A stretch of DNA of 64,000 nt from a virus. The stretch is taken from positions 64,001 to 128,000 of the IMG/VR virus record IMGVR_UViG_3300023179_000011; one strand, 5' to 3'. How positions within the stretch are numbered: position 1 is the first letter of the stretch; each line of letters begins with the position of its first letter. Shown here piece by piece: positions 1 to 64,000 of this stretch. The position numbers and the translations under genes were made by a program. The notes beneath the pieces are model-generated. The model searched no databases and was not told the origin of the DNA. It was given only the letters and a program-made list of their open reading frames with translations.

Positions 1-498
1 CTCGATCTCCTCGCGGATGTGATCGGCGCCGCTCTTCTTCTCGGCCATGTCCTTCACCTTCCTTTTTGTGGTCTTCGTCGCCTTTGGCGATTCGACCGGG
101 TCATCGTCTTCGTCGGCCTCCACAGCGGAGTCGACAGTATCGTCAGAAACCTCGTCGCCGTCTTCTGGCGCATATTCGGTTTCATCGTCGTCAGCATCCG
201 CAATTTCGTCTTCGGGCAGTTTTGCTGCCGTCTCGCGGATGTCTTCATTACCTTCGTCTTCGTATTCGGTCTCTGCTTCAGCGTACGCAGCGTCGTCGTC
301 GACCGAATCCTCTTCAAGCTCGGCGTCGACGTCCGCGTCGACCTCCTCGTCGTCATAATCTTCTGGCGTTGCGAACCGCATCCGTGTGGCTCCTTTCTCC
401 TTCTTCTTCTCTTTCTCTGCAGGTGCCTTGCTGGTTGCGCCCGGCAGTGGTTTCCCCCACAGATTAGCCGGACTCACAAACTTTTCAGCCTTGGCCAT
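1..498 (-). CDS. Highly acidic (D/E-rich) hypothetical protein; its 3' end runs off the left window edge
   Basis: Read manually, not in the ORF track: ATG at 498 after AGGAGAGG gives MAKAEKFVSPANLWGKP...EDYDDEEVDADVDAELEEDSVDDD...KDMAEKKSGADHIREEIE with no stop down to position 1. Confidence 0.8.
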   Translation of the reverse strand, partial: MAKAEKFVSPANLWGKPLPGATSKAPAEKEKKKEKGATRMRFATPEDYDDEEVDADVDAELEEDSVDDDAAYAEAETEYEDEGNEDIRETAAKLPEDEIADADDDETEYAPEDGDEVSDDTVDSAVEADEDDDPVESPKATKTTKRKVKDMAEKKSGADHIREEIE

Positions 499-586
499 AG
501 CGTCCTCTCCTAAAGCGCCGCCAGTCGAAACACTTCGACAATGTGTGCGGCTAAATGAAAAATACACGGCCGAAAACAAAAATCAA

Positions 587-1006
587 CTAGCGTGACTTTT
601 TTCGGCGTCGCGGTTTCTTTTTAACCGCGAGTTTCGGCTGGGTTTTCGCGCCAATGTTGTATTTTGGCGGGACGACGCAATTCTGCTCGCGCAGTGTTCC
701 GTCATTTAAGTGGGGCCACTTTTCAAGCGAGTGGATCGCGCCGATTAGATTCCACGTGGCGTGCCCGAGATGGTCTTCAGACCGATCTCCGCCCAAGAAG
801 TTGTAGATGTGCGCAATGGCATGATTTAGTAGATCTGCCACCGGCATTCCATTTTCCCAGTTATAGGGACCAAACTTTTCTGCACCTTCGTTATAGGTTT
901 GTGCCAATGCGCGAAGACCTATTGGCGATATCAAGTCGTAGCGCACCGCGTCGCAATCTGCACTGCGTACGGCGCCTGTGGTGTACTCGTGGCGTTCGTT
1001 GCTCAT
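587..1006 (-). CDS. dATP/dGTP diphosphohydrolase-like domain protein (DUF5664-like)
   Basis: TGAVR..D...RYDLISP..L..LA..Y.EGAEKFG..NW..G....L.HA..H....L.G...EDHLGHA.WN pattern, recognised by eye. Confidence 0.75.
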   Translation of the reverse strand: MSNERHEYTTGAVRSADCDAVRYDLISPIGLRALAQTYNEGAEKFGPYNWENGMPVADLLNHAIAHIYNFLGGDRSEDHLGHATWNLIGAIHSLEKWPHLNDGTLREQNCVVPPKYNIGAKTQPKLAVKKKPRRRKKSR

Positions 1007-1326
1007 TCGAGAAAACTTTCTGGCCGAAAGGCGAAATAGAAACGCGGATCGTCGTTGAACGCAACTGTGCCTCGTACGCCGTCCACCTTGCGAATTACGT
1101 GCACATACGGCGGATCGAAGTGTGATACCTCGAACGTGTCGAGCAGTTGCGCACTATTCCAGACTTGTTCGCCGTATTGCGTTTGCAGTACGGTGCGGAT
1201 TTCATCTGGCCCGCGAAGGGCAATCTGGTCTTTGATAACATTGCGCAGCATTACGTGCCCAATGTCCAGCGGGATCTGCGCGGCAAGTTCTTTAGCTTTG
1301 GGTGGTGTCGGCATTTGGTTGTACAA
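1003..1326 (-). CDS. Conserved hypothetical protein
   Basis: Coupled to its neighbours. The YGEQVWNSAQLLDTFEV..F.PPYV.V.RK.DG.RG...F...PRFYF motif resembles hypothetical proteins I recall from Planctomycetota (not verified). Confidence 0.7.
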   Translation of the reverse strand: MYNQMPTPPKAKELAAQIPLDIGHVMLRNVIKDQIALRGPDEIRTVLQTQYGEQVWNSAQLLDTFEVSHFDPPYVHVIRKVDGVRGTVAFNDDPRFYFAFRPESFLE

Positions 1327-1690
1327 GCTTGTCCAGTTCTTCTTTCTGTTGTTTTATTTGCTCAGCGACATGCGCCGCGTACTGGTCAAGCATCCGAAGC
1401 TGTCCGACAAGATCTTTGTGCACGTCGACACTGAATAGCGAGAGCCGCCGAAGCAGCATAAGCAAGCTGGCGGTGAACGGCGGCTCTTTGCTGCGCAGAC
1501 TTAGAAGGCCGGGCGGCGCATTTTCTGGCTGCGAAGTCCACAAGGGCACAAGGGCAAGACCGTGTAATTCTGGCACGGCAGCCATGACTTCGTTGCAGAA
1601 TTCTTCTCCGCGCCGCATAAACTCTACGTCGAACGGTAAACGGTCAGATTGAATTTCAGGTTGCTGTTCAGGTTGCTGCGGCGTATCCAT
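1292..1690 (-). CDS. Hypothetical protein
   Basis: 132-aa ORF with AAGGA upstream and a coiled-coil-like C-terminus; same strand as its neighbours. Confidence 0.7.
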   Translation of the reverse strand: MDTPQQPEQQPEIQSDRLPFDVEFMRRGEEFCNEVMAAVPELHGLALVPLWTSQPENAPPGLLSLRSKEPPFTASLLMLLRRLSLFSVDVHKDLVGQLRMLDQYAAHVAEQIKQQKEELDKLVQPNADTTQS

Positions 1691-1703
1691 TAAACATCCT
1701 TTG

Positions 1704-2051
1704 TTACTGCGCGTAGCGCGATTCTTTTGGGAGCATGCCGTCGATTACGTTACCGAGGCGTGTCGCGGCGAGACTGTACACCACTACGCGAATGGCAGTC
1801 TCGACCATACCGCCAATTCCTGTTCCTGCCAATAGCAGCAAAAACAGGTAAAATGGCGCGTGATATGACTTGCAAAACGGGCAATTGATCAGCTCTAAAA
1901 GCTTTCCCTTTGCCGTATTGTAGGGTGTCACATCTTGGAGTGCTTGCGCGTATGCTCGCGCCGTTTCAAACAGCGACCCCTTATGCCACACTTCGATGAT
2001 TGCCCCGGCGGCAAGTGTGACCGCTAAAAAGTCTAGAGCAGTTATTGTCAT
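1704..2051 (-). CDS. Small membrane protein with CxxC (DUF1360-like)
   Basis: Two to three hydrophobic segments and the LELINCPFCKSYH motif. Confidence 0.6.
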   Translation of the reverse strand: MTITALDFLAVTLAAGAIIEVWHKGSLFETARAYAQALQDVTPYNTAKGKLLELINCPFCKSYHAPFYLFLLLLAGTGIGGMVETAIRVVVYSLAATRLGNVIDGMLPKESRYAQ

Positions 2052-2230
2052 CGCCGTCTGCGCTTAGGTTGATTTGCAGTGTAGCCGTTCATAAAACAAG
2101 CGCCGCTATAGATTGCGCCAGCGGCCATAAGCAAGCCGGCAATACCGACCTGCGACATTGAGCAAATACCGGCAAAAAGCATTAGAGCAACGTAACCTGA
2201 AAAAGTTGCGTGGGAATCTGACTGCGACAT
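2048..2230 (-). CDS. Small two-helix membrane protein
   Basis: Two hydrophobic segments, a basic tail (PKRRRR), and ATGA coupling with the next gene. Confidence 0.55.
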   Translation of the reverse strand: MSQSDSHATFSGYVALMLFAGICSMSQVGIAGLLMAAGAIYSGACFMNGYTANQPKRRRR

Positions 2231-2455
2231 TTATGGTGCCTGACTGTCGCCGTGCGGCCACACCTGTGTACGAGTTGTGTCCGGCGCGGCAGAATTGAAT
2301 TGATAGTAGGGTAGCGGCAACGGCGCCTCAAGTTTAAGATGGTTCACGGCATTATCCGGGAAGTAAACCTGCGGGCCGGGCCCGCGCCGGGTTCCTTCAA
2401 TGTAACGCTGTTTGCGTTCTTGATACAGTTTTGCAGAGCGTCCGACGTTAGCCAT
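2231..2455 (-). CDS. Hypothetical protein
   Basis: Start re-called to the ATG at 2455 behind GGAGG; abuts the downstream gene. Confidence 0.55.
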   Translation of the reverse strand: MANVGRSAKLYQERKQRYIEGTRRGPGPQVYFPDNAVNHLKLEAPLPLPYYQFNSAAPDTTRTQVWPHGDSQAP

Positions 2456-2471
2456 ATAACCTCCAATAGTA

Positions 2472-2506
2472 CGCGCTTGGGTCACCGTTTAGTATACCCA
2501 AGCGCG
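2472..2506. promoter_or_regulatory. 11-bp inverted repeat in the divergent intergenic region upstream of the terminase gene
   Basis: CGCGCTTGGGT (2472-2482) / ACCCAAGCGCG (2496-2506), 13-nt loop. Confidence 0.45.
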
Positions 2507-2675
2507 CACCGATCACTTGCGAGTTGTTTCTTTGACCGCCGCCGCAGCAACTTGACACATGTAACCAAGCACATTTGCCAGTCCCGCGAGGCCGTAAACG
2601 AAAACATGCCCCGTATATTTGAGGCTGTCTTCGACCCATTGAAACTCTGACTCGCTACCGCTGTTATTGTGGTTC

Positions 2676-4592
2676 ATGGATAAACCTGATCAAACAATTA
2701 TTGAAGCAATTGACATGCCTTCCACGGGCGTGCAAGCACTTCTACAAGAATTAATCTCTATCGACGTGACGGATGTGCAGTCTGTTCACGCGCGCGCTGC
2801 AGTTTTGCAGCAGCTCGCGGGGCAGCACGCGTTTCCATCACTCGAACCTATTTTGCCGTTGGTTCTGAATCTAAATGGACGCCCGTACAGTATTCAGAAC
2901 CATATGCCTTTTTCCCCACTTTTTCGGCTGCTGACGCCGAAAAATCAGGTGTGGTGTACGGGACGTCAGGTATCAAAATCGACCAGCCTAGCAGCGCACG
3001 GAGTTGTTGTTGCCAACTCTATCCCGTTTTTCAAAACGTTATTCATTACACCGCTATACGAACAGATACGGCGGTTTTCAAATAATTACGTTCGTCCGTT
3101 TATCGATCAGTCCCCTGTGAAGTCGCAATGGAGCGGCACGACTACCGAGAATTCAGTTCTGCAAAGATCTTTTAAGAACAACTCAATGATGTTGTTCAGC
3201 TTTGCGCTTTTGGATGCGGATCGTGTGCGTGGTGTTTCTGCAGACCGCGTGTGTATTGACGAAGTTCAGGATATGGATCCCGATCACGTGCCAATCATTC
3301 AAGAAACGATGTCTTACTCCAGATGGGCGACTAGTTATTACACAGGAACTCCGAAGACCCTTGATAACTTAATTTACGGATTGTATAAACGATCATCACA
3401 GGCCGAATGGTTTATACCTTGTCACTCTTGCAAGCATTGGAGCATTCCAGCGCTTGAGTATGACTTAGATAAAATGATCGGCCCATACAGCGTTCATATC
3501 AGCGAGAAGTATCCCGGCACCGTCTGCGCTAAATGTCAGAAACCGATCAGCCCAAGGCATGGTCGGTGGGTGCATAGATATCCCGAACGCCGCTGGCAAT
3601 TTGCCGGGTATCACGTACCACAGATGATACTGCCGCTTCATTTCTCTGACCCTGAAAAGTGGTCAACTCTATTGTTGAAGAGAGAGGGTTTTGGGAATAT
3701 GACCCAAGCCCAGTTCTACAACGAAGTAATGGGAGAAAGCGTCGATACCGGTCAGAAGCTCATCAGCGAAACTGATTTGAAGGCTGCGTGCGTGCTAGAC
3801 TGGGAAAACAAGAAAGAACCAGACCCTAAATGCTTTACAAATCTCTCGCAATACAAACATCGCATTCTCGCGATCGACTGGGGCGGCGGCGGAGAAGCAG
3901 GTATTAGTTTCACCGTGCTTGCTGTGCTGGGGTTCCGCCCGGATGGGACTATCGACACGCTGTGGGCCAAGCGCCTGCTTATCGGCGGCGATCATTTGGC
4001 CGAAGCTGTTGAATGTATGCGCTGGTCTAACTTGTTTAATTGCGATTTTGTCGCTCACGATTACACCGGTGCCGGCACGGTCCGCGAAACAGTCATGGTG
4101 CAGGCAGGGTTTAACCTAGAGCGAGTCATGGCCATGCGGCTTGTTCGTTCCGCATCCCAAGATTTGATGGTCTTCAAACCACCTACAGAAATCAATCATC
4201 GAGCGCACTATAGCCTCGACAAAACGCGGTCGTTGCTGTACACGTGTCAGGCGATCAAACTGAAGCAAGTCCGTTTCTTCCAGTATGACTGGTCGTCGCA
4301 GGACTCGCCGGGCTTGGTGTCGGACTTTCTTGCGTTGGTTGAAAATAAAGCCGAGTCTAGACTAGGCGGCGATATTTATACCATTACAAGGAACACGTTG
4401 TTGACTGACGACTTCGCGCAAGCTGTTAACCTAGGCTGCGCCGCTCTTTGGCACGTGAATAACGCGTGGCCCAATTTCGCGGAGATCGCTGGCGTAGCGC
4501 GGTTAAGCGAGCGTACTGTCAAGGCAGAGACGCCCGTAGATGACGACTGGGCGGATGACCCCATCGGACGAAACTATTTCGGCGGATACTAG
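2676..4592 (+). CDS. terL: Terminase large subunit (lambda gpA-like ATPase/nuclease)
   Basis: Walker A-like TGRQVSKST, Walker B VCIDEVQD, motif TGTPKT, Zn ribbon CHSC...CAKC, QFYNEVMGE, and RNase H-like LAIDWGGG ... DDFAQA. Confidence 0.9.
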   Translation: MDKPDQTIIEAIDMPSTGVQALLQELISIDVTDVQSVHARAAVLQQLAGQHAFPSLEPILPLVLNLNGRPYSIQNHMPFSPLFRLLTPKNQVWCTGRQVSKSTSLAAHGVVVANSIPFFKTLFITPLYEQIRRFSNNYVRPFIDQSPVKSQWSGTTTENSVLQRSFKNNSMMLFSFALLDADRVRGVSADRVCIDEVQDMDPDHVPIIQETMSYSRWATSYYTGTPKTLDNLIYGLYKRSSQAEWFIPCHSCKHWSIPALEYDLDKMIGPYSVHISEKYPGTVCAKCQKPISPRHGRWVHRYPERRWQFAGYHVPQMILPLHFSDPEKWSTLLLKREGFGNMTQAQFYNEVMGESVDTGQKLISETDLKAACVLDWENKKEPDPKCFTNLSQYKHRILAIDWGGGGEAGISFTVLAVLGFRPDGTIDTLWAKRLLIGGDHLAEAVECMRWSNLFNCDFVAHDYTGAGTVRETVMVQAGFNLERVMAMRLVRSASQDLMVFKPPTEINHRAHYSLDKTRSLLYTCQAIKLKQVRFFQYDWSSQDSPGLVSDFLALVENKAESRLGGDIYTITRNTLLTDDFAQAVNLGCAALWHVNNAWPNFAEIAGVARLSERTVKAETPVDDDWADDPIGRNYFGGY

Positions 4593-4939
4593 AAAATCCG
4601 CCAGCAATAGTCTTCGATAAATTTTTTCATCGGACGGTGGTCACGAATCTTTGCGTTCTCGATAACGTCGATTACTTCGCGCGCCGCGTCAGCCAGCGCC
4701 GCCGCAGCTTCCGTACAATCCATAGACGAGTCGTATAGGTCCCAACCGGCGCCCGACCGGGGTATTGCCGGTTCTTTGCCTTCAAACGCGTCAGCAATCA
4801 GTCGCTGAAACACGCCGTCCGGTTCAGTGTCGAGCGCGCCGAACTGCCGGTACTTTGTCTGAGTGTGCTCAAATCGCCGAATCGCTTCTTGAAGTTTCTC
4901 CACCGTCAGCGTCATTGGAGTCATTAATAGAGTTGACAA
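4589..4939 (-). CDS. Hypothetical protein
   Basis: 116-aa ORF converging on terL; the true start may be a downstream Met. Confidence 0.65.
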   Translation of the reverse strand: MSTLLMTPMTLTVEKLQEAIRRFEHTQTKYRQFGALDTEPDGVFQRLIADAFEGKEPAIPRSGAGWDLYDSSMDCTEAAAALADAAREVIDVIENAKIRDHRPMKKFIEDYCWRIF

Positions 4940-5357
4940 GCTCCATTCCCTTTTCGGTTATTGAGAAGTTGAAATCGTTTTTCTCGCAGTCGTACTCGGC
5001 GTCGAGAAAACCGCGCTGCACACCGACGCGCATGACGTTCGATATGACGCGCGCACCAAGCGCACGAAATAGTCGAAGCATTTTTGTCTTGTACTCTTCG
5101 AACGAGTTGGCGCCGATACCGTACGCGCCGTCGGCTTGCACGTCCGACAGCTCGCGCACGATTTGTTCGACTTCCCAGACTTCCAAAAACTGTCGCTGGT
5201 ACTCAAGCGAACATTCACTTTCGGTCGGCTCTTCGTTCTGCAGCTTGGCTATAAAACCGGCGAACATGATTAAAACGTGATCGCGCAGATCTTCGATCGA
5301 CCCGCAAATACGCCGCGCGGGTTGTTCTTCGTTTTCGTCTTCGTAGTCTTCGAACAT
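4869..5357 (-). CDS. Hypothetical protein
   Basis: Start re-called to the ATG at 5357 (GAGGT RBS, MFEDYEDENEE). Confidence 0.65.
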   Translation of the reverse strand: MFEDYEDENEEQPARRICGSIEDLRDHVLIMFAGFIAKLQNEEPTESECSLEYQRQFLEVWEVEQIVRELSDVQADGAYGIGANSFEEYKTKMLRLFRALGARVISNVMRVGVQRGFLDAEYDCEKNDFNFSITEKGMELVNSINDSNDADGGETSRSDSAI

Positions 5358-5364
5358 GACTACC

Positions 5365-5679
5365 TCAAGCCGTCTCTGCGGCCAGACGAGCGGTAGCGAG
5401 CGCGGCGTCGTAATTGCCGCGCGCAATCATACGCGCGTGAGCAGCGTCGCGGCACTGCCCTAGATAATCGGAGTAGTCGGAATCAGTGTTGACGAGCGCT
5501 TCCGCCGAGCTGAAGCTGTGCGGCTTGCCCGTGAGCGGATTGTCGCCGCTCTTCATGATTCGCTCGACCGCCGCCATCTTGACGGAAATCCTGTTGTCCT
5601 CAAGCTCCGACTCGCGGCGCACAGCGTCAGCGAGGGCCGCCGCTGCGGCGATAATGTTATCAGCAAAGTTCTTAGCCAT
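5365..5679 (-). CDS. Hypothetical helical protein
   Basis: AAGGA RBS; Ala-rich 104-aa ORF. Confidence 0.7.
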   Translation of the reverse strand: MAKNFADNIIAAAAALADAVRRESELEDNRISVKMAAVERIMKSGDNPLTGKPHSFSSAEALVNTDSDYSDYLGQCRDAAHARMIARGNYDAALATARLAAETA

Positions 5680-5695
5680 GATAATTCCTTACGTG

Positions 5696-6118
5696 TTAAA
5701 GAGTATGCCTTCTACGAAAACCGTGATCTAATTCCATTTGCCGCGCATCAACTGGCTCGGCGTCTGGGTGTTTTTCTTTGACGTGCATGCTCAGCGCTAC
5801 CGCTGAACGAAATTTTGTTTTGCACGTGTCGCAGCTAAACGGCTTTTCACCAAGATTAGCTGCGGCTACTTTTTCTGCTTTTTTGTACGAGCAACCTGTG
5901 CGGCGTTTGTAGCTTTCTTCAATTTCCATTAACCCGCCACCGCAAGCGTTGCATCGCGGCGCCGCGGCGCGCTGCGTTTCAAGAAATCCAACATAGTTGA
6001 GCTTGTTGCACGAGATGCAGCGCATGCTGATTAGATTGTGCCCCGTGAGAAGCACGCTGCGCTTGCCGTCGCCGGCCGCGCTTTTTCCACCGAAATCGTT
6101 TATTCGTTTTCGGGCCAT
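5696..6118 (-). CDS. Zinc-finger protein (C4 ribbon plus classical C2H2)
   Basis: CISC...CNAC followed by FSCDTCKTKFRSAVALSMHVKEKH (F-x-C-x2-C-x3-F-x5-L-x2-H-x4-H). Confidence 0.75.
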   Translation of the reverse strand: MARKRINDFGGKSAAGDGKRSVLLTGHNLISMRCISCNKLNYVGFLETQRAAAPRCNACGGGLMEIEESYKRRTGCSYKKAEKVAAANLGEKPFSCDTCKTKFRSAVALSMHVKEKHPDAEPVDARQMELDHGFRRRHTL

Positions 6119-6357
6119 TGTTGGCGTTCTTGCCTCGTAGGAATCCTTTTAGGGTACTTCTCGGGATGACAGACCTGACAGCGCGCGCGAGTGCATCCGC
6201 CGCAGCGCAAAGCTTTACGATAGTGGCCGTCATCAATAACGTGCGCCGGTTTGCCGTCTTGCAGGCTTTGCCGCCACGCATCCATACCGGCGTTAATCTG
6301 TTTACGCTGTTTGATTCGGCGTTCGATGATATGTTTTTCAGCGTGGTAACGTTTCAT
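6100..6357 (-). CDS. Small basic Cys-cluster protein
   Basis: HYRKALRCGGCTRARCQVCHPEK motif. Confidence 0.65.
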   Translation of the reverse strand: MKRYHAEKHIIERRIKQRKQINAGMDAWRQSLQDGKPAHVIDDGHYRKALRCGGCTRARCQVCHPEKYPKRIPTRQERQQWPENE

Positions 6358-6360
6358 GTT

Positions 6361-6813
6361 TTACCTGCCGTCTGTTTCGCAATAGATTACAAATGTGCAG
6401 CCGCACTGTTGCGCAAGTTTTACGACGTTTGGCGCGTACACAGAGACGATTTTTGTTTTGTCTATTTTGTTATCAGCGATTAACGCCAAAAGACCCAGCT
6501 TTGCAATTCCGCGTCGCCGGTATTCGGGGTCTACAAAACACTCGACTGTTTGTACAACTGTCGGGCGGCCTTTGAAATTTTCGGTCCACGGGCGCGTTCC
6601 AACCCAGCCGGCTAGTGTTTCGTCTACCCAGATAAGCGCAAGCGCCATTTCTGGATGCGGCTGCGCGTGATTGACGTGCAGATAACGCTTAGCGAGTTCT
6701 TTTTGAATTGAGCTGTCGCTGCCAGAATCGGGCCACGACAATCTTGTCATGATTGCCGTCACATCGACCAGACCCAGCCGGTTGATGTCTTTGATTTTGA
6801 TAACAAATTCCAT
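6361..6813 (-). CDS. GNAT-family N-acetyltransferase
   Basis: Acetyl-CoA motif A, VECFVDPEYRRRGIA; start re-called to the ATG at 6813 behind GGAGG. Confidence 0.75.
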   Translation of the reverse strand: MEFVIKIKDINRLGLVDVTAIMTRLSWPDSGSDSSIQKELAKRYLHVNHAQPHPEMALALIWVDETLAGWVGTRPWTENFKGRPTVVQTVECFVDPEYRRRGIAKLGLLALIADNKIDKTKIVSVYAPNVVKLAQQCGCTFVIYCETDGR

Positions 6814-6817
6814 GGCA

Positions 6818-6831
6818 GGTCCTCCGTGACC
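6818..6831 (-). promoter_or_regulatory. Putative CsrA/Rsm operator hairpin over the GNAT RBS
   Basis: mRNA GGUC-ACGGAG-GACC, 4 nt before AUG. Confidence 0.6.
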
Positions 6832-6851
6832 AACCATGGAGTATACATTAG

Positions 6852-7055
6852 CGCGGTAGGCGGGAGTCGAACCCGCTGCAGTAGATTTTCGGCCCGTCCG
6901 TCATTTCGGCAATTAAGTATGCGCACTTTTGCACACCGGAGATCAGTCCGGCGGTAAATCACTCGCTCGCATACACCGGCTTCGTCCGCTCAGGTGATCA
7001 ACCCATATCCGTCTACTGCATCAAGCGTTAAGCGCGCGCCCCGCGCATCTACCGC
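6852..7055 (-). ncRNA. 204-nt tRNA-like structured RNA with a 126-nt inserted domain
   Basis: Acceptor GCGGTAG (7055-7049) / CTACCGC (6859-6853) plus G73; T-arm GCGGG-TTCGACT-CCCGC (6876-6860); 9-bp helix TGCAGTAGA (7020-7012) / TCTACTGCA (6885-6877); starts 4 nt after tRNA-Thr. Confidence 0.7.
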
Positions 7056-7059
7056 AAAG

Positions 7060-7130
7060 AGCCCCCAGAAGGAATCAAACCCTCATCGGCTGATTACAAA
7101 TCAGCTGCATTATCATTATGCTATGGGGGC
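7060..7130 (-). tRNA. trnT: tRNA-Thr (UGU), no encoded CCA
   Basis: GCCCCCA/TGGGGGC acceptor, GCAT/ATGC D-stem, GCTGA-TTTGTAA-TCAGC anticodon arm, GAGGG-TTTGATT-CCTTC T-arm. Confidence 0.88.
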
Positions 7131-7586
7131 AGTTATTAAACCCGCGGGCCAGTAGTATGGCAAATCGATTGGCTCCCGCCAACCGAACCGCGAATAGTGG
7201 CGAAAGTCTTTGCGCAATAAGTTGCTGCGATGACTGGCGTGAAACCGTGCGTCGCCAAACCAATGTGGGTAGCGATTGTGCTCTGTTTCGGGGCGGAGTT
7301 TGTGATAAACATCCATAAACTGCGCGAGAAGAGTGTCTTTAAAGCCGCGACGGCGCCACTCACGGCAGATCACAATTGCATAAACAGCGAGTTGTAATTC
7401 ATATCCCGCCCACATGCGGACTGCAGGATGATTGCGCCATCCGCGTTTGCCGGGTGTATGCTCACCTACTGAGACGCCTAAACATAGAAGCGTTTGTTTG
7501 CATTCAAGTCGTTGTTTTCCGGTTCTTCTATTATCAAGCACAGCCGCCGACGCGCGAAAACTCGGTAACGGCAAAAACGTGTTCAA
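7116..7586 (-). CDS. Pyrimidine-dimer DNA glycosylase-like protein (MSMEG_6728-like family)
   Basis: TTG start overlapping the HNH stop (TTGA): MNTFLPLPSFRASAAVLDNRRTGKQRLE...W.NHPAVRMW.GY...H.SHRSNLLRKD..HY..FGW.....PY.WP. Confidence 0.8.
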   Translation of the reverse strand: MNTFLPLPSFRASAAVLDNRRTGKQRLECKQTLLCLGVSVGEHTPGKRGWRNHPAVRMWAGYELQLAVYAIVICREWRRRGFKDTLLAQFMDVYHKLRPETEHNRYPHWFGDARFHASHRSNLLRKDFRHYSRFGWREPIDLPYYWPAGLITAPIA

Positions 7587-8236
7587 GTATTTTCTTTCTT
7601 TTTGTGCTCGTGTGGTATTTTGAGTCCGTGCGCTGCGATAAATGTTTCTAACTCTTTTATGCGCGCGACTAAATTGCGCCAGCATTTCATACGTAATAAA
7701 TTCTCACACTGCGTTACAATTTGCAGGTGGTCTGGATTAACGCAACGCGGGTTTCTACATACGTGATCTAGTTGTACGCCGGGCGGTAGCGGTCCGTTGA
7801 CGCGCGCCCACGAATAACGGTGCGCCATGTGTTTTTTTCCGCGCCACCAAAACTGCCCGTATCCTGCTTTTTTCTTTGCGCCACGACCAGAGCCGCGACC
7901 GTTTTTTATGAAATTCCAGCAACCGGTGTTTTGGTCAACGGCAAACGAGCGCAACCAGCGTTCGTCTTCTGTCTCGTCGTTAATAATTATTGATAAAAAT
8001 CCGCGACGATTATTTTGCGCCCAGTGAGTACTGCACAGATTTTTTGCGATCGGTTTTCGCGCGCAACCGGGAAATACACATGTCGTACCGTTTGCTCCTA
8101 GAGTAGCAATTTTTTTAAGCGGTACGCCGGCACGAAACTGATCGTAGTGGCGCTGACAAAGATTTGCGGCTTTTACTTTTCGCCCGCAGTCTGAAAACGA
8201 GCAAATTCGTTCTGTTATTTTTACGTTATTCGTCAT
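7583..8236 (-). CDS. Free-standing HNH homing endonuclease with two N-terminal C-x4-C-x9-C-x2-H repeats
   Basis: GYGQFWWRGKKHMAHRYSW...LDHVCRNPRCVNPDHLQIVTQCEN; start re-called to the ATG at 8236. Confidence 0.85.
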   Translation of the reverse strand: MTNNVKITERICSFSDCGRKVKAANLCQRHYDQFRAGVPLKKIATLGANGTTCVFPGCARKPIAKNLCSTHWAQNNRRGFLSIIINDETEDERWLRSFAVDQNTGCWNFIKNGRGSGRGAKKKAGYGQFWWRGKKHMAHRYSWARVNGPLPPGVQLDHVCRNPRCVNPDHLQIVTQCENLLRMKCWRNLVARIKELETFIAAHGLKIPHEHKKKENT

Positions 8237-8543
8237 CGTTGTCGTCGAAATCTTCTTCGTATTCGGGGTCGTCATCCTCTTCGTCCTCGTATTCTTCGTC
8301 CCAGTCTTCGTCGTCGTCACCCCATTCTTCGTCCTCGTCTTCCTCGTCGTCTTCTTCGTCATCGTCGTCCGTGAAAACGTAGTTTGGTTTTGAAAAATCG
8401 CTATCTTTGTCTTCGTCGTCGTTTTCTTCATCGTTTACGAACTGCCACTCTTCTTCAATAAAATCATCGTCTAATCCGTCGTCGTGGCGTGCGGCTTTCT
8501 CATCTCTGTGTCGACGAAACGAAGCAGGCTCAAAGTAGCGCAT
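8226..8543 (-). CDS. Extremely acidic small protein
   Basis: Start re-called to MRYFEP; the C-terminal two-thirds is dominated by D/E. Confidence 0.7.
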   Translation of the reverse strand: MRYFEPASFRRHRDEKAARHDDGLDDDFIEEEWQFVNDEENDDEDKDSDFSKPNYVFTDDDDEEDDEEDEDEEWGDDDEDWDEEYEDEEDDDPEYEEDFDDNDDE

Positions 8544-8545
8544 AG

Positions 8546-11179
8546 TTATCCAGTTTCCCGGGCAAGATTGGCGGCTGGTAATAAATATTGATCGCACCAA
8601 CTACTGTCAACAAGAATGCCCGGGAGATTGCGTACAGCCTCTTCTCCGGCGAGAACTCCACGTTGCGCCAATAGTTTAACAAGCCACGACCAATTTGGGG
8701 CTATGGCTTTTCTATCATAAAAATAGCGATCAATTGCCCGCTGGTTCAACCACCAGTGCGTTTTTTTACGCACTATGTAATTTCCGGGCTGCCCGATATT
8801 TCGGGCCCGCGGCAAAACCGACAGATCGCCGTTTTGAATGGCTGCTGTTAACGCCGTAAAAAACGCTGTATCAGCCGAGTTTTGCGTAATTAGATGGTTG
8901 TTTGCGTATTCAAGTTGGAACGCGTTTCCGTATGTTTCTGTCAACCATGCGTGCATATCTGCCAGCACGGCTATGGTAGTTATCGGGTGCGTGAGGCTGA
9001 CGCGCATACGCTGCCGGAGCGTGCGCTGGATGTACGCTGGCAGTATGTAAGTAAGCGGCGCAAAATCTGTCGCCGGGCTCGCCGTCCCATTGACTATTTG
9101 CCAGCCGTATGTCGGCGCGACGCTGGCCGTCTGCGGTGACAAGTGCGCAAGTATAGGCCGATTATGGCAGCGCGGAACTATTGGGCTTAGACTGGTGGCG
9201 TCGAATACGCTAGCAATTGTTGTTGGCCAGTCTAGCGCCGTTGTGCGGTCATACACGGCGGCGCACGCATTTGATCGTCGCAAAATATCAATACGCTGAT
9301 GTGCGCAACCAAGCGTTTCAGCGATTTTGATTGCGGTTAAAAAACTGTCGTCGGTAAGCCCGGTCGCCGCTGAGTCGCGCCGCAAAATTGGGGCAATCAG
9401 GTCTGCTGTAATTACCGCGACAACCGTCCATATAAATGCGTTCTCGGGGCTTGGTGTTAGAAACTGCCTTATCGCGGGCGGCGCAACAGCCACGGGTTCT
9501 GGGAAAACTACGTGTTTGTTTTTTTCGCTGGGTTGTGCGGGGGCTGACGGCGTACCATCTACCGCCAACTCGTAGTTTGCGAAACGAAATGCGTTTGCGC
9601 GGTCGTCCCACCCGAGACAATTAGATACGCATACAAGTTCTGGTTTGCTTAGCGCTATCGCTATCAGGTGACTGCGGCTGTTCCAACGACTGTCGTACAG
9701 CATTACTTTTTTATGCGCGGCAACAACGCCAGCTGTGTACGCCAATAATCCCGCGCGTTCTATTTTAACGGCATTATCCGCAAATGGTATTTCTTCGCCG
9801 TTAAGGTAGATGACGCCGGTATAAGTTTTCTCGCCGTCGTCGGCTTGCATAATTTTGCTAATGACAATGTTTGCGTCACAAATGTGATGATTTGTAACAC
9901 TCCACCAACCGTCAGCTTTTGGAACGACAGTTCGCTGCCACGGTTGTTGCACCGTCGGCGTAATATTTTTCGACGTCTTGACGTGCGTCAACACGCGGTC
10001 AGAAAAACCCGGCGAAAAATTATCGCCGATTTTATTTAGAAACGGTACAAGTTTATCGGTCGAAATTGTGAGCCGTGTTGCAAATGAGTGCGCCGCTATT
10101 TCGTTCATTTGACCAAGCGTGCTGGTTAAACGCGTCTGCCACGTCTCGGCGTTTTTGCGCAGCGACACGAGGCGGCTCATTGCGTTTGTCGCAAGTCTTT
10201 TTTGCAGGCGCTGGTTTTGTGCGGCTACCGTTACGTAGCCCCGTGCATTTGCCGCGCGGCTAATCAATTCAGGCGACACCACGTGACTTTGAAAAATACG
10301 AGGCACCGGAGTAAACGCGCACCAACTCCCGCCCCAGCTGTTTGCCTCAACGCCTGTATAGCTCGCCATGAGCGGCAAAAGAGACAGCCCGCGGCGCAGC
10401 ATCTCGCACTGCAAGCTCAAAGCCCACATAGGGTCATCGACAATAAATTGCGTGCTTTTTAGCAGCTCTCCTGCCGGCAAAAGCGCGGTGCGTAATAAAA
10501 AGTATCCTGCTTCTGGCCTGTTTCTTTTGTACTGGCTGACGGCGATAAAATTTTGTTTTGCCGTAAACTGTTCGTCGTATTGCGCTATTAAAAACCCGGT
10601 TAACCTACCGGGAAGATCGTAGTACGGGAATACAAGGCTGGCGCCGTTATCGCGTATAGGGTTTATCAATGGCCGGCGGACAAATCGTTGTAGCGTGTCT
10701 AGCTGTTCTTTGTACGCCACGCCGACTAGCCCAGCCGCGTTTATTTCTGGATATACGCCAAGTTCCCGCAGGCGACAGGCAATGATATCATCGTGGTGCC
10801 CCCAAATCTGCGCCTCAGCGTCAAACCAGAACTGCTCAAATTTTTCGACGCGTTCGACGGTCCGGGCGTATTCATTAACCGCGTTATCTTTTTCGGCGGC
10901 ATTTATGGCGTTTAATTCGATAAACCGGGCGATCGCCACATCCGGGCTTGTATTCCATAATGCCGCGCCAAACGTTATGATATCTCCATGGGCTAAGCAC
11001 GCATTACAGTGCAGCCAGATACCGTTAGTACTTGCGTCGTCGAACAGGTGTAGCGTATTTTTTTGACACAGCGGACAACCGACGACGGCTGGAAAAACCA
11101 ACTGGTCAGGTGCAATGCCCAACGCCGACAGGGCAATCGCGTGGTGTTGGCGGCTAATTAAACAGGTAGGAAATCCCAT
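8546..11179 (-). CDS. Primase-like Zn-ribbon / DUF927-like replication protein with apparently degenerate catalytic motifs
   Basis: N-terminal CPLC...LHCNAC..GDII ribbon, a DnaG-like LVFPYYDLPGRLTGF segment and a DUF927-like ...LGWDD...F segment; the start could be 11188 or 11179. Confidence 0.55.
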   Translation of the reverse strand: MGFPTCLISRQHHAIALSALGIAPDQLVFPAVVGCPLCQKNTLHLFDDASTNGIWLHCNACLAHGDIITFGAALWNTSPDVAIARFIELNAINAAEKDNAVNEYARTVERVEKFEQFWFDAEAQIWGHHDDIIACRLRELGVYPEINAAGLVGVAYKEQLDTLQRFVRRPLINPIRDNGASLVFPYYDLPGRLTGFLIAQYDEQFTAKQNFIAVSQYKRNRPEAGYFLLRTALLPAGELLKSTQFIVDDPMWALSLQCEMLRRGLSLLPLMASYTGVEANSWGGSWCAFTPVPRIFQSHVVSPELISRAANARGYVTVAAQNQRLQKRLATNAMSRLVSLRKNAETWQTRLTSTLGQMNEIAAHSFATRLTISTDKLVPFLNKIGDNFSPGFSDRVLTHVKTSKNITPTVQQPWQRTVVPKADGWWSVTNHHICDANIVISKIMQADDGEKTYTGVIYLNGEEIPFADNAVKIERAGLLAYTAGVVAAHKKVMLYDSRWNSRSHLIAIALSKPELVCVSNCLGWDDRANAFRFANYELAVDGTPSAPAQPSEKNKHVVFPEPVAVAPPAIRQFLTPSPENAFIWTVVAVITADLIAPILRRDSAATGLTDDSFLTAIKIAETLGCAHQRIDILRRSNACAAVYDRTTALDWPTTIASVFDATSLSPIVPRCHNRPILAHLSPQTASVAPTYGWQIVNGTASPATDFAPLTYILPAYIQRTLRQRMRVSLTHPITTIAVLADMHAWLTETYGNAFQLEYANNHLITQNSADTAFFTALTAAIQNGDLSVLPRARNIGQPGNYIVRKKTHWWLNQRAIDRYFYDRKAIAPNWSWLVKLLAQRGVLAGEEAVRNLPGILVDSSWCDQYLLPAANLARETG

Positions 11180-12356
11180 GACAAACATCCCGCTCGATCA
11201 GGCGCATGACGTCAGTGGCCGCGAAACACACAGGCTTACGACTCTGTATCCGCAGCCCGACTTTGTAAAAAATGCCGCGCACGAAAAACTGAGTGGTGCC
11301 GCGGATTTACCACGCCATCTATACGCCGATCAGCGCCATAAACTTTATCCGTGCCATACCGCCCCTGCAACATGGATGTCCGCTCTTTTCTTCGCGGACA
11401 AGCAGGCGCAGTTCGACGCCAGGGAGGCTGCGGCTATTCAATCTAGAATACACCAAGCCGCCGAGTATTTCGGTATTCGCGGGGCGGTCACTGAATTAGA
11501 AGAGAAAGTCGCGGCTAGCGCGGCGCAGGATATTAATAGCCTACCTGATTCCGAGTTTGCCATTGTCTGGGTGAGCGACGTCGGGGGGAAAGAACGCCAT
11601 TGGCCGCTGCGCAACGCCGAAGAAGTCAAGTTTGCGGCCGCGCATTTTAAGACTTTCCGCGACAACTTTGTTTTTGACGACCGACACGTAATTGCCACAA
11701 AGATCCTCGAAAAGGCCGCGCAATACGACGCAGACGTTTCGGGGGCTGAGGGCTCGCTAGAGCTGGCCGCTGGGCTGGGTGCCTGCGCGGCCAAAGTAGC
11801 GAGCGATATGATCAAAGACCGCGTACGGCTCACCCGCCGGCAGCATGCGCAGCTGGCAGTAGAGTTGTCCAAGTTAGCAGAAGCGGTCGACCAGAACCCC
11901 GAAATGGCGCGTACGGTTGACATGCGGCTAAAGTTGGCGAGCGCGGTCGATAATTTTGATAGAAATACTAACCTCTATCGCCTGTACGACGCCGGCGGCC
12001 TTCCGCGCCCCGAAGAAGTTCTGTTCGCCATTACCGAAAAGGTGGCGCGGGACTTCATGGCGCAGAATGTCGAAACCACTACGGGCAACGTATATGCTCT
12101 CGATGATCTTGAGAAGCTAGCCGTTGATGATGTGCGCGAGTGGCTTGGCGACGACTTCGCTGACGCGGTAAGCGCCGGCGGCGTGTACATGGACCGCGAA
12201 AAACTGGCCGCGATTGTACCCACGCTTGATCGCGGTATGGCGGCTATGCTCGACCGACTTATGTCTGAGAAGAGCGCCGGGGCGGTTGTTAAGTCAGCGT
12301 CGGCTGACAGCCTTCTTTCGCTTGCCCGGCTTCATGAGCTTGCGGCTGGCGGCTGA
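11178..12356 (+). CDS. Putative virion-head-associated protein with two DUF6582-like repeats
   Basis: Repeats YPCHT...ALFF...RI.QAAEYFGI and WPLRN..V..AA.HF...KILEKAAQY; contains EKVAAS and VKSAS motifs; start re-called to 11178. Confidence 0.55.
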   Translation: MTNIPLDQAHDVSGRETHRLTTLYPQPDFVKNAAHEKLSGAADLPRHLYADQRHKLYPCHTAPATWMSALFFADKQAQFDAREAAAIQSRIHQAAEYFGIRGAVTELEEKVAASAAQDINSLPDSEFAIVWVSDVGGKERHWPLRNAEEVKFAAAHFKTFRDNFVFDDRHVIATKILEKAAQYDADVSGAEGSLELAAGLGACAAKVASDMIKDRVRLTRRQHAQLAVELSKLAEAVDQNPEMARTVDMRLKLASAVDNFDRNTNLYRLYDAGGLPRPEEVLFAITEKVARDFMAQNVETTTGNVYALDDLEKLAVDDVREWLGDDFADAVSAGGVYMDREKLAAIVPTLDRGMAAMLDRLMSEKSAGAVVKSASADSLLSLARLHELAAGG

Positions 12357-12800
12357 CGCTTTCTTTTTTGGCTTTCGCTTTTTTACCGGCGGATTAAATA
12401 GCGTCCGTATACGGTTCAGCACGAACCTATCGGTAGTCCGCTTATAGTTTACGTCGTCCCACGCTTGATCGACTTGCTCGATACCGCGCCGCGAGGCTTC
12501 GATGTCGTGGGCTAAACTGTAGGCGGGGTTGTGCCATTTAAACGCCGCCTCTTTTTTCTCGCGCGTGTCGCACACCGACATTTCAAATACTTCGTGTGTG
12601 CGCCGGTCGATGATCATTTGCGCGCTGGCGACGATACCAAATATACCCTGATGTTTTGCTTCGTAGACTGCGTCAACAATCGCCGCGTTGTCGCCGTAAC
12701 ACGACCAGCAGTAGTCCACGACTTCTTGAATGCTGTAGTTGCAGGCACGAAAAAATTCAGCTATTCGCGCCAGACCGGCGTGATCTATTTTGATGCTCAC
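12294..12800 (-). CDS. Conserved phage hypothetical protein
   Basis: YCWSCYGDNA...W.NP.Y...HDIEA..RG....QAWDDVNY pattern recalled from environmental phages; basic tail. Confidence 0.7.
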   Translation of the reverse strand: MSIKIDHAGLARIAEFFRACNYSIQEVVDYCWSCYGDNAAIVDAVYEAKHQGIFGIVASAQMIIDRRTHEVFEMSVCDTREKKEAAFKWHNPAYSLAHDIEASRRGIEQVDQAWDDVNYKRTTDRFVLNRIRTLFNPPVKKRKPKKKASAASRKLMKPGKRKKAVSRR

Positions 12801-13045
12801 TTGAAAACTAACTCCTTCAATTTTGTTATCAATTCGCGCACACCCCGCCGGGTTGGCGCCGGCACTGCGCGCGCCGGCACTTCGCCCGGCTCAACGTTTT
12901 GAGAAGATAAGCCGCCCGACTTCTCGGCTAACTCGCTTCGACAGTATTCGAGGTAGAGTTGCCAGTTGTCGTAAGAATCTCTGTCTTCGGCTCGTTCGTA
13001 TGGGATGTAGGGTGGTGCGTCTGGGACTCTGTCGTTCCAGCCCAT
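12797..13045 (-). CDS. Hypothetical protein
   Basis: 82-aa ORF overlapping the csrA C-terminal extension in another frame; coupled to the downstream gene. Confidence 0.55.
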   Translation of the reverse strand: MGWNDRVPDAPPYIPYERAEDRDSYDNWQLYLEYCRSELAEKSGGLSSQNVEPGEVPARAVPAPTRRGVRELITKLKELVFK

Positions 13046-13218
13046 TGCTGTTTGTCCTTCTTTTTAGTTCCGCCAATTAACTCGCCCCGCACTATCGTTG
13101 TTGTTTGCGGCGCTGTTAAACCAATCTTGACTCGATCGCCTGTGATTCCCAAAACTTTCACAACGATTCCGTCGCCAATTACAACTTCTTCTTCCTTCTT
13201 CCTTGACAGTACAAGCAC
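12928..13218 (-). CDS. csrA: Carbon storage regulator CsrA/RsmA-family translational regulator
   Basis: MLVLSRKKEEEVVIGDGIVVKVLGITGDRVKIGLTAP..TIVRGEL: canonical CsrA fold, with the beta-1 residues and the Arg equivalent to E. coli R44 retained. Confidence 0.9.
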   Translation of the reverse strand: MLVLSRKKEEEVVIGDGIVVKVLGITGDRVKIGLTAPQTTTIVRGELIGGTKKKDKQQWAGTTESQTHHPTSHTNEPKTEILTTTGNSTSNTVEAS

Positions 13219-13228
13219 CGTGTCACCA

Positions 13229-13900
13229 TCATGATGTAGCTGAACCTTGTAACATTTTTACGACATACTCCGTGTTGCCGTTTTTTAGGTCCAGCGCGGT
13301 CAATTGTTTGATAAGTAAATTCGTTTTTAATCGAATCGACTGGTTGATGTCTTCTGTTTTGTCGGCTTCGAAATCGTAGACCGCGTTAAACATCGCCGGG
13401 TCGTCTGAAAAGTCTGTGATGTTGGGGCTGACCCGGGCAGCCCGCAGAGCAACGCGCAAGATATCTGGCGCGTTAATAATCCCTTCGCTGTCAAGCACTG
13501 CGCCGATATAACCGCGCACTTCGTCGGTAAACGGTTCGTTATCGTCATCTTCGGGCGGGCTGATGAGCAGCGCTTCGGTAATTCCCCACGCCGCCTCTTC
13601 GGCGTCAGCTGGATCCCACATATCGGGGCGGTATGTGTCGCCGCCCATCACGTTGCAGAACGTCACAAAGTCCGGCAGGCTTTTGAAAAACTTGTCGGTT
13701 GTGAGGATCTGAATTGCGACGAGGAGCTTATCGAGCGCAAGCTGCGGCAGTTCAACGTCGAACTCTTCCTCGATTTCGAGCGTGATTGTCGCCGGATCCC
13801 AGTCCAGCGCTTCGACGCCGAACTTATCCAGAAACAGAGTCAGTAGGACGCTCGCAAACGTCTCCCTGCTTTTCCAAGCTTCCTGCGCTATTGTCGACAT
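13229..13900 (-). CDS. Hypothetical acidic helical protein
   Basis: Start re-called to MSTIAQEAW; clean 223-aa ORF. Confidence 0.75.
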   Translation of the reverse strand: MSTIAQEAWKSRETFASVLLTLFLDKFGVEALDWDPATITLEIEEEFDVELPQLALDKLLVAIQILTTDKFFKSLPDFVTFCNVMGGDTYRPDMWDPADAEEAAWGITEALLISPPEDDDNEPFTDEVRGYIGAVLDSEGIINAPDILRVALRAARVSPNITDFSDDPAMFNAVYDFEADKTEDINQSIRLKTNLLIKQLTALDLKNGNTEYVVKMLQGSATS

Positions 13901-14243
13901 TAAGGCCGTTCCTACTCTTGATGATCTGCACACCCCGGCGGTACAGCTCACTTAGATTATACGCGATCGTCTCCAGCGGGCGGCGCGGAAGAAAATCGCG
14001 CGGCTCGCCGGACTCCAGCGCAAGCCAGCCCATAGAGCCGGTCCACGTGACGTACCGTCCGTCTGCGAAAGCGAGCGTGGCGGAGCAGTCACCTTGTATG
14101 TCTTCGATGGGTAGGTCCAGCTCCTGCCGTGTTTGCCGCAGCATCTCGCCGATCATGAGCCGCTGTTCACCGGACAAGAAGTTTAGATTCTCAAGCATGT
14201 CGGCAAGGAGCAGGTAAAATACCGCCTCCGTGTCGACAACCAT
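13824..14243 (-). CDS. Hypothetical protein
   Basis: Protein-like part of track ORF 13824-14594; start uncertain. Confidence 0.5.
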   Translation of the reverse strand: MVVDTEAVFYLLLADMLENLNFLSGEQRLMIGEMLRQTRQELDLPIEDIQGDCSATLAFADGRYVTWTGSMGWLALESGEPRDFLPRRPLETIAYNLSELYRRGVQIIKSRNGLNVDNSAGSLEKQGDVCERPTDSVSG

Positions 14244-14370
14244 GGCCGGGTTATACGTCCACTGGCGCTTTAAAACGGTCGTGAAAACGTTGCGAATTTG
14301 CAACTTGCTTATTTTTACGACGCGCACTACCATATCGAGCGTCGGGTTTATTTCTTCACTGGAGGTATTT

Positions 14371-14649
14371 ATGTCTGTTTCCATCATCGACAACCTTTCT
14401 AATATCACGCAAGGACGAGCTGAGTTTGTCGTCAGCGGTGATGGTATCGAGGAACTGCTGTCGTCTGCAACCGCGAACGCTGTGCTGCAGAAAGCAGCCG
14501 AGGCTGGCTTGCACCGGCCGGGCGTTTCTAGTGCCAGCGGCCCGTACCCGGTTGACGGCGAGGGCAAGACCGACGACGAACTGCTCATGGGCAAGCGCGG
14601 CCCTGTTGCGGGCTACCGCCGAGATTTTGTTATCTTGGCGTCGCTCTGA
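14371..14649 (+). CDS. Hypothetical protein
   Basis: GGAGGT RBS before the ATG at 14371 (MSVSIIDNL). Confidence 0.75.
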   Translation: MSVSIIDNLSNITQGRAEFVVSGDGIEELLSSATANAVLQKAAEAGLHRPGVSSASGPYPVDGEGKTDDELLMGKRGPVAGYRRDFVILASL

Positions 14650-15009
14650 TCAGGCGTCGTCTGCCCGGTCCACGACGATCATCTTGCCGGGCTGACCAAA
14701 CATAAACGGGACAACGGCGAAGCACACCGGTGTGCGGCAGTCGACGTCTAGGCGCTTGGCGCACGCATAGCCGGTGCGGAAGCTTATGTTTTTTGCTGCC
14801 GCGATCGCTGCCTCCTTGGTTCCAAACAAACCGACAGGCACGTCATCCATGGTGTGGCGCCAAACGACGAGATAGCCGTGCAGACCGCCGGCGATCGTCT
14901 CGCGTGAATAGCTCCACGTCTTCTTTTGTGCTGTTGTCTTTCTACCCGAGGCGCGCGGAGCGCGCCTCTTCTTTTGTGTTTTTGATACTTTCAATGTCAA
15001 AGTGGTCAT
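14650..15009 (-). CDS. Hypothetical protein with a basic N-terminus
   Basis: 119-aa ORF with GAGGA upstream. Confidence 0.65.
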   Translation of the reverse strand: MTTLTLKVSKTQKKRRAPRASGRKTTAQKKTWSYSRETIAGGLHGYLVVWRHTMDDVPVGLFGTKEAAIAAAKNISFRTGYACAKRLDVDCRTPVCFAVVPFMFGQPGKMIVVDRADDA

Positions 15010-15014
15010 TCCTC

Positions 15015-15584
15015 TTAGGGGAGCGGATTGTTCTCTGTTGGTTCTGCTGATGTGTCATCGGCGTCTGTGTCGACCACAATTTTTGTACGGCCATTGCTGA
15101 AATAGCGCGAACCGTAACTGGTAAAAATTTCATCTCCGGCGGCTATGTCTTTTTGCGCGATAAGATCTGCTACGTTTGCCGGCCAGTTAAAACTCCAGTT
15201 GGCGTTTGGCGAGTCTTGGTGGTTGTATAGCATTCCGTACCCAAGCACCATGTACATGTGGCTTCCGTGCCGTTTGCACTCCTCGCAGGGACACGAACTG
15301 TTTGTATACAGGTAATTAAATAACTGCGGGTCTTTGTGATACTTTGTGCGAAACGCCAGCTGAATCATCGGACACCGCTCGACCAGCTCGCCTTTTTTGA
15401 TATCGTTTGTCGCAAAAACACCGCGACCGTGTACGCCGGAATAACCAAGCTCAATTTTTGTCGGTCGAAACAACGGTACCCGCTCTGGTTCTGTTTTTTC
15501 TACCGAGACTTCTTTTTCGGTGGCTTCGGTTTCGGGCGCGTTTTGGATTTTTTCGGCGGGTCCTTCTGTCTTGTCTTCCGACAT
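15015..15584 (-). CDS. SET-domain protein-lysine methyltransferase
   Basis: SGVHGRGVFATNDIKKGELVE, LGYGMLYNHQDSPNA and KDIAAGDEIFTSYG motifs, with a CPCEEC insert. Confidence 0.9.
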   Translation of the reverse strand: MSEDKTEGPAEKIQNAPETEATEKEVSVEKTEPERVPLFRPTKIELGYSGVHGRGVFATNDIKKGELVERCPMIQLAFRTKYHKDPQLFNYLYTNSSCPCEECKRHGSHMYMVLGYGMLYNHQDSPNANWSFNWPANVADLIAQKDIAAGDEIFTSYGSRYFSNGRTKIVVDTDADDTSAEPTENNPLP

Positions 15585-15604
15585 GTCATTACCTCGTGTG
15601 TGAG

Positions 15605-16078
15605 TTATTCTTCGGGGCCAAATTTATCGATGTGGGCAAGTCTAGCGCAATAAAATTCTGCGACAAGACCAGCCACGTGCTCAAAACGTTTCACTATGTC
15701 AGGAAGAACCTGCTCGTTGAATACGCGCACAATGACGCGGCGAAATTTGGCTATCGCTTCTTTTGTGTAACCCTCTTCTCGCGCTTTTTCGGCGGCTTTG
15801 CGAATATCCGCGTTGCCGTCAAACTGCAATTGAAGATAAGCCGGGTTTACAAACTCAATTATGTGTCCGTACACTTGCCTGACTTCGTAGGCGCAGGGCA
15901 CGTCAAATACGCCGGCGCCGGGCCATCGCTCGCCGTCTACTTCGTCCTCTGACAGGTATCGCAGCTTTCCCAGCGTCCAACCGAATGCCGCTGCGTCATC
16001 ATTCGGTTCAGCCATGGTAAAGGCTGGTTTTGGCGCTGGCGGTTTTTTGTCGAGTTTTACTTTGCTTTTACGCGCCAT
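15605..16078 (-). CDS. Hypothetical protein
   Basis: 157-aa ORF with a basic N-terminus. Confidence 0.7.
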   Translation of the reverse strand: MARKSKVKLDKKPPAPKPAFTMAEPNDDAAAFGWTLGKLRYLSEDEVDGERWPGAGVFDVPCAYEVRQVYGHIIEFVNPAYLQLQFDGNADIRKAAEKAREEGYTKEAIAKFRRVIVRVFNEQVLPDIVKRFEHVAGLVAEFYCARLAHIDKFGPEE

Positions 16079-16113
16079 GATTCACAATAGCTAAGGAAAA
16101 TTGGGACAGTTTT

Positions 16114-16188
16114 GTTCTGACCGTGTAGCCGGGAGTCACATCAGCCGCCATAAGACGATTAGATGTGTCCCGACTACACAGTCAGAAC
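16114..16188 (-). other. Long intergenic RNA hairpin (~27 bp)
   Basis: GTTCTGAC-T-GTGTAG-T-CGGGA-CACATC ... GATGTG-AC-TCCCG-G-CTACAC-G-GTCAGAAC; the two irregular pairs are U.G wobbles only on the minus strand. Confidence 0.65.
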
Positions 16189-16198
16189 ACGCCGGCGA

Positions 16199-16573
16199 TC
16201 AGTCGCCAGCGGTGCAAGCAAGGTACGCATGATAGCGTGCTATTTCCTCAATGTTAGGATCGATCTCTTTAAACACCGGCTCATCCTCCATAGTAGCCAG
16301 CTCACCTCGAAACATCGCGGTTGTATATTCGTGATACAGCCGTGCCATATCTCCGCGAAGTTTCTTCTTGGTGAATTTAAGCACGCGTGCCTTCAGAAAG
16401 GCGGCGCGTTCCCAGAAGTTCGGTAGCTCATCCAGCGTGTCCCGAAACTTCTCTGCAGTTTTCTCAAAAAGTTTATGCGCCCGATCAGGAACAATCTGAA
16501 ACTCAGGCGCTGTCTTCTTGCATCGAGAGGTGACTGCAAGGCGGATTTTCTCCGCCGGGGGCGAAAGAAGCAT
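16199..16573 (-). CDS. Hypothetical protein
   Basis: 124-aa helical ORF with ACGGAG RBS. Confidence 0.7.
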   Translation of the reverse strand: MLLSPPAEKIRLAVTSRCKKTAPEFQIVPDRAHKLFEKTAEKFRDTLDELPNFWERAAFLKARVLKFTKKKLRGDMARLYHEYTTAMFRGELATMEDEPVFKEIDPNIEEIARYHAYLACTAGD

Positions 16574-16753
16574 GCGTTAACTCCGTTGTAACGCGGTCGA
16601 GAAGGGCCGCTAATACGATATAGCAGCGACAATAAATATGCCGCGTTTTTGGCAAAAATTTAGCCGCTATTCGGAGTTCGCGAATTGCGAAAGTGCCTGT
16701 CATTGCAGGACTTACGGCGCAATAAGTCATGTTCTGGAAAATGGAAAATGCAA

Positions 16754-16832
16754 CCGCCGCCGCGCGCTGCCTGAGAGCCTGAAGCCCGCGGGTCACGTGG
16801 TACGTGACCCTTCAGCAGTCGCAGGACGGCGG
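16754..16832. other. Extended imperfect hairpin in a ~290-nt intergenic region
   Basis: Core GGGTCACG-TGGTA-CGTGACCC flanked by CTGAA/TTCAG and CCGCCG/CGGCGG. Confidence 0.45.
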
Positions 16833-16862
16833 AAGATCGTAACCTACGCGTGGCAGGTGCGG

Positions 16863-17168
16863 CTAGAAGGTTAGCTGGACAACTTGGCCACCGGCGTTCA
16901 CATAGATGACACGCACTTTTTTAGCGTCCAGCAGCGATTTGAGCTGTGTCTTTTTTTCGCTACTCATACCGGCAAGGCACGATTTAATCTGCGCCATTGC
17001 GTTACGGCGCCTTTCTTGGCGTTTGTGGGCACACGCGCTGCAGCCGCCAGACTCATTACTTTTGAGGATTTCTCTCTTGTTGTAAAAACACGGGATCGAT
17101 TCGGAGTACGTAGGGTCGTTCAGTAATGATATTATTGTGCTGTCTTCTAGCACTACCATGTCGCGCAT
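16863..17168 (-). CDS. Small CxxC protein, likely paralog of 17983-18339
   Basis: Start re-called to MRDMVVLE (GAGGT RBS); GGCSAC motif. Confidence 0.7.
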   Translation of the reverse strand: MRDMVVLEDSTIISLLNDPTYSESIPCFYNKREILKSNESGGCSACAHKRQERRRNAMAQIKSCLAGMSSEKKTQLKSLLDAKKVRVIYVNAGGQVVQLTF

Positions 17169-17175
17169 ATAGACC

Positions 17176-17706
17176 TCACGGGGACGGCGCTTGTTCGGGC
17201 GGCGTTCCAATCCACAGTTCGCCGGCCGGGAGCAGGGTGTCTGCGACATCCAAAGTGGACTTGAGCCGCTGCACGTCGTCAATAACTTCTTCAATAAACG
17301 CTTTGACTTCTGCGCGCGAGCGAAGCAGCACGTCGACATAATCTAACCGAAACCATGCCGGGCGGTAATTTGGGATCGGGTCGTCTTCTGGGTACTCTTC
17401 GAGGTCTGTCGGCGAGCAGACGTGATCAAATGCGCCTACTCGTTCGTTTGCGCCGGGTTTGAGCGGCAGCATTTGGTAGGCAAAGATCTTTGTCGGCATC
17501 TGTGTCGCGTTACTAGCTGTGATTCGCACCCGGATGCCGTCTGTTGTCTCGTAGTTATATCTGCTGACCTGCCACGTTAATTTGACGTTACGCTCGCTTC
17601 CGGTCGGTGGCGGCGGGTCTATTTCAGGAATGTAGAAATTCAACCCCAGCGTGTCCGGCAGCTGAATTGGTTCTTCTTGTGGGCCCTGTGAGCAGCAATC
17701 TGTCAT
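17176..17706 (-). CDS. Hypothetical protein, probably virion-associated
   Basis: Beta-rich 176-aa ORF at the end of the tail-fibre operon. Confidence 0.65.
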   Translation of the reverse strand: MTDCCSQGPQEEPIQLPDTLGLNFYIPEIDPPPPTGSERNVKLTWQVSRYNYETTDGIRVRITASNATQMPTKIFAYQMLPLKPGANERVGAFDHVCSPTDLEEYPEDDPIPNYRPAWFRLDYVDVLLRSRAEVKAFIEEVIDDVQRLKSTLDVADTLLPAGELWIGTPPEQAPSP

Positions 17707-17707
17707 G

Positions 17708-17986
17708 TTATTCTTGCTCCGGTAATACGATAGCTGTGATGTTTACTGGTCCAGGCGTTGTCGATCGCACATAAGCGAGCGCTAAACCTTCATTGTCGGT
17801 CGGACCGGGTTGTGTGATCTGCGCTGTTTCAACATCAGCAGAAATTTCAACTTGTCGTCCGGGTACTGGGCGGTCGCAGTCATCGCGTAAACGGATTTTG
17901 ACGACGGCTGCTTTTGTGCCGTTTGCCAGTACTTGCGGTTTTGACCCGTACAAGATTTTGGAGTTTTGCGGACTAACGTAGCTCAT
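17708..17986 (-). CDS. Big-1 (invasin/intimin-type) Ig-like domain protein
   Basis: VLANG..AAVVKIRLRD....PVPG..V.......GPTD..G.A...V.ST.PG.V.ITA; ATGA coupling at 17983-17986. Confidence 0.7.
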   Translation of the reverse strand: MSYVSPQNSKILYGSKPQVLANGTKAAVVKIRLRDDCDRPVPGRQVEISADVETAQITQPGPTDNEGLALAYVRSTTPGPVNITAIVLPEQE

Positions 17987-18339
17987 GGAAACACATACCG
18001 TGCGGGCGTCGATGAATTTGGCGGTACGTAATAGATTGTAACTTTTGTGTTTGCGATGTCGTCTGCTTTTGCGACATATCGCACAAATTGATGCACGATT
18101 TCCGGGTTCGTTGTTTTGGCTTCTTCTAGCGTGTTGATAAACGTTGATATACATTTGAACAGCAGATTTGTATCAGCGCGGCACCGGCAACCTTGTTTTT
18201 TTGCCGACTCTTCAAACGCCGCGCGGCACGCATCCATTGATTCTTTTACCGATATCAGCTGCGGATTTTTTTCAAAAAAATCGGGTTGCGCCACCATGTG
18301 CATGATGTTGTCGCGCGAAATAGAAACCATGCGTGTCAT
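17983..18339 (-). CDS. Small Cys-containing protein, likely paralog of 16863-17168
   Basis: 118-aa ORF with a GCRC motif. Confidence 0.65.
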   Translation of the reverse strand: MTRMVSISRDNIMHMVAQPDFFEKNPQLISVKESMDACRAAFEESAKKQGCRCRADTNLLFKCISTFINTLEEAKTTNPEIVHQFVRYVAKADDIANTKVTIYYVPPNSSTPARYVFP

Positions 18340-18393
18340 TTTTTTTTCTTCCGTTGCCGTTTGGTCGTATTCTAATCGGTCTGAAAAAAAATG

Positions 18394-19431
18394 CTACGAC
18401 ACTGATGTAGCTGCGTTTTTAATTGCTGCGCGAAGTTGTGCGTTTGTTGCAATTTCAACTAGTAGCTGCGCGAGCGTTAATTCACCAGACGGACCAGTTG
18501 GACCTGTCGGGCCCATGTTTCCGCACGGACCGGTAGCGCCGGCTGGCCCGATCGCGCCAGTTACACCAGTTGCGCCGGTCGGTCCTGTTATACCGATGGG
18601 CCCTGTAACGCCGGTCTGTCCCTTCGGTCCGGTAGATCCGGTGTCGCCTTTTAAACCTCTATTACCTTGCGGGCCGGTAGCTCCTTGCGCGCCCTGCGGT
18701 CCTTGCGTGCCTTGCGGTCCTTGCGGGCCCATCAAACCCTGCGCGCCCATCAAACCCTGTAAACCACGCAGACCCTGTAAACCCTGATCACCTTTCGGGC
18801 CCGTGGCTCCGCGAGCGCCAGATGGCCCTGTTGAGCCGGTAGGCCCTGATGCTCCGGTTGGGCCTGTTTGGCCTTTGGCGCCTGTCGGGCCCGTGACGCC
18901 GGTTTGGCCTTTCATGCCTGTAGCGCCGGTATCACCTTTAAAGCCGCGCAGACCGGTGGCGCCTGTGGGCCCCGTATGGCCGGTCGGGCCAGATGCGCCT
19001 GTCGGGCCGGTCTGCCCTTTAATTCCTGTTGGCCCAGAAGGCCCTGTTGGGCCTGTAGGGCCTGTTTGACCTTTAGGGCCGCTAGGACCCGTTAAACCAG
19101 TTGCGCCGGTCTGTCCGGTGGGCCCAGAGGGCCCTACTGGGCCTGTAAGCCCGGTTTGACCTCTAAGCCCGGTCTGGCCCGTTGCGCCGACTGGGCCTGC
19201 CGGGCCGGTAGAGCCTCTGTCTCCTTTGTCGCCTTTGTCTCCCTTAAGTCCCTGCGGACCGACGGGACCTCTTGGGCCTTGCGGGCCAACAGGGCCTGCG
19301 GGGCCCGCAGGACCCTCCGGGCCAGCCGGGCCGGGCGGGCATACGCCACAATCACCGCTGCCAACGGCTAATACTGGGCCGGCGTATGGCTCCATTTGAA
19401 TTTCGTCGTTATTTTTTTGTTCGTCGGCCAT
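18394..19431 (-). CDS. Collagen-like tail fibre (roughly 90-95 G-X-Y triplets)
   Basis: Continuous GPT/GAT/GQT/GDK triplets with short non-collagen ends. Confidence 0.9.
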
Positions 19432-19434
19432 GGT

Positions 19435-22400
19435 TTAGTTATTTATTGCGGCGCGGAGGGCGTTGCGTAAGCCGCTGTTAGTGTTGAGTTGATTAATGAA
19501 CTCGTTTAAAAACGCTGCCGTTTTCACAAGCTCTGCGGGGTTGATTACAATCGCGCCATTAATTTCTGTGTTTGTGGCTGTAATGGTGCCCGAGCCAAGC
19601 GTGTTTGGCGTAAATTGAATTATACCGCCGGCGGGTATAACTCCTGTCGCGCCGACAGGGCCTGCTGGCCCGGTTGCGCCGGTATTACCGCACGGACCTG
19701 TTGCGCCGCTGGGGCCCGTTGCGCCTGTAATACCCGTGGGTCCTGTTACGCCAGTTGCGCCTGTTATGCCTTGTAACCCAGTTGGACCACGCGGACCTGT
19801 TGGACCGGCTAAACCGCGTAAACCGCTAATACCAGTCGCGCCCTTCGCGCCGGTAGCGCCAGCGACGCCAGTCGGGCCCGTAACGCCAGTTTGCCCACGT
19901 GGTCCTGTTGCGCCGGCAACACCTGTTGCGCCGGTGGGTCCGCTGGGGCCGGTGATACCGGTTGGGCCGAGCGGGCCTGTTTGCCCGCGTACACCAGACG
20001 GCCCTGTCGGTCCTGCTTCGCCGCGAGGGCCCGTCGAACCGCGTTGACCAGCTACACCCGTAGCGCCCGGAAGACCTGTTACGCCGGTTTGACCGCGCGG
20101 ACCGGTAGCGCCTACTACACCAGTTGGACCGGTGGCGCCGGCCATGCCGGTTGGTCCCGACGCTCCAGTTGGACCTGTTTGACCTTTGACGCCTGTAGCG
20201 CCGGTCTGACCTGTTGGACCGGTCGGGCCCGTTTGCCCGCGAGCACCCGACGGGCCAGTTAAACCCGTAACGCCGGTTTGCCCGCGCGGGCCAGACATAC
20301 CCGTCGAACCCTTTTCGCCTGTGTCGCCTTTGTCTCCCTTCAGCCCGCGTTGGCCTGTTAAACCAATTGGACCCTGTGGACCTGTAACACCAATAGGTCC
20401 ACGCGCGCCGACAGGGCCAGTTACGCCGGTTACACCAGTGTCGCCTTTGTCGCCTTTATCGCCCGTGTTACCTTTCTCGCCACGGTCGCCTTGATCTCCT
20501 TTATCTCCTTTGCAACCTTGCGGCCCTGTTGCCCCTGTTTGGCCAATTACACCTTGCGGACCAATAATACTTACACCAGTAGCGCCCACCGGCCCGGCCA
20601 CGCCGGTCATGCCGGTTACACCCTTTTCGCCCCTTTCGCCGCGCTCTCCTTTTTCGCCGGGCACGCCATCGCCGCCGGCAGGACCCGCCGGGCCCATGAG
20701 GCCGGGCACTCCCGGGAAACCCTGCAGACCGCGCGGACCAGTAGCGCCCGGATCGCCCTTGTCGCCCTTATCGCCTTTAGGCCCCTGCGGACCGGGTACA
20801 CCGCCACCGCCGCCACCTGTCGGGCAGTCTGTAGCGTTTAGGTTTATTTCTCCGCTTATTTGGTTGCCTTGAATTTTGAGAAATCCATTCCCAACTGTCG
20901 TGCCGCCGGCTCGGACGGTTATGTCGCCTGCCGTTAACGCATTAACCTCCAAACTGCCATTAATAATGTAGTAACAAATACCAGACGCAGTATTCGATAT
21001 GACCTCGATTTTTGCGCTTTTAATTGGCGTATAACTGTCGCCGTACGACGCACCCCCGCCCGACACAGAAAAGGACCCACCCTGTATTACCGGACAATCC
21101 GTCAGCGCCCTGACAGAGACGTAAGACGCGATTGAATACGAGCACTCATCAAGCTGCGAAATAACAGTTTGAATTTTATTCGGTAGATTTGGTCCAGACG
21201 CAACCCCACCACCACTGCTCGAAATTCGCGTTACGCACGGTTTAGGAATTTGAAGATCGAGGAACAGTTCGATTGCGCACGAGTCGCCCGAACTGGATAC
21301 GCCGCCAGTGAATGAACCACTCGGGCTTGACGAGGCCGAGACTGTTTGCAAATTTAAAACGGCGCTAACAGTCGGGCACGGCGGTCGCGGAATTTTAACG
21401 TAAAGATCAAACGTGATATCAAAGTTACACTGCGGCGGAGAATTTGATCCGCTATTAATCTGATGGTTTGGTGTAACTTGAAATATGAGATTTGACTCAG
21501 GGCAGTCGTACCCGACGCAAATATTGCTGTTCGTTGTGATAATCGGACACGGCGGCCGCGGGTAGTCAATATCTACGTTGATATCAAAAATGTAAGTGCA
21601 TGACCCCGGATCATTGCATGACGGAGGACTTTCTATTTTGATAACTTGGAATGACGACGGACCGCGCGGGCTGGGTGCGTCTGAATAATGCCCCGAGGCT
21701 GTACCCAGAATGCTGATCTCGGGGCACTTCGGGCGCGGAATTGGAACGAGTATTTCCAGCTCGATTTCAAAATCGCATGTTTCTGGCTGATCGCAACCGC
21801 TGGCTGGCGTCGTAGTTTTTGTGATAGAAAATTTTGACGAGCCGGATACGCACGATGAACCCGCAAAACCTGTTTTTACGTTAAACGATTTAGACGTAAG
21901 AGAGATACACGGCGGCGCGGGAATTGGAACAACGATCTCTAACTCAACGTCAAAAGCACATTGCGTAGGGTTGTCGCAGTCGCCGGGCGTTATCGTCGGC
22001 GTAATCTCAAACCTATTTTCCTTACCAGCAACGCAATAAGAGTCTGAATATCCGCTGTTAACCTCAAACGTTTTGATGTTTATTTCGGGGCATGGTGGCT
22101 GCGGTATCGGTATGACCAGATTGAGATCAAAATCAAAATCACACGTGTCAGGCGTGTTGCAACTGCCGGGCGTTACAGTCGATGTAATTTTGAAAGTAGA
22201 TTCTTCAGACAACGAACACGTCTGATTTAATAACACTGTTTTTACAGACAGTGTTGGCGCGTTTAATGTCGGGCACGGAGTGCGCGGGATTGGTACGGCG
22301 ATCTCTAGATTGAAATCAAACTCACACTTGTCCGGTGTGTTGCAGTCGCCCGGGGTAATTTTTGTGGTGATTTCAAACAAATTCTCCCCAATACAATCAT

Positions 22401-24240
22401 CGCCGCCGTCACTAAAACCACTCGTGACTTTAAACGTCGGCGAGTTCAGTATTGGGCACGGCGGCTTAGGAATCGGAATCAGGATCTCTAGATTGAAATC
22501 AAACTCACACGTGTCTGGCGTGTTGCAATCACCCGGAGTGATTGTCGTAATGATTTCAAACTTATTTTCGCCCGTTAAACAGTTGTCTCCGTCATAGCCG
22601 CTGGTAACTTTAAACGTCGGCGAGTTCAGTATTGGGCACGGCGGCTTAGGAATCGGGATGAGGATTTCCAGATTGAAATCAAACTCACATTTATCCGGCG
22701 TGTTGCAATCACCCGGAGTGATTGTCGTAATGATTTCAAACTTATTCTCGCCCGTTAAACAGTTGTCTCCGTCATAGCCGCTGGTAACTTTAAACGTCGG
22801 TGAATTAAGTATTGGGCACGGCGGCTTAGGAATCGGAATCAGGATCTCTAGATTGAAATCGTATTCGCACGTATCTAATGTGTTGCAGTCGCCGGGCGTG
22901 ACTGTCGTAATGATTTCAAACTTATTCTCGCCCGTTAAACAGTTGTCGCCGTCGTAACCGCTGGTGACTTTAAATGTTGGCGGGTTTAACGTCGGGCATA
23001 CTGGCCGCGGGATTGGAATGAAAATTTCCAGATTGAAATCAAACTCACACGTGTCTGGCGTGTTGCAATCACCCGGCGTGATTGTGGTGATGATTTCAAA
23101 CTTGTTTTCGCCAGTAAGACACGCTTTGTTGTCATATGCGCCATCGTAGCCGCTGGTAACTTTAAACGTCGGCGAGTTCAGTATCGGGCACGGTGGTTTT
23201 GGAATTGGAATCAGGATCTCTAGATTGAAATCAAACTCACACGTGTCCGGCGTGTTGCAATCGCCCGGCGTGATTGTGGTAATGACTTCAAACTTGTTTT
23301 CGCCCGTAAGGCACCCATCACCGTCGTAACCGCTGGTGACTTTAAAGACAGGAATATTAATCAGCGGGCACTGCGGGCGCGGGATCGGCACCAGTATTTC
23401 AATTTCAACGTCAAAGGCGCACTGGTCTGGAGTGTTGCAGTCGCCCGGGATGTGAGACGTTGTGATACTGGCGTAATTACGCTTGTCTACGAGACAACCG
23501 TCGCCTTCATAGCCACTATCAACTGTGAACGTTTTAAGGTTGATGATAGGGCACGGCGGGCGCGGGATCGGAACCGAAATCTCAACGTCAAACTCAAAGC
23601 GGCACTGATCCGCGGTGTCGCAGTCGCCGGGTGTGATTACCGGGTCAATTACGAACTTGTTTTGTTTGTTTTGCATGCAGGTTGAGTCTGCATACCCGGA
23701 ATTCACCGAAAAAGTGCGCGTAACAATGTCTGGGCACGGAGTGCGCGGGATTGGAATTTTTACGTCGCAATCAATGATGAACTCGCACTGATCTTGCGTT
23801 TCGCAATCACCGGGCGTGATGTTCGGCGTTATACGAATAACGCTGTTTTGCGTTAAACAATCTTGATACCCAACTTCAACGCCAAACTCGCCCGCAGTGA
23901 TCGTAGTGCAGGGGGCTCGCGGAACCTGCACGTTCACGTCAAGTGCGACGTCGTACTTACACGGATCTACGTCGCGCCGATCGATCTTCAGTTCTATTTT
24001 TGACTCGTTGCAGCCGTTGTCTTGGCCCGACAACGAAACACCTAGCGTTGTATCTGTCAAAAAAACAGGACATTTGTTGCCGACTTCTGTTGGCGGCTCG
24101 CGCGCGATGACGGGCGCCGTGCAGCCGAAGATCGGCGGCGGCAGCGGCATAATCTCGCACACCGACGAAATAAAATCGAACTCGACTTTTGGTGTCGGTT
24201 CGATCGGGCACGACGAGTTTTCAAACAGATTCTTCGACAT
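19435..24240 (-). CDS. Large fibre protein: ~15 Cys-rich ~60-aa repeats followed by a collagen domain (roughly 125-130 triplets)
   Basis: Repeat PCP..N...F.V.SGY.G..C......F.I...ITPGDC...D.C.F.F.LEI.IPIP, then a G-X-Y tract at ~19640-20800; start re-called to MSKNLF. Confidence 0.88.
21240..24078 (-). repeat. Coding tandem repeat with a ~180-nt period and near-identical central copies
   Basis: Near-identical segments begin at 22441, 22621 and 22801; copies diverge toward both ends. Confidence 0.9.
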
Positions 24241-24241
24241 G

Positions 24242-25255
24242 TTATGTGCAGGTGTTTTGTGCGTTTGGTTTTTTCTGCACGACGAGCGCGCCGTCATCGT
24301 TTATTAAAATGTTTACCCCCGGACCGCCGATGATGTTCACATTTGGCCCGCCCAAGCCGTTGATCGTTGAAATCAGTTGATTGCACGCAGGTCCGCCGCT
24401 GAAAAAACCTGTTACTTCATCAAACGGTTCATCTGGATATAGCGGTACTTCGCTTCCGTGTTGGCACAGTTCACTGGTGTTAGTGGCAACGCCTGCGCCA
24501 ACGGCGGCAGTAATTAAAAGTTCTTTGGACCTATCAGTTTGTGTAATTAGGCAGTTATAACCTTCCTTCAAACGAATGTCGCCCTTTAAACAGCGCGCGT
24601 TTAAAACAATCGGGCGGTCGTTGTTCGTCCCGGTGACGTCGCACGGGGGAACTTTTACGCGCTCATAGTTTCCGAGGCTTATGGACCGTAAATAACCTTT
24701 GTCTAGATTTTGAATCAATGCTGGTTCGATTTGATATGCGTTCTGGATAAATTGCGTGCTCGCAGCAGCCGGAAGGCTCGACAAATTACTTGTGGCTAAA
24801 AATCCCGACCATACGGGTTCAGTGGCGCACGGATTATCAGGTTCTGGCACGGACTCGGCGTAGTCGTTTACCCACTCGGCTGTGGCCGCGTCGCGAAAAA
24901 AAGAAAGTGTGATGGGGGTGGCGTTTGTTTTGAATACAAACTCAAACGTGGAACCCGTTTTATTGATTGCGGATAGCCAAATAGAATGCTGATTAGGATC
25001 AAAGCGCGCGTCGAGGCCCATAATGAAACCAGCGTCAACGATTACACTATTTTGAATAGTGGGCGTTGTGTTTGTTGTTTCAACGTATGTTTGCCCAGTC
25101 CAATAATATTTTTTATCTGTGTCGCGGGTTATGTACACAGCTTTTTTAAGGCCGACAACAGGTAACTCAGCGTACGCAGACACGATCACGGTGTCTTTGT
25201 GCACGAACGGATACGCGCGATACTCGTTGTCGTTATAAAAACCCGGACGCGGCAT
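24242..25255 (-). CDS. Tail-tip/baseplate-associated paralog 1 (N..R.YP family)
   Basis: [13 protein letters not shown]-terminus and [12 protein letters not shown]-terminal motif. Confidence 0.7.
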
Positions 25256-26055
25256 TACAAAATACTCCGACCAGCAGTATCGATCACGAGCGCGCCGTTG
25301 TCGACATATACACGTAACACAGCATCTGGCGCAAACCTGTTTGACGCTGTTATTGTGAAGTTTCCAAAATCATCTGCGGAACAACCATTGATTGTTGCGG
25401 AACAACCATTGATTGTTTTCAAAAAGCGCTTCGTCGGAAAGTCCTCGCTTTTTGGTTCACAGATTGCTCGTTTGAACAGCGGCACGCCAACGATGTCAAA
25501 TCGCACGATGTTTGTGCCGTCGAGTCTTACTACCACGCCTTGATCGCCAATTAACCAAACATCGCCGGTCATCAGTTGTTTTGTTTCTGGTTGTAAGGCT
25601 CTAACGCCCGGCTCGTTTGCGGGTATGCTTACGCTGGCGACAAACTCAGTCTGCGTGCGTGTAAACTCATACGTGCCAATTTCCCAAGAAGAAAAAAGTG
25701 CGAGAGCAGCGGGTGTAGATAGCAATACACCGCCCGGTCGACCGTAGACGTCGACAAAATTTAACACGCCGTCTTCTGGCGGTTGTAGCGGGTTGTACGT
25801 TGCCGACAACCGATTAGTTAAATCATCGTCGCCAATAATAATAGTGATTGTCTGCGTCGCGATGTCGATTGCTGATATAAACGTTCTTGCGCCGCCGCCG
25901 ATAGCAAAAAAACTAGCGTCCAAAAATGTGTCTGCCGCGATTTGAATTGTCGCGTTTGTGGTGTTTCGCAATGTTGCAGTGTCGGCAAACGGATAGCGTG
26001 ACGCGCGTTGCTCGTCGCGAAACTCGGGAAATAGAATGCGCGCGCTGCTCATCAC
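25255..26055 (-). CDS. Tail-tip paralog 2
   Basis: FRDEQRASRYPF ... KTINGCSATINGCSADDFGNF. Confidence 0.7.
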   Translation of the reverse strand: MMSSARILFPEFRDEQRASRYPFADTATLRNTTNATIQIAADTFLDASFFAIGGGARTFISAIDIATQTITIIIGDDDLTNRLSATYNPLQPPEDGVLNFVDVYGRPGGVLLSTPAALALFSSWEIGTYEFTRTQTEFVASVSIPANEPGVRALQPETKQLMTGDVWLIGDQGVVVRLDGTNIVRFDIVGVPLFKRAICEPKSEDFPTKRFLKTINGCSATINGCSADDFGNFTITASNRFAPDAVLRVYVDNGALVIDTAGRSIL

Positions 26056-27785
26056 TGCACCACAAACTTGTTGAAAAACGTTGACGACTGGTTTGCAAAC
26101 AAACCCGCAGCGCCGGTTACAGGGCCGGGATTAATGATATCTGTAAACCCGCTTATCGGTTGTGTGCCGTCTAATTGTGCGGCTGAAAAATGCACTGAGA
26201 GATTGCTGCCGTTTGTGTTTAAATTGGCGTACAGCCGATACCACTTGTTGACTTTAACGTTGTAGTTTACTTCAAACTCTGGAGTAAAAATACCGTCTGT
26301 ATAGCGCAGGATACGCGCTTTTGCTTTTGTAGCGTCGAGGACAATGGCGATAAACGTAGTAATAACGCGGCCGGTGTCTAGCGTTTCAAGATAATTCAAA
26401 ACAACGCCACCGTTTCTGGCTACGCCGTCAACGCCGATTTTGAATTCTGTCATAAGCGTTTTGCTTAGTGCCCAGTCTGTTGCGCAATTTTTTAGTAGCG
26501 CGATATTTCGGCCGCCGATACCAGCTGCAACGTATGTGTTGTGCTCTGTCAACTCTGCGCCCAAATTTGGTTCAAACTCGCTTATTGAGCAGTTACCGCA
26601 TACTGGCGGCGCTAACGTTTGTCTGGCGTTAAAGATGCCGACTTTTGTTACAAAATACTCGCTCGGCTGGCAGGAGTCGAAATCAAGACAAAGCGGCGCG
26701 TTCAGGCACGGATAATTTCTGGGGTCTAGCGTTTCGTTATCGATGATGTCGATTGCGGTGGTTGGATCTGGCCAGCAGTATGCGTCAACGACGATGTCTG
26801 TTTCTTCGTAATCTGCGCCGTTCCACCTGTATACTTTGTTTGAGTCAAACGCTAAATAAAGCTGGTCTAACTCCCCAACCGACGGGAAAGACGCGCGATC
26901 AGCAAACGTGAAGATATTTTTACCGTCAAACGAGCAGCATATGTCTTGGAACTCTTGCGGTTTTTTTGGTTTGTTCGCGGCGCACGTAGCGCTCAAACTG
27001 ATATCTGTCGTGACGTCGAGTCCGCCGCAGTTTTCAAACATCGCTGACGTAAATCCGTCAAACACAATGTCAATGTTTCCGTCGCAATCTGGTGCAACCC
27101 CGTTTATTGTTTCGATAGGCGGTTTTGGGCACGTACCGCTTTCCGGTCGTTGACCACACGAACCTAAGAATTTCTCTAACGCGTTATAGTTTGTCGTAGC
27201 TAAATTTTCGTCTAAACGAAACACGATGGCTGGATATTCTTGACTGTCGTACGTGATCGTTTTGTATTCAGCCTTTATGGGCGACGAGCCGACTACACTT
27301 ACGACATCTTGCAACGCCGTACCGACGTTTAATTTTCCTATAGTTGGAATTGGAAGCGGCTCGTACGGGCGCGCATTGCGCGGTTGAATGATTGTTTGCC
27401 GCGCCGCCGTATATCGGCCTGAAAAAGCGGTGTCTATTCCCGGGCCAAAAATAACCCAACCGGAAACACCAGCGATAAGCGGTGTCACGCGGTAGTGCAC
27501 GTACGCCGCGGCTGGTTGAATAACACTGACCGCGCAAACTGTGTTGCCGGCTACGTCATTAATGTCGTTTACAGCGCCAAACACTACCGTAACTATTCCG
27601 GGTGAAACAGTCAGGCCCTGTACGTATAAATACTTACCGGCAGTGTTTGGAAAACGGATGTGGCAATCAACGATAATGTCGTCGCGAATAAAGGCGCCGC
27701 TGTCGTCTAGTCCGGTAGACAGATCGTCTAGCGGATAACGACGTGTCGATTGCAGGTTGTACCAGTTTTGATTACGTATAGCCAT
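26052..27785 (-). CDS. Tail-tip paralog 3 with a C-terminal lectin/concanavalin-like beta-sandwich
   Basis: WYNLQSTRRYPL ... IETINGVAPDCDGNI; C-terminus GGVVLNY...KWYRL...GAAGLFANQSSTFFNKFVV. Confidence 0.7.
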   Translation of the reverse strand: MAIRNQNWYNLQSTRRYPLDDLSTGLDDSGAFIRDDIIVDCHIRFPNTAGKYLYVQGLTVSPGIVTVVFGAVNDINDVAGNTVCAVSVIQPAAAYVHYRVTPLIAGVSGWVIFGPGIDTAFSGRYTAARQTIIQPRNARPYEPLPIPTIGKLNVGTALQDVVSVVGSSPIKAEYKTITYDSQEYPAIVFRLDENLATTNYNALEKFLGSCGQRPESGTCPKPPIETINGVAPDCDGNIDIVFDGFTSAMFENCGGLDVTTDISLSATCAANKPKKPQEFQDICCSFDGKNIFTFADRASFPSVGELDQLYLAFDSNKVYRWNGADYEETDIVVDAYCWPDPTTAIDIIDNETLDPRNYPCLNAPLCLDFDSCQPSEYFVTKVGIFNARQTLAPPVCGNCSISEFEPNLGAELTEHNTYVAAGIGGRNIALLKNCATDWALSKTLMTEFKIGVDGVARNGGVVLNYLETLDTGRVITTFIAIVLDATKAKARILRYTDGIFTPEFEVNYNVKVNKWYRLYANLNTNGSNLSVHFSAAQLDGTQPISGFTDIINPGPVTGAAGLFANQSSTFFNKFVVQ

Positions 27786-27788
27786 AAT

Positions 27789-29393
27789 TTAACACGGCGC
27801 TTCTGTTTTACCGTCTGAGTTGCAATACAACGTTTGTGTTGTTTCAGCGATTGCCGCCGGAGGTTCGGTTTGATCGTCGAGCGGATCTCCGCAATTAGTT
27901 AGCAGAGGAGAATTGTCGCTCAAATACACGCCGGTTAATACACCATTAATGACATACGGCCCGCGCGGTTTAACAACTGAATTTTCTGTGGCTGTTAAAT
28001 CTATTTGGTCAAACCGCAAGCGAAATTGCGCGTAGGCTGATTCTCCGGGTTTTACCGTCGGAAACGCCACCGAATACTGCAGGCCGTTCGGCGACACGGT
28101 TATTCCGACGCCGGCACCGCGCACGCCGGGGGCGCGCATAAACGTGTATCCGCACTCTAATGACGGCCGCACGGCAAGTGTTGCCGGGTCTTGACCGGGC
28201 GCCGGTACAAAATCACCGGATACGTCAACGGTAAGTGTTAACCGCGTGGGCGCAACACATATCTGACACGGATTGCAAAGCATCATAACAATGTCAACGT
28301 ACGCGCAGCGCTGCGGGACCATAAACAGGCGTAATGGACGTTGTACGCTGCAGGCGCGCTGATCCAGCCACCGCGCGATATTATTTTCGTGCTCTGTTCG
28401 CACTTTCTCTGCACGTTGTCCGATTAGCTTGTAACGGTAGCTGGTGTCGTTCATGTACTTTGCGGTGTCTGAGTAATCGGAACACGCGCAGCACGGGTCG
28501 CAGTTGGCGCCAATTTGTTGATGCGACGTCAACGACGGATTTGTACTGTGCGGCTCGTTTACACTTACTGTGACACCGCGGCGAATAAACAGGCAGTCTT
28601 TTGCCGACAAATTAAAATCACCGTTTGCGCCAGTTACGCCGTTTATTTTTGAAATCGGCACTGCCGGTGTTTCTGGGCAGTTGCCATAGCGCCCTAGTCC
28701 GGTGCCAGCAACGGCGCTGAATTTAATCTCCGTGTTTATCCGAAAGTTTTTTACTTCTGCTTTTTCCGCCGCTATTTCAGTGTTGTAGCCGTTTACAAAA
28801 TTAACCGCGTCAACGTATCGATTGCTTATTGTTTGCCCGTTTTGTACTCGCAGCGTAAGTAACCGTTTGGGCATTTTATAGACGGCGCGCGCATCTAGCT
28901 GCGCGTTTACTGGCGTTAAATACTTGTTGTAGTTTCGTGGAGCGTCGTCGTCTCCTTGATCGGCCATTGGCCATGTTTTGTGCGCAACAAGTCGACAGAC
29001 GCTGTTTGCTGTTTTCCACGTATAAATTTTGTAGTCTTGGCTCCAGTCAGCCTGATCAAATGTTGTCGGTTGCGTTGTGGTATCCAAAACAACGCGATTA
29101 AGTGCATCTACTAAAACAATATCTGCGTCGTGCGCCGGCGTAGGAAAATTTGCGGCTGGCATATTTTCAACGCAACCCACGCCGTACAGGTGGCGAATTG
29201 AGATCGGGTTTTTAACCGGTGCGACGCTATTGTTGTATTCGCCGATGTCGTCGTATTCGAAATGAAAATCGGCGATAAGATATTCGATATCGGCTGTTGG
29301 ATTAACAAGCGGGTAGTTCAATCCGCTTTGTGGTTGAACAACTCCCAGTCCTTGGCGTCCGGTAGTCGATAGTTGAAAATCGGGGCACGGCAT
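27789..29393 (-). CDS. Tail-tip paralog 4
   Basis: QSGLNYPL ... ISKINGVTGANGDFNL; Cys cluster CDPCCAC. Confidence 0.7.
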   Translation of the reverse strand: MPCPDFQLSTTGRQGLGVVQPQSGLNYPLVNPTADIEYLIADFHFEYDDIGEYNNSVAPVKNPISIRHLYGVGCVENMPAANFPTPAHDADIVLVDALNRVVLDTTTQPTTFDQADWSQDYKIYTWKTANSVCRLVAHKTWPMADQGDDDAPRNYNKYLTPVNAQLDARAVYKMPKRLLTLRVQNGQTISNRYVDAVNFVNGYNTEIAAEKAEVKNFRINTEIKFSAVAGTGLGRYGNCPETPAVPISKINGVTGANGDFNLSAKDCLFIRRGVTVSVNEPHSTNPSLTSHQQIGANCDPCCACSDYSDTAKYMNDTSYRYKLIGQRAEKVRTEHENNIARWLDQRACSVQRPLRLFMVPQRCAYVDIVMMLCNPCQICVAPTRLTLTVDVSGDFVPAPGQDPATLAVRPSLECGYTFMRAPGVRGAGVGITVSPNGLQYSVAFPTVKPGESAYAQFRLRFDQIDLTATENSVVKPRGPYVINGVLTGVYLSDNSPLLTNCGDPLDDQTEPPAAIAETTQTLYCNSDGKTEAPC

Positions 29394-29396
29394 AGC

Positions 29397-30338
29397 TCAC
29401 CCCGCATTACAGCCAGAGTCACCGAGCTGGCTGCCCAACACAACAAGGCTCATTTGCGTTACTTCAGAGCCAAGTCGGGTAACGAAGTTTTGTAGCGTCG
29501 TTACACCGTCTCCAAATCGATTGATTTGATCGATGATTGCGTCTAGTTCTGTGCACCCACAACATGGTTGCGCGCATGTATCGGCGAACTTCAAACCGTT
29601 GCTCATTGGCGTAATTTGAACACAGTCATCGGGCGCAATAATAAAATTTCCGTCGCTGCTACATACGCCATTGATACAACGAATGCAATCGCCAATATCA
29701 GGAACGGCGCAATAGCACTCTTCGTTTAGATTGGCGTTTGCGATAGCGTCAAACAAAATTTGCGTTTCATTGCCGACTGTTGCCGCTGTAATCCGCATAT
29801 TGGTGCCGGCAACAAGTGTGACGTCGCCGTAGATTGGCTCGCTCAGTTCGCCGTTATTGAGCACACGCAAACGAGTAACAGCCCGCAACATCGGCCGAAT
29901 TGCGTCTGTTTCAAGTTCGCCCCCGGCCTGATCAAACTCATATAGTCCGGGAGGCAACTTATCAATTTCGTCTAGTCGGCCAAGAACTATTTGGCCGACG
30001 CAATCGTCATATGCCCCGATACCGCCGAGCGCGTATGAACGATTTTCTTGATAGTTGCTGCGAACAATGTTAGCGGCGGCGACATCTACGGTCTGCCCGT
30101 CTGCGGCGTAGCCAACCGTAACATTAAAACCAGTCGGGGCGATCAGTACGCTTTTGATATGAAAATTGCTGGGCGCAAAATCAAGCCCCGAATGAATTGG
30201 TAGATACAGCGCGACAATAAAACTATCAGGTAATCTTATTGTGCCGTCTAACGATAATTTTGTGGCGCGTTCTGTGAGCGGGTACGACCGCTGTGAGTTG
30301 TGGTTGAGCCACTGTAGATTCCAATTTCCGATTGGCAT
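29397..30338 (-). CDS. Tail-tip paralog 5
   Basis: WLNHNSQRSYPL ... IRCINGVCSSDGNF; Cys cluster CAQPCCGC. Confidence 0.7.
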   Translation of the reverse strand: MPIGNWNLQWLNHNSQRSYPLTERATKLSLDGTIRLPDSFIVALYLPIHSGLDFAPSNFHIKSVLIAPTGFNVTVGYAADGQTVDVAAANIVRSNYQENRSYALGGIGAYDDCVGQIVLGRLDEIDKLPPGLYEFDQAGGELETDAIRPMLRAVTRLRVLNNGELSEPIYGDVTLVAGTNMRITAATVGNETQILFDAIANANLNEECYCAVPDIGDCIRCINGVCSSDGNFIIAPDDCVQITPMSNGLKFADTCAQPCCGCTELDAIIDQINRFGDGVTTLQNFVTRLGSEVTQMSLVVLGSQLGDSGCNAG

Positions 30339-30351
30339 GGCCGCTCACCTA

Positions 30352-32205
30352 TCATGTTGCGCTGTAAATAATTCCGGTGACGCGCAATACGCCAATCTCT
30401 CCATAAACGCTGTCTTCAACGCGACCAATTGTGACTAATACTGTATCGCCTTCTTCCACGGCAAAAGAATCGCTTTCACGTTGAATGACGTGGTCGATGT
30501 ATAAGCTTGCCGCGGAGTTGAACGTCAGCGCTGTATCTGTGGTTGGTAATTCTTGTCCGCCCGCGATTCCGACTGGCGGCGCCGGCAATACACGACGCGT
30601 CATGTATAGCGACGGCATAATCTTTGCCTGCGTGGGCGTTCCGTCGCGTCCAAATAACTGGACGCTTATTTTCATTTGCAGATTGTCGCCTAGATTGCTG
30701 CCGGGCACGTTAAACCGTAGCCGCAGTAAAGACGCCTGTCCGCCCGGAAAACCTAAATACGGAATGTCCATATACAGGCGTTCGACGGTATCGCTTAGTC
30801 TGATGATCTGCGGCGAAAGCTCGCGCTCGACAAGCTGATCAGTGTAATCGATTTTTAGAACACCTTGATGCAGCGTAATTGGCTCTGTTGTTTGAATATC
30901 AAAAGCGTCTTTTTCTGCTTGCGTGAGCGTTCGCGGTGTTTCACGAGAACCAGTTATCGAGATTTGATTCGACAGCGTGAAAGCGCCTTCGGTAATCCAG
31001 CCGCGAGTAAGTTGGTGGCGGTTAATGACGCCTTTCAGCGCACGCCCGCCAATCGCTTCGGAAGCTGCGATTTGTAAGTCGAGATTTAATTGCAGGTCGC
31101 CGGTAGATGCCGCGTCATCCGCGCAGTTCGTAACGGCGATAGGGCTGGTGACGGTTGCAGCCGTTGGTGTGGGTTGCGTTTCTTCTTGTGTGCCGTCAAC
31201 ATCTTTGACTATGCTCGTCACTACGCTGCGGTCGTTTCCAGAGAGCATTCGCAAATAAACGACCGATACGCGCATGGTCTCGTAGCGCGGGCATTCGGCC
31301 GTGCCGGATGGGTGTGTTGTAGGTTCCGTAAATGGAACGTCACCTACGCAGTCGCTCATCCACCAAATGCCGTTCGTGTCACAAATAGCTAAGCCATTCG
31401 GACCTAGTGGAATTTCTGTGGCCCCTACGTGGTCCAAACCCTTATCCCACAACATCGCGACAGACTGGATCGGCAAGGGAGGCCATACGTTTGATAGCGC
31501 CGGATGTTTGCTGAGGTTGTAACCAAACACAGCGCCATTAGGTGCTTTACCGTTAAACACTGCGTGATCTGCCGGCAACCATCCAGCGTCGTTTTGCGTG
31601 GCTGCCTGCTCTGTAATTAAATCAAAACGATAGTGCGTGTGATCATCAATAAAGTCGCGGATGTGGGGCATAACCACAACGCGCGGGATTGTTGTGCAGC
31701 TGTCTTTTGGCCCCTGCACATGACACACACTCACAGTCACAGCCGGCCGTTGTTTTACGAGCTTTCCCGCTTCAGACGCGGACAAGTAATATCGCCCCGG
31801 AGTTATTGGGCCGACGATTGCGTTTGCCAGATCCGGGATATCGACGATCCCGCGAAGAACGATGTCGCCAAGCGTCTCTGACCGTTTTTTTAAGCAAATG
31901 CCGACACAGTCAGATGACGGTTGTACAACAAGCGTTTGTGTATTCGCGTCTGGCTCTACGGCTGCCAGCGCGGGTTCGTATCGTTTCTCAACCCAGTTCC
32001 AATAAACCGGCTGCCCGGGTAACACAGAGCTGCAAATTGTCGCATCGCTGTCGACAAGAATTTTTCCAAGTGCAGACGCGTCTAAACGATCTTTGAGATA
32101 ATCCGTGCGGTCTTCGAGCGTGCGGTCTGGGCGTGAAACGACACCAGCCTGTACGGGCTCGCCGGGATTGACGTGTTTAATATTGTGCAGCCAGTTACCG
32201 GACAT
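30352..32205 (-). CDS. Baseplate/fibre-attachment structural protein
   Basis: N-terminal V.PGEPV.AGV.SRP...L..RT.YLK..L motif typical of baseplate-anchored proteins, and a PGRYYLS...GKL module. Confidence 0.6.
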   Translation of the reverse strand: MSGNWLHNIKHVNPGEPVQAGVVSRPDRTLEDRTDYLKDRLDASALGKILVDSDATICSSVLPGQPVYWNWVEKRYEPALAAVEPDANTQTLVVQPSSDCVGICLKKRSETLGDIVLRGIVDIPDLANAIVGPITPGRYYLSASEAGKLVKQRPAVTVSVCHVQGPKDSCTTIPRVVVMPHIRDFIDDHTHYRFDLITEQAATQNDAGWLPADHAVFNGKAPNGAVFGYNLSKHPALSNVWPPLPIQSVAMLWDKGLDHVGATEIPLGPNGLAICDTNGIWWMSDCVGDVPFTEPTTHPSGTAECPRYETMRVSVVYLRMLSGNDRSVVTSIVKDVDGTQEETQPTPTAATVTSPIAVTNCADDAASTGDLQLNLDLQIAASEAIGGRALKGVINRHQLTRGWITEGAFTLSNQISITGSRETPRTLTQAEKDAFDIQTTEPITLHQGVLKIDYTDQLVERELSPQIIRLSDTVERLYMDIPYLGFPGGQASLLRLRFNVPGSNLGDNLQMKISVQLFGRDGTPTQAKIMPSLYMTRRVLPAPPVGIAGGQELPTTDTALTFNSAASLYIDHVIQRESDSFAVEEGDTVLVTIGRVEDSVYGEIGVLRVTGIIYSAT

Positions 32206-32229
32206 CCTTGTCCTCCGGCAGTTAGTTGA

Positions 32230-32862
32230 TTACAGGAACGCGACATCCCACGTGATGCCGATTTGAGATGACGCTTCCTTGGTCACCTGATGCGAGCTGT
32301 CGAATACAGTGCGCGCAAATACCACGTCTTTCGAGCGATCGTTGAGTGCCGGAGCAGCAACAAGCGCGGCAGCATATACACGACTGTTGTTGGCGCTGTT
32401 AAATTGTTTTTCTTCGCCGGCATGCACAACGCGCGCCTCCGAAGTTTGCGCGAAAAACGTCAGCTGGTTGCCAGATTGATTGACCGGCAAATTTGCTTCG
32501 TAACCCGTTGAAACACTAAGCGCCGGCTCAATGCTCAACGGTACTCGGATAAAATTTCGCGTGGCTGAATCGATTAATGAGTTGTAGTACGTGATATCGA
32601 CATTACGCCCAAAACTTGGCGTAGAAATTTCTAACGACGGGTCCAGATTTTCGTACTCGATGTACATTGCCGAAATGTGGTAGTCGGGTCGGTCCGGCTG
32701 CCGACGATAGCCAAGTTGTTTGGCCGCTATAAATCCCCAGCCATATTGAATCTGATTGGCCTGCGAGAACAGCGGCAGCTTAAGCCCGGTCTTCTCGTCA
32801 ATGCGCCACACCGACACGTGTCCGCGTACGCCAAAAGCGGGGGTAATGTTATCGGCAGCCAT
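32230..32862 (-). CDS. Tail-collar/baseplate protein (DUF3751-like)
   Basis: GHVSVWRIDEKTG...NQI...FARTVF....K.....I.I.W.V.F pattern. Confidence 0.5.
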   Translation of the reverse strand: MAADNITPAFGVRGHVSVWRIDEKTGLKLPLFSQANQIQYGWGFIAAKQLGYRRQPDRPDYHISAMYIEYENLDPSLEISTPSFGRNVDITYYNSLIDSATRNFIRVPLSIEPALSVSTGYEANLPVNQSGNQLTFFAQTSEARVVHAGEEKQFNSANNSRVYAAALVAAPALNDRSKDVVFARTVFDSSHQVTKEASSQIGITWDVAFL

Positions 32863-32871
32863 GTGTTGTCC

Positions 32872-34593
32872 TTATTGGCAAGTACCGGACACGAGTCTGG
32901 CAGTGGCGCCCAAATCATGCACCAAAGACACCGGTACGTCGTCGTTTGCGGGGTTCATTCCTGTAAAGCGCGTTACGGCCTCAAAAACGGCGTCCTCTGG
33001 CATTATCTTATCTTTATCGGCCGCCAGCTCGAAAATAACGATCATTGCCGTTTGCGGCGGTAATAACTGGCGTAGATGCCTAATATTGTACAGTCCCAAA
33101 TGATTTAGCCCTAGCGCGCTTACCGAAATTCTGACTACAAATACGTTGTTTCGCAGTACATTTTCAACAAGAAAACGCAAGGGGTTAATTGTCTTCGGTA
33201 AATGGGCGGCGATAGGTTCTGTGGCGGCGTTAACGCGTTTATCGAGTAACTGCGCCAACGTGCCGATTTTGAGCCGCGGGGAGCATTCCGGCTGCGCTTT
33301 GCGAAACTCCGCTGCCTGCACGCCGCGTTCGTGAATCTCGTCAAAAAACTGCTGCACGTCTGCTGGGTAACCACCTAAGCGAAATTTTACATATGTGTAA
33401 CCGGTGTGGTGCGCAGTGTTTACTTCGAGCGGTACATTTTGATTTTCAAAGACAAGATCGCCATAAAAGCAAGACGCGAGAAACCCGCTGTCAAGCGCTA
33501 ACGCCGCAATAGCGCGACGAACAGGGCGGCAATCATCTGCGTTCGGATCGAGCAGTAATTCTTCTTCTGTTTCGGTCGCCAGCGGTTCCCACGCGTTGCT
33601 GGTCAAAATATTGTTTGGCGGCGGACAGCAGATAACTTCGCCCGGCGTTTCGCGCGCGTATGTGTTTCCAACAAAGAATTCGTATACATCTATGCCGTGG
33701 ACTAACGGCGTGCCGGCGTGGATTGTTTGACCGACCTCTACGCGCGGAACCGTGTTTTCTGCAAAACGGTAAACCGCCTTGTCCGTCACGATAAGCAGGC
33801 CGCGAGCGTCGTCGTCAACAAGCTCGACAGTTTCTACCGGTCCAACGCTAACTGGTACGCCACAGATGGCCGCAATAGCGGCATCAAGCATTGCAGCGGT
33901 AGCTCCACCCTCGACGAGACCAGAAATAATAGCGTTCGTTAGATCTTTGTATGCCTGACTTGTGCGTAGTTTGATTCCGACCGCGTAAGCAAACTGATTG
34001 AACACTGTGTTGTAATCAAACTGTCCGCAAAACCCCCACAACGTCATCTCTTCGTCGTCAGCGTTGTCAGGTGACGGTCGTTTTGTGAACACTGGGTTTT
34101 CAAACGGATCTTTAGCAAAAACAATTGCGCCGCGCGTTGTGTCGATCAGGAAATCCGAGTTTTTGATCAGTACACCCGTGGGATACGTAATACGGTTAAA
34201 CAACTGCATAACGTCGGTCAAATCGGTTGGCAGCGGAAACGAGAAAAAAGTTGTCGTTGGCGGCACGTCAAACCGCAGGCCAGAATCAAACGCCGCCGAG
34301 CTGCGATCAAACTGCGTAATCGTCGTGCGCGCTGTATTCCTCTCGGATTTCTTTAACACAATTGGTGTCAGCGTTTCAGTGTGCAGCAACGGTACGTCAA
34401 AGCGACTTAACGCCTCAATCGTTTCAATGAGGTTTTGATACGTTTGATTGACAATCTGTGCGGTTGCAATTGCGTACGAGTGCACCTGATCTACGCCCGT
34501 GTAGGTACGCGCCCAGAAACTACCCAAAGCCGCAATCAGGTTGCGGCTGCGGTCGAAATCAGACCCCGGGTACACGAATTCTGGTTTGTTCAT
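32872..34593 (-). CDS. Putative baseplate wedge protein
   Basis: Directly downstream of the baseplate J-like gene; NQFAYAVGI...Y......G and LRQLLPPQT motifs. Confidence 0.55.
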   Translation of the reverse strand: MNKPEFVYPGSDFDRSRNLIAALGSFWARTYTGVDQVHSYAIATAQIVNQTYQNLIETIEALSRFDVPLLHTETLTPIVLKKSERNTARTTITQFDRSSAAFDSGLRFDVPPTTTFFSFPLPTDLTDVMQLFNRITYPTGVLIKNSDFLIDTTRGAIVFAKDPFENPVFTKRPSPDNADDEEMTLWGFCGQFDYNTVFNQFAYAVGIKLRTSQAYKDLTNAIISGLVEGGATAAMLDAAIAAICGVPVSVGPVETVELVDDDARGLLIVTDKAVYRFAENTVPRVEVGQTIHAGTPLVHGIDVYEFFVGNTYARETPGEVICCPPPNNILTSNAWEPLATETEEELLLDPNADDCRPVRRAIAALALDSGFLASCFYGDLVFENQNVPLEVNTAHHTGYTYVKFRLGGYPADVQQFFDEIHERGVQAAEFRKAQPECSPRLKIGTLAQLLDKRVNAATEPIAAHLPKTINPLRFLVENVLRNNVFVVRISVSALGLNHLGLYNIRHLRQLLPPQTAMIVIFELAADKDKIMPEDAVFEAVTRFTGMNPANDDVPVSLVHDLGATARLVSGTCQ

Positions 34594-34595
34594 GG

Positions 34596-36317
34596 TCAGT
34601 TAGCCCAGCCAGCAGAGACAACAGACACCGACACGTCTTGAGGCCCCGTTAAAAACACAGTCGTTCGGCCGGTGACTAAGCGTGCTGCGTCCGTTGGTAG
34701 TTTCAAAATTGTGTTGTCACGTACATATGTGATGCTGCCGTCAGGGCGCCTAATGCGGCCAAACATATCAATACCGCCAAGCGCTTGCTGGCTCGACAGG
34801 TGTTTGTGCGCCGCGTTACTGATAACCGACGCATGCAGCTGGCCGGAGAAACCGACGCCAGCAACGGCAGCGCTGACGCTCTTTTGAATGGCTTCAATAT
34901 CGGGCGTAGCGGCGGCGGGGCTTTTACGGATCTCAAACGAAATTTTTGTGAAACACGGTACGGCGGCTTTTATAAGCACGTCAGCAGCGCGCGGGCGAGT
35001 GTCGCGTCCGGCAAAATAATCTTGCAGCTCACCGATCAGAGGCATGCCCGTCGTTGTGACGGCGTACCATTTTTTTGTCTGGTTTGGAATTAACGCAGCC
35101 GCGGGCTGAATGTCGGTGTTCACAAAACGAATAATTGCCGCCTGATATCGTGTATATGCGCTTTCGTGGAGATACAGCACATCTGGCACGAAGTCCAGCT
35201 CTAAAAAATCGGCTGTTCGTGTATCTTGCAGCACAGAGTAATTTGCTTGCGGCGAGCCGGCTAGCGCCGGATCTACAACCCGTGTAACCTCATAAAATCC
35301 GGGTGCCGCGTTTCGACCAATCGACACTTGCCATACCGTGCCAGTGGGCGTACCGCCGACCAGCGCCTGTTCGTCGCAGTTCCCGGTCTGGTTTGTCGGC
35401 GGCGTGTACGGACCAACGTAAGTTGCCTCTAGCAAATGCTCGATTTCTTGTGCGTACGCATTAGTCTGTGCGTAGATGTCAACTTTTCCGCCGCTAGAGA
35501 TCGGAAAAAGCGAGTGCTGATCGCGCTGCTGCTCGGCGTCACCGCACCCCAGTACAGACAAATGCTTAGTGTTTTTAAAGACTGGCTGCGCCATGACCGC
35601 GGCAACATAACTGGCGCGGCTTCCAACAGTCTTAGCCGCTAACCCTGTTGCCAGCCGGGCTAAATACTCTTCGTTGGTGGCCGGGTCGCGTCCGTCGATA
35701 AAATCTGTAGCGGCAAAAGCAGCTGCCACATTATTTAAAAGGTTGTCAGGAATCAGATTAACGCCACGCTTGATGTTACCCGCCGCGCCAATTGAAAGCG
35801 CCACTACGTTAACAGTGGCTGCAAAAGTACCGTCACCAACCGGGATCATTTTGCGTTGATTCGCGTTGGTTAGTACGTCGGTCGTTGTTGTAGGCAATAC
35901 AAGAAAAGACCCGGTCGGCACAAAAATAGTTTCAGCGTCTTCGGCTGTAAATCGCACATTGTCAGGAATCTCAGTGCGTACGTCCGAATTGAAAATGAGC
36001 GTAATTGACCCGACAGCGGGCGTGCCGTTGTCGCGCGGCACATTAAAATTAGACAACACTTGATCGACAATCTCTGGGTCGGCGAGCGTTGGGTCTTGTG
36101 TGATTTTTAATAGGCTGTTGCTTTGCTGGACGCGTGCGATATTTTCTTGAATAGCGGCGTTTAACAAACCGTCAAAATACAGCACAAGGTCGTGGAATAC
36201 ACCGCGTGTCAGCTCAACCTCTGGGTGGCGCTCCGCCATAAGCTGCGACAACGTCGCAACCATTTCTTGCACCTTAGTCGGGCTAAGCTGCGTTAAACTA
36301 GTTATTTCAATCGGCAT
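34596..36317 (-). CDS. Baseplate J / gp47-like wedge protein
   Basis: A.G..T..F...V..P....F......V.ALSIGAAGNI...F.DGRDPATNEEYLARL motifs. Confidence 0.8.
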   Translation of the reverse strand: MPIEITSLTQLSPTKVQEMVATLSQLMAERHPEVELTRGVFHDLVLYFDGLLNAAIQENIARVQQSNSLLKITQDPTLADPEIVDQVLSNFNVPRDNGTPAVGSITLIFNSDVRTEIPDNVRFTAEDAETIFVPTGSFLVLPTTTTDVLTNANQRKMIPVGDGTFAATVNVVALSIGAAGNIKRGVNLIPDNLLNNVAAAFAATDFIDGRDPATNEEYLARLATGLAAKTVGSRASYVAAVMAQPVFKNTKHLSVLGCGDAEQQRDQHSLFPISSGGKVDIYAQTNAYAQEIEHLLEATYVGPYTPPTNQTGNCDEQALVGGTPTGTVWQVSIGRNAAPGFYEVTRVVDPALAGSPQANYSVLQDTRTADFLELDFVPDVLYLHESAYTRYQAAIIRFVNTDIQPAAALIPNQTKKWYAVTTTGMPLIGELQDYFAGRDTRPRAADVLIKAAVPCFTKISFEIRKSPAAATPDIEAIQKSVSAAVAGVGFSGQLHASVISNAAHKHLSSQQALGGIDMFGRIRRPDGSITYVRDNTILKLPTDAARLVTGRTTVFLTGPQDVSVSVVSAGWAN

Positions 36318-36318
36318 A

Positions 36319-36792
36319 TTACACCTGTGGCAGCGTGGCTACCGGTAAAATCACAACCCGCTCGTCGCCGGCGATGCTTGTAATCATAACACGCATGTTT
36401 AAATATCCCGGCAGGATTGCGACAGATAATAATTCGGCGTCATCAAACCGCTCGTCGTCCGGCATTCCTTCGTATTCTTCGTTTTGCAGTGTGGCGCGTA
36501 ATCGTAGATTTGCGGCGTAAAAATTCTGGGTAACATCGAGCTGGTTGCGCATTTGTCCTTGCCGGACCAGCGTCATAAAGTCGGTGCCGCGGTTTGGTAG
36601 CCCGGGCATGGAGCCGATCTCTGTCAAAAACTCTAGCGCCCAGCGTTGTGCTAGCTTTTGAATGCCGACACAAATAAGCCCGCTGTTGTCTTCGTCATAT
36701 AAAACGAGACCGAGTTTGTTGTCGCGCGCAGTGTTGACGTTCTGTAGCGCGAGATAGTCATATTTGCGGTTTGCAAAGTCAGCTAGACTCAT
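36319..36792 (-). CDS. gp25/gpW-like baseplate protein (sheath initiator)
   Basis: GIQKLAQRWALEFLTEIGS.P..P.RGT.F...V; adjacent to baseplate J. Confidence 0.7.
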   Translation of the reverse strand: MSLADFANRKYDYLALQNVNTARDNKLGLVLYDEDNSGLICVGIQKLAQRWALEFLTEIGSMPGLPNRGTDFMTLVRQGQMRNQLDVTQNFYAANLRLRATLQNEEYEGMPDDERFDDAELLSVAILPGYLNMRVMITSIAGDERVVILPVATLPQV

Positions 36793-36794
36793 TG

Positions 36795-37277
36795 TTAACC
36801 TCCGGCCGCGCCGGCATCGATATGCGTCTGTACGTTGTCTTTGAAGAACGAAAACACGCTGACTTTCGCCTTACCGTGCCCGTTCAGGCGTCCGTGCATG
36901 AACGACATACACCGCGCGTAGCTTGCATGTCGCGTCCGCCACGCGCGCTCTTCTACCGCCATAAAGTCTGCCTGCCACTTCATCGCGATTAAATCGCCGG
37001 TTGTTCCGCCCTGCTTCTCTGGTCCGGCAAGCACAGAGTCCGAGTAAATCTGATTAATGTTGTTGCGGTCCCAGCTCGGAAAACTCATACCGGGAACGTC
37101 AAGCAGTTCTTTTGTTTTAATCTCGTCTGGTGTGTGCCAAGGGCGCCACTCCGTCATGTAGTTTTTGAAGACTTCAGCCATTTTCTTGGCGCGTTCTTCC
37201 AGCTGGTCGATACGGGCCTGAAACTTCCCGTCAACCTGCCCCTTTTTTGCGCCGAGGCCGGGTTTTTCTTCTGCCAT
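36795..37277 (-). CDS. Hypothetical protein
   Basis: 160-aa ORF with AAGGAG RBS. Confidence 0.75.
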   Translation of the reverse strand: MAEEKPGLGAKKGQVDGKFQARIDQLEERAKKMAEVFKNYMTEWRPWHTPDEIKTKELLDVPGMSFPSWDRNNINQIYSDSVLAGPEKQGGTTGDLIAMKWQADFMAVEERAWRTRHASYARCMSFMHGRLNGHGKAKVSVFSFFKDNVQTHIDAGAAGG

Positions 37278-37286
37278 GACCGCTCC

Positions 37287-38108
37287 TTAAAAATTGCCCT
37301 GCGTATATTGTTTATCGAGCATCGCTTGAATCTTGGCCGCGCGTTGACTTACCGCGCCCGGCGTGATATTTAATCGGCGCGCAATTTCTTGCGTGCTTGT
37401 TTTTCTTCGCCCATTTCGGCCGAGCGTCATATCTGCAATTAACTTGTCAACCGGGCCGAGATCTTCGTAAACAAAGTTAAACCAAGCGTCGGCTGATCGG
37501 TTACTGTTTGGAATCGTGCTGGCGACATCGCCGCCATAGCTTTCTTCGTCGGTGACTTCGCGCGTCGTCATACCCTCTGACACTGGCTGGTTAAACGCGC
37601 GTATTTTTTGAATGCGGCGTTTTGACAAACCGGTGTGATCGGCCAGTTCGTCGTCGGTAGGGTCGCGACCTAGCTGGTCGTATAGCTCCGATTCGCTCTC
37701 TGTTAGCCGGCCGTAATCAAGCCCGACTTGCTCAGGAATCGAAATGATGTTTTGCGCCTGTGCAGACATGCGGCGCAAACTCTGCAGCTGTGACAGCAGG
37801 TGCGTGCGCACATTGCCACGTTGCGGATCGTAGCTATCCAGCGCCTTGAGTGCCATAAGCCGCGCCTTAGATTTAATTGTCGGGCTGGCGTTTTGTCCGG
37901 CGTAGCTCATCACGGCCGTGTCAATAACCGGCTGAAGTGTTCCTAGCAGCGCCGTATTTGTTTCCGGCGTTTTAGTGTGCTGCCACTGAGCGTACGCGTT
38001 ATCAAAGTCGGTACTGACGCCGGTCGGCCTACGGGTCGAGAAGGGCGCCGGTACGTCGCCCAGAATAGACGGCATGCCCGCTGGCGTACTGGTTTTGTTA
38101 TCAGCCAT
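37287..38108 (-). CDS. Sigma70-family (FliA/sigma28-like) RNA polymerase sigma factor, probably late
   Basis: Region 2 ALKALDSYDPQRG..RTHL...L..LRR; region 3 LGRDPTDDELADHTGLS; region 4 HTH STQEIARRLNITPGAVSQR. Confidence 0.82.
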   Translation of the reverse strand: MADNKTSTPAGMPSILGDVPAPFSTRRPTGVSTDFDNAYAQWQHTKTPETNTALLGTLQPVIDTAVMSYAGQNASPTIKSKARLMALKALDSYDPQRGNVRTHLLSQLQSLRRMSAQAQNIISIPEQVGLDYGRLTESESELYDQLGRDPTDDELADHTGLSKRRIQKIRAFNQPVSEGMTTREVTDEESYGGDVASTIPNSNRSADAWFNFVYEDLGPVDKLIADMTLGRNGRRKTSTQEIARRLNITPGAVSQRAAKIQAMLDKQYTQGNF

Positions 38109-38120
38109 GATGCGCCGCCT

Positions 38121-39743
38121 TTAAATGTTACCTAATGGCCCGCCGGGCCACTTTGATTCTTCGCGATAAAGCGGCGGGTACGTTTGTGATATGTATTTTG
38201 TGTCTTCATCTTCTTCTTCAGTGCGCGTGTATGAGAGCGCAAAGGACGTTCCCGCCAGCGCCCGCTCAGCGTTGATCGCGTACGATACTTGTGTTACTGC
38301 GGCAATTATCGCGCCATCTGATTGAATTTCTGAGTCGGGCAGCTCAATTCTAACAATACTGCCCGGAGCAATATCAAACCGTAACTTGCCTGAGAGTTCT
38401 CCGTAACGTTGGCTCAAAAACTCGGTTTTGTAAAAGTGTTCTGCAAAACGTTCGCCGGCGCCATCGTAAATTTGTTGCGCTACGTCGGGCGCTAAATACC
38501 AATCCGGCGGCGGCGAGTCCTTGGCTTCGCCGCGGGCTAGACAATCACCGGGCGCAGGGCCTTTAATGCCGGTAGTGGGTCCCGTAAAAATTGGCCACGG
38601 CGCCATGCTAGCCAGCCACGACGGCAAATCTTTAAACAGCTTTAAACCCGCACGTTCTTCGTCAAAGTTTTCTGGCGGCGGGTACTGCCCGGCGGGGTTA
38701 GTAAAAAGGGCGGAGTTTTTTACCTTTCCGCCTATGCCGAGCATTGGATCCATCTGCCACGGCCAAAACGCAACTACGCTGTCAATCAATTGACTCATAG
38801 TTGCGTTAAAATTTGCATAACTGTAGTCGTCCGCTTTGATTACATATGTTTTATTTCCGTCGTGTTTTAATCCACCAAAAAACGGAATCACAGACGCGTG
38901 CTCGATTGCCGGCGACACGGCAAAGAAAAATTGCGGCGCATATTCGCCAACAAGTTTGCCCCAAAACGATGTATAAGCGAAAGACTCTAGCGCGTCTTTT
39001 GTGAGCGCTGAGCGCATCGCTAGTGTTATGTTGTTGCCTTCTAAGCCCGCTAAATTCAAACCTAGCGGCGGCGCGCCGGTTTTTCCTCCAGCTACAGCCA
39101 TTTTTTCAAGCGCTTTGAGCGCGGCGTCGTTTTTTCGTCCATTTGATAAGTCGTACGTGCATAGTGCTTCAAAAATAGGTTTAATCACTAGTGCCCATAA
39201 ATCATTGGCGATGTTGGCAATTTTGATAATATCCCCGTTAGCGTCGATGATTGGTACTGGAGATGTAGTTGTTCCTTCTTTTTGAAGCGACAAAAATGCG
39301 GCATTTGTCGCCATTAAAAAAGGAGCGTTTTGAAACCACTTGCCGTTGAGCGCCGACGAGTTGTTTAAATCGTCAAGCCAATGAATAAGCTGCAGCACAT
39401 AGTTAGCGCTATTATGGGAGCGCTGATACCCGATGCCGGCAACCATGCCTTCAAATATCAAAAACGTATCCGATTCCATCTTGTCTGTCTGGCCCGCCTC
39501 GGTAGATATATCGAGCCACACCTTAACGCGATCACGCGGTTTGATTTGTTTACGTAGCTTATGAATTGTAGCTTCGCGCGTGCCGCCCGATGCGGCGTCG
39601 TATCCGACGGCAACCGTGAGCGACGCAGTTGGAATACTGTTCAACCCAAACGTCGCGGAAATTGCGACAATGTCGTCAAACACGGTTCCTGCAATTTCTG
39701 CAGTTATTCGAAACTTCGAGTAGACGTACGGAGCCTTAGCCAT
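38121..39743 (-). CDS. Baseplate hub (gp27/gpD-like)
   Basis: ATFGLNSIPTASLTV...VKVWL...IFEGMVAG N-terminus; GKLRFDIAPGSIVRI...VTQVSY C-terminus. Confidence 0.65.
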   Translation of the reverse strand: MAKAPYVYSKFRITAEIAGTVFDDIVAISATFGLNSIPTASLTVAVGYDAASGGTREATIHKLRKQIKPRDRVKVWLDISTEAGQTDKMESDTFLIFEGMVAGIGYQRSHNSANYVLQLIHWLDDLNNSSALNGKWFQNAPFLMATNAAFLSLQKEGTTTSPVPIIDANGDIIKIANIANDLWALVIKPIFEALCTYDLSNGRKNDAALKALEKMAVAGGKTGAPPLGLNLAGLEGNNITLAMRSALTKDALESFAYTSFWGKLVGEYAPQFFFAVSPAIEHASVIPFFGGLKHDGNKTYVIKADDYSYANFNATMSQLIDSVVAFWPWQMDPMLGIGGKVKNSALFTNPAGQYPPPENFDEERAGLKLFKDLPSWLASMAPWPIFTGPTTGIKGPAPGDCLARGEAKDSPPPDWYLAPDVAQQIYDGAGERFAEHFYKTEFLSQRYGELSGKLRFDIAPGSIVRIELPDSEIQSDGAIIAAVTQVSYAINAERALAGTSFALSYTRTEEEDEDTKYISQTYPPLYREESKWPGGPLGNI

Positions 39744-40629
39744 TTGTATGCCTTCTTACGCTTTCCATACGGTAAATAAACGCCAGCACTAACCCGGCAA
39801 GTCGGTATGCCGGGAGCGGATGATCAAACCACAGATTTTTGAATGTCGCATATGGTTGCGCGTCGTCAAGGCCAAACAGCTCAATAAACACAGGCTCGCC
39901 GATCAGCTCCAGTGTCGGAAGCAGCGTTGTGATCGCGGGCGCCGGGTTGGCGTTTAAAGCGATGTACCAACGACCATTAAATGTTGTTGGATCTGTCGTC
40001 AACCGCTCTAGCCTTAATTTGATATCTGTTTCCGGTAGGGTAATGACGGGCAGCTCGCCAGCCGACCGTTCTCGTGTGCGGGGTGCGGGGTCGTATACGG
40101 TTTGCGTCGTTAAAAACACCTCAGCGTCTGGATCAAGTTCTTTGAGCAGCACACCGCGATTGTTTTCTAGCGTTAAAAAATCGTCTTCTTCCGTCTCCAG
40201 TGGTTCGGGCGGGGCTGGATACAAACCCATTGTGTACTGGCGGTTTGCGCGCCCTGTGCTGTTGCTAGCAATAAACTCACCACCAATTGCAACACTTCTC
40301 GTCGCACCGGCCATTTGCGTGACGCGTAACGACGGCTGATATTTAAACTCGTTTTCTGCGGGTTCTGGCCAATACGTCACGCGGTTGTCGAGTTTATACA
40401 AATATTCGACCGCGGGGGTTTGATGAATATAGCTGAGTAGTTCTCGTGCGCGCAGATTCAAAAACCGCTGATCTGGGCTGCTGCCAAACAATACGCGGCG
40501 CACCGTGCTCAGTACGGTCGGCAGCACCAGCGGCCGAAACGTTGGCGGAATGTACTCATATCCTGCCTGTTGTTTCTGCGCGCTTTGCGCCCAGATGTTT
40601 AAAAGTAGTGTTCGGCCGTGATTGATCAT
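39736..40629 (-). CDS. Hypothetical tail/baseplate protein
   Basis: Start re-called to MINHGRTLLLN; lies within the baseplate operon. Confidence 0.6.
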   Translation of the reverse strand: MINHGRTLLLNIWAQSAQKQQAGYEYIPPTFRPLVLPTVLSTVRRVLFGSSPDQRFLNLRARELLSYIHQTPAVEYLYKLDNRVTYWPEPAENEFKYQPSLRVTQMAGATRSVAIGGEFIASNSTGRANRQYTMGLYPAPPEPLETEEDDFLTLENNRGVLLKELDPDAEVFLTTQTVYDPAPRTRERSAGELPVITLPETDIKLRLERLTTDPTTFNGRWYIALNANPAPAITTLLPTLELIGEPVFIELFGLDDAQPYATFKNLWFDHPLPAYRLAGLVLAFIYRMESVRRHTNG

Positions 40630-40630
40630 G

Positions 40631-41095
40631 TTAATTTTTTGGCACAATGTTGAAACGGAGCGACCACTGGCCAACCAGTGTCTGCGGGTCCTGCAACTCT
40701 AAACGCATGCCAGTTAGAAACGCCCAAAACGTAGAGTTCGCGCAGTCACCAATTGTGACGGACATTTTGCCGTTTTTTTTGATTCGATTTTTTTGATAGA
40801 AGTCATAGACGTTACAGAGTTTTGCACTGTTAGCCCCGGGACACGGTTTTACAAAACCGAAGCCAGATACGGTTAGCTCGCCGACGCGGTCACCAAACGC
40901 GTACACGTAAATGAAATCATTGACCGTGTGAAGGAATTGATAATTACCGTTCAGTTCCAACGCGAAACCGCTGGTCGGCGCAGTTAACTGGCCGCCATTT
41001 ACATCGTTAAATTTGATTTTGAATACATCACCGGTGCAATTCTTGGGCTTGATAATTGCCACTGCCCCGGCGCATGGAGTAAAAGCTACTGGCAT
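40631..41095 (-). CDS. Tube-fold tail initiator-like protein
   Basis: Immediately after the tape measure; FIYVYAFGDRVGELTVSG resembles the tube motif YYVGNRRQGQCQM. Confidence 0.5.
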   Translation of the reverse strand: MPVAFTPCAGAVAIIKPKNCTGDVFKIKFNDVNGGQLTAPTSGFALELNGNYQFLHTVNDFIYVYAFGDRVGELTVSGFGFVKPCPGANSAKLCNVYDFYQKNRIKKNGKMSVTIGDCANSTFWAFLTGMRLELQDPQTLVGQWSLRFNIVPKN

Positions 41096-41098
41096 GTG

Positions 41099-44000
41099 TT
41101 ACTTTCCGTAGTTTGCGCCGGTACCGCCAGCCATGTCGACCGACGGCCCGTTATCTGGTGTATCTTCCATGCGATAACCGGTGGCAGCCAGCACGGCCTC
41201 TGAAAGTCCGTGCAGCGTCAACGTGCCGTTCACATTCATATCGCCGCCGCCGCCACCCGCGCCGCGCGCCGCTTTCGCGGAATCGTATTGCGCAATCGTG
41301 TCGCTGAGGTAGTTGTACCGGGCTTGGTCTTTGTCATCATCAAAATAGTCGCCGCCGCCGCGGATCCACCAGTGTTTTTTCTTTTTCTTTTCTAGCTCTT
41401 TGAGGCGGCCGCGCGCGGACTGAATCGGGTTTGGGCCGGCTTGCATGTCCAACAATGCCTGCTCAGCCACTAATCGCATGTGTGGTTTTTCAACAACTTG
41501 TTGCACAGATCCGTCTGCGCCAGTAATGTTTACTTTTTTCGCACCGCCACGATTGTTAAATTCTCTTTTTTCTTCTTCCGTGCCGTATCGTTCTACGTCG
41601 TGCGCGGCGTCTTTTTCGGTGTAGTTTGGGTTGTATGGAAAAAATACGCGCTCGGAAACATCTTGATTTCCGCCCGCATACGTCCATTCACTCTCGCCGC
41701 GAATTCGGCGCAGTGATAAAGACGTTCCCGGCATCTCACCCATTTTGTTAAACGGATCGTGTACGGTCAGTTTGTTTCCTATGCGAACGTTGTGTCGCAA
41801 CTTGCTTTGTCGGTCTGTAAGATCGTCATATCGCGCCTTGTCCTCGGCCGAATACTTCCACCGCCCCTGTTTTTTATTGCGGTCCGCGAGCGCGGCAAGC
41901 TCGGCATCAATTTGTGCAAGTTCGGTGTCGCGACTAACGGTGCGCGTAACTCCGGGCGGCGGGGCGTCAGATGCCGGCGCGTGCCCGTCGCGATTTAGCT
42001 GCTGTACCTGCTCTGGTGTAATGTTTTGCGACGAAACTCCCGCGCCTGTTTTACTTTCAGAAATGGCGGCATGAATTCGGCGCATGTTTGCAAGATCGTC
42101 GTCGGTCAGCTCTTTCATTTTTTTGACAAGCTCGGGCGGCGCGGACAGCGCTGTTTTAAACTGATCCATTGCGGTTTTTTGCGCTGCCGGATCCATTTTG
42201 TTGAAAAGTTTTACCGCGTCTGCCGCCGGCAGCGTTAGCAGTTGTTGTCTTTTTTCTTTGTCAGCAAACGCGGTCGCAAACGCTGCGCCCGTCGGATCTT
42301 TACCTACTTCGTCTAATACCGCTTGCTGGTCTGCGGTAACTTTTTCAGTGGCAGAGGCGACACCTTGTCCGTGGGCGCGTTTTGCTTCTTCAGCTATTTT
42401 TAACGCACTGTTTGTTCGGCGCACGATAGCGTCTTTGTCGCTACCTAGAACAGCCGTTAACTGTTTACGCGCTTCCGCCTTGGCTGTCTCTGGATCCATA
42501 CCCTCCATAACAAATTGATCGGTCAACTGCTGCGTCATACGACTTGTCATTATCAGCGCGCGATCTTCATCGGATTTTCCAAGCGTATCGTCCATGTTTA
42601 CGGCGACGTTTGACATGGCGAGGCTGATCTGCCGCAACCGCTTTTTGCGGTGTGTGTCAAACTGCGAGTCAGACATACCTTTTGGGCGCAATTTTTCGTA
42701 CTCGGCTTTGTCGTAATTCTTTTCGAGCGTGTCGTAAATGCTTTTGCCGACGTCAGCGGAAATACGATTTGAAGTTGCGGTTCCACGTTTTTGCGCTTTG
42801 GCGACATCAACCGGTGTCTGCTCTAAACCAGCGCCAGCCAGTCCGCCAATATCGCGCGCAACGCGCAACCCCTGTCTGTGCGCGCGAACTTCTTGTTTTT
42901 GCTCATCAGACAACGCGCCAAAACCGAAAAAGTTTCCAGCCATTTGTTTTTCGAGTGTTTCGGCGTCATCTGCCAGCATCGTTGTTGCAAATTTTTCAAT
43001 TTGTTCTGTTGTTGCTTTTTCGCCAAGAACTTTTTTTGCGGTAGCTCTAGCGGCCGCCATTACGTCTTCAGCTTTACCTGTGTTGTAACCGCGTATGATT
43101 ATGGAGGCGAGATCGCGCTGCCGCTGATTTTTTGCTTTTTCTGCGTCTGTGCTACCGGCGGCGGTATCTGCTGACTCCATCTTGGCCGCGCCGCGTAACT
43201 GCCCCAACTCGTCAGCCGTTAGTTTCTTGCCGGGATCGACGCCGGCCATAATTTTGAGTTGCTTGGCTTCGTTTCCGTCCGGGTTCTTTTGCGCCGCGTC
43301 AGCCAAAGTATCGATTTGTTTTTCAGTAACGCTTGCCTGCGTATACATACGCGCTGCCGCTACAAGCCCTTCTTGCATGTCGGGCGCGTAGCTCTGCAGC
43401 AGCGAATCTTCAGACGCGATTGCAAATAGGCGTTTGAGCGAGCCTTCTTGTATGCCGGCATTTTCGCTGGCTAGGTTTTCTAGTTCGTCGCCAAATCGTT
43501 GTGCAATCTTAGATTCGGTTCCGGCGCCGGCTATTTTAAATCGCGCAGCGCGGCGCTTGTTCATTTCTTCTTTTACGGCCGAGTCGGTAAGCATTTTTTT
43601 ATCATAGGATTGCCGCAATGCTGCTGAAGACACTCCCGTTATATCTTGCGCGTCTGTATCTATTTCTGAGATCGCTGTCAGCAGCCGTTCTTGCCTCTCC
43701 GCAGGTGTTTGGCCGTAAATTGCATTAAAAAATTGTTCTGCTTGGCGCTCAGCGTCTTTTTGTGCCATGCTGCCGCCGGGTTTGCTGGTAAAAACTTTGG
43801 TCAATTCTTCTTTTCCGCGCCGCTCCATTGTTTTAATACGTTCTTCCTGCGTCATGTCGGCCGTTTCTTCTAATAATATGCCCGTCATTTTATTTGCAAA
43901 ACTACCAGACAACCCACTGCGCAATTCCCGAAACTTCTCATCTGACATGCCAGCTGGCTTGAGGTTACGCACCGCTGCGCTGCGCAAACGTTCGCCGATT

Positions 44001-45772
44001 TTGAATTCTTGTCGTTGCGAAATATCTCGCTGTATTTCGTAGGGTTGTCCTTTGTAAGCGTATCCGGCATTCATGTACTCTTCAGTTCCAATGCGATCGG
44101 TCATATAAGCTGTAAATAACTGCTCGCTAGCGCCGCTTTCGCGCGCTAATGCGTACAACCCTTTTACGCCCTGACGGCCCGCCAACTCAGCTAAGTTAAA
44201 CGTTTGTCCTTTGTACTCGTATTTGTCTTTTCCGCGGCGATACGCTGCCACAGCCGCGGCAAGTTGCGTGTTTTGATATTTATCCGGACTTTCTGATACG
44301 AGTCTGTTAAGTGCCGCAAGTGCGCGACCGCCAGCAGACGCGTCCCCGCGGGTAGACATAGCCGACATGCGGGCTTCAGCTTCGGCGCGGTTTAGCTTGC
44401 CAAAACCGGGCTTGTCAAACACGCCGGCGTCAGCCATGGCTTGCCCGCGCAATAGATCGCCGGCAAGTCCTTTTTCAGCTGTAACTTCCTGCAACCCCAT
44501 ACCGCGGGCCATGGCCTTCTTTTCGGCAGCGATGGCGTTCAAGTTTTGCAGGTCGGTATTTGTGTCGCGAGCGGCTAATCGAATTTCGCGCACGAGCGAT
44601 TCAACTTTGCCGCCGCTCATACTAGTTTGAGCGCCGTTTGTTAAATGTTGCAAATTAGCAATAAGTTGCTGAATCGGGGCATTTGGATTGCCGTTGTCGC
44701 CAAAAATTTCTCTAATCGCAGACACGGCGCCGTTGTATTCTTTAACGGCGCGCGATACGTTTTTTGCGTCCAGCGCGTTCGCCGCCAGCCCAAAGCCGCT
44801 TAGCTGTTCGATTTCTTCCGCGGACTTAGCCCGCGGATCTTTAGCTTGAAATTTGTCTACTTCGCCCAGCGTGGCGTCTAACCGTTTTCGAAATGCTGGT
44901 AACTTATCCGCCAGCATGATTTTTTGTTCTTCTTCGCTGGCGGACGCGTAAGCGGCGTCACGCGACATCAACTCCGAGTGCCCAAACTGTCTCGACAACT
45001 CGTTCATTGTTTTGTCGTCGCGCTTAGTGCGGCTGATCGCTTTGACACGATCCGCGGCTGACAGCGCACCAATGCTCTGCGGTAGGCGACCCTGCTGGAA
45101 CAGAGTCTCCATCATCTCGCCGCTAGCCACCGCCCCGAACCCGTGCATTTCCGCAAGATTGGCATCTTCACCGTACAGATTTTGATATACATTCTGCGAG
45201 AACTGCTTTAACGAGTCTGATGACATGCGCGGCCCTTGGCCGGCCGCGTCCGGTCTAAAAAACCCGATACGGTTGGTGGCCGCAGCGATCGCCGTCGGGT
45301 CGCCCCGGCGGCCGAACATAATGCCTTCAAGGTTCTCGGCGCCGATCTGCGACGCGGCAAACTGTTTAAATATTGGGTTGTTTAATACGCGAGCGCCGAT
45401 ATTTGCATGCTCGCGGTCTAGGTCTGTTACGGGTTGCCCGCCGTTAACAAGACGCTGCGCGCCAATTAACTTTTGCGCCACCTGCGAATTGCCGGCCATG
45501 TTCGCGGCTTCAATTGCCGCGACACCGTGACGCTGATAACGAGCGGCCGTGAACTGGTCCAGAAGGGCCTGCCCGGGCGCCTGATGCGCCAAAAACGCGT
45601 CCGGCCCGAACATGCTTTTTACCAGTCCGGGGGCGTACATGTTGGCCATATAGCCAAACGCGTCGTCTACGTGGGCGGCGTTTTGAAACGGAGAGTATAC
45701 GGGCGGAGCGTATGGGTTACCCGTATAATTTTGCGTAAAGCCAGCGGCGTTTTGTGTGTGATATTGAGCCAT
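41099..45772 (-). CDS. Tape measure protein
   Basis: 1557 aa, Ala/Gly/Gln-rich and helical, located after two chaperone-like ORFs and before the hub genes. Confidence 0.8.
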   Translation of the reverse strand: MAQYHTQNAAGFTQNYTGNPYAPPVYSPFQNAAHVDDAFGYMANMYAPGLVKSMFGPDAFLAHQAPGQALLDQFTAARYQRHGVAAIEAANMAGNSQVAQKLIGAQRLVNGGQPVTDLDREHANIGARVLNNPIFKQFAASQIGAENLEGIMFGRRGDPTAIAAATNRIGFFRPDAAGQGPRMSSDSLKQFSQNVYQNLYGEDANLAEMHGFGAVASGEMMETLFQQGRLPQSIGALSAADRVKAISRTKRDDKTMNELSRQFGHSELMSRDAAYASASEEEQKIMLADKLPAFRKRLDATLGEVDKFQAKDPRAKSAEEIEQLSGFGLAANALDAKNVSRAVKEYNGAVSAIREIFGDNGNPNAPIQQLIANLQHLTNGAQTSMSGGKVESLVREIRLAARDTNTDLQNLNAIAAEKKAMARGMGLQEVTAEKGLAGDLLRGQAMADAGVFDKPGFGKLNRAEAEARMSAMSTRGDASAGGRALAALNRLVSESPDKYQNTQLAAAVAAYRRGKDKYEYKGQTFNLAELAGRQGVKGLYALARESGASEQLFTAYMTDRIGTEEYMNAGYAYKGQPYEIQRDISQRQEFKIGERLRSAAVRNLKPAGMSDEKFRELRSGLSGSFANKMTGILLEETADMTQEERIKTMERRGKEELTKVFTSKPGGSMAQKDAERQAEQFFNAIYGQTPAERQERLLTAISEIDTDAQDITGVSSAALRQSYDKKMLTDSAVKEEMNKRRAARFKIAGAGTESKIAQRFGDELENLASENAGIQEGSLKRLFAIASEDSLLQSYAPDMQEGLVAAARMYTQASVTEKQIDTLADAAQKNPDGNEAKQLKIMAGVDPGKKLTADELGQLRGAAKMESADTAAGSTDAEKAKNQRQRDLASIIIRGYNTGKAEDVMAAARATAKKVLGEKATTEQIEKFATTMLADDAETLEKQMAGNFFGFGALSDEQKQEVRAHRQGLRVARDIGGLAGAGLEQTPVDVAKAQKRGTATSNRISADVGKSIYDTLEKNYDKAEYEKLRPKGMSDSQFDTHRKKRLRQISLAMSNVAVNMDDTLGKSDEDRALIMTSRMTQQLTDQFVMEGMDPETAKAEARKQLTAVLGSDKDAIVRRTNSALKIAEEAKRAHGQGVASATEKVTADQQAVLDEVGKDPTGAAFATAFADKEKRQQLLTLPAADAVKLFNKMDPAAQKTAMDQFKTALSAPPELVKKMKELTDDDLANMRRIHAAISESKTGAGVSSQNITPEQVQQLNRDGHAPASDAPPPGVTRTVSRDTELAQIDAELAALADRNKKQGRWKYSAEDKARYDDLTDRQSKLRHNVRIGNKLTVHDPFNKMGEMPGTSLSLRRIRGESEWTYAGGNQDVSERVFFPYNPNYTEKDAAHDVERYGTEEEKREFNNRGGAKKVNITGADGSVQQVVEKPHMRLVAEQALLDMQAGPNPIQSARGRLKELEKKKKKHWWIRGGGDYFDDDKDQARYNYLSDTIAQYDSAKAARGAGGGGGDMNVNGTLTLHGLSEAVLAATGYRMEDTPDNGPSVDMAGGTGANYGK

Positions 45773-45781
45773 ACGCCACCG

Positions 45782-46192
45782 TTATTTTCCGCCATTCAGT
45801 TCTTTGTATCGTTCAATAAGTTCCTGCGCTGATTTATCAGCTATTATAGCTTTTTTAGGGCTCGCTTTTGGTGTGTCTTTTGCTGCGTCTTTCTGCTCTT
45901 CTTTTGTATGATCCCACGGAAAAAGCGCAGTTTGAATATTTTCTAACAGTTCGATTGCTCTCGTTTTGGCGTTACCAAAACTCTCTTCGGTCAGGCTGCC
46001 GTGCGCGACAAGAGCGAGCCAGTGCCTGTGAGCTGCTTGCATGAGTTCATAATTTTCTCGTCGCGCCATTTCTGTAAGCGTTAACAGGTGCTTTATTCGC
46101 CATTGTCTATTTTTGGGATCGGCACCGGTGTAATCAATCACACCGGAAACGGCAGCCCGCACCATAAAGGCCGCTACCCGATCCCGTTCCAA
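45782..46192 (-). CDS. Tail assembly chaperone, T-like (possible frameshift extension)
   Basis: Overlaps the previous ORF by 19 nt in the -1 frame; directly upstream of the TMP. Confidence 0.55.
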   Translation of the reverse strand: MERDRVAAFMVRAAVSGVIDYTGADPKNRQWRIKHLLTLTEMARRENYELMQAAHRHWLALVAHGSLTEESFGNAKTRAIELLENIQTALFPWDHTKEEQKDAAKDTPKASPKKAIIADKSAQELIERYKELNGGK

Positions 46193-47169
46193 AAACTTGG
46201 TTCAAGCGCCATAGCTTCCATCGCTTCAACCAGCCGCTGAAACTTGCGCAAGTGCGTAGCAGCCAAACGCCGCGTTACTTCGTGCGAGAGTGCTTTGCTG
46301 TGCACAAACTCGCGCGCACCCGGGAGCGCGGTATGGTTAGGTTTATCTGGGTTTGCGACGACTTTGAACTCTTTTAGCTCAGGCACGATTACGAGCGGCT
46401 TTCCGTTGGCGTCGTAGACCGCGGCGAGCGAGCAGGCCATGCGGTATTCGAACATCCGTAGAAACCACTCGGCTTCTGACAGGATCAGGCCGTCATTCTG
46501 ATCAAGCAACAACTGACGCTGCACATCGAAATTCTCGTCAGCCAGCATGCTGCGGAATTCCAACACAATCTTGCCGCCCATTAACTCAAACTTACGTGTA
46601 AACCGCGAGCCGCCCAAAATCGTAACGAGAAAGTCTTCTTTATCACGATCCGTCACTTCAACGTCGAACTTCTGCTGCATATCCCAACCGCAGCGCGGGC
46701 AAAACGGCAGAATAGCCATCGGCGGCACGATGTTCTCTTCTGGCGCTGCTGGCGCTTCGGTCTCTGCCGTCTCTGGCGTGGCCGTGTCTGCTGCCGGGAC
46801 AGCGTCTTCTGCTGCCGGCGCCTCTCTGTCGTCGATGATTTCAGTGTCAGTGTTCTGAAGCTGCGCATACATCTCACGCACGCTGTCGGGCATGTTTTCT
46901 GTCTCTTCTTCAAACTGTTCTTTCTGCGCTTTTTTCTTAGCTACTTCTTTGGCCTCGCGCAGCATGGTTTTGATATTTTCAACGTCTTCTTCTTTCATCG
47001 CGTCTTTGTCAATAAGGACGTCGACACGCGAAGACGGCGGCAGCGTGTCTTTAATTCGCAGCATAAGCGGCCCAAGCTCGGCTGGAATTGGATCGTCTTT
47101 ACGCCAACCAAACTGCTCTAGCGTTTTCTTTGTGAAATCGGACACGTAAACGTTTTCAACCAGTTCCAT
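46174..47169 (-). CDS. Tail assembly chaperone, G-like
   Basis: AAGGAG RBS; acidic/Ala linker, CPRC, and a C-terminal RFTRKFEL.GGK...FR.M chaperone-like domain. Confidence 0.6.
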   Translation of the reverse strand: MELVENVYVSDFTKKTLEQFGWRKDDPIPAELGPLMLRIKDTLPPSSRVDVLIDKDAMKEEDVENIKTMLREAKEVAKKKAQKEQFEEETENMPDSVREMYAQLQNTDTEIIDDREAPAAEDAVPAADTATPETAETEAPAAPEENIVPPMAILPFCPRCGWDMQQKFDVEVTDRDKEDFLVTILGGSRFTRKFELMGGKIVLEFRSMLADENFDVQRQLLLDQNDGLILSEAEWFLRMFEYRMACSLAAVYDANGKPLVIVPELKEFKVVANPDKPNHTALPGAREFVHSKALSHEVTRRLAATHLRKFQRLVEAMEAMALEPSFWNGIG

Positions 47170-47183
47170 GGTTATCTCCTTCG

Positions 47184-50066
47184 TCAGGGGCGCGGGATGA
47201 TGGGGTAGTTGCCGTTAATGATCTTGGGCGTGTTGGATTTGAATTCGGGCTCCTTGTACTCTGCCGCAAGGCCGGGCGCTTCGTTGCGCCGTTTGTCGAT
47301 GTAGCCGCCCTCGTTCTGTACAATTTTCAAATCCTGCTCGACATAAGCGGGTTCTGAGTTAAGCCACTTGTCGCCGGGGAACGGCCATGTCGGCCCGCAG
47401 GTTTTTGCGCTAACAGGTCGCTCTGTCCATTTCTCTGTGCTCTTACCGCCGATTCGCGCCATCTGCTGCCATCGGTCTTCATACAACATGAAATCTGGAA
47501 TCTTGTAGTCGTCGTCGCGCCGAAACGAGAATTCAATTTTGTTGATTGTGTCATCGTTGCCGGCGCGTTTTTCTTTGTACCACAACTCTTGCAGCAGCTT
47601 CTCGTCGATGTCGTCACCAACCTGCGGAATGTCGTTGTCGATGAGCTGCTTGAAAATATCAATCGCCGCACGCACCTGTCCCTGACAATCTCCGTCGCAC
47701 GGACCGACGAATATTGCGCCGCGCGCGGCTTGCTCGGTAAGAATGTGGCCCTTTGATACAAGCACGCTGCCGTTGCACAGTACATTCCCGTCGCAAAAGA
47801 TGTCGCCGTCTGTGCCGATGGGCCCGCAAAGCAACGTCTGCTCAGATCGGAACATATTCGCTTTGTTTGTTCCACCGACCTTTTGCCCACCAAAGAAGTG
47901 GTAAACCTCGCCAGCTTCTTTTAGGTAGTTAAACAAATTGTTCGATTTGGTGACAATGTCTTTTGAGCCCGTAGACGCGTCGATCACGATGTCGCCCGGT
48001 TTAATGTCGCCGCCGCCCGTGCGCAAATAAATTTGATGCGCCAGCCCCACCACGTTTGAATAGGGAGCGCGCGCAACGACACCGGCAAACTTAATTTCAT
48101 CACCGCACTGCTCGAAGTCGTATTCGATTGTCTTCCCGCGCGACTCAAGCAAAATGCCGCCTTCTCGATCAGACGTTTCGTTACCGGCAAACACGAGAAC
48201 GTTGCGCTCGGCTTTGATGCGCACGTTCTTTTCGGTTGCAGAAATGTCTACCGACTTGTTTGAGCGCAGAATCACATCGTTACCGCCCCACGCCTGAACG
48301 TCTCGGCCGCCCTTGAGCCACACGTCGCCCGGAGCCGAGATGATTACACAACCCGCCACCATGCGGATCTCGCCACCGTATCCGTCACCAATTACCACGC
48401 CGCCGTCTTCTAGCAGTGAGATATACGACTCCTGCTCGTAGAATTTTTGTTCGTTATACCGGTGATCAATTTTCCACTCTTTAGGCGTCGGTTCTTTGAG
48501 GTACATCGAACCTTTGAGCTGGTCGAACTCGGGGATTTTTTGATTAACGTCGGCGTAGCCTTCACTTTTCAGATCTTGTTCTTCCCACGTCTTGTAGTCC
48601 TTAGCGTGCCAGTAAAACGGGTGCAGTCCGGCGTAATTAAACAGGTACCCGTGTAGATCGAGAACAGCCGTGGCGCGCTGCATGTTCGGCCACTTGCTGT
48701 CGGTGGTTTTGATATCACCGGTAATCTTGTGCTCTGGGCCGCTACCGTATTTACTGGCCGCTTTGTAATTGCGCTCTGTGTCGTCACCTTCGCCAGACTC
48801 GGGTCTGCGGAGACGTTGCGGCATGGGCAGTAGAATGCGTTTAGATAACACAATGCCCTTGGACGACGTAATGAATCGGCGGCCGTCTAGTGCTGTGTTA
48901 TCTTCTTGTAGGCCGTAAACAGGTTTTTCGTCGTGGTCTTTGGTTTTTTCACCGCCGCCACAATCAGGTGAAAAACCGTCTTTACCTTGAATACTGGACT
49001 CGTACGGTTTGATCGCTGCGCCGGCGCTCCCGGGTTTGTACGTCCATCGCTGTACACCTTTCGGCGGCGCGTGCGTAATGGTGCGAGAACCTTGCCCTAA
49101 ATAACCAAAGAATTTTTGCGTGCGGTGATATGGCTGTTGAAACTCGTTTTTATTTTCCCAGTGCGAGTAATAAGGCACGCCAAGCGGGCACTGATAATCT
49201 TTTGGTTGAAATTCCTGCACCATAGGCAGGCCGGGTTCGATCATGCCGGCCGCTTCCCACGGATACGGCGAATATCCGGTACTATCGTTGCACTCCGCCT
49301 GATCCATATAGGCGTCGCGCTCGCTGCCGGCTGTCCAAACCTGCATGTTGTAACCGGCTACGCGCAGCATCTGGTCGTGGTAGAACCCGTAAATCCCGCA
49401 AAACTCGTTAACCGATGCGCGCAGCATGAAGTCATCAACAGAAATGCCGATACCCGTGGTTGATACTGCGCCCCACTCACTCGCAAGTGTCGCGTCCCAA
49501 GGGCGCCAACACGACCAGTCAACCATCTGCCCGTTGAGCTTTTCCTTGATGTACTTCTTGTGGCAGTCATCTACGCGTTTGCGGCTAGCCTGCGAGATAT
49601 AATCGTGATAGGCGCGCGTGCCGATATCTAAAACGCTCGGCACACAACCGACGATATACGCCTGCCCAAGCCGGTCGTGAATCATGACGACAACGGGTGT
49701 ACCGGGAGCGTACGTGTTAATAGCAGACGCGCCGAAACACACCTGACTTGTCGTAGACAGGGCTGCTGCGATAATTGGCGCCCGAGACTTCTCTACAAAA
49801 ACTTTGTAGCAGTTAGCGATCGCCGTGCCGTCGACAATCAAACCGGTGCACAGGCGCCCGGTGTCCTGAAAGCCGGCTTTGTAGCCGTGCAGTTTAGAGA
49901 AGGGGTCGGCTACCGCCTGCACCTGCGAGCCGTAAGCCGCCGTTCCGGTGCGGGTAGCTAACTGTTTTTGCGCAACAAGCCGGGCAGCAGACGCAAGATC
50001 GTAGGAGTGTTGTTGCCCAGTTTGTGGTGTATTACTGACCGGTTTACCCGGCGGGGTAACGCCCAT
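47184..50066 (-). CDS. Baseplate central spike (gp5/VgrG-like)
   Basis: N-terminal OB-fold-like YAPGTPVVVM...YIVGCVP; beta-helix repeats SYISLLEDGGVVI...VIISAPGDVWLKGGRDV...VRIKAERNV. Confidence 0.75.
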   Translation of the reverse strand: MGVTPPGKPVSNTPQTGQQHSYDLASAARLVAQKQLATRTGTAAYGSQVQAVADPFSKLHGYKAGFQDTGRLCTGLIVDGTAIANCYKVFVEKSRAPIIAAALSTTSQVCFGASAINTYAPGTPVVVMIHDRLGQAYIVGCVPSVLDIGTRAYHDYISQASRKRVDDCHKKYIKEKLNGQMVDWSCWRPWDATLASEWGAVSTTGIGISVDDFMLRASVNEFCGIYGFYHDQMLRVAGYNMQVWTAGSERDAYMDQAECNDSTGYSPYPWEAAGMIEPGLPMVQEFQPKDYQCPLGVPYYSHWENKNEFQQPYHRTQKFFGYLGQGSRTITHAPPKGVQRWTYKPGSAGAAIKPYESSIQGKDGFSPDCGGGEKTKDHDEKPVYGLQEDNTALDGRRFITSSKGIVLSKRILLPMPQRLRRPESGEGDDTERNYKAASKYGSGPEHKITGDIKTTDSKWPNMQRATAVLDLHGYLFNYAGLHPFYWHAKDYKTWEEQDLKSEGYADVNQKIPEFDQLKGSMYLKEPTPKEWKIDHRYNEQKFYEQESYISLLEDGGVVIGDGYGGEIRMVAGCVIISAPGDVWLKGGRDVQAWGGNDVILRSNKSVDISATEKNVRIKAERNVLVFAGNETSDREGGILLESRGKTIEYDFEQCGDEIKFAGVVARAPYSNVVGLAHQIYLRTGGGDIKPGDIVIDASTGSKDIVTKSNNLFNYLKEAGEVYHFFGGQKVGGTNKANMFRSEQTLLCGPIGTDGDIFCDGNVLCNGSVLVSKGHILTEQAARGAIFVGPCDGDCQGQVRAAIDIFKQLIDNDIPQVGDDIDEKLLQELWYKEKRAGNDDTINKIEFSFRRDDDYKIPDFMLYEDRWQQMARIGGKSTEKWTERPVSAKTCGPTWPFPGDKWLNSEPAYVEQDLKIVQNEGGYIDKRRNEAPGLAAEYKEPEFKSNTPKIINGNYPIIPRP

Positions 50067-50129
50067 TTTTATGCCACCAAATAGGTGTGGTTACGGGCAT
50101 TACGCCCAAGGCTTTACAGCCTAATACCA

Positions 50130-50164
50130 TAAGCGGCGGTTGGTTTTTACGCAACCGCCGCTTA
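50130..50164 (-). terminator. 13-bp stem-loop downstream of the tail tube gene (terminator or stabiliser)
   Basis: TAAGCGGCGGTTG / CAACCGCCGCTTA; U-tract is weak. Confidence 0.6.
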
Positions 50165-50191
50165 CTCAACTACCGATATTACCGCCTAAAA

Positions 50192-50635
50192 TCAATCGTC
50201 TTCAAGGTCTGAGAAGATGAAGCCGAGATTTTCAGTCAGCACGATTTCCTGCGCTGTAATGCTCGCGCCAATCGACGTGAGCGTCGCGTCAAGCATCGTG
50301 TACGTGCGCTTGGCCTGCGAGCACTTCTGGCCGCCACGACCAGTAGCTTTCAGCACCAGCGTATCCGGCTGACACATGTTGCCGAACTTTGTAATGAGCT
50401 GACGCATGCTGGAGTTGCCACCAACAACGCGACTCATCTGGCACTGACCCTGCCGGCGGTTACCGACATAGTACACGTTATTCGACCCGATCTCGTACAG
50501 CATGTTCACGGTGCGGTTGCACGTGAATTGAACCTGCTGCACCAGCACCGCCTTCTGTCCGCCGAGCGTAAGTTCTAGGTCTTCCGCGCGGAACGAACCG
50601 ACGTGCGTCTGCTTATTTCCGAAACTAGCTGGCAT
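50192..50635 (-). CDS. Tail tube protein
   Basis: 147 aa directly after the sheath; LVQQVQFT.NR....LYEIGS...YYV.....G...M.RVVG. Confidence 0.85.
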   Translation of the reverse strand: MPASFGNKQTHVGSFRAEDLELTLGGQKAVLVQQVQFTCNRTVNMLYEIGSNNVYYVGNRRQGQCQMSRVVGGNSSMRQLITKFGNMCQPDTLVLKATGRGGQKCSQAKRTYTMLDATLTSIGASITAQEIVLTENLGFIFSDLEDD

Positions 50636-50687
50636 AGCTCACCTTAACCTTTGTTGTTGGTGTGTACTTTAACTTTGGTCAATTACG

Positions 50688-53600
50688 TCAGACAACTAAG
50701 TGCAGCTCAATGTTATTGAGCGGCGCCGGAACAACAAGGTCGAGCACGATTTCGATGCGGTCCTTGAGCAGAGGATGAATCTGCAGGGTACGGATCTCAC
50801 CAGAAATCAGCTGCGAGCCGAGTTCTTCTGTAGTGCCATTAGTCGAGAGGAAGTTAATCACACTCTTCACTTGGTACTCAAGAACCGAAAGCATGCCCGG
50901 CTGCGCGTTTGTGCGGCCGATGTACGGACGCAGGCGGCGATAGAACAGGTACGACATGCTGTCAACGTTACGACGAATCATTTCTTCGCGGCGGTTCAGA
51001 TCGAGGTTGTCGGTCGTGAGCGCGTGCCGCGTGTGCGGGGTGCCGTCACGATCTTCAGTCACAATCCAGACGCCAGCTTCAGCCATACGGTTCAACTGCG
51101 TTTCGTTGAGGTACTTGTAGGACCGCGAGAAGTCATCGAAACCAGCGACCTCGACGTTTGTCAGCGGCTGGTGCGGCACCACGCCGCTCACGAGGCCCGC
51201 GAGGGCCGCCGCGAGATAGTAACCGGGCTGGATCGTACCGGCTTCGCCGACCTGATCCGGCCACACAGCGCACACACGCCGGTTCGAGAGCGAACCACCT
51301 TGCTGCGCAATGTCTTCGACAATTTCGTTGCGGTTGCGGTTGTGCCAGATCTCGACGCGCTGCGGAACTGTTACCGCGGCGTCGGCGCCGGAGTACAGCA
51401 GCAGAGTCGATTCAGACACCACCTGATCAACGACATACTCTTCGTACTGCTCTTCGCCGAAGCCGTCTACGGCGTAGTTATAACGCACGATGTCGCCGGG
51501 GCGGACGTCATTTGTGATAAAGTAGCCGTTGCCCGACGTAACGGTAAGCCGCGTGTACTGCGTGTTCGTGGCGTTCGGATCGTCGGAGAGCGTAGCAAGA
51601 ACCGGCTCGTTTACCGTTTCGCCAAGCACACCTTTGATATTGACGCCTTCACCAACAACCTTTATAGTCGGCACCGCCTTGAGGGCGAAGAAGCCGGCCT
51701 TCCAGTTGTTCGCGTACTCGTTCGACTCGGCGCCGATGTGCGCAGCCCACAGGTTTTGCACCCAGCGGTCAAACGTCATCGGAACGAGGTTGTACAGGTC
51801 GTCGCGGCCCTTAAGCCGCTCAAGCACCTGCGTCCACTTGTCGAGATCCGGGCCGAGCGAACGACCGTCTTCGTCGTACTTCTCGGGATCGGCGACGGCG
51901 GTGTACTTTACAACGGTGCCGTTGCTGTTGCTGAGCGCCTTGTAAACGCCCCACTTCAGCGGGTTATCGGGATCGAGCTGGCCCTTGATTTGATCGAGAT
52001 CGGCGACGTCGCTGATCGAGTTGACCTGATCGGCCAGCTCAGACAGCCACTCGCGATACTCGACGTAAACTTTGCCAGACATGACAGGCAGCGGTTGCTC
52101 GGCGCCGGCGCTTGTCCACTCGGGGTGGTAAGCAACGATGCCTTCTTGCACGCAGATCTGCGTGTCTTCGTACCAGAAGTTGGTCATCGGAGCGTATCCG
52201 ATCCGATTCTTCGAGATCTGGATATCGTCCTTGATGAACAGCTTGAGGTCCATGTCCTTGCCGCTGATCAGCTGGCAGGTCGCTGTGGCTGTGGTGCCCC
52301 CCTCGCTGCCCGGAGCGGCGATCGTGATGGTCGGGGCGGCGGTATAACCAGCGCCACGATTGGTCACGGTGATGGCAACAACCTTACCCGCGTTCTCACC
52401 TGTGCCGAGTACCGCAACACCTGTGGCAGTTTGATTCTGCACAAGGTTGCCTGTCGGCGCAGAGAACGTAACTGTCGGGGGCGTCACATAGCCGGAACCG
52501 GCGTTTGTGATGCTAACCGGACCAACCTTGTCGACCGGCGCGCCGTCTTGTGTGAGCAGCGAGGTCGGAAGGTCGTCGCGCAGGATGAGCTTGCGCACCG
52601 GACCAGCCTTGCTCGAATTCACTGTGATGTACCACTTGTCACCCTTGCGCAGGCCGTCAACAGCGTAGTTATCTGCTTGATCGGTCGCGCCGGTGAAGCG
52701 AACCTTTACGCCGTTAGTGCCGATCGCTACGCCGACCGCGTTGAGGCCAACGCCGTCGCCAGTCACCTCGGTCGGACCCGAGAAGTCTAGACCCTTGACG
52801 GTGCGCACGGTGATCTCAGGGAGCTGAGCCCACGTACCGCCCTTGGTGCACTCGATCACGTACGTGTCGTTCTTCGCGCCAACGTACTTGGCCAGAATGT
52901 CAACCGCGCCGTTGACGCCGTTCACAGACTCTTCGGTCTGGTAGGGGCCGTCGGCTTCCGATACCGCCTTGACCTTTTCATAGGTCTGGTGAATGTCGAA
53001 CTTCCACTTCTGGCCAACGACGAAGTTGTCGTTGCCGGTCGTGGTGAAACGCACCGACAGGCCGCGCGTGCCGACAAAGGTCACGCCGTCAGCATCGTCG
53101 AAATCGTTCGGCTGGATTTCAGCCTGATCGTCAGTGCCGCTGGCCGAAGTGACACGCAGACGGGCAGCGTTGCAACCCGAAATTGTGCTCTTGATAACTT
53201 CGACAACGTACTCTTCTTCAACGTAGCCGTCGACAAGGCCGTCGTAATCATTGGCGCCTTCGTCTTCGGCTGTCAGCACCGTGACCGCAACAGCGTTATC
53301 AACACCCTCGATCTGCGTGACGGTTACGTCAACGCCGTTCGGGCTGGTAGCTGTGTAGCTGTCTTGATTGTTAACGTCGGCTGTGGCGGGCAGGATGCGC
53401 GACGGAACAAGATCGCTCGCGAAACCTGTGACGTATGTCTCAAGCACGGTCTCTTCGCAATCGTTGTCCGCGCTTACAGTGCGAAGTTGCACAACGTCAC
53501 CGAGCTGCACGTCGCGGTCGAGGAACGCACTCGAACGCGGGTAAGCTGCGCCGTTTGACTTGAACGACAGCGTGCTGGACTGAATCCAGTTAGTCTTACC

Positions 53601-53915
53601 GGGAACAGCTGTGATCGTCGTGTCGCCTTCGTCCATGTTGTGGACGTAGTACTGCAGCATCGCGTCGTCAACGTAAACCTTTACATAAGGCAGGTCGACA
53701 ACGGAGCCGGGCTTACGTTGCGGCCACGGATAGCAGGTATCGTTGAGACGATCGTATTGACCAAGAAGCGAGTGCTGCTTCTCGTCTGTATTACCATAGC
53801 GGTGAAGGATAGCGTGCGGACCAGCGATGTGGGCGCGCAGCGGCTCCGTGATCTCCGTGGGGACGATACGGAACTCTTGGAAAACGAGTACTTGCGGTTT
53901 TACGTAGCTCGACAT
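50688..53915 (-). CDS. Tail sheath protein
   Basis: N-terminal YVKPQVLVFQEF; C-terminal A.LAG..SG...HQPLTN...LN.MAEAGVWIV...RHALTT...E....R..D and L...APLN.I. Confidence 0.9.
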   Translation of the reverse strand: MSSYVKPQVLVFQEFRIVPTEITEPLRAHIAGPHAILHRYGNTDEKQHSLLGQYDRLNDTCYPWPQRKPGSVVDLPYVKVYVDDAMLQYYVHNMDEGDTTITAVPGKTNWIQSSTLSFKSNGAAYPRSSAFLDRDVQLGDVVQLRTVSADNDCEETVLETYVTGFASDLVPSRILPATADVNNQDSYTATSPNGVDVTVTQIEGVDNAVAVTVLTAEDEGANDYDGLVDGYVEEEYVVEVIKSTISGCNAARLRVTSASGTDDQAEIQPNDFDDADGVTFVGTRGLSVRFTTTGNDNFVVGQKWKFDIHQTYEKVKAVSEADGPYQTEESVNGVNGAVDILAKYVGAKNDTYVIECTKGGTWAQLPEITVRTVKGLDFSGPTEVTGDGVGLNAVGVAIGTNGVKVRFTGATDQADNYAVDGLRKGDKWYITVNSSKAGPVRKLILRDDLPTSLLTQDGAPVDKVGPVSITNAGSGYVTPPTVTFSAPTGNLVQNQTATGVAVLGTGENAGKVVAITVTNRGAGYTAAPTITIAAPGSEGGTTATATCQLISGKDMDLKLFIKDDIQISKNRIGYAPMTNFWYEDTQICVQEGIVAYHPEWTSAGAEQPLPVMSGKVYVEYREWLSELADQVNSISDVADLDQIKGQLDPDNPLKWGVYKALSNSNGTVVKYTAVADPEKYDEDGRSLGPDLDKWTQVLERLKGRDDLYNLVPMTFDRWVQNLWAAHIGAESNEYANNWKAGFFALKAVPTIKVVGEGVNIKGVLGETVNEPVLATLSDDPNATNTQYTRLTVTSGNGYFITNDVRPGDIVRYNYAVDGFGEEQYEEYVVDQVVSESTLLLYSGADAAVTVPQRVEIWHNRNRNEIVEDIAQQGGSLSNRRVCAVWPDQVGEAGTIQPGYYLAAALAGLVSGVVPHQPLTNVEVAGFDDFSRSYKYLNETQLNRMAEAGVWIVTEDRDGTPHTRHALTTDNLDLNRREEMIRRNVDSMSYLFYRRLRPYIGRTNAQPGMLSVLEYQVKSVINFLSTNGTTEELGSQLISGEIRTLQIHPLLKDRIEIVLDLVVPAPLNNIELHLVV

Positions 53916-53922
53916 ACGTCTC

Positions 53923-53934
53923 GGCCTCCGTGCC
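53923..53934 (-). promoter_or_regulatory. Putative CsrA operator hairpin over the sheath RBS
   Basis: mRNA GGC-ACGGAG-GCC, 7 nt before AUG. Confidence 0.6.
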
Positions 53935-54016
53935 TAAATTTACGTGTGTGCGGTAGGGCGTTCAGGTCGTAGTATACACAACTACGGGTTTGCAAAAAAA
54001 CACCCTTTGAAAATTC

Positions 54017-54727
54017 TTAACAAGACAATAAATCCGATGCCTTGAAGACAATCCGCTTTAGGCGCGGCGCATACGGCTGGAGCGACCAAGCTTCCTCGGC
54101 AACGTATGCAACAGTCACAGGGACGGCATATCCCTGAGCGACCTCTTGAACTTCTCCTATGCCGCCTACTTCGGCGACGTAAAAGCGAAACAAATCCATT
54201 TGCTCTCGGATCAGCGGCGAGAAGTTGATTAAAAACTTCAACACCTCTGTCGCGAGAAATTCGGTTTCAGCGCCGGCAGAACTTAGGCAGTATATGGTGT
54301 GGCTGCCTTCCCACATGCCGGCGTAACTTACTTCTCCAGTATAGAGGTTTGCGCCTGCAATGTCACCAATAGTTTGTTTTTGCCAGCGCCACCCATTTCG
54401 TTTAATAAGTATGGCCGGCCGTTTGTCCGCCGTGTTGGGCGACCACCGGGTAATACTTTCTATCAAAATACCGCCTTTGTTGTCACCGGCGTCGGCTGGG
54501 CGCCACGCGCCGAGCGTTTCTATATGCCGGCGAATACGCGGTTCCTCTATGTTTTCAGGGTCGGCGAAGTGCCCCATTAACAACTGCCGTAAAAAACCGG
54601 TCATGACGTGCGGACGCATTCCGTACGAACAAAGTGCGCTAACTTTGTCGACGCGGTTTTCTGGTTTACTGCCGGCAGGAAATTGCGCTTCAATTTCCGG
54701 CGGATTCGGATCGTCGCAAATACTCAC
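54017..54727 (-). CDS. Tail terminator/completion-like neck protein
   Basis: Lies between neck and sheath; RPAILIKRNGWRW and HTIYCLS...AETE motifs. Confidence 0.55.
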   Translation of the reverse strand: MSICDDPNPPEIEAQFPAGSKPENRVDKVSALCSYGMRPHVMTGFLRQLLMGHFADPENIEEPRIRRHIETLGAWRPADAGDNKGGILIESITRWSPNTADKRPAILIKRNGWRWQKQTIGDIAGANLYTGEVSYAGMWEGSHTIYCLSSAGAETEFLATEVLKFLINFSPLIREQMDLFRFYVAEVGGIGEVQEVAQGYAVPVTVAYVAEEAWSLQPYAPRLKRIVFKASDLLSC

Positions 54728-54842
54728 TGAACTGTTCCTTTAATTTTTGGTCGTAAACCTTGGCGGGAGCTGACAAACTTATTTTCGGAGGCAGTAACCG
54801 AATTTTGTCGAGTTTCGGTTCGGCTGGATTTTTACGCGCCAT
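54690..54842 (-). CDS. Possible 50-aa small protein
   Basis: ATG overlaps the upstream TAA (TAATG): MARKNPAEPKLDKIRLLPP...; fills an otherwise empty gap; below the track cutoff. Confidence 0.35.
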   Translation of the reverse strand: MARKNPAEPKLDKIRLLPPKISLSAPAKVYDQKLKEQFSEYLRRSESAGN

Positions 54843-56164
54843 TAGATGTCCCAAAAATTATCGGGAGCGCGTTGTTGCGCTGCCGGAGGATTGTTGTCGC
54901 ATATCTTAAATTCGTCCGCGGTCGTCAGTGTTTTGCCGTCTTCGGTCGCAAGCTGAAAACCGTCGCCGTCGGCTTCCGGCGCCACGATCGGCAATGTTGG
55001 GGCCCACGTGCACAGTTGCGGTTCGCCGACGCTGACCACATTAACAAAATCGACGTCTGGGCCGTACTCACCTAACTTCTCGTATACGATAGCATAATCA
55101 CCGGGGTCGAGCGCGATTGATTGCACCCACCGCCCGTTAGCAGTTGTGGATGTAACACCCAGCGCAAGGTTTTTTGGCGTATCAAACCCACTGACGTCAA
55201 ACACGTCTTTTGCATAAATATGAATAGTCGCGCCTTGAATCGGGCAGCCGTCTTCGGTTTTGTAAACAAACCTATCGTTACCGCCATAGTTTTGATCTAC
55301 CGGTACGGCGCCGCAGCCCTCAATCGGCAAAGTTGGTCCGACGCGCTCCGCAGGTTCTCCCCCGACCTCAATCGCATACGCCGTATTGCTGAACGGCAAC
55401 AGGCCCATTTTAATCTGATAGACAAGCGGCACGTTACGAATAGCGGCGGCAATCTGAATTGTTTCTACCAGCCAGCGTTCGTCGCTAGAACCGTTGACCC
55501 AGATGTCGTTTTTATTAATAGCCGGAAAACCTATAACACGCGCCGTGATATACGGGTTTTCTCGCGTTATGCCTTTTAATTGCGCGTCGACGCCTTCCTG
55601 AATCGTTTGCGTCGATAAGTCCCAACACTGCAGCGATAGCGGCGGGTGATAACCTACCTCAAAACCCGTGCCATTACAGACAGGACAATCAGAATCAAGA
55701 ACTTCTTGTGTTAATTGATCGCGGCAACGTGTGCACGGTTTTCCGAAACGAAACGGTTTTACTAGATAACCCGGCACAGCAACGTACTTAAACCGCAGCT
55801 GCTCTTTGCGGATAATCTCGCGAGCGATAACCCAGTCTTTTTCTGGAAGATCGCCGTAGCAGTTGGCGGCCTGTGAAACGTAAACACTAGTCGGCGTCGT
55901 TAAAACAACGCGATAATGATCAAGCAGGTCGTAGCCGGTTTCGCGCCATTCGGGGTCGTAGGCGTTGTAGCCGTTTAATACGGGCGGGCCAATGTTAACC
56001 CAGTCGACCGCGTCTCGAAGCCCGGTTTTGCCAAGCTGAAGTTGAAAAACATACGGCCCCGGATCGTTAAACGTGCGTTCAAGCTGCCACCAAACACGCG
56101 TGGTGCCGCGAACCATATGATCCACGGACACGCGGCGAAATGGAAAAATGCGAGACTGTGGCAT
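54842..56164 (-). CDS. Head-closure/neck protein with Zn ribbon and a C-terminal transthyretin-like Ig domain
   Basis: PCTRCRD...CPVCNGTGF..GY; C-terminal G.PIQGATIHIY...T.ANG.W...LDPGDY.IVY.K.G. Confidence 0.65.
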   Translation of the reverse strand: MPQSRIFPFRRVSVDHMVRGTTRVWWQLERTFNDPGPYVFQLQLGKTGLRDAVDWVNIGPPVLNGYNAYDPEWRETGYDLLDHYRVVLTTPTSVYVSQAANCYGDLPEKDWVIAREIIRKEQLRFKYVAVPGYLVKPFRFGKPCTRCRDQLTQEVLDSDCPVCNGTGFEVGYHPPLSLQCWDLSTQTIQEGVDAQLKGITRENPYITARVIGFPAINKNDIWVNGSSDERWLVETIQIAAAIRNVPLVYQIKMGLLPFSNTAYAIEVGGEPAERVGPTLPIEGCGAVPVDQNYGGNDRFVYKTEDGCPIQGATIHIYAKDVFDVSGFDTPKNLALGVTSTTANGRWVQSIALDPGDYAIVYEKLGEYGPDVDFVNVVSVGEPQLCTWAPTLPIVAPEADGDGFQLATEDGKTLTTADEFKICDNNPPAAQQRAPDNFWDI

Positions 56165-56216
56165 TGATGTTTTGAGCGGTTTGACCTAAAAAACTTGTGT
56201 AAATGCCAACATTTTA

Positions 56217-57209
56217 TCAATAGCGAATTCGCAGGGCGTCGGTGTAGGCCGAATACTTGTAAGTAGACGAAACCTCGCCATAACCGCCTTCGAGATTAAT
56301 GCTCGCTTTCGTGGCGCGTACCCATTCGCGATATGCCTGCCAGCGCATCTGTCCGGCGCGCTCGTAGCTAGATTCTTTGTTCTGGTCGTTTACGGTTAAG
56401 CCAGCCGCCGAATAGTCGAACTGGTTACGGCGGAATTGTTCGGCCACCATCATGAACAGGTTGGCGCAAATGCCTTCTAGCCAGTGATATCTAAACGGAA
56501 AAGACTGCGTGTTGTATACAGCGTCAATCGGCGGCGGTACTTCGTTCCAGTACATCACGGGGCGCGCAATCGCCAGCGCAATCTCAGCGTCGTCAAACAT
56601 TAAGTTATCAAGTAAGAAGCTCTCGCCCGGCGCTGAGTCGCGAAGATGCAGCCGGATCTCTGCGATGCTTGGCGGCCCTCCGGGCTGATTAACGCTAGAA
56701 AACGTACTACGCGCAATCACGACCGAAAACGTATTTGAAAAAACCACGCACGGCTGATTGCTGCTTTGCGCTGGAATACTTACAAGCGCCACTTCGCCGT
56801 AATAGACTCCCGGTACGCTTGTGGCGTTACTGGATAACGCAGCAGCTACTTTACCGGTTTCTGGTTCTACGATCGCGGCCGGCACCTCCACTGGCGGGTT
56901 TTGGTTGCCGAGAGAAAGCTGCTCTTTCAGGCGCAACACTACTTTAAAGTCTTGCGCGTTCGTGCACGCTGTAAGGCTAACAGGGCGACCTTCGCGATCG
57001 TGCATCGTCCATTCGATCGTGGCGCACTGACCCTGCGTCAGAGTAATAGCGCGCATTCTCGTTAGGATCGGCTGGCCGTTGACGCCAGAAATCGGGGCAC
57101 TAACGACGTTCTGCCCTACGCACGAAACCGGCGTAATAGCTTGGCCGTTCGTATTACCGTTGCAACACGGCACAATGGGGTGTTCGGCGGGTGTAGCGAT
57201 GACGACCAT
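56217..57209 (-). CDS. Head-tail adaptor with an N-terminal BppU-like Ig domain
   Basis: IR..LRD..P....L......DDAEI..AI......WNE.PP and NQFDYSAAGLTV.D..K motifs. Confidence 0.7.
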   Translation of the reverse strand: MVVIATPAEHPIVPCCNGNTNGQAITPVSCVGQNVVSAPISGVNGQPILTRMRAITLTQGQCATIEWTMHDREGRPVSLTACTNAQDFKVVLRLKEQLSLGNQNPPVEVPAAIVEPETGKVAAALSSNATSVPGVYYGEVALVSIPAQSSNQPCVVFSNTFSVVIARSTFSSVNQPGGPPSIAEIRLHLRDSAPGESFLLDNLMFDDAEIALAIARPVMYWNEVPPPIDAVYNTQSFPFRYHWLEGICANLFMMVAEQFRRNQFDYSAAGLTVNDQNKESSYERAGQMRWQAYREWVRATKASINLEGGYGEVSSTYKYSAYTDALRIRY

Positions 57210-57243
57210 GTGAGCCTCCGTGTTACACCGTCATTATAAAGAA

Positions 57244-57275
57244 AAACGGCTGGCCGCTTACGCAGCCAGCCGTTT
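57244..57275 (-). terminator. Rho-independent terminator at the end of the capsid operon
   Basis: AAACGGCTGGC / GCCAGCCGTTT stem followed by TTCTTT on the minus strand. Confidence 0.75.
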
Positions 57276-57301
57276 AGAGAGAAGTCCGACTGGGTTAAAA
57301 C

Positions 57302-57637
57302 TCAGTCCCAACCTTCCGGGGTCTTAGTGCCCAGAGTGTCTTCGCTAAGCTTCACCTGATCGATGCTACCATCGTCTTCGTCGGTGAGGTAAACGGCCGG
57401 CGACTTAGTGATAACCAGCGTGCCTTGCTCAAGTGCTTTTTCAAGCGCTTTGAAAGGACGCTGACTGCCGCGACCACCCTTGTAAGACGCATTAGCGCCA
57501 AGGGCCGCAACGAGGTCGCCGGGGACGGTGTACGTCTCGTTGTTTTCGAGACGCTTGCCGTGCGCACCGAGGAAGCCGAACACTCGGGCGGCGCCCGAAG
57601 TGTTCTTAACTGTCGTGTATAAACCGGGTACTGCCAT
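57302..57637 (-). CDS. Probable virion head protein
   Basis: In the capsid operon, with the same GC3-rich codon style as the MCP. Confidence 0.65.
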   Translation of the reverse strand: MAVPGLYTTVKNTSGAARVFGFLGAHGKRLENNETYTVPGDLVAALGANASYKGGRGSQRPFKALEKALEQGTLVITKSPAVYLTDEDDGSIDQVKLSEDTLGTKTPEGWD

Positions 57638-57656
57638 TGTTAGTTACTCCATTTCT

Positions 57657-58046
57657 TCAGGATGCGCTTTGCAGAGCCGCGGCAGCAGCAGCTTGCAGCG
57701 TCAGAACAGCCTGCGCAATCGCAGGTTGATCCGCCGCTACGCTCGCTACGTCGCCGTAAGCAGCCGCCTTTTCACCAGTGCCGCCAAAGCCCGCGGCGGC
57801 AAGCATCTCGTCCAGCTGCTGGTTGGCAGCCGAGAGCGAGGAAGCTTGCGCAGCCGCGACCTTTTCTTGCTCCGCCGTGTAGAGCACATGAAGCTTGGAA
57901 GCAGCAGACCACATTTCAGCGGCCTCGCTCTCCGAACGCGGCTGGATGCCGTGCGCGGCAAGCTTCTCGAAGAAATACGGCGCGGCAAGTTCCGACACAA
58001 TTGTGGCGTATGCTTGCTCAGCCGCTTCTTTAACAGTATCAGACAT
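57657..58046 (-). CDS. Ala-rich head-associated protein with KxA motifs
   Basis: AAGGAG RBS; VKEAA, EKVAA and EKAAA motifs. Confidence 0.7.
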   Translation of the reverse strand: MSDTVKEAAEQAYATIVSELAAPYFFEKLAAHGIQPRSESEAAEMWSAASKLHVLYTAEQEKVAAAQASSLSAANQQLDEMLAAAGFGGTGEKAAAYGDVASVAADQPAIAQAVLTLQAAAAAALQSAS

Positions 58047-58080
58047 AACGTGCTCCTTTGGGTTTAATTCCTACACGGCA

Positions 58081-59007
58081 TCACTTGAAGTTAACGCGAG
58101 CCAGACCGTTGGTATGGCCGAACGAGCCACCCGAAGTCTGATAGGCGAAGTACTCAAGCATGTAAGCTTCACGACGGATGTACATCGTGGTGGGCTCCAG
58201 CTCGTAGTTCTTGCCGATGAACTTCGGCGACGCGAACATGAACAGCGAATCATCGGGGACAAGATCGCGCTTGATCGTGACGATCCAGCGGCAGTTGAGG
58301 AAGTTAGTCTCCGCCCAACCGTTCTTGATGATGTCCTGCGAGAAGTCGCCGCCCATTTCGTCACGGCCGAACTTGAGGAGTTCCTTGATCGTGATGTTAT
58401 TCACGAGGCAGGTTTCAACCTCGAAGTGCGACGGCGTGCGGGGCATGACCTTCAGCGCGTCAACAAGGGTCTCACGGGTGATGCCGCCCGAGATCTCCTC
58501 GTACTGCACAACGCCGCTGGCGACGTTGGCAACACCCGGAGTCGGGAGCACGGCGTTGAAGGCGGCAATAAACTTGCCGTCCTCTTCAGCCAGCATGTCC
58601 TTGATCATGTTGTCGCTGAGGACCTGACGGATGTCGATCACGTACGTACGCAGCTCGTCGACGTCCTTCACAGCGCGGGGCGACACGATCCGGTCAAACA
58701 TGACGCGGTAGCGCGGGCCACGGATGTAGAAGTTAATCGGGAGCGTCGCAAACGGGAGCGACACAGCCGCCGGGGAATCGGGCTCCTTGTCCACAACCTT
58801 GACGGGCTTGTCAGTGTCAACCTGACGGTCAAGCTCGTCGTTGGTGATGGTCAGCGGCGGCATAATCCGCCGGTAGAACCCGTCTTCACGCATTTTGGTG
58901 CGCGTGAAGTCGTTAACCGCGTCGATGGCCTGCTTCTGCATGCCGGGGGTGTCAAGCTGCTCAAAGAGCGTTTCGTTGAGCAGTTGGATCTCTTGCTGAG
59001 TGGGCAT
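58081..59007 (-). CDS. Major capsid protein (HK97 fold inferred)
   Basis: About 308 aa after the decoration gene; REDGFYRRIMPP...PI...Y.V.F.RI.SP....D..EL...I..D..AEED..F; strongly GC3-biased; start re-called to the ATG at 59007 (GGAGG 8 nt upstream). Confidence 0.85.
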   Translation of the reverse strand: MPTQQEIQLLNETLFEQLDTPGMQKQAIDAVNDFTRTKMREDGFYRRIMPPLTITNDELDRQVDTDKPVKVVDKEPDSPAAVSLPFATLPINFYIRGPRYRVMFDRIVSPRAVKDVDELRTYVIDIRQVLSDNMIKDMLAEEDGKFIAAFNAVLPTPGVANVASGVVQYEEISGGITRETLVDALKVMPRTPSHFEVETCLVNNITIKELLKFGRDEMGGDFSQDIIKNGWAETNFLNCRWIVTIKRDLVPDDSLFMFASPKFIGKNYELEPTTMYIRREAYMLEYFAYQTSGGSFGHTNGLARVNFK

Positions 59008-59011
59008 TTTG

Positions 59012-59027
59012 GGAACCTCCATGTTCC
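59012..59027 (-). promoter_or_regulatory. Putative CsrA operator hairpin over the MCP RBS
   Basis: mRNA GGAAC-AUGGAG-GUUCC; exact match to ACANGGANGU. Confidence 0.65.
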
Positions 59028-59046
59028 TTAATTAGTTAGGGATAGG

Positions 59047-59625
59047 TCAGTCGATTGTGGCCGCAGTGCCCGCCGGCAGGTACACGCACCAGAAGGAAAG
59101 CGTGTCCACGCCATTGTGGTTCTTCGACGCGCCACTCGAAACAACACCGCAAACCGGGTTTACGTACTGCACGGCGTTGGCCTTCGTCAGCACACCCTCA
59201 ACGGCAGCGCCGCCAGTGGTGGGAGCAGTCAGAAGATCACCGGGGTTGTACGTCACCGCGCTACCGCCGGACGTCTTCACGTACTCGGTGGTGGCGATTT
59301 CATAACCACCGGTCGCAACAAGACCAGACAGCTTGCCCGAGGGCGAAACCGCTTGGTGCATGAAGTTACCGGCCGCTGTGGTACCCGGATTGCTGACGTC
59401 AGCATCCGTCGAACCGTTCAGCAAGAAGATCGCGACGCCCGTGGCCGACAGACCCGGAACGAACACGTCCTTACCGCCCTCTTTGGCGAGCGTTACGACG
59501 CGACCGCGCGGGACATCATACGTGACTGTGCTCGCCAGCTTGGCCGAGTAGTCAAGGGACGCCATATCGAACCAGCCCTTTTTAACGTCAAGGCCGTGTT
59601 CAAACATAAGATCAGGAGCAGGCAT
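59047..59625 (-). CDS. Capsid decoration/cement protein
   Basis: Beta-rich, immediately upstream of the MCP; GGYEIATTEY...Y.PGD.LT...G.L motif. Confidence 0.75.
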   Translation of the reverse strand: MPAPDLMFEHGLDVKKGWFDMASLDYSAKLASTVTYDVPRGRVVTLAKEGGKDVFVPGLSATGVAIFLLNGSTDADVSNPGTTAAGNFMHQAVSPSGKLSGLVATGGYEIATTEYVKTSGGSAVTYNPGDLLTAPTTGGAAVEGVLTKANAVQYVNPVCGVVSSGASKNHNGVDTLSFWCVYLPAGTAATID

Positions 59626-59629
59626 TGTT

Positions 59630-59643
59630 AGACCTCCGTGTCT
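59630..59643 (-). promoter_or_regulatory. Putative CsrA operator hairpin over the decoration-gene RBS
   Basis: mRNA AGAC-ACGGAG-GUCU; exact match to ACANGGANGU. Confidence 0.65.
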
Positions 59644-59680
59644 TTCTCAATTGGAAACGTGTTCCGTAGGGGGGACGAAC

Positions 59681-60106
59681 TCAGGTAGTGGGCGGGTTAA
59701 GACCAAGGCCCGTAAACAGCTTTACGTCGGAAGCCTTGAGGCGACCATCGCGGGCACCCACATACCCGCTCGTCAGACTGGTCGTCGGGTCGTAGCTGGC
59801 GGCCTTTGTGGCAACCGGCGTACCCAGACGAGCCATTTCAGCTGCGTTTTTATGCGCAGCTAATTTGATAACAAGTTCCATCGTGCGCACCGGATCTTGC
59901 AGGGCGGCGGCAAGCGCCTCCTTCTGGTGCGCCTCGATCCGCTCGTTTTCCACGCACGCCTTGACGGCTTCGGGGATCAGGTGAGCCAGCTTTTCGCTGA
60001 CTTCAACCTGCGCCTTTTCGGCGGCGGCGGCTTTGGTCATCGCCGCATCGGAATAACCGATGTAGTCGATGATCTTATGTACGAGCGCGTTATTTTCGGT
60101 AGACAT
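59681..60106 (-). CDS. Head-associated helical protein with KxA motifs
   Basis: ACACGGAGGT RBS; TKAAA and TKAAS motifs. Confidence 0.7.
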   Translation of the reverse strand: MSTENNALVHKIIDYIGYSDAAMTKAAAAEKAQVEVSEKLAHLIPEAVKACVENERIEAHQKEALAAALQDPVRTMELVIKLAAHKNAAEMARLGTPVATKAASYDPTTSLTSGYVGARDGRLKASDVKLFTGLGLNPPTT

Positions 60107-60122
60107 TAAAACCTCCGTGTGA

Positions 60123-61460
60123 TCAACGATTCACGAGTTCGAGAACGTGCTGCTTCATCATGTCCCGCAGCTGGCGCGAACGCTTTGTGCGGGCTTCTTT
60201 AACTTGGAACCTGCCAGCACGCTTAAAGTTTACAACAGCGCGACCGATGGCGTCTAAATCTTTAGCGGCAGCCATCTTCGGTTCTTCCATCGGCGGAGCA
60301 GCTTCAGGGGCGGGAGCGCCACCAGCAGCGTCGCCGCCGTCGGCGCCAGACAGCGCCTGCAGCAGAGCTTCCGGCGGAATGCCAAGTTCTTCTAACGCCA
60401 TCGCCAGCTCTTGCACGGCCTCGTCTTCCGACGGTTCGCCGCCGCCTACAGCAGCCGGGTCCATATCGCCGCCGCCTTCGGCGCCCATCATGGCTTCGAG
60501 CCCGGCGGGCGCGGCGTCAGCAGCCGGCGCGTCGCTGGCGCCAGAAGCAGCGTCTTCAGGCGCGGAGTGGTCCTCGCCTTCAGCGGCCTCTTCGGTCGGA
60601 TCAGCAGCCGCGGCTTTGGAATTCAGAAAACCGATGAACAGGTCAGCCATCTCGTCGGCTTCGCGAATCGTGTTAGCGCACACTTCACGAACAGACGCCT
60701 CAGCGGCTTCTTTGTTTATGCCGAGCTGCGCAGCAAGCTCGTAGCCAGCCTTGAACGCGGCAGCCTTACCCTCGCGAAGAGCAGCAAGATCAGAACCCTC
60801 GATCTTGCCGTTATCGTTTACGTCGAGCTTGTGCTGGTCGCCTTTGAGGTTGCTGCCGACGTGCTCGCTTCTCTCTTCAGCGGGGGTTTCTTTTTTTTCT
60901 TCGGCTTTTTCTTTTAGAAAAGCCGGCATCTCGGCCGCCTTCTCGTTGTTCAGTTTGCTAGTGCCGAAGTTAATGAGGTTGGCCAGAATGTCGTTACCGA
61001 GGGTGCCGGCACGTTCGCGGGCTTCCTTGAACGTAACCGAGCTGTACTTCTCGCCGTCATTGGCCTTGACCGGCGACGACGTGCCCGGGTCATCCTTATC
61101 ACCCTTGAAATCTTTTTCATTGGCCGGATCTTCACCGGTCGCTTTGGCAGAGACACCGATGTTCGTCTGCACTTCGTCTTGACGACCTTCTTGCGACATC
61201 TCCGGTGTGTTGTCTACAGCAAGAGCGCCCTGCTGCTTCTTGATGTCAGCCTCATACTCGCTTGCGCGCGCACCAGTCGAAGCGTTCTGCACGCCATTGT
61301 CGGCGCTAGTCGTCGGGTGCGAGGAGGCGCCTTGGTATCCGCCCGGATCAGCAGGCACGGGGCCGGCAGACTTCTCAGCCGCAGTCTTTACAGGACTCTG
61401 CGCAATCTCAGCGGCAAGAGCATTAAGTTGATCGAACAGTGAACGTTGCATCCGTGCCAT
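60123..61460 (-). CDS. Scaffold-like / internal head protein
   Basis: Low-complexity, acidic and Ala-rich; between protease and capsid genes; several KxA motifs. Confidence 0.65.
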   Translation of the reverse strand: MARMQRSLFDQLNALAAEIAQSPVKTAAEKSAGPVPADPGGYQGASSHPTTSADNGVQNASTGARASEYEADIKKQQGALAVDNTPEMSQEGRQDEVQTNIGVSAKATGEDPANEKDFKGDKDDPGTSSPVKANDGEKYSSVTFKEARERAGTLGNDILANLINFGTSKLNNEKAAEMPAFLKEKAEEKKETPAEERSEHVGSNLKGDQHKLDVNDNGKIEGSDLAALREGKAAAFKAGYELAAQLGINKEAAEASVREVCANTIREADEMADLFIGFLNSKAAAADPTEEAAEGEDHSAPEDAASGASDAPAADAAPAGLEAMMGAEGGGDMDPAAVGGGEPSEDEAVQELAMALEELGIPPEALLQALSGADGGDAAGGAPAPEAAPPMEEPKMAAAKDLDAIGRAVVNFKRAGRFQVKEARTKRSRQLRDMMKQHVLELVNR

Positions 61461-61478
61461 GACTTTCTCCTTTGGGGT

Positions 61479-61496
61479 CTAATCGTTTCCGATTAG
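61479..61496 (-). promoter_or_regulatory. GAAA-tetraloop hairpin just 5' of the scaffold-like gene RBS
   Basis: CTAATCG-GAAA-CGATTAG. Confidence 0.45.
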
Positions 61497-61503
61497 CTTC
61501 CGT

Positions 61504-62961
61504 TCATGTGACATAATTTTGCAATACACAGTGGTTTGCTGTCAACCAATTGTTTCCGTATTTCTCGCAGATGGCGGCATAAGCAGCGATCTTATACAAC
61601 GCGTAATGTTGCGCAAGAGCTGTTTCTGCTTTTCCACTCGCTTGCTTGTCGGACGGAAACTCAATTGCCCGCGCGTTACGAAGTGCAGCCAAGTATGCAC
61701 GCTTCTCAACGTTAACGGGTAATACGCTATGTGTGTGTGCTACCTTTTCAGCCCACACGCGCGCACTTTGCGGCGCCGCATCAGCTGGAAAGTATACGTT
61801 GTTTTCAAGTAGCGTGACGACATCCGCGTCGTTGGCTAACTTTGAAAACACGTTAGGCAGCGCATACGCAACTGCACTAACAAGTGTGGCGTTAGCTGAC
61901 TTAACTGTCAACGCTAAAAAATCTCGCAAGGGCAAGATTACTCCAGCGTCAGCCAGCCCGCGTAACACCGCAGCCATTTTAACAGACGGAGCGTTATTTG
62001 TATCAATAGGCGGTTGAACTTCGTTGGCGCTGGCCAGAGCCGCCTGCGCCCAGTTACCGCCGGCGCCTGCATCCTTTTCCGCCTGCGCAAGCTGAGTTAA
62101 AGCTTCAAGCTGCAGCTGAACACGGGCTGCCGGGGTGCGCCCTAGGTCAAAGCCGAGCGGCGCAGTAATACCAAGCTGTTCAGCGAGTTCAGCCCCGGAA
62201 ATGCAACTAGTCGAGGCGGCCTTTTGCAACTGACCAGACACGTAGGCAATGCGGTCGGCCGGGCGGAATACGTGACTGATATCAAAAAACGTCGGATTGG
62301 GGTTATCGGCATGTAGCACGTGTCCGTCTTCCAGCACCCGACCCATATTGTGCTTTAAACCGCCAGCTTTGCAGTGGCCGCCGTTCTCGATAGAGTCGCA
62401 ATACTCGGCCCGCGTTTTGGCCGAATTGCCGCACGACGAGCACTTGTCAAACGGGATCTTGCACGCCATCGAAACGGCGATTTCTTTGTCGTTGGCCAAC
62501 TTTTCAAGTTCTTTGTCGGCAATCAGGCCGCCATTTCGGTCTGCCGCTTCTTTCGAGCCGTTTAGCGCCACAACCAGCTCGATACGCTTCATGGGTTCGT
62601 GGTATGCACTGGCCTTTACAATACCGAAGCTTTTGGCCGGGTTCTTGTTGGCATGGTCACGGTAAAAGCGCGCAAATTTTTCAAACGTCTGGTGGTAGTT
62701 CCTGCAGCAATCACGCGTAAAACCGTCGCCGTTACGGTTCGGGCCGTAATCTTCCGTGGCGCCAATCGCAATCATGTGAACCGGCACTTCGTCCTTGGCA
62801 AACTTGATATTTTCAAGCTTGTGCGCAAACTCAGCCCCGGCGCGTTTCACAAGTTCTTGCTTGTCGGTGCCGATAATGCCGCGGCTCGATACTTTGATCA
62901 GCGCGGCAACCGGTTCGCTAAAGTCTTGCGAGTGCGGCTGGATAACTTTGATCATGCTCAT
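61504..62961 (-). CDS. Prohead maturation protease-like protein with Zn finger
   Basis: N.NGDGF...H.NK.P.KS.G.V...VSMAC....D.CS.CGN.A.....YC...F.DIS.V..PAD motifs, as in large-phage prohead proteases. Confidence 0.75.
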   Translation of the reverse strand: MSMIKVIQPHSQDFSEPVAALIKVSSRGIIGTDKQELVKRAGAEFAHKLENIKFAKDEVPVHMIAIGATEDYGPNRNGDGFTRDCCRNYHQTFEKFARFYRDHANKNPAKSFGIVKASAYHEPMKRIELVVALNGSKEAADRNGGLIADKELEKLANDKEIAVSMACKIPFDKCSSCGNSAKTRAEYCDSIENGGHCKAGGLKHNMGRVLEDGHVLHADNPNPTFFDISHVFRPADRIAYVSGQLQKAASTSCISGAELAEQLGITAPLGFDLGRTPAARVQLQLEALTQLAQAEKDAGAGGNWAQAALASANEVQPPIDTNNAPSVKMAAVLRGLADAGVILPLRDFLALTVKSANATLVSAVAYALPNVFSKLANDADVVTLLENNVYFPADAAPQSARVWAEKVAHTHSVLPVNVEKRAYLAALRNARAIEFPSDKQASGKAETALAQHYALYKIAAYAAICEKYGNNWLTANHCVLQNYVT

Positions 62962-62963
62962 GT

Positions 62964-63947
62964 TTACTCTCTCGCAGAGGAACCGCCGAGACTGTTAAGC
63001 AGCGCCGGGACGCCAAGAGCGCCTAAAACCGGCAACCCGATTCCCGCCCAATGTCCGCCTACGCGCGGCATGTTACGGAGCGCCTGTCGCAGGCCCGTAC
63101 CGGTTAGCTTACGGCCAGCCTTACCTACGCCAGATGCGTTCTCCGCCGCAATCGCTGCTAACACGTTGGCGGCGTCGTCCGCGTTACGACCCAGCGCGCC
63201 GCCTAGAAAATTACCCCGCGCGGCGCGGGTCGCAGCATTTACGCGCCCAGTGACAGCGGCAGGCGTTGTAATACCGGCGGTTTCAAGCGGCAAACTCACG
63301 TCGCGCGGAACATAGTCGGCGCCGCGCAGGCGGCGGAGGCTATTGAGAATTTGTTTTGTCAGCGACGGGTCATTTTTTGCTTCTGGTAATTTGCGCAAAT
63401 GCTTTGTGAGATTATTTGTTACACGCGTAGGGCCGCTGTTCGCGCGAAGTTGCTCAACCGTTGGTTTTAACTGTTTTGCCGCTTCATCGCCGGAGGCTAG
63501 AAACCTATCCATCTTGCCGTACGCGTCCAGCGAATTTGCGGCCTGCCTGCCGCCGTACGCGCCGGCGCCTGCGCCAGCGATGTTCAACAGCGCATTACCA
63601 GCAGAGCCGTCTTGATTTTTTGCAGCAGCGATTGCGGGCGGCGGCGTTGTTTTGGTCAGCAACATGTTCTTTGCGGCTGTTGCGCCCAGCCCGCCGATGC
63701 CGCCCATTAGCGCGTAATCGAGCATCGCGCGGCGTTTCTTTTTACCCTGTAACGCGCCAATTAACCCGCCAGCACCGGCACCCAGCGCAGCGTTCTGAAG
63801 ATACGGGTTACTTAGAATTTGCGACAGGTCGGCCTGTTTGCCGAGTTCGGCTGTCACTGCCGCGACTTTCTCTACGGCAGGATCGGGGGTACGAGTCGCA
63901 ATCGCGGATAGACCGCGCGCAAGTTCTTGTAGATTTATTGACGACAT
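62964..63947 (-). CDS. Gly/Ala-zipper internal head or ejection-like protein
   Basis: Repeated GAGAGG.IG glycine-zipper helices, EKVAA and GKQAD motifs; start re-called to MSSINL. Confidence 0.55.
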   Translation of the reverse strand: MSSINLQELARGLSAIATRTPDPAVEKVAAVTAELGKQADLSQILSNPYLQNAALGAGAGGLIGALQGKKKRRAMLDYALMGGIGGLGATAAKNMLLTKTTPPPAIAAAKNQDGSAGNALLNIAGAGAGAYGGRQAANSLDAYGKMDRFLASGDEAAKQLKPTVEQLRANSGPTRVTNNLTKHLRKLPEAKNDPSLTKQILNSLRRLRGADYVPRDVSLPLETAGITTPAAVTGRVNAATRAARGNFLGGALGRNADDAANVLAAIAAENASGVGKAGRKLTGTGLRQALRNMPRVGGHWAGIGLPVLGALGVPALLNSLGGSSARE

Positions 63948-64000
63948 ATTACACCAAACCGCGAGCATGAATCTGTGATTCGAGATTGTTTTTTAACGCT

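Follow-up and report, generated by a model that had tools for sequence, protein, structure and literature searches.

The analysed DNA, here called the window, is a stretch of 64,000 nucleotides from the 199,845-bp genome of an uncultured freshwater (lake) phage. An 8 kb nucleotide query returned no match among the GenBank phages, and the MCP of the nearest isolates is just about 28% identical. Relatives were found in MAG bins labelled Aquaspirillum, Nanopelagicales, Nannocystaceae, Phycisphaerae, Gemmataceae and Methylococcales; as these labels disagree, probably owing to mis-binning, they provide no host assignment.

The csrA gene and the leader hairpins of the phage

The window carries a csrA gene (Table 1), which starts 10 nt past the stop codon of a 223-aa gene upstream. 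The assignment, already made in an earlier note on this DNA, was confirmed by a PF02599 match over residues 1-48 (70.5 bits against a cut-off of 27, E 1.1e-19), by phrog_9500 "CsrA-like regulator" (E 2.5e-13), by the RsmE/CsrA chains of the PDB (2JPP RsmE; E 4e-8) and by a phage-family HMM built for this analysis (94.7 bits). The RNA-contact residues of E. coli CsrA lie in strands beta1 and beta5 and comprise L2, L4, R6/R7, V40, V42, R44 and I47 (PMC7652899). Alignment of the phage protein to the RsmE/CsrA chains showed L2, L4, R6 and R44 to be identical, while K7, T40, I42 and L47 are conservative changes. In many relatives the CsrA tail carries a conserved G-L/V-E-R-P/Q/S motif.

The same note had described ANGGAG hexaloops, on stems of varying sequence, at the ribosome-binding sites (RBS) of several genes, and all the sequences it cited were recovered in place on the minus strand. 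Folded in isolation, the MCP, capsid-neighbour, sheath and GNAT sites each form the proposed hairpin; within 110-nt contexts the small hairpins were not always kept, as expected for marginal stems, and this outcome was counted neither way. The weaker sites fared unevenly, since the one preceding the 154-aa gene is a real 3-bp hairpin, those preceding the 141-aa and 330-aa genes do not fold, and the variant at 16581-16586 has no stem. The 330-aa gene site is not conserved among orthologues, and orthologues of the 141-aa gene in relatives G019 and G022 show GUC-ACGGAG-GUUU-type and GAUC-AUGGAG-GAUU-type contexts. In the hairpin of the 617-aa gene the ATG itself lies within the loop and 3' arm, and the 5' arm overlaps a GGAGG Shine-Dalgarno (SD) sequence.

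Table 1. Position and features of csrA and of the leader sites in the window
Feature	Position	Strand	Gene	Description	Energy (kcal/mol)
csrA	12928-13218	-		96 aa, GTG start; CsrA domain residues 1-48, then Thr/Ser-rich tail
MCP SD hairpin	59012-59027	-	58081-59007	GGAAC-AUGGAG-GUUCC; 7 nt upstream of ATG (59007)	-5.8
Capsid-neighbour SD hairpin	59630-59643	-	192 aa, 59047-59625	AGAC-ACGGAG-GUCU	-3.2
Tail-sheath-like SD hairpin	53923-53934	-	1075 aa, 50688-53915	GGC-ACGGAG-GCC	-4.1
GNAT SD hairpin	6818-6831	-	150-aa GNAT acetyltransferase, 6361-6813	GGUC-ACGGAG-GACC	-8.6, including outer helix
154-aa gene RBS hairpin	41101-41112	-	40631-41095	3-bp ACU-ACGGAA-AGU; 7 nt upstream of ATG
617-aa gene hairpin	32200-32213	-	30352-32205	GGAC-AAGGAU-GUCC
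141-aa head-module gene RBS	60111-60120	-	59681-60106	Linear CACGGAGG word, 2-bp stem, no fold
330-aa gene RBS	57215-57222	-	56217-57209	Linear CACGGAGG word, closing C-G pair alone, no fold

As to the genes themselves, the MCP was identified by a tblastn match to the protein annotated as MCP in Salmonella phage Arash (E 5e-23) and the sheath by tail-sheath PHROGs matching the C-terminus of the 1075-aa protein (E 8e-10). The labels "decoration" (the 192-aa gene directly upstream of MCP), "adaptor" and "head gene" were assigned from position only. The view that the sites mark high-copy virion genes holds for MCP, its neighbour and the sheath and has to be widened, as hairpins also precede genes for GNAT, PD-(D/E)XK nuclease, thioredoxin-like, HD-like and SEC-C-motif proteins and several unknowns. 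A hairpin at the primase gene with a GAGGAG loop was set aside as a likely chance match because the loop A is missing.

CsrA-family proteins are dimers, and leaders were also searched for dual sites 10-63 nt apart, the spacing taken to allow dimer bridging. Dual hairpins were clear in some leaders (L093:5340-5390; a 232-aa gene), and many others have one evident GGA site.

Contigs from RNA libraries of four freshwater studies cover MCP, its upstream neighbour, the 141-aa gene and the start of the sheath gene, and one of 1.5 kb spans both head-module hairpins. DNA carry-over is possible and such contigs cannot show level, ends or regulation; they were given no weight.

Enrichment, loop register and covariation of the hairpins

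Hairpins were defined as NNGGAG hexaloops closed by at least 3 Watson-Crick pairs, with gene starts taken from a crude custom caller. Over the whole genome containing the window, they occur at 10/89 RBS GGAG sites compared with 16/688 (2.3%) non-RBS GGAG sites (Fisher p 2.7e-4), and permutation of the flanks returned a mean of 1.99 hairpins against the 10 observed (p 0.0002). When six csrA-carrying genomes were pooled, 75 of the 605 GGAG ribosome sites were hairpinned, the null being 11.2. The enrichment over background is specific to one loop register: among 24 registers scanned in these six genomes NNGGAG alone was enriched, as the two other registers that rose result from reading these hairpins one or two base pairs outward. 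Of the 75 hairpins, 63 begin their loop with A (84% vs 37%) and 55 are closed by a C-G pair; stems measure 3-6 bp, giving a consensus C-ANGGAG-G that is, judged by its sequence, the CsrA/RsmE CANGGANG site.

The linear motif behaves in the same way, CANGGANG being present in 16.3% of GGA leaders vs 2.6% genome-wide. The dinucleotide CA, which according to the earlier note is not accounted for by anti-SD pairing, precedes the motif at 16/27 GGAGG-type and 6/62 GGAGH-type RBS of the genome containing the window. ANGGAN hexaloop hairpins are distributed 36:2 between coding and non-coding strands, and the loop GGAG mostly precedes the chosen start by 5-10 nt (mode 6). The hairpins combine three traits of CsrA-type operators: GGA in a hexaloop, CANGGANG flanks closed by a C-G pair, and a position overlapping the SD or start codon.

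Thirty-five distinct relatives keep the MCP hairpin, and each of its five stem pairs shows compensatory changes, which confirms the stem covariation expected from the earlier reading. Across these 35 distinct leader sequences 85.7% of cells are paired vs 64.3% after shuffling, and the covariation score of 0.483 (0.132 shuffled) was reached by 0/500 shuffles and collapsed once the partner columns were slid. Stems also differ among orthologues of the capsid neighbour (UUAGAC/GUCUAA, UAAGAC/GUCUUA, GUGAAC/GUUCAC, UUGUC/GACAA, UUC/GAA) and of the sheath gene (AGGC/GCCU, UCAGC/GCUGA); capsid-neighbour orthologues in csrA-less genomes have no stem.

Structures acting independently of any protein, either by exposing strong SDs in open loops or by stabilising the message of highly expressed genes, would fit the short stems with GGAG left unpaired and also the SD words, which are strongest at the hairpin genes and weak at many other genes. 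However, this explanation does not account for the constant loop length of six nucleotides, for the preference for A at its first position or for the C-G closing pair, and the MCP, neighbour and sheath orthologues of csrA-less genomes, presumably equally highly expressed, lack hairpins. We therefore consider it quite unlikely.

Co-occurrence of the hairpins with csrA

Genomes were next compared for the presence of both traits, and csrA in other phages was sought by tblastn with the orthologue of relative G030 as query. All seven csrA-carrying genomes of the lineage that were analysed were enriched in hairpins (p 0.019 to 1e-15), whereas the four csrA-less relatives showed no enrichment, in line with the co-occurrence that the earlier note had proposed to examine. 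Just two evolutionary contrasts underlie this result, since three of the csrA-less genomes form an outgroup and the fourth, G032, falls within the csrA carriers in the MCP tree. In G032 the flanks of csrA adjoin each other, and about 9/12 orthologous hairpins of its sister G030 are missing. G032 still has linear CANGGANG in 12.8% of GGA leaders, plus 2-3 hairpins, so that another reader, e.g. the CsrA of the host, may exist. Genome G040 carries csrA and is weakly enriched (5/91, p 0.025), with no MCP hairpin.

The RBS of csrA has no hexaloop hairpin in the genome containing the window and a version of just 2 bp in G030; in three relatives of high GC content (G027, G031 and G033) it lies itself within a hexaloop hairpin, an arrangement which suggests autoregulation.

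Host CsrA might read the hairpins, with phage csrA serving another purpose, such as the host takeover or defence suppression suggested in published work, and both traits tracking Csr-positive hosts. Phage and host csrA presence are indeed correlated across phages (PMC8450108), and the leaders of G032 remain rich in the motif and keep a few hairpins. However, the unrelated csrA-carrying phages F116 (Pseudomonas), PTXU04 (E. coli), Vibrio 219E41.2 and Dartukuta, whose hosts are CsrA-positive, showed no RBS hexaloop enrichment, indicating that a Csr-positive host together with a phage csrA is insufficient for the hairpins to occur. Moreover, G030 and G032 are sisters of similar GC content that differ in csrA and hairpins together, and in three relatives a hairpin sits on the phage csrA itself. 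Host reading is accordingly judged unlikely, and the phage protein is the more probable reader.

A tblastn survey of the proteins encoded by the genome containing the window found none besides csrA with the csrA phyletic profile. Four proteins (unknown function or AAA fragment) come near to it, with presence in 5/6 carriers and 0/4 non-carriers, and one might propose that another RNA-binding protein reads the ANGGAG loop. A GGAG endoribonuclease would have a precedent in T4 RegB, which cuts GGAG within SD sequences. Searches of five genomes gave no RegB (PF10715) or RegA (PF01818) homologue, controls being uninformative for these families. Since every base of the motif agrees with CsrA specificity and the phage has a csrA gene, a different phage factor appears very unlikely.

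A putative phage-encoded CsrA regulon and its relation to known systems

Taken together, enrichment, covariation and absence without csrA make the link of the hairpins to a CsrA-family reader well supported at the level of sequence. The CsrA-regulon interpretation of the earlier note is in part supported, having survived every computational test named for its refutation. We consider it probable, at roughly 65%, that the SD hairpins are bound by the phage CsrA, the most likely consequence being repression or timing of translation. The phage would possess a self-contained post-transcriptional regulon, in which its CsrA would recognise a 3-6-bp stem capped by an ANGGAG hexaloop and closed by a C-G pair. 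The loop is the SD of about 10-15 genes, among them several enzyme genes as well as MCP, its upstream neighbour, the sheath gene and more genes of the head module. CsrA bound to a hairpin would occlude the 30S subunit, which makes repression the most likely effect; translation from very strong (GGAGG) ribosome sites would be delayed or capped until release by titration, through accumulating message or some antagonist. The benefit of repressing the most-needed virion proteins is not obvious.

A whole phage lineage bears CsrA-matching cis sites on its own RBSs, which covary and decay upon csrA loss. These findings point to a concrete and directly testable function for phage csrA, which together with its sites would form a portable set of regulator and operators governing virion-gene translation. 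If true, this would explain the retention of csrA in large phages and provide natural graded CsrA operator sets for synthetic biology.

No published phage-internal CsrA regulon was found in the literature. Phage csrA has been catalogued since 2020 in F116, DC1, PTXU04 and others, with a role in host manipulation assumed and called untested, and these reports describe no binding sites borne by the phage (PMC7366521, PMC8450108, PMC11879866). For PTXU04, csrA knock-down is described to result in small plaques. Compared with F116, PTXU04, Vibrio 219E41.2 and Dartukuta, hexaloop RBS enrichment is particular to the lineage of the window phage.

Among the closest known counterparts are the bacterial CsrA/RsmA/RsmE operators (RsmE-hcnA, PDB 2JPP; CsrA-glgC and CsrA-cstA; SELEX RUACARGGAUGU), which share with the phage sites the hexaloop GGA, the loop A1, the C-G closing pair, the short stem and the SD overlap, the phage protein being of the same family with RNA-contact residues kept. 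In the SELEX/RsmE site ACA and GGA are invariant, the loop has six nucleotides and stems mostly have at most 4 pairs (PMC7652899). Unlike the bacterial systems, the phage encodes both the regulator and the targets, which are its own genes, and loop position 6 is G, so that the loop also serves as a complete GGAG(G) SD. Many phage leaders have just one evident site; two are often used where CsrA represses fully (PMC7652899). No Csr/Rsm sponge RNA of the CsrB/RsmX/Y/Z type reached the gathering score of an Rfam family in the whole genome, and a hairpin scan of the genome returned no intergenic GGA-hairpin cluster.

In the CsrA-FliW-Hag partner switch of Bacillus subtilis, a structural subunit made in very high copy number has its SD blocked by CsrA; similar blocking is predicted for the phage, which would have many targets instead of one. 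FliW (PF02623) was absent from G000, G019, G022, G027 and G030, with positive controls. A C-terminal extension on CsrA suggests a protein antagonist (PMC7652899). It is conceivable, if quite improbable, that an assembly-coupled loop of the Hag-FliW-CsrA kind operates here: a virion component or small phage protein would bind the variable CsrA tail and free the capsid, neighbour and sheath messages during particle building, setting subunit stoichiometry in translation independently of the host.

Finally, phage repressors acting at RBS or hairpin operators of their own messages are represented by the T4 RegA regulon and by the MS2/Qbeta coat protein, which binds the hairpin of the replicase gene. 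The proposed regulon resembles them in that a phage-encoded protein would time or dose the phage's own translation, over many genes as RegA does. It differs from both in the unrelated protein family and in an operator that is the bacterial CsrA site and, if true, would constitute a new class of viral translational control beside RegA and coat-protein operators.

The phage csrA gene and its genome

The window corresponds to bases 64001-128000 of a single virus record of 199,845 bp; GC content is 53%. Our own crude gene caller (codon-bias scoring, greedy tiling and choice of the start by Shine-Dalgarno (SD) score) returned 231 genes, of which all but eight (223) lie on the minus strand. The record and its close relatives are contained in lake and freshwater metagenomes of several studies. 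Relatives among the genome contigs L183-L190 had been placed in MAG bins of six unrelated bacterial lineages, so viral contigs in these bins should be regarded with caution as mis-binned.

The 96-aa product of the csrA gene belongs to the CsrA family: alignment with solved RsmE/CsrA chains showed L2, L4, R6 and R44 in place, and its PHROGs entry reads "CsrA-like regulator". The GTG start codon lies 10 nt downstream of the TGA of the preceding 223-aa gene of unknown function (window 13219-13231), which suggests that the two genes are co-transcribed and possibly translationally coupled. The tail of the protein is Thr/Ser-rich and lacks the conserved G-L/V-E-R-P/Q/S motif that follows a basic stretch at the C-terminal end of CsrA in many relatives (L067, L069, L071, L075-L077, L079, L080, L082), where it could be a partner-binding site. 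The phage also encodes a tmRNA (Rfam RF00023, 149.5 bits; not called by ARAGORN), whose short tag ends in ..LAIAA according to our own reading of the alignment; four tRNA genes adjoin it and the genome total is seven.

That phages carry csrA genes is on record (PMC7366521; PMC8450108), and the roles proposed for them concern the host (PMC7366521; PMC8450108; PMC11879866). In 2025, knock-down of csrA in PTXU04 was reported to give small plaques, and the role of phage csrA was still termed untested (PMC11879866). In the full-text literature searched, from which subscription journals are largely missing, no phage was described as having CsrA-type operators on genes of its own.

Hairpins at the ribosome sites

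An earlier note had proposed that hairpins presenting GGA in a hexaloop at the RBS of high-copy virion genes act as CsrA operators. The underlying observation was confirmed: all the sites named exist in the sequence and folding reproduced the four strong hairpins, while the two sites described as weaker contain linear CACGGAGG words, CsrA-type words around GGA, but do not fold. The interpretation was supported in part: virion genes are among the putative targets, but the set is broader and includes non-virion genes (see table).

An NNGGAG hexaloop closed by at least three Watson-Crick pairs occurred at 10 of 89 RBS GGAG sites, compared with 16 of 688 other GGAG (Fisher p 2.7e-4). The predicted enrichment over the genome background was also found when 3' flanks were exchanged among the same sites, thus retaining position-specific composition (mean 1.99, p 0.0002). 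The wider ANGGAN definition returned 38 hairpins genome-wide, 36 of which on the coding strand, and hairpins made up 15 of 98 leader motifs against 3.2% elsewhere. GGAGG is present at 27 ribosome sites and is preceded by CA in 16 of them, whereas CA precedes just 6 of 62 GGAGH sites.

Coordinates of csrA, hairpins and accompanying features
Feature	Position	Strand	Remark
csrA	window 12928-13218	-	PF02599, E 1.1e-19
UGUC-ACGGAG-GACA	genome 185120		PD-(D/E)XK nuclease gene; not visible to the earlier note
CAGC-AUGGAG-GCUG	genome 133050		793-aa gene; not visible to the earlier note
Further hairpin sites	genome 135969, 17773, 3063, 182984		not visible to the earlier note
CAA-AAGGAU-UUG and CUGA-ACGGAU-UCAG	L093:5340-5390, genome about 153340-153390	-	dual hairpins, 27 nt apart; the second 8 nt upstream of ATG
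ACGGAC hexaloops	genome 63590 and 146359 (L092:18359)		long 6- and 9-bp stems, away from ribosome sites; the former 410 nt before the window
tmRNA	L094:13274-13630, genome 181274-181630	-	outside the window
Metatranscriptome coverage	window 53835-54313 and 57600-60300		four freshwater libraries, contigs 90-99% alike

The metatranscriptome contigs take in the major capsid protein (MCP) gene, its upstream neighbour, a 141-aa gene and the sheath start, and a single 1.5-kb contig runs over both head-module hairpins.

Covariation and association with csrA

Among 64 IMG/VR loci related to the MCP (identity 56-100%), the leader hairpin was kept down to about 70% identity with widely varying stems (GGAAC/GUUCC, AGAAC/GUUCU, AAGAC/GUCUU, GGAC/GUCC, GCAC/GUGC, UAAC/GUUA, AAAC/GUUU, UUC/GAA, CGAUC/GAUCG, GAC/GUC), in all of which the loop was A-N-GGAG. 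Stem covariation, a check named in the earlier note, was evident in 35 distinct sequences, with 85.7% paired cells against 64.3% in shuffled data, compensatory changes at 5/5 stem pairs and a score of 0.483 against 0.132, matched by 0 of 500 shuffles and lost on sliding the partner columns. The gene upstream of the MCP behaved in the same way, as did the sheath gene in nearer relatives. The hairpins are under selection.

Of 18 records with a completeness of at least 90%, 15 contain PF02599; the other three are the most distant relatives, and their MCP leaders have no hairpin. Ten whole relatives' genomes were run through the identical pipeline. Hairpins were enriched at RBS GGAG sites in the csrA carriers G000 (the present phage, 10/89), G019 (17/90), G022 (9/130), G028 (9/80), G030 (21/160) and G027 (9/56), each with permutation p <=0.0006, and weakly in G040 (5/91, p 0.025), while none of the csrA-less G036 (4/138), G037 (1/145) and G038 (0/104) gave a significant value. 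The GC contents of the two groups overlap. With the wider definition, enrichment was found in 7/7 carriers and 0/4 non-carriers. When the other proteins of the genome were compared by tblastn, none occurred in every carrier while missing from every non-carrier; four had nearly this distribution, namely three without a known function and one containing an AAA fragment.

A second contrast, independent of the distant csrA-less relatives, is provided by G032, which the MCP tree nests with G030 and G033, both of them carriers. An unfiltered family-specific HMM found no CsrA in this genome, and the genes flanking csrA in G030 adjoin each other there. Its hairpins were not enriched (2/85, null 1.4), and in comparison with G030 it has lost about 9 of 12 orthologous hairpins. 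Co-occurrence and this nested loss strongly support the link between hairpins and CsrA. G032 (the record behind L050) nevertheless keeps CANGGANG in 12.8% of GGA-containing leaders and retains 2-3 hairpins, e.g. UGCA-AAGGAG-UGCA and UUUC-AUGGAG-GAAA, which could reflect recent csrA loss or a second reader. These CANGGANG-rich leaders leave room for a host CsrA that reads the sites alongside the phage protein or in its place.

The csrA ribosome site itself is an AAGGAG hexaloop hairpin in G027, G031 and G033, with just a 2-bp version in G030, a sequence feature that fits autoregulation. Hairpins were at null level in four other csrA phages, Pseudomonas phage F116 (2/42), Vibrio phage 219E41.2 (0/24), phage Dartukuta (1/30) and E. 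coli phage PTXU04 (1/46); the trait is thus specific to the present lineage and not general to phage csrA.

Putative mechanism and likeness to known CsrA sites

By analogy with the established targets glgC, cstA, hag and hcnA (PMC7652899), a CsrA dimer would bind the hairpin loop and occlude the SD, and initiation would be repressed. Since the putative targets have the genome's strongest SD words, we prefer to read the hairpins as a brake or timer, which titration or an antagonist would lift, at ribosome sites of otherwise very high efficiency, rather than as elements through which binding activates or protects the message. The L093 leader has the classic dual-site layout of CsrA dimer targets.

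Scanning 24 loop registers around RBS GGAG in six csrA-carrying genomes returned a sole enriched register, in which two loop bases precede GGAG and GGAG ends the loop (75/605, null 11.2); two other raised registers came from these same hairpins with the loop drawn wider by one or two pairs. Of the 75 hairpins, 63 had A at loop position 1 (37% at the remaining ribosome sites) and 55 had C-G as the closing pair; stems measured 3-6 bp, giving the consensus C-ANGGAG-G. SELEX with CsrA gave the consensus RUACARGGAUGU, in which ACA and GGA do not vary, with six-nucleotide loops closed by AC/GU pairs in 44 of 55 ligands and stems mostly of <=4 pairs (PMC7652899). The phage hairpins match this site base for base except at loop position 6, which is G in the phage, so that the hairpin loop is a full SD.
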